Shown piece after piece: positions 1-64,000 of a DNA stretch of 64,000 bases. Numbering within the stretch: position 1 is the first letter of the stretch; each line of letters opens with the position of its first letter. Both the position numbers and the translations under genes were made by a program. Under the pieces are notes generated by a model, which searched no databases, had not been told where the DNA came from, and worked only from the letters and a program-made list of their open reading frames with translations. This DNA comes from Candidatus Hydrogenedentota bacterium (lineage in GTDB: Bacteria > Hydrogenedentota > Hydrogenedentia > Hydrogenedentales > JAEUWI01): assembly GCA_034669905.1 (NCBI GenBank), contig JAXMOL010000009.1:1-64000 (forward strand), in the 5' to 3' direction.

Positions 1-299
1 AAGCCGATACGAATATGGATGGTTTGCTCTCGTTGAATGAGGCGCAGGGCGTGAAGCCGAATTTGACGGCCGAGCAGTTTAATACGTTGGACAATGACCG
101 CGATGGTTTCCTCTCCACAGCCGAGTTGGACCAATTCGTAAATTCCATGACGGGCTGTTTTGGTCCTGGTTCCGACGGAGGAGTGGGCTTTCTAGTCATC
201 GCGTTCCTGTCCTATTTTGCGCTCTGGTGGGAGGAAATGCTTCGGTTGTCCTTTCGATTCATGGGACTCCAGCCGCAAGACGCGCACGACGACACCTGA
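1..299 (+). CDS. C-terminal end (5'-partial) of an EF-hand-repeat surface protein with a Gly-Cys + TM C-terminal anchor
   Basis: The frame is open back to the window edge (ADTNMDGLLSLNE...). It has two EF-hand loops, DTNMDGLLSLNE and DNDRDGFLSTAE, then TGCFG and the hydrophobic stretch GVGFLVIAFLSYFALWW. Confidence 0.75.
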   Translation, partial: ADTNMDGLLSLNEAQGVKPNLTAEQFNTLDNDRDGFLSTAELDQFVNSMTGCFGPGSDGGVGFLVIAFLSYFALWWEEMLRLSFRFMGLQPQDAHDDT

Positions 300-822
300 G
301 CCGGTTCAAAATGTAGAATGTGATTGGCAGTCCCGGCGCTTTTGCGGCAGGTAGTTGCCATTTTGAGAAGCGAGGAAGCTGTGAATCCTTCCCTGGCGCC
401 CATGAGAATCGCGCCCTGATGCCCCAGTATGGAATGAAGTAAAAGGGCGCAGGCCAATTGCTTCTCTGGGCGGGATGGCAGCGAAGGACAGCAGTCCGTC
501 GGGAGCTGTCGTTCCCGATTGGATGGCCGTCGTGGATTTGTGCCCATCGGGAGGGGAGTGTTAAGGTGGACCCTTCGGCCCTTCCCCGAGGCCGTCGTAT
601 GAGATTCCGACGGCTTCATACCATGGCCGGTCGATTTTCAGGCTATCTCGGCCTTTCGATCCCTATTTTTTTTGGAAAGCCTACGGTGCGGTAGGTTCTA
701 TGCGGGATTCGATACCATATTGTAGTCCCTGACGTCTATCTTGACCGTGGGTTTCCCAGGCACGAATGCCCTAAGTGCCTGCGGGCCAAGTGGTAATGCC
801 GTCGCTCATCCAATACGCATAA

Positions 823-840
823 TTGGCATGGGTTTGGCTT
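823..840 (+). promoter_or_regulatory. Sigma-54-type (-24/-12) promoter upstream of glutamine synthetase III
   Basis: TTGGCATGGGTTTGGCTT has GG at 825-826 and GC at 837-838 with exactly 10 nt between them, about 60 nt before the ATG. This fits nitrogen regulation. Confidence 0.6.
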
Positions 841-899
841 TATACTTGGACATCTTAGAAGTTCGTTAACCCTTAACAAACAGGTGCAATGGAGAAATC

Positions 900-3074
900 A
901 TGAGCGGGAACGCGGTACGGCTTGAAGCCATTTCAGAGATTGTCAATCAGGAACCCGTTGAAAGCAACGTCCCTTTCACGGAAACTTCCACGGCCGAAAT
1001 CTTCGGTGAAAACGTATTCAGCCTGACGGTGATGCAGAAGCGTCTGCCAAAAGACGTGTACAAGTCGCTGAAGACGACCATTGAAAAGGGCGCAAAACTT
1101 GACCCCACCACGGCCAACGCGGTGGCAGCAGAGATGAAGTCCTGGGCGATTGAGCACGGTGCGACCCACTATGCACACGTATTCTACCCCTTGACCGGCC
1201 TCACGGCGGAGAAGCACGATTCGTTCTACACGCCTGACGGGAAAGGCGGAACGCTGGCCGAGTTTGAAGGCGGTACGCTGGTCCAGGGTGAGCCCGACGG
1301 CTCTTCCTTCCCCAACGGTGGTATCCGGGAAACCTTCGAAGCCCGCGGTTACACCATCTGGGACGTAACCAGCCCGGCCTATATCATGGAAAACCCCAAC
1401 GGTACGACGCTGTGCATTCCCACGGCCTTCGTTTCCTGGACGGGTGAAGCGCTGGATAAGAAGACACCGGTGCTGCGTTCCATGCAGGCCCTCAACATTC
1501 AGGCCCAGCGTGTGCTGAAGTTTTTTGGCACGGCCGGTGCCTTTGTTTCCTCCACGGCCGGTGCCGAGCAGGAATACTTCCTGGTCGACAAGAACTTTTT
1601 CTACGCGCGCCCTGACCTGCTGAATGCGGGACGCACCCTTTTCGGTGCCGCGCCCCCCAAGGGTCAGGAATTCGACGACCACTATTTCGGTGCCATCCCG
1701 GAACGGGTGCTGGCCTGCATGTTCGAAGCAGAGCGTGAGTGCTTTAAGCTCGGTATCCCGGTGAAGACCCGTCACAACGAAGTGGCGCCGGGACAGTACG
1801 AGATTGCTCCCGTATTCGAATTCTCAAACGTCGCAACAGACCACCAGCAGCTCATCATGGTGACCCTCAAGCGGGTGGCCGAGAAGTACGGCATGGTTTG
1901 CCTGATGCACGAGAAGCCCTTCGCCGGCGTGAACGGTTCGGGTAAACACCTCAACTTCTCCATGGGTTCGGCCGATGCGGGTAACCTCTTCGACCCGGGT
2001 GACACGCCTTCCGAAAACGCCCAGTTCCTGGTGTTCTGTGCGGCCATGATTCGCGCCGTATACCACTGGGCGCCGCTGCTCCGCAGTGTGGTGGCCAGTG
2101 CTTCCAATGACCACCGTCTCGGTGCCAACGAAGCGCCTCCGGCCATCTTGTCGGTCTTCCTGGGCGATGAGCTTACCGAAGTGATTGAAGCGATTGCGAC
2201 GGGCGCTCCCCTGAAATCGCGCAAGAGCGTCATGCACGTTGGTGCGGATGTGCTGCCCGAGATTCCCCGCGATTCCGGTGACCGTAACCGCACGAGCCCC
2301 ATGGCGTTCACCGGCAACCGGTTCGAATTCCGTGCCGTGGGTTCCAATCAGTCCATTGCCGGACCCTTGGTAGCCATGAACTCCGTAATGGCCGATTCGC
2401 TGGACTACTGCGCGACCAAGCTGGAAGCGGCAGACACGAGCACGCCGGAGAAGCTGGGTAAAGCGGTTGAAGCCTTGGTAAAAGAAATCTACACCGAGTG
2501 CAAGAACGTTGTCTTCAACGGCGACGGGTACTCCGAAGAGTGGCACGCAGAAGCGGCGAAGCGTGGCCTCCCGAATCTTAAGACGACGGCGGATGCCTTG
2601 CCGGTCCTGAAGACGAAGGAAGTCACCGAGCTCTTTGAGAAATACGAAGTGCTTTCGGCCCGTGAGACGGAGAGTCGTTACGAGGTCTACGCTGAGCAGT
2701 ACATCATGAGCATCAACGTAGAGTCTAACCTCATGCTGAAGATGGCCAAGACCATCATCTTCCCGGCGGCTATCCGCTATCAGAGCGAGCTGGCGACCAG
2801 CCTGGCCAATCTGAAGGAAGTGGGCATCAGTGCCGACACCGACACGCTGTCCTATGTGACGGAGTTGATTGCCACGATGCAGAGCGCGATTAAAGACCTG
2901 GCCAAGGCCAAGGAGAAAGCGCCGGAAGATCCCGAAGAGTCCTGCAACTACTGCCGCGATACGATCATCCCCGCGATGAACGCCCTCCGCGAAGTGGCTG
3001 ACAAGATTGAAGGGGAAGTGGCCGATGACCTCTGGCCCCTGCCTACCTATCAGGAAATGCTCTTCGTGCGCTAA
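900..3074 (+). CDS. glnN: Glutamine synthetase type III
   Basis: 724 aa. GSIII motifs [87 protein letters not shown] and [18 protein letters not shown]. Confidence 0.97.
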
Positions 3075-3100
3075 ATCGTACGAAGTTCGATAAAAGATTG

Positions 3101-3141
3101 ATGGCCCGTGGAACCCCGTTCCACGGGCCATTTCCTTTTTT
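3101..3141 (+). terminator. Rho-independent terminator after glnN
   Basis: 14-bp perfect stem ATGGCCCGTGGAAC-ccc-GTTCCACGGGCCAT followed by a T-rich tail. Confidence 0.85.
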
Positions 3142-3333
3142 GGGAGAAACAGGATAGGCATCGGCAGGTGGAGAGCCTGCCTCGATTGACTGTTTCTGCG
3201 CCAATAGAACATCCTATTCTAATAAAGACACGTTAGTGTATTAGGGGTGCTGGACATGGGCAGCGCTAAGCGGTGCCGTCGGTCGACGGATTACTGCACA
3301 TCACTTGGGTATCCATGTGTTGAGGTGATTCTT

Positions 3334-4326
3334 ATGCGGAACAGTGACCGGGGTTTTACCCTCATAGAATTGTTGGTCGTCATCGCCATTATCGGAATTC
3401 TGGCGGCCATTCTCCTTCCCGCGTTGGCCCGCGCCCGCGAAGCCGCACGGCGGGCCAGTTGCCAGAATAATCTGAAGCAGTTCGGCGTCGTGTTTAAGAT
3501 GTATGCCAACGAATCAAAGGGGGAAAAGTTTCCCCCCACACAGGGGCTCTCCATTTACTACACCGAAGATGACCCTGTGCTGGGTGCGGTCGCAGGTCCT
3601 GTTGCAGGGTGTAATATGCAGGATGACCCCGAGATTTCGCCCAATGTGTTGCATGTCTATCCCGAGTACGTAACGGACTGGGGGATCTATCAATGTCCCT
3701 CCGATATGGATTATGGAGACGGTACCGCCTCCCATCTGTCCATTATCAATCAGGTAAGTGAGAGCGATGGGTCGCCGTGTCCTTTTGCGGGAATGGCCGA
3801 TAACCCTGGCGACAGTTATGTCTACCAGGGGTGGCTCGCAGACCTCGTCGATGGTGATGACCCCACCACGCCCGTGCCCATTGACGGAAGTCTGGTCAAC
3901 GTGCCCGTGCAACAGCTCAGCGCCCTGTCGGCCTTGAATGCGACAGGTTCACTGGGCACCACCGATTTGACCGGCGCCGCGGCCATCGCTGCGCGATCCG
4001 CGATGGACAACGACATATCGGTGCCTGCTCCTTTCGGAAATGCCGGCGGGGATACGATCATGCGGTTACGCGAGGGGATTGAACGCTTTCTGATTACGGA
4101 CATTAACAACCCGGGGGCTTCGGCCAAGGCACAGTCTGATGTGGTGGTAATGTACGACGTGATCAGCGCGGGCGTCAATGCCGGTGGTGCGTCCTTCAAT
4201 CACGTGCCTGGCGGCACCAACGTGCTCTACATGGATGGGCACGTGACTTTCATGAAATATGATGCAACGGGCTCTTTCCCGGCCAATGAACCCAACGCCC
4301 AGTTGACCCATTTTTTCGTGAGCTGA
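3334..4326 (+). CDS. Prepilin-type N-terminal cleavage/methylation protein, DUF1559 family, with C-terminal H-X9-DG motif
   Basis: [44 protein letters not shown] at the N-terminus and [17 protein letters not shown] near the C-terminus. The ATG at 3334 follows GAGGTG. Confidence 0.92.
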
Positions 4327-4465
4327 CAGACCTTGGTTTAGGCCCATGTGTTCCACCAATGGGGGATCGTGCTGCGCGATCCCCATTGGTCTTATGTCGC
4401 CATCCATTGTTATACTTTTTGATAACTTCAGGGTTAATCGGAACCGGGGAATCGGAAGGTCTGCA

Positions 4466-5623
4466 ATGGATTACGCCTACATCGCGCAGGGAAAACTTTA
4501 CCTTATCGACGGAGACGGTAAGGCGATCGAAGTAGAGAGCGAGTTTGCGCAGCAGCAAGTGCGGGAAGCCGAGCGCCGCAATCAATACAGCCCGTGGGGA
4601 AAAGATGAAGGCAGTGACGGTGCCTTTGGCGGCATGAACGTCTGGGGTGGGCGCGCGACTGCAGCCCGTTTCGAGGGGTATCGCTTCACCAACGTCGTGC
4701 GTCTCGATGCGGATCACTTGCTGTACACCTTGAGCAGCAGCACGGTGACGGGGCTCTTCGAGTATGATCTATGGGATAAGAGCGAGCGTCGCCTTGTACA
4801 CCGGAATGATTTTCAATTTCAAGGCCTGGACCTGGATCCCGAAGGCACGCAGTTGTGTGTGGGTCAGCAGCTGGAGGAGGGCGTGGCGGATATCGAAATG
4901 CGAGATTTAAATGGTCGGGTGACCGGTCAGATCACGGGTGGAGATTCGGTGGACTGCTTCCCCAGTTTTTCGAAGCAGGATCCGGAGGTGGTGGTCTTTC
5001 AGAGTTGTGGAATCGCCCGCATGGACGACGGGCTCTTTCATTCCTTCGGCCCCTCTGGCATTAATCGGATTCATCTGAAGACCGGTGAACTGACGGAGTT
5101 GGTCGCCCATGAATCTTTCGACTACCTGACACCACGGGAAGGGCCAGACGGTGCGGTTTATTGCATCCGACGTCCGGCGTTCAGTCAGCTCAAGGTGCCG
5201 TGGTGGCGGGCTGCCCTTCAATTCCTGTTATTTCCGTTTCACTTCGTGCACGCGCTCTATAATTTCATGAACCTCTTCACCCAGTTGTTTAAGAATCAGC
5301 CGTCACTGGCGGAGGGGCCACGGGCCGCCGCCCCGCCGCCCCAGCAGCACCTGACGGTTCTCGGGCGGGCTATCGAAATCGGGAAGGCAGCGGCCCGTAA
5401 GAACCGCGATGGCGAAGAGACCCTGGTGCCTTCGGACTGGAAACTGATACGACTGGATTCCGACGGTACGGAGAAGAAAGTCGCCAGCGCCGTTTGTTCC
5501 TTCGCACTGGATGAAGAGGGCGGCCTGAGCTATACCGACGGCTATCGCATTTACCGCCTTGCCGGCGATAAACCCTTGTTGGTGGGGCAGTATCCCCTCG
5601 TGGAAAAACTGTGTCGGCTATGA
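4466..5623 (+). CDS. Hypothetical protein, probably TolB-like beta-propeller with an internal hydrophobic segment
   Basis: ITGGDSVDCFPSFS resembles a PD40/TolB blade. Hydrophobic insert WWRAALQFLLFPFHFVHALYNFMNLF. Start chosen at MDYAYIAQG. Confidence 0.55.
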   Translation: MDYAYIAQGKLYLIDGDGKAIEVESEFAQQQVREAERRNQYSPWGKDEGSDGAFGGMNVWGGRATAARFEGYRFTNVVRLDADHLLYTLSSSTVTGLFEYDLWDKSERRLVHRNDFQFQGLDLDPEGTQLCVGQQLEEGVADIEMRDLNGRVTGQITGGDSVDCFPSFSKQDPEVVVFQSCGIARMDDGLFHSFGPSGINRIHLKTGELTELVAHESFDYLTPREGPDGAVYCIRRPAFSQLKVPWWRAALQFLLFPFHFVHALYNFMNLFTQLFKNQPSLAEGPRAAAPPPQQHLTVLGRAIEIGKAAARKNRDGEETLVPSDWKLIRLDSDGTEKKVASAVCSFALDEEGGLSYTDGYRIYRLAGDKPLLVGQYPLVEKLCRL

Positions 5624-5725
5624 CGGCAATGGGATGCCATGATTCCATGCGCCGACATTAATCGAAGTGCTATACTCCCACCCACACGGTCAGGTCTGCG
5701 ACCTGGGCAACGTTTTGACAAGGAG

Positions 5726-6247
5726 ATGGACGTGAAACAAGCGATTATAGTGCTCATCGGGCTGACTCTGGCAGGATGCGCGGGGCAGAACGGACAAACC
5801 CCGATGGAAACGGTGATGACCGATTTCGGCCTGAAAGAGAAACCCGAGGGCTATGTGTCGGGATCCGATAAGGTCTATGAGAATTTGAACAGCGTCGGTG
5901 AGACCGAGATGAAGCGCATGAACGCCGAAGGGCGTCTTGGGGAGGTGAAAGCCGAAGAGGACGGCCTCCTTGTAAAGTACTACAAGGAAGTAAAGGAATA
6001 CACCTCTTACTATCCTCTGGACGCCAAGGCAAACTCCAAGGCTGCCGATCGAGAACGGGGTTATGTGGGCTACCTGGAATACCGTTACCGCGTTCTTCAG
6101 GGGCCCAGAAAACCCACCCGCACCGAGGCACAGGCCGAGTCTGCCACGGTCCCCAGTGGGGAAGAAGGCCGGGAGACCTACCGCTATAAGTTTAATTCCG
6201 GCGGCACGTGGGATGGGGGCAAGGGCGAAATCGCCCGGAATCAATAA
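5726..6247 (+). CDS. Hypothetical lipoprotein
   Basis: Signal peptide with lipobox LTLAGC. The start may be the GTG at 5732 behind AGGAG. Confidence 0.75.
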   Translation: MDVKQAIIVLIGLTLAGCAGQNGQTPMETVMTDFGLKEKPEGYVSGSDKVYENLNSVGETEMKRMNAEGRLGEVKAEEDGLLVKYYKEVKEYTSYYPLDAKANSKAADRERGYVGYLEYRYRVLQGPRKPTRTEAQAESATVPSGEEGRETYRYKFNSGGTWDGGKGEIARNQ

Positions 6248-6261
6248 GGGCTCACGAGTTC

Positions 6262-6297
6262 AAGAAAACGGGCATCCATCTGGATGCCCGTTTTCTT
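6262..6297. terminator. Bidirectional terminator between convergent genes
   Basis: Perfect inverted repeat AAGAAAACGGGCATCCA-tc-TGGATGCCCGTTTTCTT with A/T ends. Confidence 0.8.
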
Positions 6298-6316
6298 TAT
6301 TCGCGCAGTGTTCGTC

Positions 6317-6772
6317 CTACGCTTCAGGTGCTTCTTCCCGCACCTTCATTTTCGCATCGATAAGCTGGCGCTGATTCAGATTGAGCAGATTGCCCAGCTT
6401 ACGGGCCAGGTGGTCTTCGTGCCCGTCCAGTACGCCATCGGAGTAGAAGATGCGCCAAACCTCTTCGACAAAGCGTATCTTCTCCGGCACAGTGCAATTG
6501 GCGTTTATTTCGCGGGTAAAGCGGAACAGGTCATTGCTCTGTTCCCGGGCGTGGGACGACACTTCCAGCAGTTCCAGGGCTTCTTCGGGAGACAGGTCGA
6601 AGCGTTCCTGCATGACTTCCACGATGTGAAGTCGTTCCGCTTCGGTGAAGTCGTCGTCTATATGAGCGGCTTCCAACAGAATGGCGCAGGTGGCCAGGTG
6701 AATGGCTTCGGGCGCGCTGTGGGCCTCGGGCTCGCTGCCACGGCCCAGCAGGGTAGCAAATCGTTTTAACAT
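6317..6772 (-). CDS. TerB-family (tellurite resistance-like) protein
   Basis: LATCAILLEAAHIDDDFTEAE, DLFRFTREIN and VWRIFYSDGVLDGHEDHLARKLGNLL match the TerB-like pattern. GGAG RBS before MLKRF. Confidence 0.85.
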   Translation of the reverse strand: MLKRFATLLGRGSEPEAHSAPEAIHLATCAILLEAAHIDDDFTEAERLHIVEVMQERFDLSPEEALELLEVSSHAREQSNDLFRFTREINANCTVPEKIRFVEEVWRIFYSDGVLDGHEDHLARKLGNLLNLNQRQLIDAKMKVREEAPEA

Positions 6773-6842
6773 GCTTGTACTCCTTCCGGACGCCCGGAGT
6801 GGGCGTAGGTCTATTGTGTACCCCAATCGGGTAAGAGGTCAA

Positions 6843-8801
6843 TCAGTCGTTCGCTGCGCCATCGACTTCGGGAATCCCCCGTTTCAGGAAGTTCCCCGGC
6901 GCCTCATCTTCCGGGAGCAGGCCGCGCATGCGGAGTTCCGTGAAGATCGGCGAGTCTAATGGCGTGGCGGTAGTATCTGGTCCGGGGAACTGCGAATCGA
7001 CATGGACTGTAATTGCGCTATCGGGTGTCAGGCAATCACCGTGTAGGGCTTCTGTAATCTGGAAGGTACTATAGGGCGATACCGTCGCCCCAAAAGGAAC
7101 GTGGCTCCCGATGAAGAGTCCCCGGCCACCGGCGTTGCGCAGGGTCAGCCAGCGTACATCACGCTTGTGCCCTTGCTCCGTGGGCCAGCCCGATGAGGAC
7201 CATGATGGCATCTCCCTGCAATCATAGAGGGCGACCCGATCCCAGGCCCTGGAATCGTCAAACAGCCCTTCTGGTCCCCGTCCATACCAGGAAACCTGGG
7301 TCATGTCGTTCGGGAGCCGTATCTCGAGGCCAATCCGACCCAGGGGCGGCAGGGCCATCTTGGGCGTGAGGGTCTGCCGTAGCACGACTTCACCATCACC
7401 GTGAACGATGTAGTCCCGGGCGACTTCAAACAAGATTTCACTGTCCCGCCGAATGATAAGGCCCTTGAATTGCATGGTGACCCGAGAGGGCATGTCTTGC
7501 AGGGCCTCCATGGCCGTGACGCCCATCATGTTTTCCGCGAAGCCAGCGACGCTCCACCGGGTCGCCAAGGCGTCGTTGCCACCGAGTTCTGTGTGTGTCG
7601 GGGCGCGCCAGAGCTGATGGATGGGACCCAGTTCCAGCAGCTGCTCTCCATCGATCTCCCAGGAGATGATGGTGGCGGTGGGCAGGTCGATTTCGAGGGT
7701 GAAGTTTGCGCCTTTAAAATAGCCCACGTTGTCTTTTTCATGGATGTCGATGGACGCCAGGCTATTGGCCACAGGGCCGGGTGCCGGGGCCGTGTCCGTG
7801 GGTAACAGGAATTGCTTACACGCCACGGGAACCGCGTCGCGTTGGAAATAGAGGTTGAGCCAGTGTTCGGTCCCTGCCTGGGCGGGGGGGAGGGCATAGC
7901 CGGGCTGTAGGGAGACCCGTCGGGCATCTTGGTCCCATTCCACGGCGCAGGTTCCAGACTGCACAACCTCGCCGTCACGCCAGATTTCCCAATCCGCCGT
8001 GCTCTTGTCCCAGGGGACGTCCGGCGGCACCTGACAGGATAGGGAAGCCTGGTTCAGCTCGGCCGTTGTGGCCTGCCATGCCATGAGGGCTTCCTGCCAT
8101 TGGGGCGAAGGCGTGCTGCCATGAGGGGCAGGGGGCGCGGTGACGACACCCGTAAAGCTGTCCCAGGTGTCAAAGGCAAAGTTGATGCGGCATTCGGCTG
8201 GGGGGGCGACAAGGGCGTTCTCGAGCGCCGAGGGTGTCAGCGCTTCGTCGTAGAGTTGAAACTGATGCAAGACACCCCGCCCGTTACCTGGCTCGAAGGG
8301 GTGCCTGCCAAAGAGGAGCGCCCCGGGGGCATAGCGCAAACAGCCGCTGACCGGTGTTGTTCCAACTTCCGAGCCATCGATCACGAGCTGAATGGCCGTG
8401 CCGGTATAAATCGCCGCGACGGTATGCCAGGTTTCGTACCAGTCCTCCGGCACGGGGACCGTCACAGAGTGGGTCTCATCGGTTGTCACCAGGAAGGTGA
8501 GGTGCTCCCCATCGGGCTGGAAAAGACCGTATTGGTCGGCGCCCTTGGCAACATAATGGACGGCCCCATCGCCCTGTTGGGGGTAAAGCCTTAGCAGGAG
8601 GGTCACTTGCTCGCCCGTAACAGAGGCCGAACGGGCGGGAGCGACGGCGATAGTGCCCAGGGGGATGCCCAGGGTGCCTGCCTGTTCTTTCGGAGGCACG
8701 TCGCTGAAGGCCGCGATACGTGCAATCCGATCCCAGGTCTGGTGGTGAAAGGTGGTGTGTTCCATGTTGCCCGGCGTGGGGGTCACGATAGGGTACTCCA
8801 T
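6843..8801 (-). CDS. Beta-galactosidase C-terminal-half protein (LamG + DUF4981-like + small-chain domain), no recognisable GH2 catalytic core
   Basis: LamG-like WHTVAAIYTGTAIQLVIDG. Small-chain motifs LWRAPT, LGRIGL, VSWYGRGPE and EQGHKRDVRWLTL. Confidence 0.7.
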   Translation of the reverse strand: MEYPIVTPTPGNMEHTTFHHQTWDRIARIAAFSDVPPKEQAGTLGIPLGTIAVAPARSASVTGEQVTLLLRLYPQQGDGAVHYVAKGADQYGLFQPDGEHLTFLVTTDETHSVTVPVPEDWYETWHTVAAIYTGTAIQLVIDGSEVGTTPVSGCLRYAPGALLFGRHPFEPGNGRGVLHQFQLYDEALTPSALENALVAPPAECRINFAFDTWDSFTGVVTAPPAPHGSTPSPQWQEALMAWQATTAELNQASLSCQVPPDVPWDKSTADWEIWRDGEVVQSGTCAVEWDQDARRVSLQPGYALPPAQAGTEHWLNLYFQRDAVPVACKQFLLPTDTAPAPGPVANSLASIDIHEKDNVGYFKGANFTLEIDLPTATIISWEIDGEQLLELGPIHQLWRAPTHTELGGNDALATRWSVAGFAENMMGVTAMEALQDMPSRVTMQFKGLIIRRDSEILFEVARDYIVHGDGEVVLRQTLTPKMALPPLGRIGLEIRLPNDMTQVSWYGRGPEGLFDDSRAWDRVALYDCREMPSWSSSGWPTEQGHKRDVRWLTLRNAGGRGLFIGSHVPFGATVSPYSTFQITEALHGDCLTPDSAITVHVDSQFPGPDTTATPLDSPIFTELRMRGLLPEDEAPGNFLKRGIPEVDGAAND

Positions 8802-8894
8802 GTTTACTGCGCGCGAGTCCAGGTTTCAAAGCGGGGTCGGCCATTGTAGCGAATTCCGGCTGGTAAATTCCCGTCGAAGGAAGCCCAAACCAGC

Positions 8895-10022
8895 CTATAG
8901 GAGCCGCGCCAGCCCCAGAAAGTCACAGGGCAATGGGCTCTGACCGGCGGTGCTCAGGTCGGCGAGGATTTCTCCAATCGCAGGACAAAACTTGAAGCCA
9001 TGGCCGCTGAACCCGGCTGCGAACGAAACCTGCTCATGCGCCGGGTGACGGTCTATGATGAAGTGCCCGTCGGACGACATGGTGTAGAGGCACACAGTGG
9101 AATCGGAGGGCTCCGGCTTCACGCCCTTCAGATACGCGCCTGCAAAACGTTGTAAGGGGGCCACATCCCCTTCGGTGACCTGGCGGTCCACCGTGGTGGG
9201 GTCATCGACGAGGTGTCCCGGTGCATGGCACGCCAGTTTAATTCCACGAGCGTCCAGCGTTGGGAATCCATAGTAGAATCCGTCGGGCGTCTGGAAGGCG
9301 AATACCGGACAACCCTTTTCCAGGGTGAACGCGGGATTCTCCGTAGGGAACCACGCGGTCACCACCCGCCGAACTTCAAGGGGAAGCGCCAGGGAGGTGA
9401 GCAGGGGAGCGGTCCAGGAACCTGCGCACAGTATGAGGCGATTCCCGCGATAGACGCCCCGTTCAGTCGTCACGGCGACACCCGCACCATCGCAGTCCCA
9501 GTGCTGAACGGGTTCTTGTTCATGAAGTTCTGCGCCGTGCTGGCGCGCCTGGGCGAGGTGGGTGGCCACACAGGCTTCGACCCGAAGGTAGCCCCCTTGG
9601 GCCTCATTCAGGATTACGTCATCATCGACGAAGTTGAAGGCCGGATAGCGCTGTGGTGCGAAATCGCCGTTTAGATGCTCCAGGGGAAGCTGATGAAGGG
9701 CGGCGGCCTCCCGAGTGCCTGCAATGACTTCGCCGGATGCGGGGCCCGAAAGCAGCAATCCACATTGATTGAAGAGTTCGTCAGAGGTACTTTCCGCGAG
9801 GCGATCCCAGCCCCTATAGGCTGCCTGCAGGAGGGGGACGTAATCCGGGTGCTCAAAATACGCCTGGCGAATGATCCGGCTTTGCCCATGGGAGCTGCCC
9901 CGGGTATGGTCGAAGGAAAACTGTTCCAGCCCAAGGACCGTATGTCCCCGGCGGGCAAGTTCGCAGGCCGTGGCCGAACCCATGCCCCCCAAACCAATTA
10001 CGATAACGTCGTAGGTACTCAT
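8895..10022 (-). CDS. solA: N-methyl-L-tryptophan oxidase / monomeric sarcosine oxidase family flavoprotein
   Basis: DVIVIGLGGMGSA, GSSHGQSRIIRQAYFEHPDYVPL, CLYTMSSDGHFIIDRHP and AGFSGHGFKF. Confidence 0.9.
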   Translation of the reverse strand: MSTYDVIVIGLGGMGSATACELARRGHTVLGLEQFSFDHTRGSSHGQSRIIRQAYFEHPDYVPLLQAAYRGWDRLAESTSDELFNQCGLLLSGPASGEVIAGTREAAALHQLPLEHLNGDFAPQRYPAFNFVDDDVILNEAQGGYLRVEACVATHLAQARQHGAELHEQEPVQHWDCDGAGVAVTTERGVYRGNRLILCAGSWTAPLLTSLALPLEVRRVVTAWFPTENPAFTLEKGCPVFAFQTPDGFYYGFPTLDARGIKLACHAPGHLVDDPTTVDRQVTEGDVAPLQRFAGAYLKGVKPEPSDSTVCLYTMSSDGHFIIDRHPAHEQVSFAAGFSGHGFKFCPAIGEILADLSTAGQSPLPCDFLGLARLL

Positions 10023-10042
10023 GAGACTCGCTTCAATCGTAT

Positions 10043-11164
10043 TTAGATGCGGACGAAGATTTTCCTGGTATACATCCAGTAGAGGGCCAGCCAGAGCAAC
10101 AGGAACGTGGCCAGGGCCTGCAGGAGATCCCCGGCGGCTCCTAAACGACTTTCGCCGTGGAAGATCAGAGCCGCGATGGCGTCGAATTGGATCACCATAT
10201 CGGCCATATAGGCCACGAGGGCGTTGGCCCCGATCACGATGAAGACAAAGGCCCATTTCCGGTAACCCATGAGATCAATCAGCAGGTAAGAGGCCGCCAA
10301 CATCAGATAGCACCAACCCGCCGTCCATACGGCCATGGAGCTGGTCCAGATGTACTTGTTAATCGGGTGGACCAGGTTCCAGATTTCGCCGAGGACGATG
10401 AGGCCCACGCCAATACCGACAAGGAGCCGCAGCTTCTTCCACCCGTCGTCGTCACTCCGAAGCACGTGGCCCGAAAGAATTCCGAAGAGCACGGTGGCGC
10501 CGAAACCCAGGCTGCTGAGGGCCCAGGTGTAGGACTTGGTATCCGCGAAGGGGCCGAAGATCAGATTGCCCACGTGTTGGGCCAGGTTGACCTTGTCTTC
10601 GATGGTGCCGGCCGGGTTTCCGCCAAAGGGCACGAGGGCCAGCAGGGCCCAATAGCTGAGGAGGAGGGCGACGGTTGCCGCGAGCTGACCGCGAATGCCT
10701 GTGTTCAGCATGATCACCCCGCCGATGAGATAGCCCGCTGCGATGGCCTGGAGGGTGTTGGAATAGAGGATAAGAGCATCGAATTCGAAACGCAGGAGAT
10801 TACCCTGCTTTATCATGCCCAATACCCAGAGGATAGCGACTCGGACAAGTATTTTCCTATAGAGGGCGGATTTCGACTGTCCTTCTTCCTGACGGCGTGC
10901 GAAGGAGAAGGGCATGGAGGCACCCACGATGAAGAGAAAGAGGGGCATGATGAGGTCCCAGAACACGAGCCGACTGCCCCAGGGCGCATGATGGAACTGG
11001 TGATCAATGGCCGACTGAATGCCCGGGAATTTCAGGAATACCAACCCGACCAGCGCCATGACGAGACTGTTACCACCCACGATCCAAAACATGTCGAAAC
11101 CCCGGAGGGCATCAATGGCGATGATGCGTTGGGGGGCTCCCTTTTCTACGGCGGGTGTACTCAT
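10043..11164 (-). CDS. HGSNAT/NagX-like (DUF5009) multi-pass membrane acyltransferase family protein
   Basis: RIIAIDALRGFDMFWI, WDLIMPLFLFIVG and PINKYIWTSS, with many TM segments. Confidence 0.85.
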   Translation of the reverse strand: MSTPAVEKGAPQRIIAIDALRGFDMFWIVGGNSLVMALVGLVFLKFPGIQSAIDHQFHHAPWGSRLVFWDLIMPLFLFIVGASMPFSFARRQEEGQSKSALYRKILVRVAILWVLGMIKQGNLLRFEFDALILYSNTLQAIAAGYLIGGVIMLNTGIRGQLAATVALLLSYWALLALVPFGGNPAGTIEDKVNLAQHVGNLIFGPFADTKSYTWALSSLGFGATVLFGILSGHVLRSDDDGWKKLRLLVGIGVGLIVLGEIWNLVHPINKYIWTSSMAVWTAGWCYLMLAASYLLIDLMGYRKWAFVFIVIGANALVAYMADMVIQFDAIAALIFHGESRLGAAGDLLQALATFLLLWLALYWMYTRKIFVRI

Positions 11165-11194
11165 CGTGGCCTTCTTTCTTCCCGGGTTATTGTG

Positions 11195-12013
11195 TCAGTC
11201 GAATGCCGCCTTTTGCTGCAGACGGCGATTCAGCCCCCAGGAGCGGTGTTGGGGCTTCAGATAGTCTCGCAACGCGAGGCGCTGACGTCGGATCGACTTG
11301 ATTGCCAAGGCGCTGATGGCATAGGCGCCCTGTTCCTGGAGGTGGGTATTGTCGGGCTTGCCTTCCGGATAGATGGGATAGAGTCCGGGCGGCAGGTTGA
11401 TGAAGAGCCGCGTTGTTTTTTCCTGGCCGAGCTTTTCGAAATAGCGCTTTGTCAGCCGGTGCATATCGATGAGGGGCACCTTCGCGTCCTTCGCCAATTT
11501 GCGAACGGCATCGGGGTAGTCCCCGAGGGATTCCGTCAGTTTTTTGGGCGTTTCCCATCCATTCCGGTTGATGGGCGTCAGCAGAATTGGTGAGGCCCCT
11601 GCGGCCCGGGTATCGTCGATATAGCCCTTCAGATGTTCGGTGTAGGTGCTGTAGGGCGCGGTGTAACGCTTGGGGTCGTCTTTTTTCTGGTCATTGTGGC
11701 CAAATTGGATGAAGACAAAATCACCCGGCTTCAGCGCCTCGCAAATGGGCTTCCAACGGCCTTCGTCGAGAAAGCTCTTGGAACTCCTTCCGCTCACGGC
11801 CCGATCCTGTACGGTCAACCGGGCGTCATCGAAATAGTAGTCCAAAACCTGCGCCCACCCGAAAAGAGGGTAGCGCTCCGGCCCGTAGGCGGCCGCTGTG
11901 CTGTCCCCGATGACATAAAGCACCGGGCGTGCGCCCGTGTCGCTCTCGGCAGACACGGGCGCACAAAATCCCAACAGCAAGAGAAATAGGGGGAAAGATC
12001 CCACAATCCGCAT
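11195..12013 (-). CDS. Rhamnogalacturonan acetylesterase-like SGNH hydrolase (CE12-like), secreted
   Basis: Signal peptide. IGDST, AVSGRSSKSF, IQFGHNDQK and DNTH. Confidence 0.9.
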   Translation of the reverse strand: MRIVGSFPLFLLLLGFCAPVSAESDTGARPVLYVIGDSTAAAYGPERYPLFGWAQVLDYYFDDARLTVQDRAVSGRSSKSFLDEGRWKPICEALKPGDFVFIQFGHNDQKKDDPKRYTAPYSTYTEHLKGYIDDTRAAGASPILLTPINRNGWETPKKLTESLGDYPDAVRKLAKDAKVPLIDMHRLTKRYFEKLGQEKTTRLFINLPPGLYPIYPEGKPDNTHLQEQGAYAISALAIKSIRRQRLALRDYLKPQHRSWGLNRRLQQKAAFD

Positions 12014-12026
12014 GAGTCACTCCTGG

Positions 12027-12794
12027 TTAGGCGAGTCCGGTAATGTCGAGCCAGGTCTTTGCCATGAGGGCATGTCCGGCCATGGTGGGGTGGACGCCGT
12101 CACCGGCCCAATAGGCAGGTGGCGTGGCTTCGCTCACGGCGTCGTCAAACATGGATTGGAAGGGTACCCAGAGGGCACCGGCGTCCTTGGCCACCTTCTT
12201 CGCCACGGCGCGCCGCTCATCAAACTCGGGGAACCAAGTGTCATCGATGGCACCACAACGGAGCACGAAGGGTTCGCAAATCACGAGGGTGGTTTCGGGG
12301 AGGGCTTCCCGGGTGTCATTTAAGAGGGCGGCGAAACCGGTCTCATAGTCGGCCACGGTGCCGTCATACTTTCCGGCGCGGGCATGCCAGATGTCGTTTA
12401 CACCAATGAGGATGCTCAACAGGGCGGGCTTGAGATCGATGGTGTCGGCCTGCCAGCGTGCAGCGAGGTCGGGCACCTTGTGTCCGCTGATGCCCCGGTT
12501 CAGGCACTGAAGTTTGTCGGCCGCGTGGCTGCCCAGCAACTGGGATGTAATCATATTGGCATAGCCACGGCCCAGCGCACCGAAGTCGTTGGCATTGGCG
12601 TTGTCTTTGGCGCGGCCTGCATCCGTGATGGAGTCTCCCTGAAAGAGGACCGTGTCATTCATGGTCAGGGATACCTTTTTCTTCTTCTTGCGCTTTGCCT
12701 GGGCTTGGGTCGCGGTCAGGGTGGTAGCACCGGCAGCGAGTGCGGCGGTGCGAAAGAGATTGCGGCGGCTGATGGAAATCTTGTCCATGCTCAT
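12027..12794 (-). CDS. SGNH/GDSL hydrolase with Tat signal
   Basis: SRRNLF twin-arginine signal. FQGDSIT, NRGISG, LIGVND and DGVHP. Confidence 0.9.
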   Translation of the reverse strand: MSMDKISISRRNLFRTAALAAGATTLTATQAQAKRKKKKKVSLTMNDTVLFQGDSITDAGRAKDNANANDFGALGRGYANMITSQLLGSHAADKLQCLNRGISGHKVPDLAARWQADTIDLKPALLSILIGVNDIWHARAGKYDGTVADYETGFAALLNDTREALPETTLVICEPFVLRCGAIDDTWFPEFDERRAVAKKVAKDAGALWVPFQSMFDDAVSEATPPAYWAGDGVHPTMAGHALMAKTWLDITGLA

Positions 12795-12896
12795 AGGAAA
12801 ACTTCTCCTCTACATTCAGGGGCTATAGGATGAATTGATCCCGCCACGATAGCAGATAGCCGTCGGGCGGTGGAAGGGGCCGTGGGTCGCCCCGTG

Positions 12897-13844
12897 TTAT
12901 TCGGCGACCATGGTGTTGCGCAGGGTGCCGATGCCTTCGATAGTGGCTTCCACCACGTCGCCGGGCTTCAGCAGCTTGCCGCTGGCCATTCCGATGCCTT
13001 CGCAGGTGCCCGTGGCAATAATGTCGCCCGGTTCGAGGGTCACCCAACTGGAGACAAAGGCTACCACGGCGGCCACGGGGAATATCATGCGCTCCGTGTT
13101 GCTGTGCTGCCGCTCTTCACCATTGACGGTCAAACGGAGATCGAGCACCTGGGGATCGGGTAGCGCCGTCGCGGACGTGACCGCGGGGCCGACCGGGCAA
13201 AATCCGTCGTGCCACTTGCCGTGCATCCAATCGAAGAAGGTGTCTTTCGGTCGTTCTTTACGATCCGGGTTGGGACGATACTTACGGTCGGAAATGTCGT
13301 TAATGATGGTGTAACCCGCGACGTACTTCAGGGCATCGGCTTCCGAAACGCCTTTGGCCTTCTTGCCGATAACGATGGTCAACTCACACTCATAGTCAAT
13401 ATAGTCCGGGTTGATGGCGGGGATGACGATGTCCGCATTCGGGTGGTTCAACGTCGTCCGGGGCTTCATAAATACGTAGGGGAAAGTCTCTTCCCGCTCG
13501 GCGGCAATTTCACCACTTTCTGCAATGTGCAGGGCGTAGTTGCCTGCCAGGAGGAGAATCTTCCCGGGGTCAGGCAGCGGGTTCTGGAGGTCGAGCTTAG
13601 CGGCATCCACGGAGAGCTGTTTTCGTGTCTGTTCCGATTCATCCAACCACGTGGACAACTGCTGGGCACACTTCGTGTGCTCGCCGTGGGGAAGCAGGGC
13701 CAGCGCACTGTTATCAGGCAGGTTGATGCTGTATTCGGTCTCACGCTCGTAGGCTTCGATGGCGTCGCTTAAGGGGACGACGGTGTTATCGTAGTAAAAG
13801 CCCAATTCCAATTCATTATTGCGTCGGTAACGGCAGATGCGCAC
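12897..13844 (-). CDS. Fumarylacetoacetate hydrolase family protein
   Basis: KILLLAGNY, DYECEL, GYTIINDISDR and TLEPGDIIATGT. GTG start behind GAGGAG. Confidence 0.9.
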   Translation of the reverse strand: MRICRYRRNNELELGFYYDNTVVPLSDAIEAYERETEYSINLPDNSALALLPHGEHTKCAQQLSTWLDESEQTRKQLSVDAAKLDLQNPLPDPGKILLLAGNYALHIAESGEIAAEREETFPYVFMKPRTTLNHPNADIVIPAINPDYIDYECELTIVIGKKAKGVSEADALKYVAGYTIINDISDRKYRPNPDRKERPKDTFFDWMHGKWHDGFCPVGPAVTSATALPDPQVLDLRLTVNGEERQHSNTERMIFPVAAVVAFVSSWVTLEPGDIIATGTCEGIGMASGKLLKPGDVVEATIEGIGTLRNTMVAE

Positions 13845-13854
13845 GGAATACTCC

Positions 13855-16566
13855 TCAGGGTTTCGATATCGCAGTATAGGATTTCTTAGATTCATTCGTC
13901 AGGGAGAAGTCTCCCAGATGCATTTGGGTCCCGCTTGCCAGACCGGCGAAGCGAACCGCAGCGGCACCGTCCAACCGGAGGAAACTGACATCCCCATCGG
14001 TTTGGAGCGTTGCACCGTCAGGCGATTGTACCCGGCTGGAGCCCGGCTCGTCGGGATCACGGAGCACAACGATATCATATTCGCCCCCGGGGTGTTTAAT
14101 CGCCAGGGCCACGTGGCGGTCTGACAAGGGTGCGCCATCCTGGTCGCTCACGGATAGGCGGGTAACCGAAAAGGCGGCCTCGCTCCCGGCATGGGGTTCA
14201 TAGACGGAGACAAAGGTGGATGTGAGGGAGTCGCCCGCCCGGTCGATGACGAGCCTGGGTATCCATCGGGATTCGGTGCCGTCGTAGCCCCCCATGGCGA
14301 TCCAGGCTTCCGAAGTGCCACCCTGGGCCCCCGCGCTAAGGTCGGTGTAGGTCATTCCCACCGAAGCGTTTTCTGGAAGAAGGCCATAGAGGTCATTGAA
14401 GGCCCACTTTCCCTGCCATCCGGGTTGGGCTTCGGGGTCGAGTGCCATATTACGGATTTGTGTTTCGTGGCCAAAATCCGGTGCCGACATCGTGGAAATT
14501 CCTTCGGTCCAAAGGGTCCCGAAATAGCTTTGTACAAATTTCGTATGCCGTTGGCCACCGGCCACGCGAAACACGTCGATGACATAGAATCGGGTCTCGT
14601 CCACATCAATAAGCAGGGCGGTCCGTTCGTAGCGTTGGTCCCGGTTCATGTTTGCACCCCGTGCCCGGATACCCTGCAAGGGCGCTTCTGTGAGCCAGAG
14701 CGTGGTTTCTCCGGCGCCGCTGGACTGATCCTGCCCGTCCACGACCACCGTGTTGTGGGCGGCCGTTCGGCCATACCACCGCCCCTTGGGTGACTGCCAG
14801 CCCCCAAATTGGACCGCCGGGTAGCCCATTTCGGGGAGGAGGTCGAGCCCGTGGGCAAAGAGGCCGAGATTCATGCCGTCACGGTGGCTGTGGGCCCCAT
14901 GGGAATCGTAGTCGAGCCACAGGGCGCGCCGATTGGCGCCTGTGCCCGAGCGGAGTATGGCGAGGTGCCAGTCTTCTTTGTTAATGCTGCGGAGCTGGAT
15001 TTCCGTCCCGTGCTCCGCGATGATCCGGGCGAGTTGTTCCTGGAATTGGGCAGGCGCGGTGCCGAAAAGGTCATAGGGCAGGCCATCCACCGTGTTGTTA
15101 TTCTCACGATAGAGGATCTGGGCAAAGGCCACATCTCCCGTGGCTTCATAGAGCGTCCAGAGGAGTCCGTAGGTCGAGGGCGTGAGGGGCCAGGCACCAC
15201 CGCCGGGTTGGAGAAAGTTCATGCCCACGTAACGGTCCAGCGGCTTGGCATAGGAGCCTGTATCGCCGGAAAGGGGATAGTAGCGGTCGAGGCAGAGGGT
15301 GTCGATGTGGAAACGGTAGGTGTCGTGGATGCGCGGCTGTCGGGCCAGGACCTGTGGAAGAAACCCGGGGTCCGCCTTGGAAAACTCCGCGAGGAACTGG
15401 GCCAGGGATTGGATAGTGAAGGCGCTGTAGTTGGCGAGCCCTTTTTCGCCGGTCACCCCATCGACCGCGATGGCTTTCTCGAGCATGGGATCGAGGATGG
15501 CCCACAGCGCTTCGTCCGGTTCCTGGAGCGTCCGCGTAATAACCGCCTGGCATATTTCTGCCCGGGGATAGTTGGAGTGAATCTTCTGGGGGTTGGCCAG
15601 GGCATCCCGGAGAATGCGGCCTTCGATATTGCGTTGGATGTCGGCTGCGCCGCTTTTCGGATTGTCGAGTCCATAGCGTTTTGCCTGGGTGGCGAGAAAC
15701 TGGTGCAGCGCGGTGGCATCTGCAAGAGCGGGGAAAACCATGTCATAGGCCAGAGCGAGTTCGCGGGTTTCCTCACAGGCGTCGTGCCACGTGGAGACAT
15801 AGCCCGCCGTGCCCGCCCCTTCATACATGATGCCCTGGGGTTTAAAGTCAAAGGTGGGGTAGAGGTCCGCCACCCGGTCGAGCATGACGAGGGCCTTGTG
15901 GGCATAGACCGTGTCACCGGTTACCACGTAGGCCGCGCTGAGCCGGCCGATACCGCCGAGCACGGCCTGTTTCCATTGCCCATAGATCAGATAGGCCGCG
16001 ATGAATCGCCATTGCTCGCCTTTGTCGTTGATGTAGCCATGGCCATCGTCCACACCGAATTGGTGGAGCGGGTCGCTGGGGTCGGGGTGTTCTGCATTAA
16101 AAAGGAGGCTCCGGTCGGCACGAGATTCATCGAAGATACCGTGGGCATCCCGTCCCGAATCATAGTAGGCCTTGAAGTCATTCTTGGGGAACCACTCGCC
16201 GCTGGTGGGGTCTTGCACCTTCCACGGGTGGCCCATGGCGTCCATCTTCCAGTTATACATGGGGACCGGCTCGCCGGTGACGGGAGAGTGGCCGTCCGAC
16301 CAGACCATCCAGGCCCGGGGCAAGGTCGCGCCAAACATGAGATGCCAGAGGGACTCATCGTCGAGAGTGCGCCACGGCTCCGCCGCCTGTACAACCCGTT
16401 CGCGAACAGGTGCGGCCCAGGCGCCCTTGGCCATGTTGCTGTGAAGGCGCGCGATCACCTCGGGCGGGTAGAGGGCGCTGCCCTGTTTGAGGTGTTCCTG
16501 CGCCGGGAGCACACCGGGAACAAGGAGGAGCAAGCACAGGAGAGCGATAGGGTTTTTAAAACACAT
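13855..16566 (-). CDS. Heparinase II/III-family (polysaccharide lyase-like) secreted protein
   Basis: Signal peptide. HSHRDGMNLGLFAHG, LLPEMGY and TAAHNTVVVDGQDQ are typical of the Hepar_II_III domain. Confidence 0.8.
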   Translation of the reverse strand: MCFKNPIALLCLLLLVPGVLPAQEHLKQGSALYPPEVIARLHSNMAKGAWAAPVRERVVQAAEPWRTLDDESLWHLMFGATLPRAWMVWSDGHSPVTGEPVPMYNWKMDAMGHPWKVQDPTSGEWFPKNDFKAYYDSGRDAHGIFDESRADRSLLFNAEHPDPSDPLHQFGVDDGHGYINDKGEQWRFIAAYLIYGQWKQAVLGGIGRLSAAYVVTGDTVYAHKALVMLDRVADLYPTFDFKPQGIMYEGAGTAGYVSTWHDACEETRELALAYDMVFPALADATALHQFLATQAKRYGLDNPKSGAADIQRNIEGRILRDALANPQKIHSNYPRAEICQAVITRTLQEPDEALWAILDPMLEKAIAVDGVTGEKGLANYSAFTIQSLAQFLAEFSKADPGFLPQVLARQPRIHDTYRFHIDTLCLDRYYPLSGDTGSYAKPLDRYVGMNFLQPGGGAWPLTPSTYGLLWTLYEATGDVAFAQILYRENNNTVDGLPYDLFGTAPAQFQEQLARIIAEHGTEIQLRSINKEDWHLAILRSGTGANRRALWLDYDSHGAHSHRDGMNLGLFAHGLDLLPEMGYPAVQFGGWQSPKGRWYGRTAAHNTVVVDGQDQSSGAGETTLWLTEAPLQGIRARGANMNRDQRYERTALLIDVDETRFYVIDVFRVAGGQRHTKFVQSYFGTLWTEGISTMSAPDFGHETQIRNMALDPEAQPGWQGKWAFNDLYGLLPENASVGMTYTDLSAGAQGGTSEAWIAMGGYDGTESRWIPRLVIDRAGDSLTSTFVSVYEPHAGSEAAFSVTRLSVSDQDGAPLSDRHVALAIKHPGGEYDIVVLRDPDEPGSSRVQSPDGATLQTDGDVSFLRLDGAAAVRFAGLASGTQMHLGDFSLTNESKKSYTAISKP

Positions 16567-16989
16567 GATTACCTCGCACGTGGAAATGGGCTGTAGGGGC
16601 ATGAAGCCCTGGGATGTACCGGACTTTGTTGTAGCATGATTGGCCGGGGATTTACACAAAATCGTGTGGGCGTGAAGGTGAAGATAAGGCCGGAGACACG
16701 ACATACCGCCGGTACAGTCTCCGCCTTTGGCGCGTTGTTGACCATCTTCGCCTGAGACGAAGGAGATGACCGTCCCATGGGGCGGCCTCCACACATCCGA
16801 GATGATTTCTACAGGACCCGATGGCTTAAAATCTGCCGGCCAGACTTGGATGAATAGCCGTGTTGCATTTAGTTTATGAAACCACGGACGGACGCGCCGC
16901 GACTTGTTTACAAATCGCCAATGCTCTATGGTATGAATTCTTATTTTGCCATCAAGATTTCTCCTCCAATCACCGTGATAGTGGAAGCT

Positions 16990-18705
16990 ATGGATTCAGG
17001 ACTTACCCTTACCGACTACATTATTCTGGCGGGCTTTTTTGCCGTCATGCTGGGCATCGGAATTATCTACGCCCGTAAAATGAAGAACCTTTCCGATTTC
17101 TTCAGTGGCGGCGGTCAGGTGCCGTGGTGGCTAGCCGGGATTTCCCTCTATATGACCACCTTCAGTGCCTTTACCTTCGTAAGCTATTCGGCACTGGCTT
17201 ACCAGTACGGATTCGTCGCCGTATCCATCTGGTGGTTTTCTGTGCCGGGCTGTCTGTTGAGTGCACGTTTTCTCGCATCCCGATGGCGGCGTGCCGCCAC
17301 GACCAGCCCGGTGGAGTACCTGGAGATCCGCTACAACTCCACCATTCGCCAGGGCTTCAGCTGGTTCGGCGTGCCATTGATCGTGTTGGACGATGCGCTG
17401 AAACTCTTTGTTATTGGGGCTATGATCACCGTGAGCCTCGGTCTGGAGGGCACGGAAGCCAAGGCCTGGGCCATCGTCGGATGCGGAACGGTCATGCTGG
17501 CTTACACGTTGCTCGGTGGACTTTGGGCCGTCATGATTACGGACTTTATCCAGTTTGTGGTGATGGCGGTGGCGGTGTTGGTGCTGGCACCCCTCGCCAC
17601 GGCAAAGGCCGGCGGTATTATGACCGTGCTCGAGTCGCTGCCCGAAGGCTATGGAAGTGTGACCAATAGCGCTTACTCGTGGCCCTGGCTGTTGTCTTTT
17701 TCGGTGATTCTCGCCCTGACCTATGCCACGAAATGGCCCTATGTGCAGCGCTACTACGCCGCGCGGAGCGATAAAGATGCCCGACGGGTGGGCTATACGG
17801 TGGCCGCCCTCACCCTCCTGGGACCGCCCCTCCTCTTCTGGCCGGCCATAGCGGCAACCCAGTTTTTACCCGGTGTGGAAGATGCCAACACCATCTATCC
17901 GCTGGTCTGCCGCATGCTATTGCCCGTCGGCCTGATGGGCGTGGTTATTGCCGCCATGTTTTCCGCTACCATGTCCATGCTCTCCAGTGACTACAACGCG
18001 CTGGCCTCTGTCATTACCAATGACATCATCAAGCGCCTTTTTCTCCCACAGGCATCCGAAGTCGTCTTGCTTCGCATTGCCCGAGGAGCCACCCTCGTGG
18101 TGGGGGGACTCGCCATGGCCCTGGCGCTGGTCCTGGTCTACGCCGACGATCTGGAAGATCTCGTGAAGATCATGGCCAAACTCTTTTCCGTGCTCCTGCC
18201 GCCCGTGGCCCTGCCGATGGCGGCGGGACTGCTGAGTCGCCATGTGTCCGGGCGAGGCGCCGTTATGGGCTTTGCTCTGGGGGCGACCATGGGTATTGGG
18301 GCCTATATCATCAGCTTTAACGAGTCCCTGGCATTTCTGGGGACCGTTCCCTGGTTGACCTGGATTTCGCTGTTGCCCACGGCCTTTGGGTTGATTGTGG
18401 GTAGTAAGTTGATGCCCGATACTATCGAGAAACAGGCTCGCGTAGACGAATTCCTGAGTGGCCTGGGTGATGGTGCGCCCTCCGTTCAACCTACGGCGAA
18501 TATGCGGGATGGCTTCTACGCCATGCAGATTATCGGCATGACCTGTGCCCTGCTGGGCGCCCTGTTGGTCGTGGCCGTGATATTGACAGCCAGCTTTGCG
18601 TCGGGGCTACTTTCCATCGGCGTCGGATCTGCTCTGGCGTTGGGGGGGCTGTGCGCGGTCGTGGTTGCCCGCACACGAATACGAAATTTAGAAGACAAAG
18701 GATAG
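16990..18705 (+). CDS. Sodium:solute symporter (SSS) family transporter
   Basis: DFFSGGGQVPWWLAGISLYMTTFSAFTFV, YTLLGGLWAVMITDFIQ, VQRY and AAMFSATMS, with many TM helices. Confidence 0.93.
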   Translation: MDSGLTLTDYIILAGFFAVMLGIGIIYARKMKNLSDFFSGGGQVPWWLAGISLYMTTFSAFTFVSYSALAYQYGFVAVSIWWFSVPGCLLSARFLASRWRRAATTSPVEYLEIRYNSTIRQGFSWFGVPLIVLDDALKLFVIGAMITVSLGLEGTEAKAWAIVGCGTVMLAYTLLGGLWAVMITDFIQFVVMAVAVLVLAPLATAKAGGIMTVLESLPEGYGSVTNSAYSWPWLLSFSVILALTYATKWPYVQRYYAARSDKDARRVGYTVAALTLLGPPLLFWPAIAATQFLPGVEDANTIYPLVCRMLLPVGLMGVVIAAMFSATMSMLSSDYNALASVITNDIIKRLFLPQASEVVLLRIARGATLVVGGLAMALALVLVYADDLEDLVKIMAKLFSVLLPPVALPMAAGLLSRHVSGRGAVMGFALGATMGIGAYIISFNESLAFLGTVPWLTWISLLPTAFGLIVGSKLMPDTIEKQARVDEFLSGLGDGAPSVQPTANMRDGFYAMQIIGMTCALLGALLVVAVILTASFASGLLSIGVGSALALGGLCAVVVARTRIRNLEDKG

Positions 18706-18710
18706 AAGAG

Positions 18711-20027
18711 ATGGAGTTTACACAATCCGAACAATGGCACGCCCGTGCTTCGAAGGTCATCCCGGGTGGGGTCAACAGTGGCGTACGCGCCCTGACAAAG
18801 CCCGTACCCCGTCATTTCTCCCACGCGAAAGGATGTCGTATCTGGGATGCGGATGGGAACGAGTTCATCGACTACATCCTCGGTCAAGGTCCCATGTTAC
18901 TGGGGCACACACCCGAATGCGTCGTCGAGGCGCTTAAAGAGCAGGCGTCCCGCGGAATTCTTTACGCAGGCCAGTGTGATGACGAGGTCATCGCCGCTGA
19001 GCTTATGGTGAAACATATACCGTGTGCGGAAAAAGTGCGCTTCAGTTGCACCGGATCCGAGGCGGTTCACGCTGCCCTCCGTCTCGCGCGGAGTGCCACG
19101 GGGCGGGAAAAGATCCTCCGCTTTGAAGGCCACTACCACGGCTGGCTCGATACCATTGCCTGGAATCCGCCAACTGCCGAAACGGACCTCGGCCCGCGGG
19201 ACAACCCCACCATGCGCCCCTCGTCGAAGGGGCAGTGCGCGGACTATGCAAAGAGCCTCGTGGTGCGCCCGTGGAATGACGTGGAGTTGCTGGAAGAAGT
19301 CTTTGCAACGCAGGGCGACACACTTGCGGCCGTCATCTGTGACCCCTTCGCCTGCGCCTCGGGGATCATTCCGGGTGAACAGGCCTATCTTGAGCGCCTG
19401 CGTGCCCTTTGCACCCAGCACGGCGTGGTCTTGGTTTTTGACGAGGTCATTACCGGCTTTCGCGTTGCGCCCGGTGGCGCCCAGGAATACTATGGCGTCA
19501 CGCCCGATCTGGCGACCTTCGCCAAGGCGTTGGGTGGCGGGCTGCCCGTAGCGGCACTCGCGGGGAAGGCCGACCTGATGGACCACTTCACCACCGGCAC
19601 GGTCCACTCGGGTACCTACAACGCAAGTGCGCTCATAATGGCGGGAACCCGCGCGGCCCTGGAGCATATGTATGCCGATGGGGGCGCTGTGCTCGACGCC
19701 ATTCACACCGCGGGACGACGCCTTTCCCAGGAGTTGTTGGTCGTCGCGGAGCAGTATGGTCTGCCCCTGGAACTGCGGGGCGTGTCTTCGGTGTTCAGCA
19801 CATCGTTTGTATCACCGACGGCCGATCCCGTTTGCGATTTGCGGTCGGTACAGCAGGCGGACAGTGCGATGGCCCAGCGGTTCCATAGGGAAATGCAGGA
19901 ACGGGGTGTACAGGTGACGTCCTTTGGTATCTGGTTTCTCTCCTCGTGCCATCTCGACGCAGATATTGATGAAACCCTTCGTGCGGCACAGGGTGCCATG
20001 GAAGCCATTACCCGGAGTACTACATGA
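18711..20027 (+). CDS. Class III PLP aminotransferase (glutamate-1-semialdehyde aminomutase-like)
   Basis: IPGGVNS, DADGNEFIDY, TGSEA, FEGHYHG, FDEVITGFR and TFAKALGGG. The operon context suggests a catabolic paralog rather than hemL. Confidence 0.88.
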   Translation: MEFTQSEQWHARASKVIPGGVNSGVRALTKPVPRHFSHAKGCRIWDADGNEFIDYILGQGPMLLGHTPECVVEALKEQASRGILYAGQCDDEVIAAELMVKHIPCAEKVRFSCTGSEAVHAALRLARSATGREKILRFEGHYHGWLDTIAWNPPTAETDLGPRDNPTMRPSSKGQCADYAKSLVVRPWNDVELLEEVFATQGDTLAAVICDPFACASGIIPGEQAYLERLRALCTQHGVVLVFDEVITGFRVAPGGAQEYYGVTPDLATFAKALGGGLPVAALAGKADLMDHFTTGTVHSGTYNASALIMAGTRAALEHMYADGGAVLDAIHTAGRRLSQELLVVAEQYGLPLELRGVSSVFSTSFVSPTADPVCDLRSVQQADSAMAQRFHREMQERGVQVTSFGIWFLSSCHLDADIDETLRAAQGAMEAITRSTT

Positions 20028-21493
20028 AAAAACGAATCGGCGTAGCGGGCTTTATGCACGAGTCCAACACCTTTGCCACCACCCCAACAACCCGGAAGCA
20101 CTTTGAAGAGGCCTATCTCCATCGGGGAGAGGCCCTGGTGCCCGTTTGGAGCGAAGCCCATCATGAGCTCGGGGGCATGCTGGAAGGGGGGGCCACGCAG
20201 GACTTCGAAGTCGTTCCGGTCATGGCCGCCTGGGCCACACCAGGTGGCACCGTGAGCTCCGAGGCCTATGAGTCCATCTGCGGTGAGTTACTCGATGCCC
20301 TTCGCGAGGCAGGTCCATTGGATGGACTGCTCCTGGCCTTGCACGGCGCGATGGTCTCCGAGTCGGTAGACGATGCCGACGGAGAAACCCTCGCGCGGGT
20401 TCGTGATTTGTTGGGGCCCGACGTGCCTATTGTGTTGACGTTGGACATGCACGGCAACGTATCCCCTCGAATGGCGGAGCTCCCTGATGTCCTGGTCGCC
20501 TATCGGACTTATCCCCATGTCGATCAACGTGCCCGGGGGATCGAGGCCGCAGGCATTATGGCGGATATCCTCTCGGGCACGGTCCAGCCCTGTCAGGCCC
20601 ACGTGAAATTGCCCCTGCTGATTCATATTGTGCAGCAGTACACCGGCGACGGGCCCATGGCCGAGCTCTACGAGGAGTTGGAGCGTATTGCTTCGCTGCC
20701 TGAGGTGGTGACCGTGTCGTTGTTGCCGGGATATATCTATGCAGACTCCCCGTATATGGGCGTCTCCGTATTGGTCACGACCCACGAGGATGAAGCCCGG
20801 GCGAAGGTCCTCGCACAGGACTTTGCCGATTTTATCTATGCGCGGCGGGAAGCCCTCAACGCGGGCCTGCCGTCGGTAGACGAGGCGGTGAAGGAAGCCA
20901 TCGAGACCGAGGGCACGGTTTGTCTCATGGACAGTGGCGACAACATTGGCGCGGGTGGTCCAGGCGACAGCACGATTATCTTTGAAGCGCTACGGGAGGC
21001 GGGTGCCACCCGGGTTTGTGTGGTGCTCTGTGATCCGGAAGTCGCGGCGGCCTGTTACGAGGCCGGCAATGGGGCCCGGCTCAGTCTGAGCATCGGCGCC
21101 AAGACGGATGATAAGCATGGCAAGCCTCTTGCCATCGAAGGGGTGGTCCAGCGTCTCACCGATGGCCTGTATCTGGAGACCGAGGCCCGACACGGTGGTA
21201 CCCGCGAGTACGACCAGGGGCGGACGGCACTCCTCCACACGGTGGGAGGGCATAAGATTGTCATCAATAGCCTGCGGGTGATGCCCACGAGCCTGGAGCA
21301 GTTGGTCAGCGTCGGGGTGGACGTGGAAGCCATGGAGGTCATCATCGTCAAGGGGGTTACGGCGCCGCGGGCGGCCTACGACCCCATCGCGGTGAAATGC
21401 ATCTGTGTCGACTCGCCCGGAGTAACCCGCGCGGGCCCCGATGCCTTTGTGTATACCAAACGCCCCAAGCCACTGTATCCGCTGGATGCCTGA
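20024..21493 (+). CDS. MlrC / M81-family metallopeptidase
   Basis: HESNTF, LALHGAM, LDMHGN, YRTYPHVD and DSGDNIGAGGPGD. ATGA overlap with the upstream gene. Confidence 0.92.
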   Translation: MKKRIGVAGFMHESNTFATTPTTRKHFEEAYLHRGEALVPVWSEAHHELGGMLEGGATQDFEVVPVMAAWATPGGTVSSEAYESICGELLDALREAGPLDGLLLALHGAMVSESVDDADGETLARVRDLLGPDVPIVLTLDMHGNVSPRMAELPDVLVAYRTYPHVDQRARGIEAAGIMADILSGTVQPCQAHVKLPLLIHIVQQYTGDGPMAELYEELERIASLPEVVTVSLLPGYIYADSPYMGVSVLVTTHEDEARAKVLAQDFADFIYARREALNAGLPSVDEAVKEAIETEGTVCLMDSGDNIGAGGPGDSTIIFEALREAGATRVCVVLCDPEVAAACYEAGNGARLSLSIGAKTDDKHGKPLAIEGVVQRLTDGLYLETEARHGGTREYDQGRTALLHTVGGHKIVINSLRVMPTSLEQLVSVGVDVEAMEVIIVKGVTAPRAAYDPIAVKCICVDSPGVTRAGPDAFVYTKRPKPLYPLDA

Positions 21494-21501
21494 TGCGCTA
21501 G

Positions 21502-24231
21502 TCAGTACTCATATTCCTCGATGATTGTCGTGCTGGGGTCCACTACAAAAAAGCGCCGGTTGGCCGTGTCGAAGGCGATTTCCGGTGCCCGGGGGTAGGG
21601 GGTTCCCAGGGCCAACGTGTTGGGGGCTTCGGACAGGTCACTGCGTCGGATGCTGTTGATGGTGACCGCGTAGCCTTCCGTACTGTCCACCTGGCGGGCC
21701 GTCCAGTAGAGGTCCTGGTTGACGTCGACGCCACGGATGACCTGACCCGTGGCAAGGCTCTCCCCGGTGGCCATGCCCGTAGCAGGATCAATTACGAGGG
21801 GCCCCACGAAGAGGCGTGCCATGGGGACGTCCTGCACCAGCCAGTCTTCTTCCGGGGCATCGCTTTGGTCGCCAAGCGCCGCACTGAGATCGGTGCTTCC
21901 GAGCAGGCTATAGTCGTTGTTGGTGTCGTATCGGTGGAGTAAGCCATTCAGCCGGTCGAAGAGATAAAGCACCCCGTCGTCGAAGGTGCTGTATTGGACC
22001 TGAAGCTCTCCCGCGCGTGCCATCGCGATTCCCGGCGTGGCGTCGGGTACATCGAGCTCGGCGATGGCGCTACCCGTGCCGAGGGCGATAATGCGCACCT
22101 GACCAAACTCCGGATAGACCACGGCAGCCCGGCTGCTGGTGGGGTCGATGGCGAAATCGGGGCGGCGCTCGGTGGTGCCCCGCGGGAATCCGGTGGAGAA
22201 GCTGCCCGTAGATGCGGGCGTCTCTCCGGAGGCAAAAGACTCGAGGGTACTGTCCCAGGCGTTCAGCACATACAGGGTGGTGCCCACAGCCCGAAGGGGA
22301 GAGGGCCAACGTCCCGATACAAACAGGTTGGCTGTATCTTCTCCGGCATCCAGCCGGAATAAGTAATTTCCGCCGAAAATACTCGCACCCACCAGGCCAC
22401 CATCCAGGATAACGGCATCTTCCACACTGGTGCCCACGCTGCCCCGGGTGGTGAAGGTGGGAAAGGGGGCCGCTTCAAAGCCAAAATCACGCCCATCGGT
22501 GCTGTCTGGACTGAGGATGAAATCCGCCACGGGATCCACGGCGAAATGGGTATTGCCATCGCCCAGATTGATGGTGTCGATGGGCGAGGTCGTTTGTCCC
22601 GTGTTCGGGTTGTAGGCGAATAGGCGGGCTCCCTGGGGGGCCACTTCGCCATTCTCCGGGAGACTCAGGCCCATGGTGAGGAGCCGATCGCCGGCGGGAT
22701 CGTAGTGGAGGTCAGTTAGCTCGACTGCTGAGGGCAGGGGAAGGGAGCGGGGATTGCTCCCATCGAGGGCGTAGACCCCCAATCCATTGCTGCCCCGAAT
22801 GAAGAAGCGGCTACCGGGAATGTCGACCACCATCTGATGTGCTTGTCCAGCCCCCGAACCGGGCATGTCGAAGGTTACCGTGCCCGTGCGGGTATTGGTG
22901 GCCGTATCGAAAATCCCCAGGCTTCCGTCGGCGCTTTCCGAGGCTGTGTTTAGTACGAGTAGTTCCCCCGTGTCGGTATTTAATTCGATGTGGGGGGCCG
23001 TACCGTTGAATTCCGTTGTGCTACCCGTCTCCGCGAGGGTGGTCGCGTCCAGAAACAACAGGCTGGGGGACGTTTCCCGTGTAATATAGAGCGTGTTGTT
23101 CGCCGTGCTCACCACCAAATCGAGGAACCCTTCTCCCACCGAGACCGTTGCGGTCACCGTATCACTTTCGACATCGATACGGGCGACTTGTCGGGTGTTC
23201 AAGTCCACCACATAAAGGACGGTTCCACCGGGTGCCACAAAGGGAATTTTTTCGCCGGGTAAGACGAATCCCGTATTCAGATAGCCAGGATTCTCGAGAT
23301 AATAGGCATCTCGAATCGAAACGAATGGGGTAAATAGTCCCGTGAGAAAGAAGCGCTGATTGGTCGTGTCTGCCGCCACGCGTTGACGCCGGACTTGATT
23401 GGGAATGTCGGACAGGCCCGACGGGTCCCGAAGATTTACCTGATTGACCCGCTCGATAGCGACAGGAGCGCCAGAGGAAATGGTCAGGTCTACGGCGGTG
23501 CCTTCGTTGACCATGGTCTCGGCGGCGATAGATTGACTAATCACGTCGCCCGTGGACACCGTTTCACTTTCCATCATCGTGATCGTGCCGATGACGAGCC
23601 CGAGATTACTCAGGGTGGTTTCTGCCTCGGTGCGGCTTTGGCCCACCACATTGGGGACTGCGACCGTGGCCGGGCCTGTGCTGATGACCAGATCGACTGA
23701 GCCGTTGGGGATGATGTCCGTACCAGCAGCAGGATCCTGACGGATGACCTGCCCGCCGGGAACGGTCGCACTCGACTCGGTCGTCACGGTGCCCAGTGAA
23801 AGGCCCGCTGCGATCAACGCCGTCTCGGCCGTGGCCTGGGTGAGGCCCGACAGAATGGGCACGGTCACGAGGGTGCCGGTGACGGTGATGGTGACGCTGT
23901 CCGGCGTTCCGCTTCCCATGTTGTCGAAGACGGTGAGGGACAACACGTAGGTGCCGGGTACATCGGGCTGGAAGGTAGGCTGTGCTGTGCCCACATTACT
24001 AAGACTCGCGGTACTGCCTTCGGGACGGCTGGTGAAGACCCATTGATAGGTGAGCGTATCGCCGTCCGCATCGGCGGACCCACTGCCATCGAGGGTCACC
24101 GTTGCCCCGAGACTGACCGCCTGATCGGGGCCCGCATTCGGCACCGGGAGTGTGTTCGTGGCGGGACAGCCGGAAAGCCAGACCAGAAGCAGCGGAAACA
24201 GCAGGGCAGCAGACACGAAACGCATCATCAT
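21502..24231 (-). CDS. Lipoprotein with PKD domain, two PASTA domains and a YVTN-like beta-propeller region
   Basis: Lipobox WLSGC. PKD motif NAGPDQAV...LDGSGSADADGDTLTYQW. PASTA repeats VPILSGLTQATAETAL...GQVIRQDP and VPNVVGQSRTEAE...GDVISQS. Confidence 0.8.
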   Translation of the reverse strand: MMMRFVSAALLFPLLLVWLSGCPATNTLPVPNAGPDQAVSLGATVTLDGSGSADADGDTLTYQWVFTSRPEGSTASLSNVGTAQPTFQPDVPGTYVLSLTVFDNMGSGTPDSVTITVTGTLVTVPILSGLTQATAETALIAAGLSLGTVTTESSATVPGGQVIRQDPAAGTDIIPNGSVDLVISTGPATVAVPNVVGQSRTEAETTLSNLGLVIGTITMMESETVSTGDVISQSIAAETMVNEGTAVDLTISSGAPVAIERVNQVNLRDPSGLSDIPNQVRRQRVAADTTNQRFFLTGLFTPFVSIRDAYYLENPGYLNTGFVLPGEKIPFVAPGGTVLYVVDLNTRQVARIDVESDTVTATVSVGEGFLDLVVSTANNTLYITRETSPSLLFLDATTLAETGSTTEFNGTAPHIELNTDTGELLVLNTASESADGSLGIFDTATNTRTGTVTFDMPGSGAGQAHQMVVDIPGSRFFIRGSNGLGVYALDGSNPRSLPLPSAVELTDLHYDPAGDRLLTMGLSLPENGEVAPQGARLFAYNPNTGQTTSPIDTINLGDGNTHFAVDPVADFILSPDSTDGRDFGFEAAPFPTFTTRGSVGTSVEDAVILDGGLVGASIFGGNYLFRLDAGEDTANLFVSGRWPSPLRAVGTTLYVLNAWDSTLESFASGETPASTGSFSTGFPRGTTERRPDFAIDPTSSRAAVVYPEFGQVRIIALGTGSAIAELDVPDATPGIAMARAGELQVQYSTFDDGVLYLFDRLNGLLHRYDTNNDYSLLGSTDLSAALGDQSDAPEEDWLVQDVPMARLFVGPLVIDPATGMATGESLATGQVIRGVDVNQDLYWTARQVDSTEGYAVTINSIRRSDLSEAPNTLALGTPYPRAPEIAFDTANRRFFVVDPSTTIIEEYEY

Positions 24232-24315
24232 GGATTCCTTTGAAAATCGGGCCATGCACGGCGCTTCGGTCTGCCGCGTCGGCCGGTACGATTGTTGTGA
24301 TCTTCGGGAATGGCG

Positions 24316-25473
24316 TTACGCGGGCGTTATCTTGCCCAGAATAACCCGACGCTCCGCCCCCGTCGCGTGGGGGACATTTGCTTCGGTACCCATGATGCAT
24401 TCGTTGCCGAGGATAGCAAAGGCGATGGCCTCGCGGGCGTCGGTGGGGATGCCGTATTGGTCGCTGGTAAAGACCTGACTGCCAGAGAAGCCTTCTTCCA
24501 GACGCTTGTAGAGGGTCTTATTGTGGGCTCCTCCGCCTCCAATGATAATGTGCTCCGCCGGGGTCTCGGGCTTGATAAAACGCTCGTAGGCGTCGATGAT
24601 GCTCACGGCGACGGCCTCGGTGACGGTCGCGATGAGATCTTCCAGCGAGTGTTCTGCCCGGGCGTTGAGGGCATCACGCAAATATACCTGCATCCCGAAT
24701 TCTTCCCGGCCCGTGCTCTTGGGCGGTACCTTGGTGAAGAAAGGATGGTCCAGAAGATATTCCAGGAACTCATCAATGACCATTCCTTTGCCCGCGGCCC
24801 TCCCGTCGATGTCCATTTCCCGCTCGCCCCGGGTCAACAGACGCATGGCACCATCAATGGCCATATTACCGGGGCCGGTATCAAAGGCGGAAATGTTGCG
24901 GAACTCCGGCGTTACCACGGTGTAGTTGGCGATACCGCCGATATTCAAACAGGAGATAGAGCGCTTGAGACGGTGAAAAAGAAGCCAATCCACGTAGGGT
25001 ACCAAGGGAGCCCCTTCGCCCCCTGCGGCCATATCCCGTGGGCGAAAGTCGGATACGACGTGAACGCCACATCGCTCAGCAATGATGGCCGACTGGCCGA
25101 TTTGCAAGGTGCCCGTGCGCTCGTTGGAGCGGGGGGGGAGGTGGGCAAGGGTATGTCCATGTGAAGCCACGAAATCGACGGGGGTCTCGTCTTCCTGGGC
25201 CTTATCGATCATGGCTTGCGCCGCTTCGGCGAAGCGTTCGCCCAACTCGAAATCGAGGGTGCACGCGTCCTTGATGGAGAGGTGTTCGTCGAGTAGTCGA
25301 TTCTTTAAGCCGGCCGTGTAAGGAAAGGTTTCATGGGCGATGAGTTTCATCGCGAGGGCCTTCCCCGTGCCCTTGATGCGGACCAGGGCCGCGTCTACGC
25401 CATCGCAGGAACTGCCGGACATGAGTCCCACGCAGAACCGCGCCTGTTTCGCCTGAATTACACGTAGATCCAT
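24316..25473 (-). CDS. anmK: Anhydro-N-acetylmuramic acid kinase
   Basis: GLMSGSSCDGVD, SHGHT, DFRPRDMAAGGEGAPLVP, NIGGIAN, FDTGPGN, PKSTGREEF and EAIAFA. Confidence 0.95.
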   Translation of the reverse strand: MDLRVIQAKQARFCVGLMSGSSCDGVDAALVRIKGTGKALAMKLIAHETFPYTAGLKNRLLDEHLSIKDACTLDFELGERFAEAAQAMIDKAQEDETPVDFVASHGHTLAHLPPRSNERTGTLQIGQSAIIAERCGVHVVSDFRPRDMAAGGEGAPLVPYVDWLLFHRLKRSISCLNIGGIANYTVVTPEFRNISAFDTGPGNMAIDGAMRLLTRGEREMDIDGRAAGKGMVIDEFLEYLLDHPFFTKVPPKSTGREEFGMQVYLRDALNARAEHSLEDLIATVTEAVAVSIIDAYERFIKPETPAEHIIIGGGGAHNKTLYKRLEEGFSGSQVFTSDQYGIPTDAREAIAFAILGNECIMGTEANVPHATGAERRVILGKITPA

Positions 25474-25941
25474 GGGTAATCTTTCTTCCATTCGGTCACG
25501 CGATAGGGATCCGCCCCGATGCGGAAGCCCGTTTTGCCTCGCCAATATCAGATTTGCCTGCGGCTCTCAGGGGCCGTGGGGCAACAGAATTACTGTGCAC
25601 AGCACGGTTAAACTCTTGACAGCAGCTTTCTTGTGACTGTAGCACAATAGAGAGAAATGAGCAAACGGGTGGGGCAGATTTCAGGGGGGTTGGCGGTGCC
25701 TCGACCATCGAAGTAGAGGCCTCCCCCCCAAGAAACAGGTTCATGGGCGATTCGTGCGCACCAACAACAAGTCCGTCTGTACAAACGAACTGAAAAACCC
25801 GATCGCGCGGCACGTCTGGCTTCTGATTTTGTCTGAAAGAATGGGTGGGGACCTGTGTCGCAAACAAACATGGCGACACGGTCTCGGAACCGACATGTGT
25901 ATATTCGACTAAACCCTCCCCATTTATTGCCCAAGCACCAT

Positions 25942-25977
25942 AAAAAAGGCCCCCGGTCTTCATCGAAAACCGGGGGC
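25942..25977 (-). terminator. Rho-independent terminator of the giant adhesin gene
   Basis: The minus strand reads GCCCCCGGT-loop-ACCGGGGGC-CTTTTTT, just past the stop at 25994. Confidence 0.8.
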
Positions 25978-25993
25978 TGGGAATCGTGTCGGG

Positions 25994-28900
25994 CTAGTGG
26001 TGAGGTGCTTGCCGCGCCCGGCGCCACTGGTGCATGAGCAATATTGACAGCGTCAGCAGGATTACCAGGCCATTCCCGACGGGGAAGGGCGAGCCGTCCG
26101 TGGACAGACCACAGCCAAAGGCTTTCGGCGCGATGCCCAGACCGGTTACAGAGGCCGTCACCAAACCGCCACCGTCGCCGGAGTAGGTCAGTGTGCCCGC
26201 AAAGGCGGCTCCCGCATTGGGAGAGAAGCGGACCAGGAAGGAGTGGGTCTCGCCATGGGCCAGGTCATAGCTGGCTTCTCCAATCAAGGAGAAAACACCA
26301 GTGGCGTCCCGGAGCTCCACGGTACCGACCAGTTGCTCGCCGCCGTCGTTGGTGATGGTCACCATGCGCTCCACGGTGTCGTTGACGTCAACTTCCCCGA
26401 GGTCAAGCACGTCACTGGCAGAAGGCACCGTCACGAGAATCGGCGGCTTGAGGGATTCCAGTGCGACGATAGCGCCAATTTTCGTGAGGTTCGCGGTCAG
26501 GGTGGTGCCGGAACTCACGGGGCTACGTGTCGCGGAAGCGGACCAGGTTTCGAGGCCCGGTACCACGGTGAAGCCCGAATCGGGCTCATCGACCACGACA
26601 GCGCTGTTTCGGTAGAAGGTGGCCGTGTCCTCTGGAGAGAAGTCCAGTCCATTCAACGAAATCCTGACGACCCGTTGTGCCACGCGGGAATCACTGAGCG
26701 CGGTGAAGTCACTCTCGCCGATAGTGCGAACCACCACGCTGATGTCGATCCAGGGACTTCCCGCGACGAGATCGGCAGGCAGCTCATCCAGCGCTTCGGC
26801 CTGCTGCCGGGTAAAAAGGCTCTCGGCATCGCAGGACATGGCAACAATCAGGATGCCCTCTTCCCCTTCATTCAAAAGGCCGTGGGGTACCTGCAGATCC
26901 AAGTACTGCGATGAATCGGCCGGGTTAGTGACGCGGACTTCGATGTTGGGCCCGGGTATATTGCGGCCGCGCCAGTAATGCATCACCACGCTGCGGTCAC
27001 AATTGACACTTTCCACGGTGTGGGCCCATCGGGAGCCATCATTGACCAGAATGGAGAACGGGTCATCCAGATAGCCGTTGGCGTTGTCATCCACGCCGTT
27101 GCGAATCTCGAAGGTAAATTCTTCGGACTGTACGGTCTGTCCCGTCGTTTCCAGTGTGGCCGTGGCGCGCACGCGGTAGGCGTTGTTTACGGGCAACGTA
27201 AAGGTCGCCGGGGCGAGGCCGCGCAGCTGCTTCTGCATGCCTTCCACGGGGAGGGCCGCGGCAAACACGGGATTCTGTTTGCCGAAATCATCGGCGCTTT
27301 GAAGCTCCTCGGGAATGAGGAAGCCATCGCGATCCTGGTCGAGGTTGTCAAAGCGCGTGGCCGAGAGTCCCGGAAGGCGGGCGCCCACTTCCACGGGGGA
27401 GAGGGCCAGGTCGCTGTTGAGATCCAAGTCGGTGAAGACCGATTGGAGGTAGGCCGGAAGGTCAATTTCGGCTTCCAGTTCCTGCCGGGTCAACACGCCG
27501 TTGTCGTTGAGATCCACGATGCTGTAGCGGAGGGCGTCAAAGTCCAGCCCCGCAGCTTCGGTCTCCGCAAAGGAAAGGCCCGTGCTGTTGTCCACATTGA
27601 GCTCTGCAAAGCTCTCCAGCAGGACGCTGGCGAAATCCGACAGGATAACGGCGGCGTCGAGCTCGTCTTCGCTGAGGAAGGTGTCGCCATCGAAATCGAT
27701 GGTGTTGAAACGGGCCGCGGTAATGCCGATGCGGCTGAAGGACACTTCGTCATAGTCCAGGCCGTTGTTGAAGTCGGCATCGAGGGCGTCGAAATTGAGG
27801 AGGAAGTACTCCGCCAGATCGGTGATGAGGATACTTTCTGAGCCGATGTCATAGGTAAAGGTAACATCTTCTGCGTTGCAGGCGAGCGCTACGTTGACGT
27901 CGACCTCCGCATTGAACGTTACATCCAACAGGGTCGCCTCCGGTGCTGCGAGTAGATCACCGGTGGGTTGTACCAACACCACGCTGTCTTCAATCAGCAT
28001 GCAGGCTACCTGGGTCTGCAGTTCGCGCTGGGACACGCCGGGATTTTGTTCCAATCCATCAAAGAGGGCCCGGGTGACCGTGCGGGCACTCCGCGGCACT
28101 TCGTCATAGGTCAACTGCCCGCTGAGGTCGCGATCAAGCGACGCGAAGGCCGCGAGCAGGCTGCTGAGGTCGGCGTTGAGCAGAATCGCCGACTGCAACT
28201 CGGAGGGCGTGAGGAAACTGTCGCCATCGGTGTTCATATAGCGGAAAGCCGCCTCGGTCAGGCCGGGGACCTGGGTCCGTGCTTCGACAAGTGTCAGCCC
28301 TTCGTCTTCGTCGATATCGGCCAATTCAAAATTGTCGAAGAGACGTTGGGCATTGGCGGTGAGGCTGATGCCCACCTCGAGTTCGGCGGCGGATACTTCC
28401 GTTTCCACGTTCAGCTGGTTGAAGCGCTCCTGGGTGAAGCCGGGCAGAAAGACGCGAATTTCCTCGAGGGTCAATACGCCATCGTTGTTACGGTCTGCGA
28501 GCGAGAAGTTGTTCAGCAAGACCTCGGAGGCCACGCTGTTGTCTTCATCGTTGGCCTGATCGAGAATCGTAATGCCGAAGGCCCGCTGCACCGTTTCGCC
28601 CTGGGGATCGCGGCTGCGAATCAGCACGGTATAGCTGTCTCGGGTTTCGAAATCGAACACCACGTTGCTGACGAGTTGATCCGCCACAATGGAGAAAAAT
28701 TCATTGTCGATAAAATCGTCGTCATCGGTGTTGGGGTCGTCGGGCACGAGACTGTATACGTGGAGATCACCCAAGTCGGGATCGGTGGTGCGGAGCCGTC
28801 CCACGACCGTCTTGAGCACCTGATTCTCCATAATCGTCGTGTTGTCCAACGAAATGGCCGTAGGCGGATCGTTGACCCGTGCGACGGAAATCCGAAGATT

Positions 28901-31900
28901 CCACACGTTACTGTCAATATCGCCGTCGCGCACGGTTACGGGTACGAAAAGGATACCGTTGAAGTTGCGATTCGGAATGATCGTATTTCCGTCTCGGGTG
29001 TAATTGGCACCCTCCGGCCGTGGCTGGAAGGCCAATGTGACTTCGTCCGGGAATTCCAGCAGCGGCGCATCCACGATCAGGTTGTCGAGGATGATCGTGA
29101 CCGGGGTGTCCTCCTGGGTCGAAACCGGGTTCTGGTCCACAATGCGCGGCGTGCGATTACCCGTTCCGAAGAGGGAAACCTTGGAGACGATGGGCGTGCC
29201 TTGACCCTGTTGGTTGGCTTCAATGCGCAGGGTGCCCACTTTCATGCCGGGTGTGGAGGGATTGAAGACCACCCGCACCAACCGCGATTGTGCAGTTTCC
29301 AGAGAATCCTCTCCGGAGTCCGACAGAATCTCAAAGTCGCAGCTGGCACTGAGCTCGTCGAGGCTGAGTCCGCCGCTGCGATCGGTGTCGAGCTCGTTGA
29401 AGTTCGCCAGGATTTCGCTTGCCAGGGTTGACGTCACGGCACCCAATTCCGTGGGCGTGATTTCTTCATCCCCATCGGTATCGATCGTGTCGAAACGACC
29501 GGGAGTAAGCAGGGGGGTGAAGGCGCTGATTTCAACGAGAGACAATGCGCTGTCCTGATTGAGATCGAGTCCCGAGAAATCGATGGTCAATTGCGCAGCA
29601 ATAATGGCGAGACGAAGCTGTTCTTCCAATTCACTGACGCTGAGCACGCCGTCTTCATCGCGGTCCAGTGTGCCAAACTCGCCCTGCGTGAGGTCTGGAA
29701 GAATCTGCTGGGATTCCATGAAATCGAGGCCTGCCGGTGCGGTAGTGTCGAAGTCTTCGAAGCTCTCCCGCAAGCTTTCGGCGAACGTTGCGAGACGCAA
29801 GGCCGTCTCCAATTCCTCCTCGCTGAGGCCCATGCTGCGATCCGTGTCGAGGGCGTCAAAGCGGGTGGCGTTCAGGAAGGGGAAGCGAAGTTCGACTTCG
29901 GCCACGCTCAAGTCGTTGGAACTGTCCTCGTCGAGTGTGGTGAAGGCGTCGATGAGTACCTCGGCGATATCGAAGAGATCAATCGCCAGTTCCAGTTCGG
30001 TTTGCCCGATTCCTCGCGTGAGTACGCCGTCGTTGTTCAGGTCGAGGGCGTCAAAGCGTTCCTGGGTCATCACCGGGAAGATGTCCGGCCCACAGGCCAG
30101 CGTGACACTGTCGAGGGTCAGAATGCCCAAACCATCATTGATGATACTGACGGATTGGGGCGCGCTGGCGCCGGCCAGCAAGTTGCGCTTTCCAAAGTTA
30201 AGGGTGCTCGGGGTTACCCGGATGTCGCTGTCCAGGGCGCGGCCTGACAGATTGACATCGATTGCCGAGTCATCGGGGTCGTCGGACTCGATGCGGAGGC
30301 TGGCAATCTTATTGCCGATGGAGTCGGGGTCGAAAGCAACTTCAATAAAGCGCGTTTCGCCCGGCGCGAGTACGGATTCCTCCGTATCACTCACGATGAC
30401 AAACTCACTGAGTCCGGCGCCTTCCAGCCCCACAAAACCGAGGGTCAGGTTGGCGGTGGCCGCCACGCCATTGGAGATTTCAACCATACGGGCCAGGGTG
30501 CGCCCGTCGTCGATATCCTGATCGCCAAAATCGATGGTCAAGATCTCGGGGACGATGTTGATGTCGGGAATAGCACGCACGAACGTAACGGTGGCGTCGT
30601 TGGCCACGTTGATGGTTTCGGGATCATCCGAAAGGACGGGCTCCAAGACATCGCTCTCAACCTGTCCCTGACAACGAATCGTGTTGGTGCCTCCCAGGAG
30701 CACGTCGTTGAGGAGCACGGAAAAGGTAATCGTGATGGTCGGGCCATTGGTAAACTGGGGGTTGCGACCATTCAACGAACCCAAATCCAATAAGAGTTCC
30801 GTGGCCGATCCGCCATTGGTTGTCGGGTTGCCATTCACCAGAATGGAGTTTTCCAGGAGGGCCAATCGCGCATCGGATGTGTCGAGTTCGTTGAACTGTG
30901 CGGTAGTCAGGGCAAAGAAAGAACCGTCCAACTCGACCGAAGAGAGACCGAGGCTGTCGTCGGAGTCCAAGGCGTCAAAATTGGAGAGCAACGATGTGGC
31001 AACATCGCTCAGGGGACTGCTGCCATCAACGGATTGCAGTTCCGTGGCGGAAATTTCATTGTCCCGGAAGGGATTCCGATAGACGAGGTTGGCTGCACCC
31101 CGGTTACCTCGGTTTTCGATGGTGACCGTGTAGACGATGGTGTCGCCGGGGCGCTTCTCCTCATCCCGGCCGATGTCGTCGTTCTTCAAGACGACCAATT
31201 CGGGCGCGGACACGATGCGTGTGACGGTGGGTGCGGGGTGAATGACGTTTCCATCGCCGTCCAGCGGTACAAGGTCGCTGTCTTCGATGGCCACCGCGTC
31301 CGGGTCGTCGGTGAGGATAGGCGACTGGCCAACTTCCAGCTCGTCGTAGCCAAGCGTTCCCTGGGAGAAGAGGAAATCTTCTCCGGGGGGGAGGGGATTC
31401 TCTACTACGAGATTAAACACGATGGTGGCTTCGTTGGCACCGGAGCCCGTGCCGTCATCGCCCTGGATACTGCCCAGGTCAATGGTGACGGCGCCACCGT
31501 CAAGCGTGATGTTGTTGGCGGTCGGTGTCGTTACAATCGAATCGGTGATCAGGCTGCCATTGGCAATGGCCGGATGGCTATAGACAACGCCATTGGCACC
31601 GCCATTGCCCGTGTTGATGATGTCAATTGTGTAGCGGACGGTGTCTCCGGGGTTAATGGCTTCGTCACCGTTCAGATCGACGAGCAGTCTGTCGACCTTG
31701 GTGGCGGTAAAGGCGATGACGGTATTAATCGTGGTGCATACCTCTTCGGCCGGTGCGGCATCCACAAAATTTACATCCGCATTGCCGGGTTCCCCGATGA
31801 ATTGGCCTCGGGTGCACACTTGATTCATACCCGAAGCGGGGAAGGGGGTGTTCACGGTGACGCTATACTGAATTTCAGCCGAGGCGCCAAGGGGGATGGT

Positions 31901-34900
31901 GCCCACGGCAACGTCGACCTGACTATCGCCCCCGGTGTTTCCGGTCGTAACGGTCCCCTGGCTGGTGGTGACTGTGCCCACGACTAGAGTCGTGTTGACG
32001 TCTGGCGTATCCGTGAACAGTACACCCCGTGCGTCCGACGGTCCCGCATTGGTTACGTTGACGGTATAGGTGATGGTGTCGCCCGGCGCGGCTTCCACCA
32101 CATCAGCGGCCATCGTCACCTGCAGGGTGGCCTCGGGCATCAGGGGAACCGTATCCGTCGCCGAATTATTCGCGCTATCGGTTTCAAACACGAGGCTCGG
32201 TCCGGCCACATTGCCGGAAACCGTCAAATCACCGGTGCCAGCGGCGTCCACACGGGCGGTGAGGACGTAGTCCACACTTTCGCCCGCGGCGAGATCGAGG
32301 GTGTCGTTGATGGTGCCGGTACCGCTGGAGCCACAGGCGGCACAGGCCCAGGTCACGTTTTCCAGGGTCGCGGGCAGGGTGGTCGTCACGACGGCATCGG
32401 TGACCGGGCTTGGGCCCAGATTGCGGACCTGGAACGTGTAGCTCACGTCTTCGCCCGGAACGACCTGACTCGGGTCCCGTGCTATAAAGAGTTGCAGATC
32501 CGCGACAGGGCGAATGCGAACACTGTTGGACTCTACTTCGGTACCTGGCAGGAGGCCATCATTGGGCGTAACCCGGAAGAGCCAGATTTCCTCTTCCACC
32601 GTGGCCGACATGGGGACCGTACGGAGGTTGTTGAAAGCGCTCTGGAGTTCACCGTTCCGATACCAGCGGATAGCGGTGCTGTTTTCCGGGTCCATGTCCA
32701 CATCAAAGTAGGTATAGGACGCCGTGAGGTCTTCGTTGCGCAATGGCTCGGCCGGTGCAAGGATAACGGAACTGGCAACTGGCGGGTCGTTGACGGGGGT
32801 GACCGTCACTGGGATGGTGGCCACTACGTCGACGGCACCACCCACGCCCGTGTTGCCCTGATCATTGAGCGTGAGGGTGATGGTGTCGTTTCCGTTGAAG
32901 TCCTGATTGCCCTGATAGGAAAAGCCATTCAATGCAGCATTCACCGCGGCGGCCGTACCGGAAAAGGTGATGGATGCATCGTCCGTTCCTGTCGCGGGTG
33001 CGGTGATGGTGATGTCCGCCGTGGTCGCAAGGCTGATGGTGCCGGAACTGGCCGCCATCCGGAGCGAGAGGGTACCTGCCGATTCGGCGACGTCAATATC
33101 GGCCACGGAGACCGTTCCCCCGAAGACGAGTGGCGTATCTTCCGCTACGGACTGGGCGCCCGGCACCGTTACGGTGGGGTCGTCATTCAGCGCCGTAATA
33201 TTAATGGTGACATTGGCCGTAATGTTGGTGCCCCCGCCCTGGCCCGTGTTTCCCTGATCGTTGACGATGATGGCCAGGCTCTCCGTGAGGCCCGATTCGG
33301 TATTGACGTTCAAGTTGGGTTCGTAGCGCAGGCCATCCAGGGCGGCGTTTATGGCAGCGACCGTGCCACTGAAGGTGACGGTAGTCTCATCGCTTCCCGT
33401 GCCCGTGACCAGGGTAATACCTGCCGTGCTGCCCAAGGAGATGAGGCCCTGGGTTACGGTGAGGGTAACGCGCAGTTCTCCGGCAGATTCCGCCACATCC
33501 ACATCGCTGAAGCTGATGGCGTTTCCGTTTGCCCCGGAGAAGATAAGGGCCAATTCCTCATCGGTGGTCTGGGCGGCCGGTACGACAATGACCGGATCAT
33601 CATTTATGGCCGTCACGGTAAGGGACACCGTCTCCTGATCCGTCTGGGCACCCCCGTCTCCCGTGTTGCCCTGGTCCGTCACGTGGACAGTGAGTGTCTG
33701 ACTGACGGCGTTGTCCTGCGCGGTGGTGAAGGTCAGGGTCGGGAGGGTGTTGTTGAGTTCGCTGAGGGTGCCCGTGAGGGTGACGGAGGGCGTGTTATTG
33801 TTGCCGATGGCCAGGGCATCGACGCCGCCCGAGACGCTGTCGGAAACCGCCAGGAAGCCCGCACCGACACTGAGGGTGACCACCAGATTCCCGGTGGCCG
33901 CGTCCACGTCGGAAACGGTGATTCCCGTAATAGCGGTGGTAATATCTTCGTTGATCGTTTGCGTGCCCGGAACCGTCAAGACGGGCGGATTGTTCACCGC
34001 ACCGATAAGGATGGTGACCGTGTCGGAATCCGTGCCAACGGGGCCACTACCCGTGTTGCCCTGATCGTTGGCCGTAATGTTCAGGGTGTCGATCCCGTTG
34101 AAGTCCAGGTTGCCCCGATAGATGAGGCCATCCAAGGCGGCGTTGATGGCCGCGAGCACGCCCGTCATGGAAATGGACGCCGTGCCATTGCCGGTAAAGG
34201 TCGTCAACGCGGCCGTATCCGCCAATGTCAGGACACCATTGCTGACGGAAAGCGTGACCACCAGATCACCGGGTGCTTCGTCAGAGTCAATATCTTCAAT
34301 CACGATGGCATTGCCATCCGTTGCACTGAAGGGGAAGTTTATATTCTCATCGGCGTTTTGTGCCCCGGGAACGGTGATAGCGGGCGCATTGTTGATAGCG
34401 CTCACATTGATGGTCACATTCATGGAAACGTTTCCGCCACCGCCGACACCCGTGTTGCCCAGATCGGTGAGGGTTGCGGTCAGCATGTCGGTCCCGTTGA
34501 AACCCGTGGTGCCCCGGTAGGTAAGTCCGTTGAAGGCCGTATTGATGTTCGTCGTGGAGCCTTCGACCTGTACCGTGGCGGTGCCGTCGCCACTTACCGA
34601 GGTCAACCCGGTGGTGCCATTGAGTGCCAGGGTCCCATTGCTCACCGCGAGGGTAGCCCGCACCACGCCAGTGGGATTGTTTTCCTGATGGTCAATGTCG
34701 GTAATGGTAATGCGGTTACCATTGGCGGTGCTGAAGACCAGATTGGTATCTTCGTTGACCGATTGCGCCCCACTCGGGAAGTTGGTGAAGCTCGGGTCAT
34801 CATTCTGGGCGGTGACGGATATGCCCACGTTGCCCGAGCCCGACTGCGCGGGGCCACCGGAATTTCCGTTGTCATTTGCGACGATCGATAGGGACTGGTC

Positions 34901-37900
34901 GGATACCACATTCAACGCGGTCTGGAAACGTAGGGTGGCGAGGGTGGCATTTTGTTGGCTTATCGTTCCCAGCAGAGTGACGGTGCTCGTGCCATTGTTG
35001 GTAATCTGACCGGACGGGACGCCCCCCACGGCCGCCGTGTTAACCGTGAGCATGCCCTGGGCGACCGACAAGGTGACTGTGACATTGCCGCTGCCCGCAT
35101 CGGGATCGGCAATAGAGATGCCGCCGATCGCCGTCGAAACATCCTCATCTACGGTCTGTGAACCGGGCACCGTCACTACCGGCGGGTCGTTCGTGGCCAT
35201 GATGGTAACGGCGATGGTATCCATCTGCGTCATCACACCGCCTGCGCCCGTGTTGCCCTTGTCACTCACGTTCACCGTGATGGTATCGCTGCCGTTTACC
35301 AACGCGTCGGGGGTGTACTGGAGGCCGTCCAAGGCCGTGGCCGTATCGGCAATCGTGCCATCAAAGGAGACTGTTGCAGTTCCGTTTCCGGTGACATTGG
35401 CAAGGTTGGCCGTGCTGGCGAGTGTGAAGGTCGCTTTGGTTGCGCTGATGGTAACGTTAACGCCGCCGGTACCCGCGCCGAAGGGTGTTTCATCCGCATC
35501 CACATCGGTGATGGTAATTGGATTGCCTGCGGCGGTGCTGATGGTCAGCGAATCGCCCTCCGCCACGCTCTCCGGCCCTGCCGGAACGGTCAACACCGGC
35601 GGATCGTTGACGGCACTGACGGTGACGGTGACCGTTGCGGGTGCCGACGTGGAACCCAGGTTGTCATCCACCGTGTACTGGAAGGAATCCGAACCGTTGA
35701 AATCGCCCGTGGGCGTGTAGGTTACGGCACCGGTGCCCGTGTTGACCATGGTGGTGCCATTGCTCGCCGCCGAGGTCACTGTCACGCTCGAGGCAACCAG
35801 GGTGCCATCGCTGTCGCTGTCCCCGGTGAGGACGGATATGACCACGGCCATCCCTTCGCTGGTGGTGGCAGAATCGGCGTCGGCAACGGGCCGATCATTG
35901 ACACTGACCTGGAAGGTATCTTCGACAAATGCGCCGTTACTATCGGTGGCCCGTACGGTGACCATGGCCGTGCCGGGGGAGTCGGCGGCATAGGCCAGGG
36001 TCAGGTTTCCGCCGGAAATCATGGGTGCGCCGTTAAAAATAGCGTCACCCGTCGTGCTCGGTACCGTATAGGTCAGGCCACCGGATCCGTCTTCCGAATC
36101 CGTAAAGCTCGTCAGCAAATCGATAACGGTATTGGCGGCGTTTTCATTGACCTGCACATCGGCGATAGGGGTTGTTACCGTCGGCGTAAGATTGATCGTG
36201 ATGTTGAAGGTGGCATTGGCGGTCGTCGCCGCTTCGTCATCGCGAACGTTGAAGGTAAAGGAATCACTCGTGGTGTTGGTGCCCCCGTGGGTATAGGTGA
36301 CCGCATTGCTGTTGATGTTGCCCTGGGTGAAATTGGGGGTCATATTCAACGTGCCGTTGGAGGGGCCACTCACTATGGTGTATTGCAGCGTGGTGTCCAC
36401 GTCATCCACATCGGTGTACGAGAGCAGGGCGCTGCTGATGGTGCCCGAGTCCCCCTGATTCACCGTCAGGGTGTTGTTCTGGACCTGGGTGGGCGTGTCA
36501 TTGTCTCCAATAATGTTATGCGTGATGGTATAGGTTGCGGCGCTGATGGCCGTTGGATCGCCGTTGGTCGAAGTGTCTGTGGTCTGGCGAAACTCAACGA
36601 CCCCGGTCCGTGTGCTGAAGCTGCCGCCGTAGCTGTCATCCAACACGCGGATGGTCAGGGAAGTGACGGGACCGTCAAATTCAGAGGCGGGCAGAAAGCG
36701 GAGCTCCGTGCTTGGGTCGAGAACGAGTGCGTTGGGGGACGACGCCGTGTCGGTGACCGTGCCGATATCGAACCACTGGGAGCCCGGTGAGGTGGGGGGC
36801 GAATACTGCCAGGTGCCTTCGCCCGCCAGGGCGGGATTACCCACGACCGCAATGCCTGCGAACGTACCATCCACATCGGAGAAGGAGCCGCCAAACAGAG
36901 TGGTGATGGTTTCGCCCGGTGGGTTGGAAGCATCTTCGTTAATGTCGGCCAGGGTGGCGTTGGCACCACTGGGGGCGTCATTCACCGCCGTGATGTTCAC
37001 GGTAATGTTGGAAGAAGCCGAATCGCTCACTCCACCAGGATCGACGACCACGTAGGGAATGGTGACCGCCGTGTCCCGATCGGCGGCTGGCGTGAAACGG
37101 AGATCGAGGAATCCGGTGGTGAGTGTCAATACGGTGCCAGAGGCGCCCAGCACAATGGCCGACCCGTTTGCCTGGGTAACCGTGCCGCCAGTGAAGGTAA
37201 GCAGTCGAATGGCGTTGGGGGTTTCCCCGGTATCGTCATCGTTCAGCGTGGCGGGCATCACCCGTATGTTCGCCGCACCGGGTGCCGGGTCATCTTCCGT
37301 GATGTTCGTTGCGCCACCGCCCGGTGCCGTGGCGGTAATATTTCCGCCCGCGTCGGGTGCGTCGGGTTGGGGGGTAATATTTACGGTGATGGTAGATTGG
37401 GCAGAATCCGAAATGCCACCGGGGTCGACGACGACATAGGTAATCGTTGCCGCCGTATCACGGCCACTCGTTGGTGTGAACCGCAAATTGACAGCGCCAC
37501 CCGTCAGGCCGAGGATGGTTCCCGATGCGCCCAAGGTTATGGCGGAGTTGTCGCTTTGCGCGACGGTGCCGCCCGTAATACTGATGAGTCGGATACTGTT
37601 CGGGTTTTCTCCGGTGTCCGGGTCGCTCAACGTGGGGGGCGCGACGCGGATGTTGGCAGCGCCGGGCGCACCATCGTCCTCATTAATCATGGTGGCTCCG
37701 CCGCCCGGTGCCAACGCAGTGAGATCGCCACCTGCCGCGGGCGGGTCCGCGCCAGAAGTGATGCTCACAGTGGCGGTAGAAGCGGTCGAATCGGCAACGC
37801 CGGATCGGTCGACGACGACATAGGAAATCGTTGCGTCCGTATCCCGATCCATCGCGGGGGTAAAGCGGAGATCCAGCTTGCCGGACGTCAGATTGAGCAC

Positions 37901-39013
37901 CGTGCCCGACGCGCCCAGGGTAATGGCACTGCCATCGCCCTGCGCCACACTGCCACCGGTCACGCTGATGAGGCGAATCGCCACCGGGGGATCATCGATG
38001 GTGTCCGGGTCGCTCAATACACTGGGCGTGATCCGAATATTTGCCGAGCCGGGTGCGGGCGCGTCTTCATTAATACTGATGGGGCCGTCGCTCGTGTTGG
38101 TCACGGTGACATTGCCACCGGCGCTGGGGGGATCTGTGTTATCTGCGGTGATACTCACGGTGGCGGTAGAAGCGGTCGAATCGGCAACGCCGGATCGGTC
38201 GACGACGACATAGGAAATCGTTGCGTCCGTATCCCGATCCATCGCGGGGGTAAAGCGCAAGTTCAGGTCGCCCGAGGACATCGTCAATGCTGTTCCGGAG
38301 GCGCCCAATACAATGGCACTGCCGTCGCCCTGCGCCACGGTGCCGCCGGTGACGGAGAGGAGCCGCAAGGCCGTCGGGGGGTTGTCTACCGTATCGGGAT
38401 CGCTGAGGGTGACCGGGCTGATCTGGATGTTTGCCGAGCCGGGCGCGGGCGCGTCTTCACTGATACTGATGGCACCGCCGCTCGTGTTGGTCACGGTGAC
38501 ATTGCCACCCGCGCTGGGTGGGTCGGTGTCGTCGGCAGTAATACTTATCGTGATGGTCGACTGACTGGAATCGGTTACGCCGCCGGGATCCACGACCACA
38601 TACTGAATGGTGGCGTCGGTGTCCCGGTCGGGGCTGGGCGTAAAGCGGGCCTCATAGTCGCCGCTCGACAACATGAGCACCGTGCCCGACGCACCGAGCG
38701 TAATGGCACTCCCATCGCCCTGGGCAATGGTGCCGCCCGTGATGGAGATAAGGCGAATGGAATCCGGCGTTTCCCCCATGTCGGCATCCATCAGGGTGGT
38801 GGGCGTAAACTGCACATTGGCGGAAACCGGTGCTGTGGCGTCCTCTGGAATGCTGGTGCCCGCCCCACCGGGTGCGGTGGCGGTAATATCGCCCCCGGGT
38901 GACGGCGCCACAGCGAAGGCCACACCACCAACCGAAAAAATCCCCAAGCCCATGATAACACTGGATATCAGACGCGGCCAATTGCCCATACGTCCACCAG
39001 AAAGTCGAATCAT
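25994..39013 (-). CDS. Giant (4,339 aa) Ca2+-binding surface adhesin: Ig/cadherin-like repeats, DUF11-like, ASH/choice-of-anchor-D and EF-hand arrays, C-terminal Gly-Cys + TM anchor
   Basis: Signal peptide and GGAG RBS. Repeated xNDxP linkers, DUF11-like PGDTxxYTxxxxNxG, cadherin DFETRDSYTVLIRSRD, many DxDxDG..S..E loops, and C-terminus AFGCG...GLVILLTLSILLMHQWRRAR. Confidence 0.9.
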   Translation of the reverse strand: MIRLSGGRMGNWPRLISSVIMGLGIFSVGGVAFAVAPSPGGDITATAPGGAGTSIPEDATAPVSANVQFTPTTLMDADMGETPDSIRLISITGGTIAQGDGSAITLGASGTVLMLSSGDYEARFTPSPDRDTDATIQYVVVDPGGVTDSSQSTITISITADDTDPPSAGGNVTVTNTSGGAISISEDAPAPGSANIQISPVTLSDPDTVDNPPTALRLLSVTGGTVAQGDGSAIVLGASGTALTMSSGDLNLRFTPAMDRDTDATISYVVVDRSGVADSTASTATVSITADNTDPPSAGGNVTVTNTSDGPISINEDAPAPGSANIRITPSVLSDPDTIDDPPVAIRLISVTGGSVAQGDGSAITLGASGTVLNLTSGKLDLRFTPAMDRDTDATISYVVVDRSGVADSTASTATVSITSGADPPAAGGDLTALAPGGGATMINEDDGAPGAANIRVAPPTLSDPDTGENPNSIRLISITGGTVAQSDNSAITLGASGTILGLTGGAVNLRFTPTSGRDTAATITYVVVDPGGISDSAQSTITVNITPQPDAPDAGGNITATAPGGGATNITEDDPAPGAANIRVMPATLNDDDTGETPNAIRLLTFTGGTVTQANGSAIVLGASGTVLTLTTGFLDLRFTPAADRDTAVTIPYVVVDPGGVSDSASSNITVNITAVNDAPSGANATLADINEDASNPPGETITTLFGGSFSDVDGTFAGIAVVGNPALAGEGTWQYSPPTSPGSQWFDIGTVTDTASSPNALVLDPSTELRFLPASEFDGPVTSLTIRVLDDSYGGSFSTRTGVVEFRQTTDTSTNGDPTAISAATYTITHNIIGDNDTPTQVQNNTLTVNQGDSGTISSALLSYTDVDDVDTTLQYTIVSGPSNGTLNMTPNFTQGNINSNAVTYTHGGTNTTSDSFTFNVRDDEAATTANATFNITINLTPTVTTPIADVQVNENAANTVIDLLTSFTDSEDGSGGLTYTVPSTTGDAIFNGAPMISGGNLTLAYAADSPGTAMVTVRATDSNGAFVEDTFQVSVNDRPVADADSATTSEGMAVVISVLTGDSDSDGTLVASSVTVTSAASNGTTMVNTGTGAVTYTPTGDFNGSDSFQYTVDDNLGSTSAPATVTVTVSAVNDPPVLTVPAGPESVAEGDSLTISTAAGNPITITDVDADETPFGAGTGGVNVTISATKATFTLASTANLANVTGNGTATVSFDGTIADTATALDGLQYTPDALVNGSDTITVNVSDKGNTGAGGVMTQMDTIAVTIMATNDPPVVTVPGSQTVDEDVSTAIGGISIADPDAGSGNVTVTLSVAQGMLTVNTAAVGGVPSGQITNNGTSTVTLLGTISQQNATLATLRFQTALNVVSDQSLSIVANDNGNSGGPAQSGSGNVGISVTAQNDDPSFTNFPSGAQSVNEDTNLVFSTANGNRITITDIDHQENNPTGVVRATLAVSNGTLALNGTTGLTSVSGDGTATVQVEGSTTNINTAFNGLTYRGTTGFNGTDMLTATLTDLGNTGVGGGGNVSMNVTINVSAINNAPAITVPGAQNADENINFPFSATDGNAIVIEDIDSDEAPGDLVVTLSVSNGVLTLADTAALTTFTGNGTASISMTGVLAAINAALDGLIYRGNLDFNGIDTLNITANDQGNTGSGPVGTDSDTVTILIGAVNNPPVLTVPGTQTINEDITTAITGITVSDVDAATGNLVVTLSVGAGFLAVSDSVSGGVDALAIGNNNTPSVTLTGTLSELNNTLPTLTFTTAQDNAVSQTLTVHVTDQGNTGDGGAQTDQETVSLTVTAINDDPVIVVPAAQTTDEELALIFSGANGNAISFSDVDVAESAGELRVTLTVTQGLISLGSTAGITLVTGTGSDETTVTFSGTVAAINAALDGLRYEPNLNVNTESGLTESLAIIVNDQGNTGQGGGTNITANVTINITALNDDPTVTVPGAQSVAEDTPLVFGGTVSVADIDVAESAGTLSLRMAASSGTISLATTADITITAPATGTDDASITFSGTAAAVNAALNGFSYQGNQDFNGNDTITLTLNDQGNTGVGGAVDVVATIPVTVTPVNDPPVASSVILAPAEPLRNEDLTASYTYFDVDMDPENSTAIRWYRNGELQSAFNNLRTVPMSATVEEEIWLFRVTPNDGLLPGTEVESNSVRIRPVADLQLFIARDPSQVVPGEDVSYTFQVRNLGPSPVTDAVVTTTLPATLENVTWACAACGSSGTGTINDTLDLAAGESVDYVLTARVDAAGTGDLTVSGNVAGPSLVFETDSANNSATDTVPLMPEATLQVTMAADVVEAAPGDTITYTVNVTNAGPSDARGVLFTDTPDVNTTLVVGTVTTSQGTVTTGNTGGDSQVDVAVGTIPLGASAEIQYSVTVNTPFPASGMNQVCTRGQFIGEPGNADVNFVDAAPAEEVCTTINTVIAFTATKVDRLLVDLNGDEAINPGDTVRYTIDIINTGNGGANGVVYSHPAIANGSLITDSIVTTPTANNITLDGGAVTIDLGSIQGDDGTGSGANEATIVFNLVVENPLPPGEDFLFSQGTLGYDELEVGQSPILTDDPDAVAIEDSDLVPLDGDGNVIHPAPTVTRIVSAPELVVLKNDDIGRDEEKRPGDTIVYTVTIENRGNRGAANLVYRNPFRDNEISATELQSVDGSSPLSDVATSLLSNFDALDSDDSLGLSSVELDGSFFALTTAQFNELDTSDARLALLENSILVNGNPTTNGGSATELLLDLGSLNGRNPQFTNGPTITITFSVLLNDVLLGGTNTIRCQGQVESDVLEPVLSDDPETINVANDATVTFVRAIPDINIVPEILTIDFGDQDIDDGRTLARMVEISNGVAATANLTLGFVGLEGAGLSEFVIVSDTEESVLAPGETRFIEVAFDPDSIGNKIASLRIESDDPDDSAIDVNLSGRALDSDIRVTPSTLNFGKRNLLAGASAPQSVSIINDGLGILTLDSVTLACGPDIFPVMTQERFDALDLNNDGVLTRGIGQTELELAIDLFDIAEVLIDAFTTLDEDSSNDLSVAEVELRFPFLNATRFDALDTDRSMGLSEEELETALRLATFAESLRESFEDFDTTAPAGLDFMESQQILPDLTQGEFGTLDRDEDGVLSVSELEEQLRLAIIAAQLTIDFSGLDLNQDSALSLVEISAFTPLLTPGRFDTIDTDGDEEITPTELGAVTSTLASEILANFNELDTDRSGGLSLDELSASCDFEILSDSGEDSLETAQSRLVRVVFNPSTPGMKVGTLRIEANQQGQGTPIVSKVSLFGTGNRTPRIVDQNPVSTQEDTPVTIILDNLIVDAPLLEFPDEVTLAFQPRPEGANYTRDGNTIIPNRNFNGILFVPVTVRDGDIDSNVWNLRISVARVNDPPTAISLDNTTIMENQVLKTVVGRLRTTDPDLGDLHVYSLVPDDPNTDDDDFIDNEFFSIVADQLVSNVVFDFETRDSYTVLIRSRDPQGETVQRAFGITILDQANDEDNSVASEVLLNNFSLADRNNDGVLTLEEIRVFLPGFTQERFNQLNVETEVSAAELEVGISLTANAQRLFDNFELADIDEDEGLTLVEARTQVPGLTEAAFRYMNTDGDSFLTPSELQSAILLNADLSSLLAAFASLDRDLSGQLTYDEVPRSARTVTRALFDGLEQNPGVSQRELQTQVACMLIEDSVVLVQPTGDLLAAPEATLLDVTFNAEVDVNVALACNAEDVTFTYDIGSESILITDLAEYFLLNFDALDADFNNGLDYDEVSFSRIGITAARFNTIDFDGDTFLSEDELDAAVILSDFASVLLESFAELNVDNSTGLSFAETEAAGLDFDALRYSIVDLNDNGVLTRQELEAEIDLPAYLQSVFTDLDLNSDLALSPVEVGARLPGLSATRFDNLDQDRDGFLIPEELQSADDFGKQNPVFAAALPVEGMQKQLRGLAPATFTLPVNNAYRVRATATLETTGQTVQSEEFTFEIRNGVDDNANGYLDDPFSILVNDGSRWAHTVESVNCDRSVVMHYWRGRNIPGPNIEVRVTNPADSSQYLDLQVPHGLLNEGEEGILIVAMSCDAESLFTRQQAEALDELPADLVAGSPWIDISVVVRTIGESDFTALSDSRVAQRVVRISLNGLDFSPEDTATFYRNSAVVVDEPDSGFTVVPGLETWSASATRSPVSSGTTLTANLTKIGAIVALESLKPPILVTVPSASDVLDLGEVDVNDTVERMVTITNDGGEQLVGTVELRDATGVFSLIGEASYDLAHGETHSFLVRFSPNAGAAFAGTLTYSGDGGGLVTASVTGLGIAPKAFGCGLSTDGSPFPVGNGLVILLTLSILLMHQWRRARQAPHH
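32795..35612 (-). repeat. Seven tandem ~130-aa Ig/cadherin-like repeats in the adhesin
   Basis: Each unit starts xN(D/N)xP..(V)P..Q...ED and ends near DxGN(T/S)GxG. Boundaries are approximate. Confidence 0.8.
36980..38910 (-). repeat. Five tandem ~130-aa N-terminal repeats in the adhesin
   Basis: The unit PxAGGx...ED...GxANI...IRLISxTGG.V.Q.DGSAI.LGASGT.L.L....LRFTP..DRDT.ATI.YVVVD recurs five times. 37770-37867 and 38160-38257 are identical DNA. Confidence 0.9.
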
Positions 39014-39384
39014 CTCTTACTCCAGCCATACGTTCGAAATCAGGACATTTATCTCGTGCACCCACAGCAACACGATACGAGGGGTCCCATAGAAAACCCA
39101 ATGCCCGCAGCGCTGGCCCCCGTTACAGTCCGGCGGGCCAGTGGATGTGGAAAAGCGCGGTCCAGACACCTGCCCAGAGAAATCCCGGATAAGCGAGTTG
39201 TCCGGGTATGACTTGCGCCTGGCACGTGTCCATCTGCCACCACGATTACATGATACCTTTACAGACAGGCCTTGTCTAGCGTATCCATCATTCGATTTGT
39301 CGAAAAGTGTAAGCCTGCAGGCGGGGGCTAAACCCGCGCGAGGTCATGACTAAGCACGGCTTTCGATTGCGGGGTGTCGACGAA

Positions 39385-39435
39385 AAGCACAAAATAAACG
39401 TGCTTCTTGACTTGCTTAAGATTTTCAGGTTTAAT
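39385..39435 (+). promoter_or_regulatory. Sigma-70-type promoter for the T6SS operon with an adjacent inverted repeat
   Basis: TTGACT (39407-39412), 17 bp, TTTAAT (39430-39435). AAGCAC-N9-GTGCTT (39385-39405) lies just upstream of the -35. Confidence 0.5.
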
Positions 39436-39551
39436 CATTGGGTCAACTATATATCGTGCAACCACGGGCAGGGGTGTCCGGGCAATGGTTGCGTCTCGAG
39501 GCGATATTCAGATATCAGCAGAATAATTGTTGCTTTCTTCCGGGAGTATTC

Positions 39552-40715
39552 ATGGACATAGAACAATTGTTAGAACCCATCTCGGACGAGATGCCGTGTG
39601 GGGAAGAGGGCTCGCTGTTTGCGCTGGAAGAGATCGTAAAGGAGCAGGGGGCAGGGATTGTGGCGGGGGCCGAGGTGGAAGCGACCGAGCCCAACTGGAG
39701 CCAGCTTTACGAAGAGTCGATTGCGTGCTTTCAAGAGTGTAAACACCTGCGCACGGCCCTCTTTTTGACCCTTGCCAGCATGAATCGCAATGGCGTCATC
39801 GGGTTTCGGGATGGGCTGAGTCTGATTAAAGGGTTGATCGAGCAATATTGGGATACGATGTACCCCGAGTTGGATCCCGACGAAGGCATGGGAGATCCCG
39901 ATGGCTGGATGGAGCGGGAGAATATTCTAAACGACATGAGTGCGCCCCTGGCAACGGTGGGCGATACCATGAAGTTCCTCCAACGGCTTCGTGCCGTGCC
40001 ATTGACGAACTCACGCCAATTGGGCCGCTTTTCATTGAAAGATATCCAGGCGGCGCTTGCGGCCGGAAGCGATGATGAAGAGGGCGATTCCGATAGCAAT
40101 GCACCCAAAATGTCGTTGATACAGGGGGCATTTGAAGATACCGACCTCGATGAATTAGACGCTATGCACACCGCCGTATCCGAGTCCATCGAATTGCTCG
40201 ATGGGATTCGTGAGGCCCTTTCCGAGAAATTGTCCCAGAGTATCCCCCCAACCTTTGAAAATGTGGCCAGCATGTTGAAAGACATGAAGCGTCCGGTTTT
40301 CAAGGAATTGGATCGTCGTGGCTTCTTCGACGACGACGACGACGACTTCGATGCAGATGGGGACGATGACGGGGGAGAAGAGGACGGTAGCGAAGAGGGG
40401 AGTAGCGGCGGTGGCGGCGGTGGAGGCCGCAAAGGCGACATGGCGAGTGCGGGAATTAATTCCCGCGAAGATGTGTTGAAAGCATTCGGCCTCATTTACA
40501 AGTATTACAGTCGAAACGAGCCTTCGAGTCCGGTGCCCCTCATTATGAAACGCGCCGAACGGCTCGTAACGGCCAATTTTTACGACATTATCTCGGATCT
40601 ATCACCCAGCGCTATCAGTGAGATCGAAAGTATCACGGGTACGTCGTCGAGTGACGCCATGGATTCGGGTGACGATGACTTTGATTCGGACGCCAGTAGT
40701 GACGATGATATGTAA
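39552..40715 (+). CDS. tssA: Type VI secretion protein TssA (ImpA N-terminal domain)
   Basis: LLEPISDEMPCGE, EPNW, KHLR and YWDTMYPELD, then an acidic linker and C-terminal YYSRNEPSSPVPLIMKRAERL. Confidence 0.92.
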   Translation: MDIEQLLEPISDEMPCGEEGSLFALEEIVKEQGAGIVAGAEVEATEPNWSQLYEESIACFQECKHLRTALFLTLASMNRNGVIGFRDGLSLIKGLIEQYWDTMYPELDPDEGMGDPDGWMERENILNDMSAPLATVGDTMKFLQRLRAVPLTNSRQLGRFSLKDIQAALAAGSDDEEGDSDSNAPKMSLIQGAFEDTDLDELDAMHTAVSESIELLDGIREALSEKLSQSIPPTFENVASMLKDMKRPVFKELDRRGFFDDDDDDFDADGDDDGGEEDGSEEGSSGGGGGGGRKGDMASAGINSREDVLKAFGLIYKYYSRNEPSSPVPLIMKRAERLVTANFYDIISDLSPSAISEIESITGTSSSDAMDSGDDDFDSDASSDDDM

Positions 40716-40819
40716 GCGCTTCTGTGAGGCACAGAAACGCGGTGAAGAACACACGTAAGAGATGCTGACATCCCGGTGGATGACAGAGAAACAGCGAACA
40801 GAAAGGGCATAGGAGCACC

Positions 40820-41323
40820 ATGGCAACACCTAGTAGTCAGAAATTTATTGCTCGCAATAAGGCTCCCCGGGTTCAGATCGAATATGATGTAGAACTCTAT
40901 GGGGCGGAAAAGAAAATCAACCTGCCATTCGTGATGGGTGTCATGGCGGACCTTTCCGGCAAGCCCGCGGAAGAGCTTCCTCCGGTCAGCGATCGCGACC
41001 TCGTGGAGATTGATTCGGAAAACTTTAACAGCCGGCTCAAAGCTATGAAGCCCCGCGTGGCCTTTCAGGTGCCCAATACCCTGTCGGGTGAAGGCAACCT
41101 TTCCGTGGAAATGACCTTTGAGTCCATGGATGATTTCTCGCCCGGGAAAGTGGCCGAAAACGTCGACGAGCTCAATGAGCTCCTGACCGCACGGCGTGAG
41201 CTCTCCGACCTGCTCTCCTATATGGACGGTAAGAGTGGCGCAGAAGATCTGTTGGGTAAAGTGCTCGCGGATAAAGACGCCCTGTCTCAATTGGGCGGTG
41301 ACGCAAGCGAAGGAGGTGAATAA
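40820..41323 (+). CDS. tssB: T6SS contractile sheath small subunit TssB
   Basis: SSQKFIARNKAPRVQIEYDVE, LPFVMGVMADLSG and FESMDDFSP. Confidence 0.97.
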   Translation: MATPSSQKFIARNKAPRVQIEYDVELYGAEKKINLPFVMGVMADLSGKPAEELPPVSDRDLVEIDSENFNSRLKAMKPRVAFQVPNTLSGEGNLSVEMTFESMDDFSPGKVAENVDELNELLTARRELSDLLSYMDGKSGAEDLLGKVLADKDALSQLGGDASEGGE

Positions 41324-41325
41324 CC

Positions 41326-42798
41326 ATGGCTGATACCGTTGAAGAAGGAGCCACACTGGATGTCGCCCAACTGGACGACATGATTGATAGTGAATTCAAG
41401 CCGAAGACCTCGGCGGCGAAAAGCACGATCAAGAAAGCCGTGTCAACGCTTGCCCGTGAAGCCTTGAAAGAGGGCGAGGTCGATCCGTCGGATTCGACGG
41501 CCACGATCAAGTTCCTGATCAAGAACCTGGATGACAAGCTCACCAAGCAGGTGAACGGAATCATCCACCATGAAGATTTCCAGAAACTGGAAGGCTCCTG
41601 GCGCGGATTGCAATACATGGTTTCCAACACGGAAACCGACGAGCAATTGAAGATTCGCGTGCTGAACATCTCCAAAAAAGAAATCAGCAAGCTCCTCAAG
41701 AAATATAAGGGTACGGCCTGGGAACAGAGCCCCCTCTTCAAGAAGCTCTATGAAGAAGAATATGGTACGCCCGGTGGCGAGCCCTATGGTTGTATCGTGG
41801 GTGACTACGAATTCGACCACAGCGCTCCCGACGTGCAGATTCTTCAGGGAATCTCGCAGATCGCTGCGGCTGCCCACACCCCCTTCATTGCGGCGGCTTC
41901 CCCCCGTCTGATGAACATGGACAGCTGGCAGGAGCTTTCCAATCCCAGCGACATCAATAAGCTCTTCACTTCCCCTGAGTATGCGCCCTGGCGCTCCCTC
42001 CGGGAGTCGGAAGATGCCCGCTATATGGGCCTGACCCTGCCGCGTTTTCTGTCCCGCCTGCCCTATGGCGCGGCAACCAACCCGGTTGATGACTTTGACT
42101 TCGAAGAAGAAGTCAATAACGACCAGAAAAACTTCACCTGGGCCAATGCCGCGTATGCGATGGGCGCCAACATCACCCGCTCCTTCAAGCTCTACGGCTG
42201 GTGTTCCCAGATTCGTGGCGTGGAAAGTGGCGGCTCGGTGGAAGGACTGCCCTGTTATACCTTCCCGACCGATGACGGTGGGGTGGACATGACCTGTCCG
42301 ACCGAAATCGCCATCACGGACCGTCGTGAAGCCGAAATGGCCCGCGCAGGTCTCATGCCCCTGTCCTTCTTCAAGAACACCGACTACGCCGTGTTTATCG
42401 GTGCCCAGTCGCTGCAGAAGCCCCAGGAATACGAAGATCCGGATGCGACGGCCAACGCCAATCTCAGCGCCCGTCTGCCCTACCTCTTCTCCACCTGCCG
42501 CTTTGCCCACTATCTCAAGTGTATCGTCCGCGATAAGGTCGGTTCCTTTGCCGAGCGCGCCGACATGGAGACCTGGCTCAATAACTGGATTCGCCAGTAT
42601 GTTGAACCCGATCCCTCCAACGCCTCCAACGAAGCCAAAGCCCGCCGTCCGCTGGCTGCCGCTGAAGTGGTCGTGGCCGACGTCGAAGGCAATCCGGGTT
42701 ATTACTCGGCCGTCTTCTATCTCCGTCCCCACTATCAGTTGGAAGGTCTGTCCGCATCGCTGCGGCTGGTTTCCAAGCTGCCGACGGAAAAAGGCTGA
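41326..42798 (+). CDS. tssC: T6SS contractile sheath large subunit TssC
   Basis: FQKLEGSWRGL, EEEYGTPGGEPYG, PRFLSRLPYG, CPTEIAITDRRE, RFAHYLK and LRPHYQLE. Confidence 0.97.
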   Translation: MADTVEEGATLDVAQLDDMIDSEFKPKTSAAKSTIKKAVSTLAREALKEGEVDPSDSTATIKFLIKNLDDKLTKQVNGIIHHEDFQKLEGSWRGLQYMVSNTETDEQLKIRVLNISKKEISKLLKKYKGTAWEQSPLFKKLYEEEYGTPGGEPYGCIVGDYEFDHSAPDVQILQGISQIAAAAHTPFIAAASPRLMNMDSWQELSNPSDINKLFTSPEYAPWRSLRESEDARYMGLTLPRFLSRLPYGAATNPVDDFDFEEEVNNDQKNFTWANAAYAMGANITRSFKLYGWCSQIRGVESGGSVEGLPCYTFPTDDGGVDMTCPTEIAITDRREAEMARAGLMPLSFFKNTDYAVFIGAQSLQKPQEYEDPDATANANLSARLPYLFSTCRFAHYLKCIVRDKVGSFAERADMETWLNNWIRQYVEPDPSNASNEAKARRPLAAAEVVVADVEGNPGYYSAVFYLRPHYQLEGLSASLRLVSKLPTEKG

Positions 42799-42969
42799 TA
42801 GCGATCCCAGGGATACTTCCCGGGGTACGATATGCCAGACAATATTGCCTTGCCAGCTACGCGTGAGCTGGCAAGGTACTTGAATTACACGGTACAATCC
42901 GGTGTAATCCACTGAATCGAATGGTAGCGTGGAATAACCACCAACATATAGCAAAAGGAGATAAATGGG

Positions 42970-43461
42970 ATGGCAAATGCATTCTTCCTGAAAATTGACG
43001 GGGTGACAGGTGAATCGGAAGACGAAAGCCACAAAGGATGGCTGGAGATTTCCGAATTCGGCCAGGAAATGGCCCACGACATTGAAGGCGGTGGTACGCC
43101 TTCCGCAGCCGGTGGTTTCTCGACCGGTGGTGCAACGCTGGAAGTGATTTCCTTCAGCAAGTCTATGGACCGCTCCAGTGTTCAGTTGTTTCAATACTGC
43201 CTGACGGCCAAAGTGATTCCGACGATTACCATCGAAGCGGTACGTCCGACGGAAAAAGCGGAAGTGTACTTCCGCATCACACTGACCAACAGCATCATTG
43301 CCAGCATCAATACCAGCGGTAGCGATGGTGAACTCCCCACGGAAGAAGGCTCCATCGCCTTTACCACCATCAAGTGGGAATACACCATGGTTAAACCCGA
43401 CGGTAAGATGGGCGATACCTTCAGCTCTACCTGGAACCGTCTCACGAACCGCCAGACCTGA
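42970..43461 (+). CDS. hcp: T6SS tube protein Hcp (TssD)
   Basis: FLKIDGVTGESEDESHKGWLEI, FSKSMDRSS and IKWEY. Strong AAGGAG RBS. Confidence 0.95.
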   Translation: MANAFFLKIDGVTGESEDESHKGWLEISEFGQEMAHDIEGGGTPSAAGGFSTGGATLEVISFSKSMDRSSVQLFQYCLTAKVIPTITIEAVRPTEKAEVYFRITLTNSIIASINTSGSDGELPTEEGSIAFTTIKWEYTMVKPDGKMGDTFSSTWNRLTNRQT

Positions 43462-43494
43462 TCCGGCCGGTAATTGTTGTTTAATCTCGCGCTG

Positions 43495-43519
43495 CCGGGC
43501 TTGCATTGTGCAAGCCCGG
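43495..43519 (+). terminator. Stem-loop after hcp (terminator or 3' stabiliser)
   Basis: Perfect 11-bp stem CCGGGCTTGCA-ttg-TGCAAGCCCGG with a weak U tail. Confidence 0.5.
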
Positions 43520-43676
43520 TCGCCTATCTTTCTGCTACCCGTTGCGATGGCGCAAATCGCCCGGTAGTATTCGTTACACGGCAGGTGGTCTCTGAGCCCC
43601 GCAGGTGAGACGGAGCGTGACGGTGGGTGCGGTGCTGTTTCATCTGATGGTCGTGAATTGGAGTGAGGTCTTCCTT

Positions 43677-44174
43677 GTGTACGTTCGATATCTGCCTTCT
43701 CTCATGGACCGACTTACGGACAACGAACCCGCCAAGCGACTGGAAGCGCCCCGACCCCAGGCCATGAGTTTCCAGGAGTACCGTGCCGGATTCCAGCGGG
43801 ATCTCATGCGGCTCCTTTCCTATGGGCTTCAGGCGGCGTCGGACGAATTTGCGGGCTACCCGGAAGTACAGCGTTCCGTGCTGAACTATGGCATGGCCAA
43901 CCTCCTGGGCATGGCCGATATGGCGGCTAAACCCATTGTGGTAGAGCAAAACATCGTCGAAGCGATTCGGCGCTTCGAGCCCCGGGTTAATCGAGACACC
44001 CTCCGCGTGAACGTTTCCCGCAATGAAGTCCCGGGGGAAACCACCATGAAAAACCTGGAAATCGAAATTCAGGCGGAGTTGTGGGCCAAGCCTTATTCGG
44101 AGCACGTCTACCTCTTGACCAGCGTCGACCTGCACAATGCCAGTGTTAAAGTGAAGGAATGGCGCAATGGATAA
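43677..44174 (+). CDS. tssE: T6SS baseplate protein TssE
   Basis: LPSLMDRLTD, SVLNYG and AIRRFEPRV. A GTG start behind GAGG was chosen. Confidence 0.9.
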   Translation: MYVRYLPSLMDRLTDNEPAKRLEAPRPQAMSFQEYRAGFQRDLMRLLSYGLQAASDEFAGYPEVQRSVLNYGMANLLGMADMAAKPIVVEQNIVEAIRRFEPRVNRDTLRVNVSRNEVPGETTMKNLEIEIQAELWAKPYSEHVYLLTSVDLHNASVKVKEWRNG

Positions 44175-46047
44175 GAAATCTGCCAGCCGCCGCCGACTCG
44201 AATACTACAATGAAGAGCTTCAATACCTCCGTGAAGTGGGGGAAGTCTTCGCAAAAGAAAATCCCAAAGTCGCCGGGCGCCTCGGGCTGGAATCCTTCGA
44301 GTGCGCCGACCCCTACGTGGAGCGACTACTGGAAGGTGTGGCATTCCTGACCGCCCGGGTGCGCATGAAACTCGACGACGAGTTTCCCAATTTTACCCAG
44401 AGCCTGGTCGAGACCGTCTACCCCCATTATCTCTGCCCGACACCGTCTATGACCATGGTGCAGTTTCAGCCCGATTTCGCCGAGCCTGCGCTGGATGAGG
44501 GCGTCGTGGTGCCCAAGAACACCGTCATTCGGAGTGGGGGCGGTATTGGCGATGATTTCTCCTGCCAGTATCGCACGGGGCACGATGTGACCCTCTGGCC
44601 CATCTCCCTGGTGGAGGCCCAATACTACACCCGCGAAATAAACTCTCTGGGGCTCCCCGAGCGCCGCGATATGGCCGCGGGCATCCGCCTTCGCCTGCGC
44701 ACCATGGGCGGGCAGCTCTTCAGCGATATTGACCTCAATCGCCTGAATGTGTACATCCGCGGTGGGGGCGATGTGGGCGCCCGGCTCTATGAGGCTATTT
44801 TTTCCCATGGCGTCGGTGTGGTGATGCGACCTGCCACCGATCCCGTGCCCTGGCAGCGGACCCTTTCGGCAGAGCGTATTCGTCAGGTGGGTTTTGATGA
44901 CAAGGATTATCTCCTGCCTTACGGCTCCCGCTCTTTCCAGGGCTATCGACTGCTCCACGAGTATTTCGCTTTTCCGCAGCGCTACATGTTCTTTGAAATT
45001 GGCGGTCTCGGTAAGTATCTGGGCAATGTAATCGCCTCCGAAGTCGATGTATTTATTCTCCTGAAGCAGGGCGATGTGCGGCTTGAGAACGAGGTGGGCC
45101 CGTCCAACTTCGTGTTGAACTGTACGCCCGCCGTCAATCTCTTTCCCATGGAACCCGATCGGGTGGATGTTTCCGACACCCAGTCCCGTTTTCACATTGT
45201 GGGTGATCGGACGCGCCCCCTGGACTACGAAGTTTACCAGGTGAACCAGATTACCGGCTACGGAACCCAGATGGGGGACAAGCAGGTCTTTGAACCCTTT
45301 TATTCGGCCAAGGGCTACGACGCGGAGAGCCGGGCCTACTTCACAACCTATCGCATGCCACGGCGTCTTTCCGAGCGTGAACTCAATCACGGTACCCGCT
45401 CCGGCTATGCCGGCAGTGAGGTGTACGTGTCCCTCGTTGATGCTAACGCGGCACCCTATCGCCCGGATATACGACAGCTCTCGCTCCAGACCCTTTGCAC
45501 CAACCGTGACTTGCCCCTCTTGATGCAGACGGGTATTTCCAATTCCGATTTTGTCATGGACCTGAATGCCCCGATTGAAGGCATTCGCGTTGTGGCCGGG
45601 CCCACGTCGCCCCGGGCGTCTCTGGCGGAAGGGCCCTACACGTGGCGGGTCATCAATCACCTGTCACTCAATTATCTTTCCCTGATGGATACCGAAGAGG
45701 GGGATGCGGCAGCGGCCTTGCGCGAGTTGCTCGGGCTCTATGGCAATGTCTCCGATCCCGGCACACGAAAACAGATTAACACCCTGCAGCGTGTGCAGAG
45801 TGCACCCATTACACGTCGTATTCACGGACCCGGACAAATCGCCTTTGCCCGCGGCCTGGAAATCCTGATTACCATGGACGAAGAGTCCATCGAAGGGGCC
45901 GGTTCATTCCTGCTCGGTGCCGTACTTGAACGGTTCTTTGCGAAACACGTTTCCCTGAATTCCTTCACGGAGACCGTCATACAAACCCCGGAACAAGGAG
46001 AGATCAAGCGTTGGCAAGCGAGAATGGGACAGCGGAAGCTGGTATAA
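44167..46047 (+). CDS. tssF: T6SS baseplate protein TssF
   Basis: YYNEELQYLRE, DPYVERLLEG, YPHYLCPTPS, GYRLLHEYFAFP, CTPAVNLF, CTNRDLP and SLNSFT. Confidence 0.97.
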   Translation: MDKKSASRRRLEYYNEELQYLREVGEVFAKENPKVAGRLGLESFECADPYVERLLEGVAFLTARVRMKLDDEFPNFTQSLVETVYPHYLCPTPSMTMVQFQPDFAEPALDEGVVVPKNTVIRSGGGIGDDFSCQYRTGHDVTLWPISLVEAQYYTREINSLGLPERRDMAAGIRLRLRTMGGQLFSDIDLNRLNVYIRGGGDVGARLYEAIFSHGVGVVMRPATDPVPWQRTLSAERIRQVGFDDKDYLLPYGSRSFQGYRLLHEYFAFPQRYMFFEIGGLGKYLGNVIASEVDVFILLKQGDVRLENEVGPSNFVLNCTPAVNLFPMEPDRVDVSDTQSRFHIVGDRTRPLDYEVYQVNQITGYGTQMGDKQVFEPFYSAKGYDAESRAYFTTYRMPRRLSERELNHGTRSGYAGSEVYVSLVDANAAPYRPDIRQLSLQTLCTNRDLPLLMQTGISNSDFVMDLNAPIEGIRVVAGPTSPRASLAEGPYTWRVINHLSLNYLSLMDTEEGDAAAALRELLGLYGNVSDPGTRKQINTLQRVQSAPITRRIHGPGQIAFARGLEILITMDEESIEGAGSFLLGAVLERFFAKHVSLNSFTETVIQTPEQGEIKRWQARMGQRKLV

Positions 46048-47060
46048 GAAACCGTCTCGCCCGACAGCCCGGCTCGGCAAATTTTTTCCAGGCCATCCGG
46101 CGACTGCAGGGCGAAGAGCCCGGTAAGGCCTTCGTTGGTTTCTCGCACCATCTCCAAGACGATATCGTTCGTTTCGGGCAGAACTTGGGCTTGACCTTCG
46201 AGTCGTCCCCCGTGGAGCGTTTTCTCGAGGATCCGGAGAGTGACGCCCCGCCCAAGATGAGCGTCAATTTCATGGGGCTTCTGGGGCCGGGCGGGCCCCT
46301 GCCGCTCAATATCACGGAATCGCTCTACGAACGGCTGCTCCATGATAAGGATCGGGCGCATCCAGAGTTTCTGGATGCCCTTCAGACCCGCGTTATTTCG
46401 CTCTACTATCGGGCCTGGGCCGAGTGCCAGGCGACCGCGTCGTATGAGCGCACCCGCAATGGTTCCTTTTCCAAGTACGTCTCCAGTCTGGTGGGTATCG
46501 GCTCTGAGAGTTTCATCGAGCGCGATTCTATTCGCGACGATGGCAAGCGCTATTATTCGGCCTGGCTCGCGATGCAGACACGAAACTCCGAAGGGCTATG
46601 TGCCATTTTAGGGGAGTACTTCGGGGTGCCGGCCACGATCGAGCAGTTCGTGGGGCAGTGGATAGACATTCCACAGGATTGCTGCTGTCGTCTGGGAGAA
46701 ACCCGCAGCACCGGTAAGGTTGGCCAGAATCTTATCCTGGGCAGTCGCTATTGGGACCGACAACAGAAATTTCGGGTGCGTCTTGGTGCCATGGATTGGG
46801 AGCGCTATCTCAGCATGTTGCCATCGGGAGACCGGTTGGAGCATTTGATCGATTGGGTGCGAAACTATGTCGGGGAAGAACTCGAGTGGGATGTGTGCCT
46901 GATTCTCAAGCGGGAGGAAGTGCCCCAGACTTGTCTGGGCAGGCAGGGCCAACTTGGCTGGACGACCTGGTTGAAGCGGGAGGATACCACCTTTGACCAC
47001 GATCCGGAAGATCTTCGGATGGACCGAACGACCCTGGTCGCCTGGTTCAGACAGTTGTAA
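46011..47060 (+). CDS. tssG: T6SS baseplate protein TssG
   Basis: FFQAIRRL, FMGLLGPGGPLPL, SLYYRAW, EQFVGQW and LGWTTWL. Confidence 0.95.
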   Translation: MASENGTAEAGIRNRLARQPGSANFFQAIRRLQGEEPGKAFVGFSHHLQDDIVRFGQNLGLTFESSPVERFLEDPESDAPPKMSVNFMGLLGPGGPLPLNITESLYERLLHDKDRAHPEFLDALQTRVISLYYRAWAECQATASYERTRNGSFSKYVSSLVGIGSESFIERDSIRDDGKRYYSAWLAMQTRNSEGLCAILGEYFGVPATIEQFVGQWIDIPQDCCCRLGETRSTGKVGQNLILGSRYWDRQQKFRVRLGAMDWERYLSMLPSGDRLEHLIDWVRNYVGEELEWDVCLILKREEVPQTCLGRQGQLGWTTWLKREDTTFDHDPEDLRMDRTTLVAWFRQL

Positions 47061-47142
47061 AACGTTCCATGTGCGTATACAGTAGGTAGGGTAATCATCG
47101 CAGCGTCTGCAGAAGCAGTGATTTAAATTGAGTGGGTGAATA

Positions 47143-49269
47143 ATGGCTAGAACACAGGATACACGTTGGGCGAGTATTGAAACGCCCCTCGGGAAAGATG
47201 TACTGCTTTTTCGCCGCATGACCGGCGTGGAAGAGTTGGGGCGCATCTTCCAATATGAGCTCGAACTCTGCAGCGAGAATGACAACATCACATTCGACGA
47301 TATCATCGGGCAGAATGTCACGATTCGTATGAACTACACCGATTCGGATGCCCGTTTTATCAATGGCATCATAAGCCGATTCTCGCGCACCCAGGAAGTC
47401 GAAGATCTCACTTACTACCAAGCGACCATTGTTCCCAATCTCTGGTTTCTCACCCGCACCAAAGATTGTCGCATCTACCAGAATATGGATGCCGTCGCCA
47501 TCGTCAAAGATGTGCTGAAAGAAATGGGCATTACCGATGTCGAATACAAGCTCGGCAGTACGACCTATCCCACGCGGGAATTTACGGTCATGTATCGGGA
47601 GTCCTATTTTAATTTCATTTCCCGTTTGCTCGAGCAAGAGGGCATTTACTACTACTTCAAACACGAAGACGGGAAGCATACCCTGGTCCTGATTAATGCC
47701 AGCAGCCTCCATGAAGCCCAACCCGATTTTGAGGAGATGGAGTTCAATCCCCGTGATGCGGGATCCACCGATCAGGACAGCATCTACTACTGGGTCGAAA
47801 TGGGACTCTTTGAAAGCACCAAGTTCTCCTACGCCGACTACAGCCTGGAGACGCCCAAGAACATCATGTTTGGCGAGTCGGAAGTCGCGCGAGGCTATGC
47901 GAAAGATCATCTGGTCCGCTTTGACTACCCCGGGCGCTATTACGAGGCGGGCGACGCCACCAATTACGCCAAATATCGGGCCGAGGAATTTCAGGCCGAC
48001 TACCAGACCTTCAAAGGCGAGTGCATCATTCGTGGTGCGGCGTGCGGCGCCCTCTTCGCCATGACCAATTATCCCCTGGAATCACAAAACACGGACTATA
48101 TCATTACGTCCACCACCATCAATGTCGTAGGTGAAGATTACACGTCGAATCCGGTACAGGAGCAAAAGCTTGACCCCTTCAAATGTTCCTTCACCGCCAT
48201 TCGGAAAACGGAACAGTTCCGCGCCGAGAGTATCACGCCCCTCCCCTTTGTCCACGGGCCCCAAACCGCCATTGTGGTGGGGCCCTCGGGGGATGAGATT
48301 CACACCGATGAGTATGGGCGTATCAAAGTCCAGTTTCACTGGGACCGCTACGGAAACTCCGACGAGAACAGCTCGTGTTTCATTCGGCTCGCGCAAAATT
48401 GGGCCGGGAAAAACTGGGGGGCTGTGACCCTGCCCCGTATCGGGCAGGAAGTGGTTGTGGAGTTTCTGGAAGGAAATCCCGACCGTCCCATCATTATTGG
48501 CTCCCTGTATAACGCCGATAACAAGCCGCCCTATGCCCTGCCCACCAACATGACCATGACCGTCATGAAGAGTAACTCGAGCAAAGGGGGAGAGGGCTTC
48601 AATGAGATCCGCTTTGAGGACAAGAAAGACAGCGAACAGATCTTTGTCCACGGTCAAAAGAACTTCGACAAGCGGATTTTGAATGATTCTTTCACCTGGA
48701 TCGGTAACGATCACCACCTGCAGGTGGTCAACGACCGGAAAGAAAAAGTTGATAATGATAAACATGAAACGGTGGGCCGTGACCATATCGAAGTTATAGA
48801 GCGGGACCACAACCTCACCATCAAGGGGAAAGAGGCTATCAAGATTACGGATAGTCACAGCCACACGGTGGAAGGGGATGTTATTCAGGTCTACAAGAGT
48901 AACCACTCGGAAGAAGTGACCGCCGATTACTACCTCAAGGGCGATAATATCTGTATCGAAGCCGCCACCAATCTCACCATCAAGGTGGGGGACTCCTATA
49001 TCGCCATTGAATCCAGCGGTATTACCATTGGAACGACCGGTGATATCGAGTTGCTGGCCGATGGCGACATCACCAGCGAGTCGGGTGGGGATACCAAGGT
49101 GACGGCCGAGGGAGACGTCAATGTGACGGCCACGGGCGATCTCAATATGGAATCCACCGGCAATACCGCCATCGCTGCCACGGGTACGGCGGAAATGTCC
49201 GGTAGTTCTACCACCGTAAGCGGTGACGGCAACCTGACGCTCGAGGGCGGCATGGTAAGCATTAACTAA
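47143..49269 (+). CDS. vgrG: T6SS spike protein VgrG (no C-terminal effector extension)
   Basis: YRESYFNFISRLLEQEGIYYYF, GPQTAIVVG, DEYGRIKVQFHWDR, PRIGQEVVVEFLEGNPDRP and NEIRFEDKK. It ends in gp5-like beta-strand repeats (...GGMVSIN). Confidence 0.97.
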   Translation: MARTQDTRWASIETPLGKDVLLFRRMTGVEELGRIFQYELELCSENDNITFDDIIGQNVTIRMNYTDSDARFINGIISRFSRTQEVEDLTYYQATIVPNLWFLTRTKDCRIYQNMDAVAIVKDVLKEMGITDVEYKLGSTTYPTREFTVMYRESYFNFISRLLEQEGIYYYFKHEDGKHTLVLINASSLHEAQPDFEEMEFNPRDAGSTDQDSIYYWVEMGLFESTKFSYADYSLETPKNIMFGESEVARGYAKDHLVRFDYPGRYYEAGDATNYAKYRAEEFQADYQTFKGECIIRGAACGALFAMTNYPLESQNTDYIITSTTINVVGEDYTSNPVQEQKLDPFKCSFTAIRKTEQFRAESITPLPFVHGPQTAIVVGPSGDEIHTDEYGRIKVQFHWDRYGNSDENSSCFIRLAQNWAGKNWGAVTLPRIGQEVVVEFLEGNPDRPIIIGSLYNADNKPPYALPTNMTMTVMKSNSSKGGEGFNEIRFEDKKDSEQIFVHGQKNFDKRILNDSFTWIGNDHHLQVVNDRKEKVDNDKHETVGRDHIEVIERDHNLTIKGKEAIKITDSHSHTVEGDVIQVYKSNHSEEVTADYYLKGDNICIEAATNLTIKVGDSYIAIESSGITIGTTGDIELLADGDITSESGGDTKVTAEGDVNVTATGDLNMESTGNTAIAATGTAEMSGSSTTVSGDGNLTLEGGMVSIN

Positions 49270-49283
49270 AGGAGAAACTCGGC

Positions 49284-49829
49284 ATGCCCGATCCCAAAGA
49301 TGGCGAGGCCGGATCCGCGGTGGAGCCGGCAGAGGCCGTTGCGCCGGAGTTGGCCGACGAAGCCGATCCGGGGGCCGTCGCGGAAGTAAAAGCAGAGCAA
49401 ATCGAGGCGCAGACCGGTAAATACGGCACCCAGAAGGTGTCTCCCTATAAGCCGCCCACGGCGGAAGAGCAGCAGGCCGAGGCGAAGAAAGAAGAGAAAA
49501 AGAAAAAGAAGCAGGAAAAGAAGAAGACCGAGGCCGACGAGGAAGTTTCCGAAGAAGCGGCGGAGGAAGAGGCCCTCTTTGAATCCGTAGCCGTGATACA
49601 GGAATCGGCCGTGCAAGTGACCACCGATTGGATCGAGATCGAGTTGGTCGGGATGGATGACAGTCCGGTCGCCGGCATGCCTTATGAAATTACCTTGCCC
49701 GACGGAAAAACGGTCGATAAGGGTACCCTCGATGCCAAGGGAAAAGCGAAATTAATTGGTCTTACATCGGGCGATTGCCAGATTAGCTTCCCGGAACTGG
49801 ACCAGGCCGCCTGGGAAGAGATCGTCTGA
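49284..49829 (+). CDS. VgrG-associated protein with a charged linker and a C-terminal transthyretin-like beta-sandwich
   Basis: Starts 14 bp after vgrG with an AGGAG RBS. C-terminal WIEIELV...PVAGMPYEITLPDG...GTLDAKGKA. Confidence 0.6.
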   Translation: MPDPKDGEAGSAVEPAEAVAPELADEADPGAVAEVKAEQIEAQTGKYGTQKVSPYKPPTAEEQQAEAKKEEKKKKKQEKKKTEADEEVSEEAAEEEALFESVAVIQESAVQVTTDWIEIELVGMDDSPVAGMPYEITLPDGKTVDKGTLDAKGKAKLIGLTSGDCQISFPELDQAAWEEIV

Positions 49830-49899
49830 GCCAGAATCGTAATGTAAATATGAGAAATACCTTGACATGCGCTATTGGTCGCTGTGTACCATGGGTGAC

Positions 49900-49933
49900 G
49901 ATCCCGCGGCGGAGAATTGCGGGATCCTGTTTT
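49900..49933 (+). terminator. Probable terminator between the tail genes and tssJKLM
   Basis: GATCCCGCGG-cggagaa-TTGCGGGATC followed by CTGTTTT. Confidence 0.45.
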
Positions 49934-50053
49934 GATTATTACGGATAACGGCCTTTTTGGGAGGGCCACCCGGGCTGCGCATTCAGGGCTTTTGAGGTCG
50001 AAACAGTTGCGTCGGGTTTTGTGAAGGAGAACAGGTTGTACCGCTGGGCTTGC

Positions 50054-50662
50054 ATGACGACATTGAAGTATGGGGAAGGGATTCCCTCCGGGACTGCCCG
50101 TGCCGTCTTGACGGGTGCCCGACTGCTGTGCCTGCTGACCCTCCTGGCCGTTTCGGCCGGGGCGGTGAGTGGCTGTGCGTCGAAAAAACGGGATGCCTTC
50201 AACGTGAAACTGACCATGGATGTGGATTCTTTCCGAAATCCGCAAACGGGTGAGTTGCCGTCTATCGACGTCGATGTCTTTGCCGCCAATGCCTCGGAAG
50301 AGGGTGTCTTAAAGACCCTTAAGGTTCGAGAATATTTCGATACCGATAATCCCTATCGGGACGGAGTGGATGCCTTCAGTACCCGCTTTACCAACCAGGA
50401 TATCACCCCCAAGAAACTTTCCCGCCGGAGCCACTATTGGAAAGGCTGGAAGCGGAAGGGGGCCAAATCCATCTATATTATTGCGAACTTGCCCGAGCGC
50501 CCGGGGGAAAATCCCGAGTTGGTGCAGACCCGCTCGGTGTTGGCACTGCCGCTGGACCGCAAACTCTGGCCCAACGGATTCTTTACCCCACGTACCCGGA
50601 CCCTGAAGATTCTTATTCTGCCCAGTGGCCTGGTGAGTGAGACGACCCAGCGACGCCAATAG
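50054..50662 (+). CDS. tssJ: TssJ-like T6SS lipoprotein (divergent)
   Basis: Hydrophobic signal ending AVSGC, position directly before tssK-L-M, and IYIIANL. Sequence similarity is weak and the start is uncertain. Confidence 0.55.
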   Translation: MTTLKYGEGIPSGTARAVLTGARLLCLLTLLAVSAGAVSGCASKKRDAFNVKLTMDVDSFRNPQTGELPSIDVDVFAANASEEGVLKTLKVREYFDTDNPYRDGVDAFSTRFTNQDITPKKLSRRSHYWKGWKRKGAKSIYIIANLPERPGENPELVQTRSVLALPLDRKLWPNGFFTPRTRTLKILILPSGLVSETTQRRQ

Positions 50663-50747
50663 GCGAATGCTGAAACGACGCCAAGGAAATCGACTGGCTT
50701 AAGGCTGCCCCCGGCAGCGGCGAGCGCGAAGATAGAGAAAGACAGCG

Positions 50748-52124
50748 ATGACGCAGCATATACACTGGCATGAAGGGCTCTTCCTGCAGCCCCACCACAT
50801 GCAGCAGATGCAACAGAACATCATCACCCAGATCCGCGCCGAGCGCCGGCTGGGTTTTGCCTTTGGCTATGGCGTCATTGAATCCGAACTCTCGGAAGAT
50901 TCCCTGCGCAATATGCTGGTGCAGTTCAAACACCTCCGCGTTATCATGCCCAGTGGCCAGGAAGTGGAATATCCCGCCAGTTCCGACTTGCCCCCACTGA
51001 ATATTCAGAGTTCGTTTGATGCGGGGGCCGAGTCGGTTACCGTCCTTGTCGGTGTGCCCCTCTGGGACGCCAACGGGGCCAACGTCGTGCCCAATGACAG
51101 TGCGGACGGATGGCGCAGCCGACGCATCTATAAGCTCGACGAAATCGAGCGTCCCGATGAAAACACAGGCGTCCATTCGCACCCCATGCTCGTGCGGCGG
51201 GTGAATGCCCGGTTGCTCTTGAGCACCGATGATATCGGCGGACTGGAAGTCTTGCCCCTCGTGCGGATTACCCGTTCCACCGCCGATAGTGCGGGGCTGC
51301 CCTCGCTCGATCCCAATTTTATTCCGCCGTGTATGCTGATCCATGGCTATACCCCCTTGCTCGCCATCGTGCGGGACCTCTCCAATCAGGTCGATGCCAA
51401 CCGCCGTGACCTGGTGACCCGCGTGTCCCGTGGAGGGACCCGGGGGGAGACGGCGCGGGATTCAAAGTTTCAATCCGAGCATATCTTCTTCCTGCAGACC
51501 CTCAACAAATACAGCGGGCGTCTGGCTTCGCTGGTCCGCGCCCCGGGCATCACGCCCTTCGACACCTATTTGACGCTGCGTGACCTGCTGGGTGAATTGG
51601 CAACCCTCGTGCCGGGCTATGACGTTATGGAAGTAACCCATTACGATCATGATCGTCCGGCCGTTGTCTTTGGCGAACTGAGCGACAAGATTCGTGAATT
51701 GCTCCAACTCATTGCCAACCAGAAATTCCGCCGGGTCGAATTCCAGGAAGACGACGAATTCTTCGTGGCCGACCTCAGCGCGGTCGATCTCAGCGAGGCC
51801 TCGGTGTGCTACCTGGCCGTGGAGACCGAGGAAGACCCCCGGACCCTCGTCAAGCTCGTGGAGGCGCAGGACCGCTTCAAGGCCATGGCCAAGAGCAATA
51901 TCCACCAGCGCGTGCGCGGCCTTACCCTGCGCGAAGAGCGCGAGGTGCCCCTCGACCTGCCCGCGCAGCCCGGACTCCATTACTTCCGTATCGAGCAGGA
52001 AGACAATAGGGCCCTGTGGCGACGTATCATCGTGGAGAATGCCATGGCGATCCGCTTCACCGTTTCCGAACCGGTGGACTACAAGTTTACCCTCTACACC
52101 ACCTATACCGACGGGGGCGAGTAG
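50748..52124 (+). CDS. tssK: T6SS baseplate connector TssK
   Basis: IHWHEGLFLQPHHMQQ, LDPNFIPP and YDHD. Confidence 0.93.
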   Translation: MTQHIHWHEGLFLQPHHMQQMQQNIITQIRAERRLGFAFGYGVIESELSEDSLRNMLVQFKHLRVIMPSGQEVEYPASSDLPPLNIQSSFDAGAESVTVLVGVPLWDANGANVVPNDSADGWRSRRIYKLDEIERPDENTGVHSHPMLVRRVNARLLLSTDDIGGLEVLPLVRITRSTADSAGLPSLDPNFIPPCMLIHGYTPLLAIVRDLSNQVDANRRDLVTRVSRGGTRGETARDSKFQSEHIFFLQTLNKYSGRLASLVRAPGITPFDTYLTLRDLLGELATLVPGYDVMEVTHYDHDRPAVVFGELSDKIRELLQLIANQKFRRVEFQEDDEFFVADLSAVDLSEASVCYLAVETEEDPRTLVKLVEAQDRFKAMAKSNIHQRVRGLTLREEREVPLDLPAQPGLHYFRIEQEDNRALWRRIIVENAMAIRFTVSEPVDYKFTLYTTYTDGGE

Positions 52125-52127
52125 ACC

Positions 52128-52850
52128 ATGACCCTGGTAGAGCTGACCGAGCCGCTTTTCCTCTATGTGGGCTGTCTGACCCGCGCAGCGGAGCACAACA
52201 TCCAATTTGAAGTGGAACAGGTGCGCCGGGAAATTGTCAGCATTTTCGCGGAGATGCGTATCAAGGCCGAAGCCCACCCGGCCTTGGCCTACCAGTATGA
52301 CCGGACGATTAACCTGGCCCTCATTTTCTACGTCGACTTTATGATTAAAGAAAGCGACCTCAATATCGCCGATGAATGGGTCGAGCTGGCTTTTGACGAA
52401 CAAGAGCTTGCCGGCGACGAACAGTTCTTTGACCTGCTCGAGCAGACCCTGGCGCAGAATACGGAAGTTGCCCTCCAGCAGCTCACCGTTTTCCGTGAAT
52501 GCCTCCGACTGGGATTCACCGGTTGTTATGCCGACGACTGGAAGTATATCCGGCAGAAACACTCCGACATCGACAATAAGGTATTTGGCGAGCGCTTTGA
52601 GCTATCGGCGCAACTTACGCCCACGGCCTATGAGCATGTGGAAGACAAACCCCTGCCCTTTCGTACGTTGAAGCGATTCAAGTTCGTGCGCTGGGCCATG
52701 GTCGTCCTTATTTTTCTGGTGGTGGCCGTGAATATTGGCCTCTACTATGTGAGCTCGGGCGCCCTGCGCCAGACGCTGAAAGAAATCCAGGAAACCGCGG
52801 AAACGGGCGCGGCCCACGCGATTAATCCTGCCGCTGCGAATAAGGAGTAA
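52128..52850 (+). CDS. tssL: T6SS membrane protein TssL (DotU family), no OmpA domain
   Basis: ALIFYVDFMI, AGDEQFFDLL and CLRLGFTG, with a single C-terminal TM. Confidence 0.9.
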   Translation: MTLVELTEPLFLYVGCLTRAAEHNIQFEVEQVRREIVSIFAEMRIKAEAHPALAYQYDRTINLALIFYVDFMIKESDLNIADEWVELAFDEQELAGDEQFFDLLEQTLAQNTEVALQQLTVFRECLRLGFTGCYADDWKYIRQKHSDIDNKVFGERFELSAQLTPTAYEHVEDKPLPFRTLKRFKFVRWAMVVLIFLVVAVNIGLYYVSSGALRQTLKEIQETAETGAAHAINPAAANKE

Positions 52851-52856
52851 GTACGC

Positions 52857-55800
52857 TTGGGCGCCTTACAGAAAATATACGAGCTCTTCTCCAAAATCGG
52901 TGACCTCAAGATTATGCTGGTCCCGGTGTTCTTTATCCTTGCGGCCATCGGCGGCTTCTGGGAGCAGATCACCGTCTATGTGCACGCATGGTCAATTGTA
53001 CTGCTCATCGTCCTTATTCTGATTGGCGCTGCGGTATACACCTACATCAAACTGGTGAAGCCGTGGCGTGATAGTCGCAAAGCGGCCCAGGTGCCTGGCG
53101 AAGAAGGTGTCGAGGAGGAGGTTCCTGAGATTACCGACGAGGAATTTCGTCGGGCCTTTAAGCTTAAGTTCGACAAGGGCGTGGCTGATCTGGCCGCCTT
53201 CCGGAAAGATTCCGACAAGCTGCCCCTCTATCTCGTCGTGGGCGAGCGCGGCTGTGGTAAATCCGAGGCCATTCGCCGCAGCGGCATTGGCTTCCCCGCC
53301 GGCCTGACCAACACGGAGCAGGGTGTGGGGGGGACGGAGATCCTCGATTGGTGGATTACCAACCGGGGGGTGCTCCTCGATTTGCCGGGTGCCCATTTCT
53401 TCGGGCGGGGGGGCAAGTCCGAGGCCCTCGCGTGGAAGCTCCTTCTGAAGAGTATTGCGGATTTTCGCCCCGCCAGTCCGCTGAATGGCATTATCCTCAC
53501 CTTCTCCTCCGAACAGTTGCTCGCGGACACGGATGAGTCCGTAAGCGCCAAGTCGGCCCGTCTGGTGGAGCACTTTGAAAACATCCACCGTGCCCTCGGC
53601 ACCCAGGTGCCCGTATTTATCATGGTGACCAAGGCCGACCGGCTCTGTGGCTTCCTGGAGTACTTCGGCGACCTCAAAGAAGAGGGCGGCACCGATCAGA
53701 TCTTTGGATGGTCCAACCCCGATGAATTGGAAGAACCCTTCCAGGTGGAAAAATACCGGACGGGTATCGAAGGTATTTTCCAGCGCCTTCGTCAGCGCCG
53801 GGACTCCCTTCTCCAGTATTCCATCGAATCGCGCAGTCTGGCCTATAAACGCCGTGTCCAGGTGAATCATCTCTACGAGTTTCCCCGCAGCTTCCGTCTC
53901 AGCGCGAACCGCCTGGGGGATTATCTCGAACGCATTTTCGAACCCAACTCCTGGTATTGCGATCCCTTCTTTCTGCGGGGGGCTTACTACACCTCTGCCA
54001 TTCAACGTGAGACCGAGCTCGATCCCTCGCTGGCCCGGGCCCTCGAAAAGCCACTGGAAGAGTTGCCCGCCGCACAGGCCCGCCACACAGAAGACAGCTA
54101 TTTCCTCAAGGAAACCTTGAATGATAAGGTCTTCTGCGAGGGCGGATTGGTTACTTGGAACCAGGATCCCCGCTACCAACGGAAACGGTCCCGTGCCCGT
54201 CTCGTGCTCGCTGCGGCCGTATTGCTGGCCCTGTTTACCGCCTTCACCGTCTATAGCTCCATTGTCTGGCAGCAGGAAATGGAGAATAAGCACGATGATT
54301 GGGTGGCCGTAAAGGATTGGCTGCCGGAGAGCGACAATATCGTGGCCCGAAAAGCGGGCTCCTACACCTACAACGGCGGGATCCCGGTGGAGCTCTCGGA
54401 AAAAGTCATCATCCCGGAAGACATGGGAACCCTTGAGCTTTTCGAGATGCCCAAGTTGCTGGAGCAGGGATGGATTCAGGATGTTCGCACCCCCCTCATT
54501 TTCCGTCCCATCGATCTTTTCAATCGCAAGCTCGAAACCGACATGTACGATGCCTACCGGGGCATCTTCGAGTACCGCTATGTGACCCCCCTGGTCGTCG
54601 CGGCGGAGAAGCGCATTCTCGCCGAAGAGGACCACTGGTCCGATGAAGCGACCTATGCCCTGGGGCAATTGCTCCGCATCGAGGCCACGGCGGCAAATCA
54701 GGCACCGACCCTCGGCTCGCAGGACCGCCAGGTCGACCTGGATCACTACTTCAAATTTGTTCTGGATGATTTGAGCCTCTACGCCGATCATGCCAAGGAC
54801 TACAACGATTACGTGCGTGAGATTTACCATGGCGGGGGACGAAAGGCATGGCCGCCTGAGGTGCTGGTGGACGAGAATGCCCGGGAAGGCCTGGAAGGTG
54901 CAACGGAAAGTGGCGTCAAGCAGTTCAAGAAGGCCATGGATTTCTTCGTTTCGAAAGAGGGCGAAGCCTTTGCCGACTTGCGTTTGCTCCTGGATGCCAT
55001 CGTGGCGTTCCGCGATGCCGAGTCCCTCCTGTGGAAGAACGCCCTGTCCAGCGGCGACCCCGATAGCGTGCATCAGATCGACGTAATTCTCAAATCCTGG
55101 CAACACGACGTAGAAGAGTTGTCCAAGCGCCGGGAGGCACTGGATGATGTGCTGGAGAAACTTTTCCAGGATGAAGTGGTTGATATTAAGCTGCTCTGCG
55201 ATCGCCGTCGGGTGGACGTCACGGACCAGGTGGAAGATCGCTACTATATTCTCGAGAAAGAACTGGAGAATGTGAAGCCTGTTCCGGAAGGGGAGACGGA
55301 AGAGCATCACATTGAGGGCGTCAAGGTGACCTTGGCCGCCGATTTGTTAGCCAGTAAGGAGCTTATCAAGACGGAAGTGCAGCAGTATCTTGCTGATTTC
55401 GAAGCGCTCCGGGCCAACCGCGAATACCTGGCCAAGACGGACTACCAGGATTTCCGACGCTACCAGCTGCGTAACCATGTCTACGGCTTCCTTCAGTCCT
55501 CCGATTACGTCGTGGGCGAAGACATCTACGATCCCTTTGATTACCTGCTGGATCTGGAAGAGCTGCAGAAAGCCTTTGACGAAAGCGTCCGGAATATTGC
55601 CGATTTCGACACCAATTCGGACAGCTTCAACAGCGGACGTGAAGCGGCATCCAAGATGCTCAATCTCATCTACCGCCAACAGCGCTTCCGGGTCGTCGAG
55701 CAAATCGTCCAGGCCCTGCCCATTACGACCGGCGATTTCGCCCGCATGGTTTCCTCCCGCGTAGAAGCCCAGTGGCTCGAGCGTCCAGAGATTCCTCTGA

Positions 55801-58145
55801 CGCCCGATGGCGACCTTCACCAGTTTGATGATGGCTACAACACGGAAGTGGTCTACGACCTGCTCACGCTCTGGACCCACATGGACGAAATCCTGCGCCA
55901 GGAGCGGTTGGGTAAAGACAGCCTGCCCGATGTGGAACGTCTGAAGCGGAGTTTCCGGGAAAAAGACCAGGTCTTCAATCACTACATCACGGAGTACATG
56001 AATTATTGGACCCGCACCGTGGATCAGAACACGGAGATGGTGCAATACGGCACGTGGAAAGATTTTCATCAGGAGCTCAGCAACCTCGAAGTTTACAATG
56101 TAAACCACAAGTTGCAGATTCTCTTTGAAACGGCGCTCTACGCCGTCGATATTATTCCGTCCAGCCACCCGGGACAGACCGATGCCCATTTGGACCTGTC
56201 GCTGAAGATGAAGGCCCTGACGGAGGACTTCGACGCCGAGTGTCTCCGTATTCTCAACGCGTGGAAGGCCATCGAGAAGGTCGACCGCGATGTGATGAAC
56301 GAGATCCTGTTGCTCTCCGCAGCGGACTTCAAGTCTCAGTATCTCACCCTGCTCGACAACAATGTAAACAAGGCCAACTTCGGATTCTGGAACAGTCTCT
56401 GCACCCAGGCAGTCCGTCTTCTGGCTGACGAAGGCGAGCATCTTTCCCGCTACTACCTCACGAACCTGGCCACCCGCTACCGGGGCTTCCCGTTGATTAA
56501 CGATGTGGCCACCCCGGCGCTCAGCCCCGAAGGCTTTGACGAAGCGCTTGAGTTGGTTCGACACATCAAGCAGGCACCGAAAGAAGAAGACCCGGACACG
56601 CTCATGGGCGGCGATCGCACGGGCTGGCCGGATGTGGACAAAGAAATTGACCGTCTCCAGGGCGGAAAAGTTCTCCGCACGGAATACGAGCGCGAGTGGT
56701 TTGCCCAGCTGGTGGGTGTGATGGAATTCATCGAGGGCGACGAACCCCTCACCTGTGAGCTCATCGTGCTCCCCCGGGAGAAGCAGGCCGTGCGGCCCCC
56801 CCGATTCCCGGCACCCCAACCGACCCAGAAGGTCTTCGGGGATGCGACGTGGGTCTACCGCTACCTCCGCATCAACGGCGTCGCTTTCAACACGGAACCC
56901 ACGACTTATGTGGTGGGCCACGAAGGCAAGACCTATCCCATGGCACCCGATGCCAATAAGCTGGCCATGCACTTCTACTACACCTCAGAAGACCTGGATC
57001 CAGGCGTGAACAGTTTCGCCCGGCCCAGTGGTGTGGCAGGGCTCGAAATGGACTGGTTGCCGCTGGTGGTCTTGCACATGGGGGATACGGTCGTCCTGGA
57101 AGACAAGAAGACGGCCGCCGTGCCCTTCCGCGTCGTGGACAACGCCGAGCACAAAGACAGCGAGTACTATTACTGGTTGGGATTCCGCTTTAACAAGGAG
57201 ATTCCCGATCTCAAGTCCTGGCCATCGCCCTTCAACTGGCCCCACCTGCGCCGGACCACCCGCGAACTGGGCGGGTTCCTGCCGGACGAAAGCGATGGAA
57301 ACGGCCATCTCTACCCGGAAGCACCCCTCTTGCCCCTGCAGCGGGACGTGGCTGCCGTAGAACGGGTTCAGACCAACGCGAGTATGGTACGTCCCAGTGA
57401 AAAGATAAAACAGGTGGCAACGTCGACGCCGCCGCCGGTTACGTCGACCCCATCGGCCCGGCCCTATGATGCACCGGTACCGGCGCCCACTTCGGCGCCT
57501 GCGGCCGCCATGAGCGCGGAAGAAGAGGCCTTCATCCATGCACCGGCCCTCCCCGCCGATGCTCCGGAAGTCGAAGAATCCGCGCCTATGTCTGCGCCTG
57601 CGCCCGTGGCTGCACCCGCAACGGGCCGCGTGCCCCTCTATTCGCCGGCTGGTGGACATTCCACCGACAACATCTATCAGGCCCCCCGTCCGGAGTCACG
57701 CCCGGCGCGCGGCTATTCCCCATCCACGCGGGGCTATGCGCCCGAGGATGCGCCGGTTATGACACCACCTACCGCCGAAGTGATTGTGAAGTCGCCGCCA
57801 CCGCCGGCCGTGACCGTTACACCCGCCCAACCCGTGGTGCCCGAGACGCCAACCATTCCGGTGGTGGAGCCCGCGACGATTAAGCGCAGCCCACCCGTTG
57901 TGCCCGCACCAGAGCGGCCCCTCTATACCACCGAGGTGACCTTCACCCCGCCCCGCCCCGGCGCGTCCGGGCCGGTACCCCCGGGGGGAGATGCGATAAT
58001 CGGAACGGACGCTCCGGAAGTCCATCAGGAACCCGTGCCGTCGCCCTACACGGTAAAAGAAGGCGCGGGCTACGAAGCGGTCAAGGCTAAAAAAAAAACA
58101 CGGTCGCCGGTGACGCGACGGCCGATGACCCGGGGCCGTCGCTAA
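52857..58145 (+). CDS. tssM: T6SS membrane core protein TssM (IcmF), unusually long, with a Pro-rich C-terminal extension
   Basis: Two N-terminal TMs, YLVVGERGCGKS (Walker A), DWW, PLNGIIL, VFIMVTKAD, FLRGAYYTS and a third TM. TTG start behind TAAGGAG. Confidence 0.9.
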   Translation: MGALQKIYELFSKIGDLKIMLVPVFFILAAIGGFWEQITVYVHAWSIVLLIVLILIGAAVYTYIKLVKPWRDSRKAAQVPGEEGVEEEVPEITDEEFRRAFKLKFDKGVADLAAFRKDSDKLPLYLVVGERGCGKSEAIRRSGIGFPAGLTNTEQGVGGTEILDWWITNRGVLLDLPGAHFFGRGGKSEALAWKLLLKSIADFRPASPLNGIILTFSSEQLLADTDESVSAKSARLVEHFENIHRALGTQVPVFIMVTKADRLCGFLEYFGDLKEEGGTDQIFGWSNPDELEEPFQVEKYRTGIEGIFQRLRQRRDSLLQYSIESRSLAYKRRVQVNHLYEFPRSFRLSANRLGDYLERIFEPNSWYCDPFFLRGAYYTSAIQRETELDPSLARALEKPLEELPAAQARHTEDSYFLKETLNDKVFCEGGLVTWNQDPRYQRKRSRARLVLAAAVLLALFTAFTVYSSIVWQQEMENKHDDWVAVKDWLPESDNIVARKAGSYTYNGGIPVELSEKVIIPEDMGTLELFEMPKLLEQGWIQDVRTPLIFRPIDLFNRKLETDMYDAYRGIFEYRYVTPLVVAAEKRILAEEDHWSDEATYALGQLLRIEATAANQAPTLGSQDRQVDLDHYFKFVLDDLSLYADHAKDYNDYVREIYHGGGRKAWPPEVLVDENAREGLEGATESGVKQFKKAMDFFVSKEGEAFADLRLLLDAIVAFRDAESLLWKNALSSGDPDSVHQIDVILKSWQHDVEELSKRREALDDVLEKLFQDEVVDIKLLCDRRRVDVTDQVEDRYYILEKELENVKPVPEGETEEHHIEGVKVTLAADLLASKELIKTEVQQYLADFEALRANREYLAKTDYQDFRRYQLRNHVYGFLQSSDYVVGEDIYDPFDYLLDLEELQKAFDESVRNIADFDTNSDSFNSGREAASKMLNLIYRQQRFRVVEQIVQALPITTGDFARMVSSRVEAQWLERPEIPLTPDGDLHQFDDGYNTEVVYDLLTLWTHMDEILRQERLGKDSLPDVERLKRSFREKDQVFNHYITEYMNYWTRTVDQNTEMVQYGTWKDFHQELSNLEVYNVNHKLQILFETALYAVDIIPSSHPGQTDAHLDLSLKMKALTEDFDAECLRILNAWKAIEKVDRDVMNEILLLSAADFKSQYLTLLDNNVNKANFGFWNSLCTQAVRLLADEGEHLSRYYLTNLATRYRGFPLINDVATPALSPEGFDEALELVRHIKQAPKEEDPDTLMGGDRTGWPDVDKEIDRLQGGKVLRTEYEREWFAQLVGVMEFIEGDEPLTCELIVLPREKQAVRPPRFPAPQPTQKVFGDATWVYRYLRINGVAFNTEPTTYVVGHEGKTYPMAPDANKLAMHFYYTSEDLDPGVNSFARPSGVAGLEMDWLPLVVLHMGDTVVLEDKKTAAVPFRVVDNAEHKDSEYYYWLGFRFNKEIPDLKSWPSPFNWPHLRRTTRELGGFLPDESDGNGHLYPEAPLLPLQRDVAAVERVQTNASMVRPSEKIKQVATSTPPPVTSTPSARPYDAPVPAPTSAPAAAMSAEEEAFIHAPALPADAPEVEESAPMSAPAPVAAPATGRVPLYSPAGGHSTDNIYQAPRPESRPARGYSPSTRGYAPEDAPVMTPPTAEVIVKSPPPPAVTVTPAQPVVPETPTIPVVEPATIKRSPPVVPAPERPLYTTEVTFTPPRPGASGPVPPGGDAIIGTDAPEVHQEPVPSPYTVKEGAGYEAVKAKKKTRSPVTRRPMTRGRR
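58089..58098 (+). other. A10 homopolymer containing A_AAA_AAC, a candidate slippage site joining tssM to the downstream Ig ORF
   Basis: GCT AAA AAA AAA ACA in the tssM frame. The -1 frame has no stop from 58091 until the TAG at 59492-59494. Confidence 0.6.
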
Positions 58146-59494
58146 CCCTCGTTGATGTGACCGTGACGGAGTCCCCCGAAATGGCGGGGGACCAGCGCCT
58201 GGCCAATCCCGCGCTGTTGAATCAATACAGCCGCCCCGAGGTGGTTGTCCGCAAAGGACCCGGCCAGCCCGGTGTGACCAATGCGCTCCCCATCGTTTTC
58301 GATGTGGTCTTTGAAGAGCCTGTCGTGGATTTTCCGGTCGGTTTCAACGTGCCTGGGCTCCTCTTCACCGGAAGCGCTGCCGGCCTTCATTATGAAGTGA
58401 CGGGGCAGAGGGCCTTTTACCAGGTCACTATCCGTTCCATCGAGCAAGATGGGGACGTGGCACTCGCCATTCCGGCTGCGTTGACCGCTGACCTTTTTGG
58501 CAATGTGAACCGGGCTTCCGTGGACGATGGTGCCCTGGTGCACTACGATGCCACCCGCCCCCAATGTGTCATACAAAGCGACCAGGAAGGGGTGATGAAC
58601 GAGGCCCAGATGAATATCGCGCTGGTTTTTTCCGAGCCGGTTTTTGGACTTCGTGATGATGCCCTCACCTTGGAGAACGCTACCGTGGCCCGTACCGCCG
58701 GACAGGATGGGGATACCCGGTATCATTTCGCCGTGACGCCCCGTGCAGATGGGGTGACGGCCCTGACTGTGCCTGAGGATGCGGTAGTCGATGCGACCGG
58801 CAACGGCAACGAGGCATCCCCGGTATTCTCCCTGGTGGTGGACAGCAATGGCCCGGAGGTGACGCTGAGTTCCTTCGAGACGCCCCAGGCGAGCAATAGC
58901 TGGGTCATACGCGTCCATGCCGTGTTTACGGAGCCCACCTTCGACCTGGAGAAAAGCGATGTGGCCGTACGGGGGGGCACCCTGCTCAACTTTACGCGCC
59001 GGGAAGATGGGATGACCTTCGTCTTTGACGTGAAGCCAACGGGAGATGAAGTCCTGCTGGCTATTCCAGAAGGGGTAGCCCGGGATGCCATCGGCAATCC
59101 CAATGCGGCCTCAGAGCGCTTTGTGCGGCAGATTGATCGGACGCGACCCACGGTCGCTATCGACGTTCCCGACACGGCGAAAGATGCGACGGGTGCTATC
59201 GCGGTCACGCTCAGGTTTTCGGAGCCGGTATTTTCTCTCGCGCCCGATTTACTCCAGGTCACCCGTGGTGTTGCCCATCGTGTGGGTGGGGAAGAGGGGG
59301 ATGATACCTTCCACTACCAGGTGTCCCCCGCGGGAAGCCGCCCGATCGAATTGCGCGTTGCGTCCGGCGCGGCGCGGGATCTGGCAGGAAATCTGAATCA
59401 AGGCCGTTCCCTTCGCGTTACCCCGTCAGCGCGCCGCCCAGAGGCTTCCATAGCGGAGGGGCTGCAGGAGGCCGCACCGCCATTGCGCCCCTAG
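58091..59494 (+). CDS. Four bacterial Ig-like (Big_12/Big_13-like) domains, probably the frameshifted C-terminus of TssM (first in-frame start is GTG 58157)
   Basis: Four repeats of P.V....F(S/T/E)EP...D..GN. No signal peptide and no clear RBS at 58157. Confidence 0.75.
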   Translation, partial: KKNTVAGDATADDPGPSLTLVDVTVTESPEMAGDQRLANPALLNQYSRPEVVVRKGPGQPGVTNALPIVFDVVFEEPVVDFPVGFNVPGLLFTGSAAGLHYEVTGQRAFYQVTIRSIEQDGDVALAIPAALTADLFGNVNRASVDDGALVHYDATRPQCVIQSDQEGVMNEAQMNIALVFSEPVFGLRDDALTLENATVARTAGQDGDTRYHFAVTPRADGVTALTVPEDAVVDATGNGNEASPVFSLVVDSNGPEVTLSSFETPQASNSWVIRVHAVFTEPTFDLEKSDVAVRGGTLLNFTRREDGMTFVFDVKPTGDEVLLAIPEGVARDAIGNPNAASERFVRQIDRTRPTVAIDVPDTAKDATGAIAVTLRFSEPVFSLAPDLLQVTRGVAHRVGGEEGDDTFHYQVSPAGSRPIELRVASGAARDLAGNLNQGRSLRVTPSARRPEASIAEGLQEAAPPLRP

Positions 59495-59633
59495 TCGTTC
59501 CATTTCGTGCGGTAGGTGCTGTGCTGCCGGTAGCCGTGGCGACGAAGCTTCGCAGTGCGTGATATGATAATCGTTACCATGAAAACAACAGGCCGAGATA
59601 GCGGCCTGTGCAGCAGTAAGGAGGGTCTGGCCC

Positions 59634-59975
59634 ATGGGGCTTAGACAACGGGCGAAAGAAGCGTGGGAAGCACGCCAACGGGAAATTCTGCAGGGGAAAA
59701 TCCGCGCGACCAAGAAATTGCTCCGCGAAAACTTTGGCGTCCGAGATGAAGAGATGGATACCTTTGAGACCGCGGCCACCGGTCTTTGTGGGGCCAACAA
59801 GACGATCCGCGTGGAAGACCTGCTCTTCATGGTAGACGACGAAGGGAAGCTTTGTGTGCGCGATCAGCGGATTACCCAGCATTCCGGCAATCCCTGGAAA
59901 GAAATTGAGAATCTTTCGGACTTGGGGGCCGTAACGGTCAATCAAGTCAGCAGCGCGCAAACGCCTCAAATCTAG
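59634..59975 (+). CDS. Hypothetical protein (113 aa)
   Basis: AGGAGG RBS, plausible composition, and an extended -10-like TGaTATGAT near 59560. No family recognised. Confidence 0.6.
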   Translation: MGLRQRAKEAWEARQREILQGKIRATKKLLRENFGVRDEEMDTFETAATGLCGANKTIRVEDLLFMVDDEGKLCVRDQRITQHSGNPWKEIENLSDLGAVTVNQVSSAQTPQI

Positions 59976-59984
59976 TCTCTTCGC

Positions 59985-62171
59985 CTAGGTCGCCTCGTAC
60001 AACGGATTTGCGGTCCACGCCACGTCGTCATCCGGATCAGGCGGCTCAATCTCTTCGGGCTCGTCATAAAACTTTTCGAGGCTTTTCCACCAGGACGGCA
60101 GCTTGCTCTTCTCGCAGGCGTACGCTTCCACCAGCTTGTCCATGCCGGCACCGCTCAGTCTCGGCTTGATGTTGAGATAGCGGAATGCATTCTTCGACGA
60201 CCAGTGTTCCCACACCTTGAGGCGCATGTGCTTTTCGTCCTCGGGGAGGTCTTTGTAGGTCTCGGGATCCATTTTGCAGGACTTTTGCACCAGTCGCCAG
60301 AAGTCACAGGGGCTCAGGCCCGAGATCTCCGTCATATACCAATCCGTGCCGATCATGCATTTATCAAAAAGGCGTTTGCCGTCTGCACGCTGGAAGAGGG
60401 CGTCTTCAAACACGGGGTTGATGATATCGGCGATGGCCTTGCCACTGCCCGTGATGAAAGAAATGTCCGCATAAACATTGTCATACTGGGTGACCAGCTT
60501 GGTGATTCGCGTCGCCCAGTCATCGGGATAGGTATCCTCCCACGTCGACACCCAGTCTCCCCAGGGTTTCCCTTCAGCCAGGAGTGCGAGGGCCGAGTCG
60601 ACGGCATGGTCATCGCTCGTCTTGTGATTGTTGCGATTGTAGATGGCCCCCTTCTTGAAGTAATCCCGAAACTTGCGGTGTCCGGTTGCGCCCGCAACCA
60701 TGGGATTCTTCACCAGAAGCTGCTCGCAATCCGCGACAATCTCCGAGCTGTTGTTCACGTAACGGGGATGGGCGTAGATGCCCAGTTTCGACCCAAAGTG
60801 TGCGAAGCACAGGCGCAAGGCCGGGTACTTCTCCAGCACCGGCTCCCAGGAATAGGGCGAGGTAGTTAACTGATCGTAGAGGCAATAGTACCCATAGCTA
60901 TTCAGCTCATAGGTCATTTTTTCGATCGACTTTTGCTTGCTCGTCCGATTCCGATTGAAACGATCGGGCTTGGTCCAGTCGGTGGGCGGATAGGCCATGG
61001 GCGATAGGGCCGAAGCGGCATCGCGATCCGCCTGATTGGCGTCGGGCGTCATGCGCCACGGTAATACCAGGGCACCATCGGGTGGGTGGCCCGTCGGACT
61101 CGTATGGTTCAAGATGGGGATGTCGTTGGCTGTGACGTAGGTGTAGAACTCGTCCAGCCGCGCATCCAGCGTGGCGCCCACTTCGGGTCCGTGGAGCGCA
61201 CCGTTGTTGTAGGGCATCCATCCGCACCGGGCATAGAGCTTCACGCCCACATAGCCCTGGGTGTCCATGGCCTTCTTCACGTGATCCAGGCAGTCGGGGC
61301 GTCGGGGGTCGTAGGGGCAAAAGGGGAATATCTGCCCGGGCCACAGCCGTGAAATCAGATGCAGGATTTCGATCTGATGCGCAAACATCGACGTGTCACG
61401 GGTAAAGAAGCGATGACTCTTCTCGGTGTTGGCATTCTTCGAGAAGTAAAAAATACCGGTGTCCGTTGCTTCTTCTTCCCGGGCCTTCGACTCCTTCATG
61501 TTCGTGCCCGAACCCTTTATCCCCGCTCCCTTGCTGGCCGCAGAGGTGCCCAGCGGCGTATAGCCGAAATCGAGGAGCATGGGGGTCACGGCGACCGGGT
61601 GCCCGATGTCGAAGCGCCCCGTTTCGTTTTGAAAGCGCTGCGTGAGTTGCAAGAGTTTCTTGGCAACCCACGGATCGTCCTTGAAATTCCAGTGGGCAAA
61701 ATTAAAGGTCGCGCCCTGGCTGTGATAGCGCACGGTTTTCTCGCGATAATCCTTCACCGACTTCTGGAAGGCTTTGCGCTTCTTTTCCGTGCTCAGGTCA
61801 TTGCCGTTAAAAATCCCATGCTGTTCGAAATTCTTGAGCGACTGTTTGCTCTTCGAAAGGCTTACGCCATGGATGTGACAATGGACGTCAATAATCGGAA
61901 GCGGGGGGAGCGGGTCATCGAACGTGGAAGCCGTTGCGCTTTCATCCCCGGTGGCCCGGGCCACCGTCTGCGTGCTGCTCCGCTCCTCCGGCTCCGGGAG
62001 GTCTTCGTCATCCCGAATGTCATCGATATCCAACTCGCCATCGACGAAATTCTCCGCAAACAGTTCCTCCGGATCAAGAGGGTCACTCAGATCAAAGAGC
62101 CCATCATCATCCGATGGGGTCGATGGGGGAGGCGTTTCGTCAGGATCAGTACTGGTTGGGCCATTGTTCAT
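59985..62171 (-). CDS. Amidohydrolase-superfamily (Amidohydro_2-like) protein with acidic low-complexity termini
   Basis: IIDVHCHI, YDPRR, GVKLY, PILNH, LRLCFAHFG, NVYADIS and MIGTDWY. Confidence 0.8.
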   Translation of the reverse strand: MNNGPTSTDPDETPPPSTPSDDDGLFDLSDPLDPEELFAENFVDGELDIDDIRDDEDLPEPEERSSTQTVARATGDESATASTFDDPLPPLPIIDVHCHIHGVSLSKSKQSLKNFEQHGIFNGNDLSTEKKRKAFQKSVKDYREKTVRYHSQGATFNFAHWNFKDDPWVAKKLLQLTQRFQNETGRFDIGHPVAVTPMLLDFGYTPLGTSAASKGAGIKGSGTNMKESKAREEEATDTGIFYFSKNANTEKSHRFFTRDTSMFAHQIEILHLISRLWPGQIFPFCPYDPRRPDCLDHVKKAMDTQGYVGVKLYARCGWMPYNNGALHGPEVGATLDARLDEFYTYVTANDIPILNHTSPTGHPPDGALVLPWRMTPDANQADRDAASALSPMAYPPTDWTKPDRFNRNRTSKQKSIEKMTYELNSYGYYCLYDQLTTSPYSWEPVLEKYPALRLCFAHFGSKLGIYAHPRYVNNSSEIVADCEQLLVKNPMVAGATGHRKFRDYFKKGAIYNRNNHKTSDDHAVDSALALLAEGKPWGDWVSTWEDTYPDDWATRITKLVTQYDNVYADISFITGSGKAIADIINPVFEDALFQRADGKRLFDKCMIGTDWYMTEISGLSPCDFWRLVQKSCKMDPETYKDLPEDEKHMRLKVWEHWSSKNAFRYLNIKPRLSGAGMDKLVEAYACEKSKLPSWWKSLEKFYDEPEEIEPPDPDDDVAWTANPLYEAT

Positions 62172-62197
62172 CGTAGCGATTCACTTTGCTTCTCGGT

Positions 62198-62866
62198 TCA
62201 GGAACGGTGTACTTCAACAAGTTTCTGGCGCGTGGCGTCGTCTGCTTCGCCCGTCACCGGTAGTTTCTGGGCTTTTTGAAAGGCGCGGATTCCATCGCGG
62301 TAGGCATCGGTGATTTCGTCATCCAGACTGCCACAGCGGTATCCAATATTCTTCAGGCGCTGCTTCACGCCGAGGACGCGCTCCACGGGCATGGTCTTAC
62401 CCAATTGGAGGACATACATTTTTTCATCCTCCGGAGGGCCTATCCAGAGCTTGCCCGACTTGGCCTTGCAGGGGATGTAGATGTCGACATAGCCCTCGGC
62501 GTCGGTTACGCCCTTCGTCAGTTTGCCATCGATATCGACGCGATAGGATTCATTGGCCCGGGGTTCGCCCTGTTTCATGAGGCGCAAGTGGAGTTTGGCC
62601 GGCACCCCTTTCCGCCGAAAGCGATAGGTTGCGCCCGTAGCTTTCGAAACCGACTTGGGGGTGATGGGCGGGATCGTTACCTTGTCGCCCGGCATCAGGA
62701 CGTTGGGGTCCTTACGCGTATCTTTTAATTCGGCATTGTCGGGGTGATTCCACAAGGTATCCCAGAAATGACCGGAATCTTCCGAAATAGAAGACATGCA
62801 GTCATCATCCTGCACAACATAATCGCCTTTACCCACGGGCTGCGTGGGATCTGTATTCGTTGCCAT
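62198..62866 (-). CDS. LysM + transthyretin-like + peptidoglycan-binding (PG_binding_1) protein, no signal peptide
   Basis: LysM-like YVVQDDDCMSSIS...PNVLMPGDKVTIP. PGBD-like VKQRLKNIGY...IRAFQKAQKLPVTGEADDATRQKL. Confidence 0.85.
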   Translation of the reverse strand: MATNTDPTQPVGKGDYVVQDDDCMSSISEDSGHFWDTLWNHPDNAELKDTRKDPNVLMPGDKVTIPPITPKSVSKATGATYRFRRKGVPAKLHLRLMKQGEPRANESYRVDIDGKLTKGVTDAEGYVDIYIPCKAKSGKLWIGPPEDEKMYVLQLGKTMPVERVLGVKQRLKNIGYRCGSLDDEITDAYRDGIRAFQKAQKLPVTGEADDATRQKLVEVHRS

Positions 62867-62945
62867 GTAGCAACCTCTTCTCTGATGGGAAAACGTATCT
62901 AACTGCCAGCTAAACTATACCATGTGTTGACATGGCCTCATGGAA

Positions 62946-64000
62946 TTACGACGTCGCCAGGTCTGTCGTGGCGGGCGTTCCATCCAATTGACGGGTGTTC
63001 AGCACGAGACCACGAATGGCAGGATTGCTGTATTGGTTGGAAGCGAAGGTCTCCACTACATGCCACTTGCCATAGGCGTCCATGACGCGATAACTGATCG
63101 TCTGGTCGGTTTGTAATTCCTTCTGTGCACGGGTGAGGTAGTCCTTGACCCGGATGAGATCATCGGCGTGAATGCCCTCGTAGACACTCTTGCCAATCAA
63201 CTCTTTCTGCGGGATGCCCAGCATGGCCTCCACCGAAGGGGAGAGAAAAATGAAGTGCTCCTCCCGGGATACAATGGCGAGCATATCAAAGGTATGGCGT
63301 AACAGGGCGGCCATACGCTCTTCTGCCAGTTGGGCAGCGTCACTCGCTTCGCCCCGGCGCAAGGTCGCAGACTGGACCCGCGCTTCCTTGATGGCTGCCT
63401 TGAGCGAGGCCTGTTGCTCCGAGATTACGGACTCTTTTTGGGCCGTGCGCCACCGCATCACATAGGTGATCGCGACAAAGGTGAGCACCAGACCCGCCAT
63501 GAGTAGGGCAACGACCCACGCGGATTGATAGCGCTGGGCCTGATAGGCGGAAAGATAGCTATGGGTCAACTGCGCGGCTGCAGCCCGCACGGGGACGGCC
63601 GAGATGCCTTCGAGCGCCTCATCTGAGCGCGCCTTATGGCGCACAACCAGCCCGGCCTGGTGGGTGAACTGCTGCAGAGGCGTCCGAAGCTCACCGGGAG
63701 TTGGAGTCCCGGCCAGCGCCGTGAGTCGGTCCAATTCGTCTTTCAACCCTTCGCGATTGGCCGCGTTAGGTTCATCGAGGAAGAAATACATTCGTTCCAG
63801 CACGTCCGCGATGGCGGAGGAAGACACGGTGGTGCCATCGGGGCTTCGCAACACCGCCTCACCAAGGGCCGGGAGAGAATCCAGACTGGCCCGCATCGTG
63901 GCCCACGATGTCTTGTAGTCCTCCAATCGGCCGAGCTTCTGACGGAGCGCCTTACGCAATTGGGCGAGGGCTTCGTGCAATTTCGGGTCGCCCGCCGTAG
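62946..64000 (-). CDS. Membrane sensor (5'-partial): DAHL-like extracytoplasmic domain, TM, coiled coil, PAS; no output domain
   Basis: The frame is open to the window edge. DAHL-like LRQKLGRLEDYKTS...MRASL, TM WVVALLMAGLVLTFVAITY, and PAS FLSPSVEAMLG...IHADD...LVLNTR before the stop. Confidence 0.7.
   Translation of the reverse strand, partial: TAGDPKLHEALAQLRKALRQKLGRLEDYKTSWATMRASLDSLPALGEAVLRSPDGTTVSSSAIADVLERMYFFLDEPNAANREGLKDELDRLTALAGTPTPGELRTPLQQFTHQAGLVVRHKARSDEALEGISAVPVRAAAAQLTHSYLSAYQAQRYQSAWVVALLMAGLVLTFVAITYVMRWRTAQKESVISEQQASLKAAIKEARVQSATLRRGEASDAAQLAEERMAALLRHTFDMLAIVSREEHFIFLSPSVEAMLGIPQKELIGKSVYEGIHADDLIRVKDYLTRAQKELQTDQTISYRVMDAYGKWHVVETFASNQYSNPAIRGLVLNTRQLDGTPATTDLATS

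Follow-up and report, generated by a model that had tools for sequence, protein, structure and literature searches.

A conserved A10 tract at the end of tssM in a genus of Candidatus Hydrogenedentota: a candidate recoding site that would join TssM to Ig-like domains

Introduction

Why should a gene for a T6SS membrane-complex subunit end in a run of ten adenines, with an open frame for Ig-like domains lying out of phase beyond it? The question is raised by a locus in the window, by which we mean the whole 64,000-nucleotide stretch of DNA analysed here, from a 7.44 Mb genome belonging to a genus of uncultured marine bacteria of Candidatus Hydrogenedentota. Transcriptional slippage has been described for tssM1 of the Citrobacter rodentium CTS1 system and for tssM3 of Yersinia pseudotuberculosis, at a ratio of 15-25% in both of the genes tested there, and that study found no other slippery tssM sites (Gueguen et al. 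2014, PMC4256274). A literature search, with subscription papers mostly outside its scope, returned no paper on T6SS in Hydrogenedentes/Hydrogenedentota and none on a TssM with an Ig-like C-terminal extension. The original prediction for this locus was that one extra A, or a -1 ribosomal shift, would fuse the two frames and give two isoforms of TssM.

Results

The tssM gene and its unshifted product

The features of the locus are collected in Table 1. The T6SS gene order is kept in the seven relatives examined, to the limits of their contigs, and tssM lies directly after tssK-tssL inside the cluster, the position expected of a TssM gene. The TssJ-like lipoprotein gave no match to Pfam or NCBIfam profiles. 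With the queries used, tssM was not found among the 124 other genomes of the class; the TssM C-terminal region, used to scan metagenomes, picked up three weak, unrelated-looking loci, and a contig scan of genomes gave six loci, all from genomes already in the comparison set.

Table 1. Features of the tssM locus (window coordinates)
Feature	Position	Strand	Basis
T6SS cluster upstream of tssM (order: tssA, tssB, tssC, hcp, tssE, tssF, tssG, vgrG, 181-aa ORF, TssJ-like lipoprotein, tssK, tssL)	39438..52850	+	Pfam and NCBIfam matches
TssJ-like lipoprotein	50021-50662	+	Gene position, lipobox-like Cys (by eye), weak Atlas lead
tssM, unshifted product of 1762 aa	52857..58145	+	ORF, Pfam, NCBIfam, hydropathy
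TssM C-terminal helical and beta domain (aa 1186-1464)	56412..57248	+	AF2 model, structural match, homologue ends
Pro/Ala-rich linker past the TssM core (about 280-300 aa)	57252..58088	+	Composition, alignment
Candidate slip site, T + A10 (A10 at 58089-58098)	58088..58098	+	9/9 genomes, codon controls
Ig frame, -1 frame ORF of 467 codons (TAA at 58088-58090 just before)	58091..59494	+	ORF, Pfam, repeat motif
Order within Ig frame: spacer, RLxNP..NQ..RP motif, four Big_12 Ig-like repeats, short Pro-rich end	motif about 58196-58240		
Two-frame overlap: basic 15-aa short-form tail and start of Ig frame	58098..58145	+	Reduced variation at both codon positions

By hydropathy, TssM has three TM helices (aa 17-35, 42-60 and 449-467), and its IcmF-related N domain (aa 190-452) matches PF14331 with E 3.5e-45. 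Against TIGR03348 it scored 229 bits, over aa 43-477 only, and missed the equivalog cut-off of 388; it is thus a divergent subfamily member and not a canonical equivalog. While no Pfam IcmF_C match was obtained at the other end of the protein, an AF2 model of the C-terminal domain (pLDDT 88) indicates that the periplasmic beta domain of TssM is present there, the best structural match being EAEC 4y7m_C (Z 8.1, rmsd 5.3, 196 aligned) and the second 6hs7_A (Z 6.6); with Foldseek, 4y7o was found only at E 0.049. Distant TssM homologues stop at this same domain. The topology and the C-terminal domain fold are those of EAEC TssJLM (Rapisarda et al. 2019, PMC6517824; PDB 4Y7M, 6HS7), but EAEC TssM ends about 20 residues past the domain, whereas here 300 or 750 more residues follow. 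The segment from aa 1466 to 1762 is 20% Pro and 13% Ala, and the alignment showed the linker to be poorly conserved save for a short block near its end. Since the TssM C-terminal domain is present before any shift, in the 1762-aa product, a shift would add foreign domains and would not rescue TssM.

The Ig frame

The Ig-like domains expected beyond the A10 were borne out by the ORF map and by Pfam, in which the frame matched Big_12 (PF19078) with E 5.8e-34 and 116.8 bits against a gathering threshold of 27, in three significant stretches. By motif count there are four repeats in this genome and three in half of the genus; since a single-sequence fold of the frame reached a pLDDT of only 33.7, the domain count rests on Pfam and the repeated motif. 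The frame gave no PDB sequence match at E 1 and contains no hydrophobic segment. Proteins with Big_12 have repeats of about 100 aa, as here, and the homologues are of large size and either secreted or on the cell surface, among them the product of a 5097-codon ORF in this same genome; in contrast to these, the Ig frame has no signal peptide of its own, as had been claimed. Its reported lack of a clear ribosome-binding site stood less well, as in this genome (G000) an ATG at codon 31 is preceded by a moderate SD-like match (-6.1 kcal/mol). This is not conserved, however, and no start codon, ribosome-binding site or signal peptide is conserved among the nine genomes of the genus compared. Neither the 120 listed Big_12 homologues of greater length nor the eight close TssM clusters included an in-frame TssM-Big_12 protein (a PF14331-PF19078 fusion); within these sets the TssM-Ig fusion is thus without a natural fused counterpart, which was counted against slippage.

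The A tract and its conservation

The A10 is the sole A run longer than six on the plus strand of the window and one of only five A10/T10 runs in the genome. It supplies three AAA Lys codons to the tssM frame, the frame change falling at codon 1745, and the TAA stop at its start belongs to the -1 frame, which is open from there on exactly as anticipated; adding one A gives a product of 2212 aa, in agreement with the predicted length. The heptamer proposed for a ribosomal shift, A_AAA_AAC, was read in the wrong phase, since it is in register with the -1 frame, and the heptamer of the tssM frame is A_AAA_AAA, in phase in 9/9 genomes. After the three tract lysines the unshifted frame runs for 15 codons that encode a basic tail; this had been described as off-frame-looking, but the tail is itself constrained.

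All nine genomes of the genus (9/9) have the T-A9/10 tract with the same -1 split, and the frames are fused in none, with TssM identities of 63-97% and differences at four-fold sites of 0.21-0.61; the nine genomes are kin and represent about five to six well-separated lineages. The T before the tract is invariant, and the run is A10 except in G003, where a substitution has shortened it to A9 with the frame kept. The three tract lysines are AAA in 8/8 full tssM genes, while elsewhere in the gene only one of 28 invariant Lys columns is all-AAA. An invariant third-position T occurs at only two of 1690 ungapped tssM columns, and one of these is the tract T, which stands under five different amino acids. 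The genome avoids such runs: it has 210 Lys-Lys-Lys triplets, of which codon use predicts about 16 to be all-AAA, and only 3 are. Two Logan contigs from two studies span the tract gap-free, although one may be the source sample and contigs drop rare variants.

A second split gene

A second gene (C17), encoding a TPR part and a Cys-motif membrane part, is split at A9-A11 in 9/9 genomes of the genus. Outside the genus, 51 genomes gave a match, and in 49 of them the gene is one long frame (456-700 aa), in frame and with no A run in the six inspected; by these sequence comparisons it is a natural control for the tssM split. The second half of the gene gave no usable Atlas match. G008, a closed genome, has just two A10 runs, one at the tssM site and one in this gene. 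A scan of the genome for split genes at A/T runs of at least 7 recovered C17 as the only A run of at least 8, but was not exhaustive, as tssM was missed through the codon-bias filter. Among A9-or-longer runs in G008 (21 loci) and G003 (16 loci), known sites excluded, no further clear chromosomal split was seen when judged by frame lengths alone, except for IS copies; an IS3-like element present in six copies in G008 has A9 at its ORF junction. The dnaX gene of the genus has no A run of at least 8 in the eight loci scanned. Tract length at C17 varies between species (A9, A10 and A11), and a further gene, C10, has A10 in frame in three genomes versus A9 out of frame in G005. This variation at the DNA level, of the kind that phase variation would give, was counted against slippage.

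Discussion

From these patterns we consider it very probable that the tssM A tract is a site of recoding, by either RNA polymerase or the ribosome, and likely that the recoding is programmed transcriptional slippage giving two TssM isoforms from one gene. The majority of transcripts would keep A10 and yield the complete TssM with its long Pro linker and short basic tail. Others would gain one A when RNA polymerase realigned on the run, and these A11 transcripts would encode the 2212-aa TssM, the linker of which runs on into the four (in half of the genus, three) Ig-like domains. Having no export signal of their own, these domains would rely on the topology of TssM to be taken to the periplasmic side. 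The EAEC membrane complex has ten TssM (PMC6517824), and a ten-copy complex here would mix the two forms, the Ig extension being present on the minority of its subunits. What the data establish is the sequence, its conservation, the selection on it and the domain content; slippage in vivo, the identity of the slipping machine, the isoform ratio (15-25% in the Citrobacter and Yersinia genes), co-assembly and function are inferred.

Identical proteins would arise if the ribosome shifted by -1, with two tRNA-Lys on A_AAA_AAA, a route that we regard as unlikely. The heptamer is in phase in every genome, the direction needed is -1 in 9/9 genomes at tssM and in 8/9 at C17, and some 40-50 nt downstream there is an 8-nt G/C block that does not vary. 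In some IS elements, including the family of the IS3-like element with the A9 junction, A_AAA_AAA has been proven to act as a -1 ribosomal site, and this precedent, together with the strong hairpin after the tract in this genome, was counted against slippage. However, the G/C block sits in the region read in both frames, and the downstream structure has a z of -3.55 in G000 only, against -0.27 to 1.40 in the other eight; no conserved RNA structure was found up- or downstream of the tract in the nine genomes (consensus energy -1.45). Transcriptional slippage is favoured because there is no such structure or SD conserved near the tract, although stimulators are not obligatory for -1 ribosomal frameshifting in bacteria, and because the tracts at tssM and C17 are at least 9 in every case: a heptamer requires only 6-7 A, yet no tract is that short, and the full run is kept though 7 would suffice. 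The stronger ribosomal motif A_AAA_AAG is unused. Slippage is also favoured by G007, in which the C17 gene needs the opposite direction, the criterion for realignment in Antonov et al. (PMC3711429), and by direction and run length, which are as in C. rodentium tssM1 and Y. pseudotuberculosis tssM3.

The remaining explanations do without recoding. Were the tract a contingency locus, most cells would be A10 with Ig off and rare A11 cells would make the fusion only. Surface-related genes are typical targets of such phase variation, and tract length does differ between species at C17 and C10, but the on state was seen in 0/9 genomes and 0/8 close database clusters, the run length changed in G003 without a change of frame, the tract-spanning contigs carry no indel (with the reservation given above), and strong purifying selection on the Ig frame in all lineages would be hard to keep if it were rarely expressed; we hold this to be very unlikely. 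It is just as hard to credit that the Ig ORF stands alone as a gene, read by translational coupling or from a start of its own, with the A run doing no more than coding for Lys-Lys-Lys. An ATG or GTG does occur at Ig-frame codons 23-31 in four of the nine genomes (G000, G004, G005 and G007; these codons near the tssM stop were also counted against slippage), one ATG having the SD-like match in G000, and a CTG at the Leu of RLxNP has strong SD-like matches in G000, G003 and G007. Yet ATG, GTG and TTG are absent before the RLxNP motif in 5/9 genomes: G003 has none in its first 74 codons, and G001, G002, G006 and G008 have no start before codon 54, which is past the conserved motif. Purifying selection (pN/pS 0.11-0.26 downstream of the tssM stop) begins right after that stop, at 0.26, the frame has no signal peptide, and a separate gene leaves the invariant AAA codons and the C17 split unexplained. 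The comparison of orthologues came out in favour of the original two-isoform prediction. An assembly or sequencing error in a truly fused gene can be practically discounted; homopolymers are error-prone and the genomes are metagenome assemblies, but the split is identical in nine independent assemblies, one a single closed contig, contigs of two studies span the tract, and the short-form tail is constrained.

Transcriptional slippage at this tssM would resemble that of C. rodentium and Y. pseudotuberculosis, as described by Gueguen et al. (PMC4256274), in having an A9-A11 run inside tssM where one added A shifts the frame to give two length variants, and a stop a few codons past the run; in those genes no SD or RNA structure is needed. 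There, however, the site is near codon 800, and the short variant is truncated relative to canonical TssM and is without the C-terminal TssJ-binding domain. Here the short form is a complete TssM by homologue ends, the AF2 model and the structural match, so that the predicted contrast with Citrobacter holds, and what is appended is foreign to TssM, in a different phylum and with genus-wide conservation. Two-ORF dnaX genes with A9-A10, and realignment at Thermus thermophilus dnaX (Antonov et al. 2013, PMC3711429), offer another parallel, with A10 joining adjacent ORFs and setting subunit stoichiometry in a multi-copy machine, but the dnaX long form is the ancestral full-length protein, unlike the case of tssM here.

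The C-terminus of EAEC TssM is periplasmic by cryo-EM, yet has been reported as surface-exposed in wild-type cells (PMC6517824). The Ig domains here may be displayed at the surface. As a tentative proposal, A10 slippage would be the dedicated isoform switch of the genus, in use at no more than two or three genes of the chromosome. In the case of tssM, a minority of the ten subunits would receive a long tether ending in Ig-like domains, which would pass along the secretion channel, emerge at the cell surface and grip a target cell or a surface, as a built-in adhesin rationed by recoding.

Why TssM is needed in two lengths is a question raised in 2014 by the one study of the subject, in which slippery tssM genes proved to be rare. 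That such a site should have arisen independently in a second phylum, elsewhere in the gene and with the opposite logic of adding domains to a complete TssM, suggests repeated selection for mixed TssM rings. The C17 gene would show how, inside a single genus, a recoding site came into being in what had been an ordinary fused gene. The tssM gene described here is a directly testable case of recoding that would fix how many accessory domains a secretion machine carries, and its Ig extension may serve as a tag-like probe for the destination of the TssM C-terminus.

An A10 tract at the end of tssM is conserved with its frame split

The tract, a run of ten A (A10), is the sole A run longer than six on the forward strand of the whole window, which opens contig C9 of a 7.44-Mb genome (G000) of 59% GC whose close relatives bear the names Ca. 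Hydrogenedentes/Hydrogenedentota; five A10/T10 runs, this one included, occur genome-wide. It encodes three Lys near the 3' end of a 1762-aa ORF. A TAA in the -1 frame is followed by 467 open codons, and one added A gives a predicted product of 2212 aa, the size put forward in the original prediction of a TssM-Ig fusion. The heptamer named there, A_AAA_AAC, needs correction, as the tssM frame reads A_AAA_AAA.

As to whether orthologues share this arrangement, a point raised with that proposal, T followed by A10 (A9 in G003), the -1 TAA and an Ig ORF in the -1 frame were found in 9/9 genomes of the genus (in G006 the junction sits on a separate contig), whose TssM proteins are 63-97% identical, with differences at 0.21-0.61 of four-fold sites. 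The tract Lys codons are all AAA in 8/8 full genes, as against 1/28 other invariant Lys columns, and an invariant third-position T occurs in 2/1690 ungapped columns, one being the T preceding the run, under five amino acids. Genome-wide, all-AAA Lys triplets number 3/210 in filtered long ORFs against ~16 expected. The tract is spanned without a gap in contigs from two studies. A database search admitting lengths up to 3084 aa gave eight close TssM clusters, one partial and seven of full length (1735-1762 aa), none of them fused; the five further ones that were aligned all finish with the same Lys triplet and short tail.

The tssM ORF is the last gene of a T6SS cluster with HMM support for tssA, B, C, hcp, E, F, G, vgrG, tssK and tssL, and weak support for a TssJ-like lipoprotein; a ClpV-like gene on a different contig scored just below the family cut-off. 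Within the class, this tssM was found in 9/133 genomes, all belonging to this genus. Beyond the Ig ORF lie a 113-aa ORF, an amidohydrolase-like gene and a peptidoglycan-binding-domain gene, possibly T6SS accessories, in an order kept in the relatives examined. Divergent from the cluster is a gene for a 4339-aa secreted-looking protein with cadherin-like, Big_9, DUF11 and EF-hand repeats. Two relatives carry an extra ORF of ~85-90 codons between tssL and tssM that resembles the TssM N-terminal TM hairpin, and a third has a candidate further copy.

Features and their coordinates (window positions unless a contig, C, or excised locus, L, is named)
Feature	Location	Remark
tssM ORF	52857-58145 (+)	
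A10 tract	58089-58098	
TAA of -1 frame	58088-58090	
Three genes after Ig ORF	59634-62866	
Gene for 4339-aa protein	25994-39013 (-)	
Extra tssL-tssM ORF, G004	L121:8001-8267	
Extra tssL-tssM ORF, G007	L119:8001-8252	
Candidate further copy, G002	L013:1077-1346	
5097-codon ORF	G000:C42 ~61000-74500	many Big_12-like repeats
TPR + Cys-motif membrane gene	G000:C17:24372-25885 (L039:3373-4886)	split at A run
A10 of that gene	G000:C17:24786-24795	
Third gene, T-A10	G000:C10:126364-126373 (L040:4365-4374)	in frame between PF06439 domain and DUF7133/HEAT/cytochrome c part
IS3-like copies, G008	L085, L087, L088, L095, L099, L100	

The unshifted product is already a full TssM and the Ig frame is coding

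The unshifted short form has three TM helices and an IcmF N domain. With aa 1150-1470 as query, 52 matches were obtained, among them 21 full-size proteins whose alignment extends to aa 1456-1467 and which terminate no more than 20 residues from there; the IcmF N domain was found in 8/8 of these that were scanned. An AF2 model of the same region (pLDDT 88; 53 sequences) had as its top structural match among 48161 chains the EAEC TssM C-terminal domain 4y7m_C (Z 8.1, rmsd 5.3, 196 aligned; next unrelated chain Z 6.0), while Foldseek alone gave weak support for this fold (E 0.049). Thus the short form is already a complete TssM, followed by a Pro/Ala-rich stretch of ~300 residues. A distant TssM, P0168 (1681 aa), continues for ~200 more residues at its C-terminus, which on visual inspection resemble a second beta-domain copy.

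The Ig frame carries Big_12 repeats, four in G000, G004, G005 and G007 and three in G001, G002, G003, G006 and G008, and lacks a hydrophobic segment. Its closest in-genome relative (~32-37%) is the 5097-codon ORF, a possible source of the repeats.

Over four genome pairs, pN/pS in the Ig frame was 0.26 directly downstream of the tssM stop codon, 0.11 across the RLxNP motif and 0.13 through the body of the frame. ATG, GTG and TTG are absent from its first 74 codons in G003 and, in G001, G002, G006 and G008, from all codons before 54, which is already beyond the conserved motif at codon 38. Against this, four genomes have an ATG or GTG at codons 23-31, one such codon in G000 with an SD-like match of -6.1 (-2.9 to -14.5 in ten neighbouring genes), and in three a strong SD-like match accompanies a CTG. 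Judged by these substitution and start-codon patterns, the Ig frame is translated, yet without a conserved start of its own. In the overlap, tssM-frame second positions differ at 4/70 sites versus 62/131 after the stop (p 2e-10) and third positions at 15/70 versus 130/258 in the linker (p 1e-5, 3/4 pairs), the latter not significantly different from the nearest 50 nt (22/68; p 0.18); both frames look constrained there.

A second gene is split in the same way

A gene on contig C17 provides a natural control for the tssM split. Its A10 likewise marks the break between a TPR domain and a 365-codon Cys-motif and membrane part, for which Pfam, NCBIfam and Atlas gave no match. It is split at A9-A11 in 9/9 genus genomes; one added A restores the frame in eight, G007 needs one A fewer or two more, and G006 has an additional break downstream. 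In 6/6 other family members the gene is in frame and the run absent, and order-wide the TPR domain lies in a 456-700-aa frame in 49/51 matching genomes outside the genus (the exceptions being an in-frame contig end and a weak 180-aa match). The closed genome G008 has two A10 runs only, at this site and at tssM. In a third gene, on contig C10, T-A10 follows the PF06439 domain in frame in G000, G004 and G007; G005 has T-A9, out of frame, the run is absent in G001, G002, G003 and G008, and G006 reaches a contig end. Slippage here would free the first domain alone. The genus thus acquired A runs at domain boundaries and kept two out of frame. An IS3-like element present six times in G008 also has A9 where its two ORFs meet, in the -1 direction.

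Transcriptional realignment is the favoured mechanism

The runs are always at least 9 long, in agreement with the 8-9-bp hybrid (PMC6260861) and the An, n>7 rule (PMC3711429) described in those sources. No conserved SD or RNA structure was found at the tssM tract among the genus genomes, and one allele of the second gene is shifted in the opposite direction. There is also the precedent of tssM1, with one-A insertions of 20-25% at A11 and both forms, and their ratio, reported as needed (PMC4256274). We therefore favour transcriptional realignment. The T before the run is invariant at tssM and not at the second gene. A -1 ribosomal frameshift, which would yield identical protein products, is possible, given A_AAA_AAA in phase, a heptamer reported as proven in some IS elements (PMC4066793), and a strong hairpin in G000, but neither SD nor structure is conserved. 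Phase variation of the tract is disfavoured since the on state occurs in none of the genomes while selection on the Ig frame persists.

Possible function of the predicted extended subunits

With a shift about as frequent as in the tested genes, ~2/10 subunits would bear the Ig extension, the EAEC complex being described with ten TssM (PMC6517824), and this may be the most that fits. The Ig repeats would exit the cytoplasm solely as part of TssM. By cryo-EM the EAEC TssM C-terminus lies in the periplasm, although in wild-type cells it is reported as exposed at the surface (PMC6517824). The repeats may bind a target outside or, within the periplasm, a partner or the peptidoglycan; the label 'adhesin' would derive from proteins sharing Big_12. 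The Citrobacter system works alike, with slippage inside tssM, but its short form is defined by lacking the C-terminal domain, which the short form here keeps. Literature searches found no T6SS in Hydrogenedentota, no TssM with Ig-like domains and no slippage adding foreign domains to a complete TssM. Slippage within tssM already has a precedent; in this genus it would extend an intact TssM with domains foreign to it.
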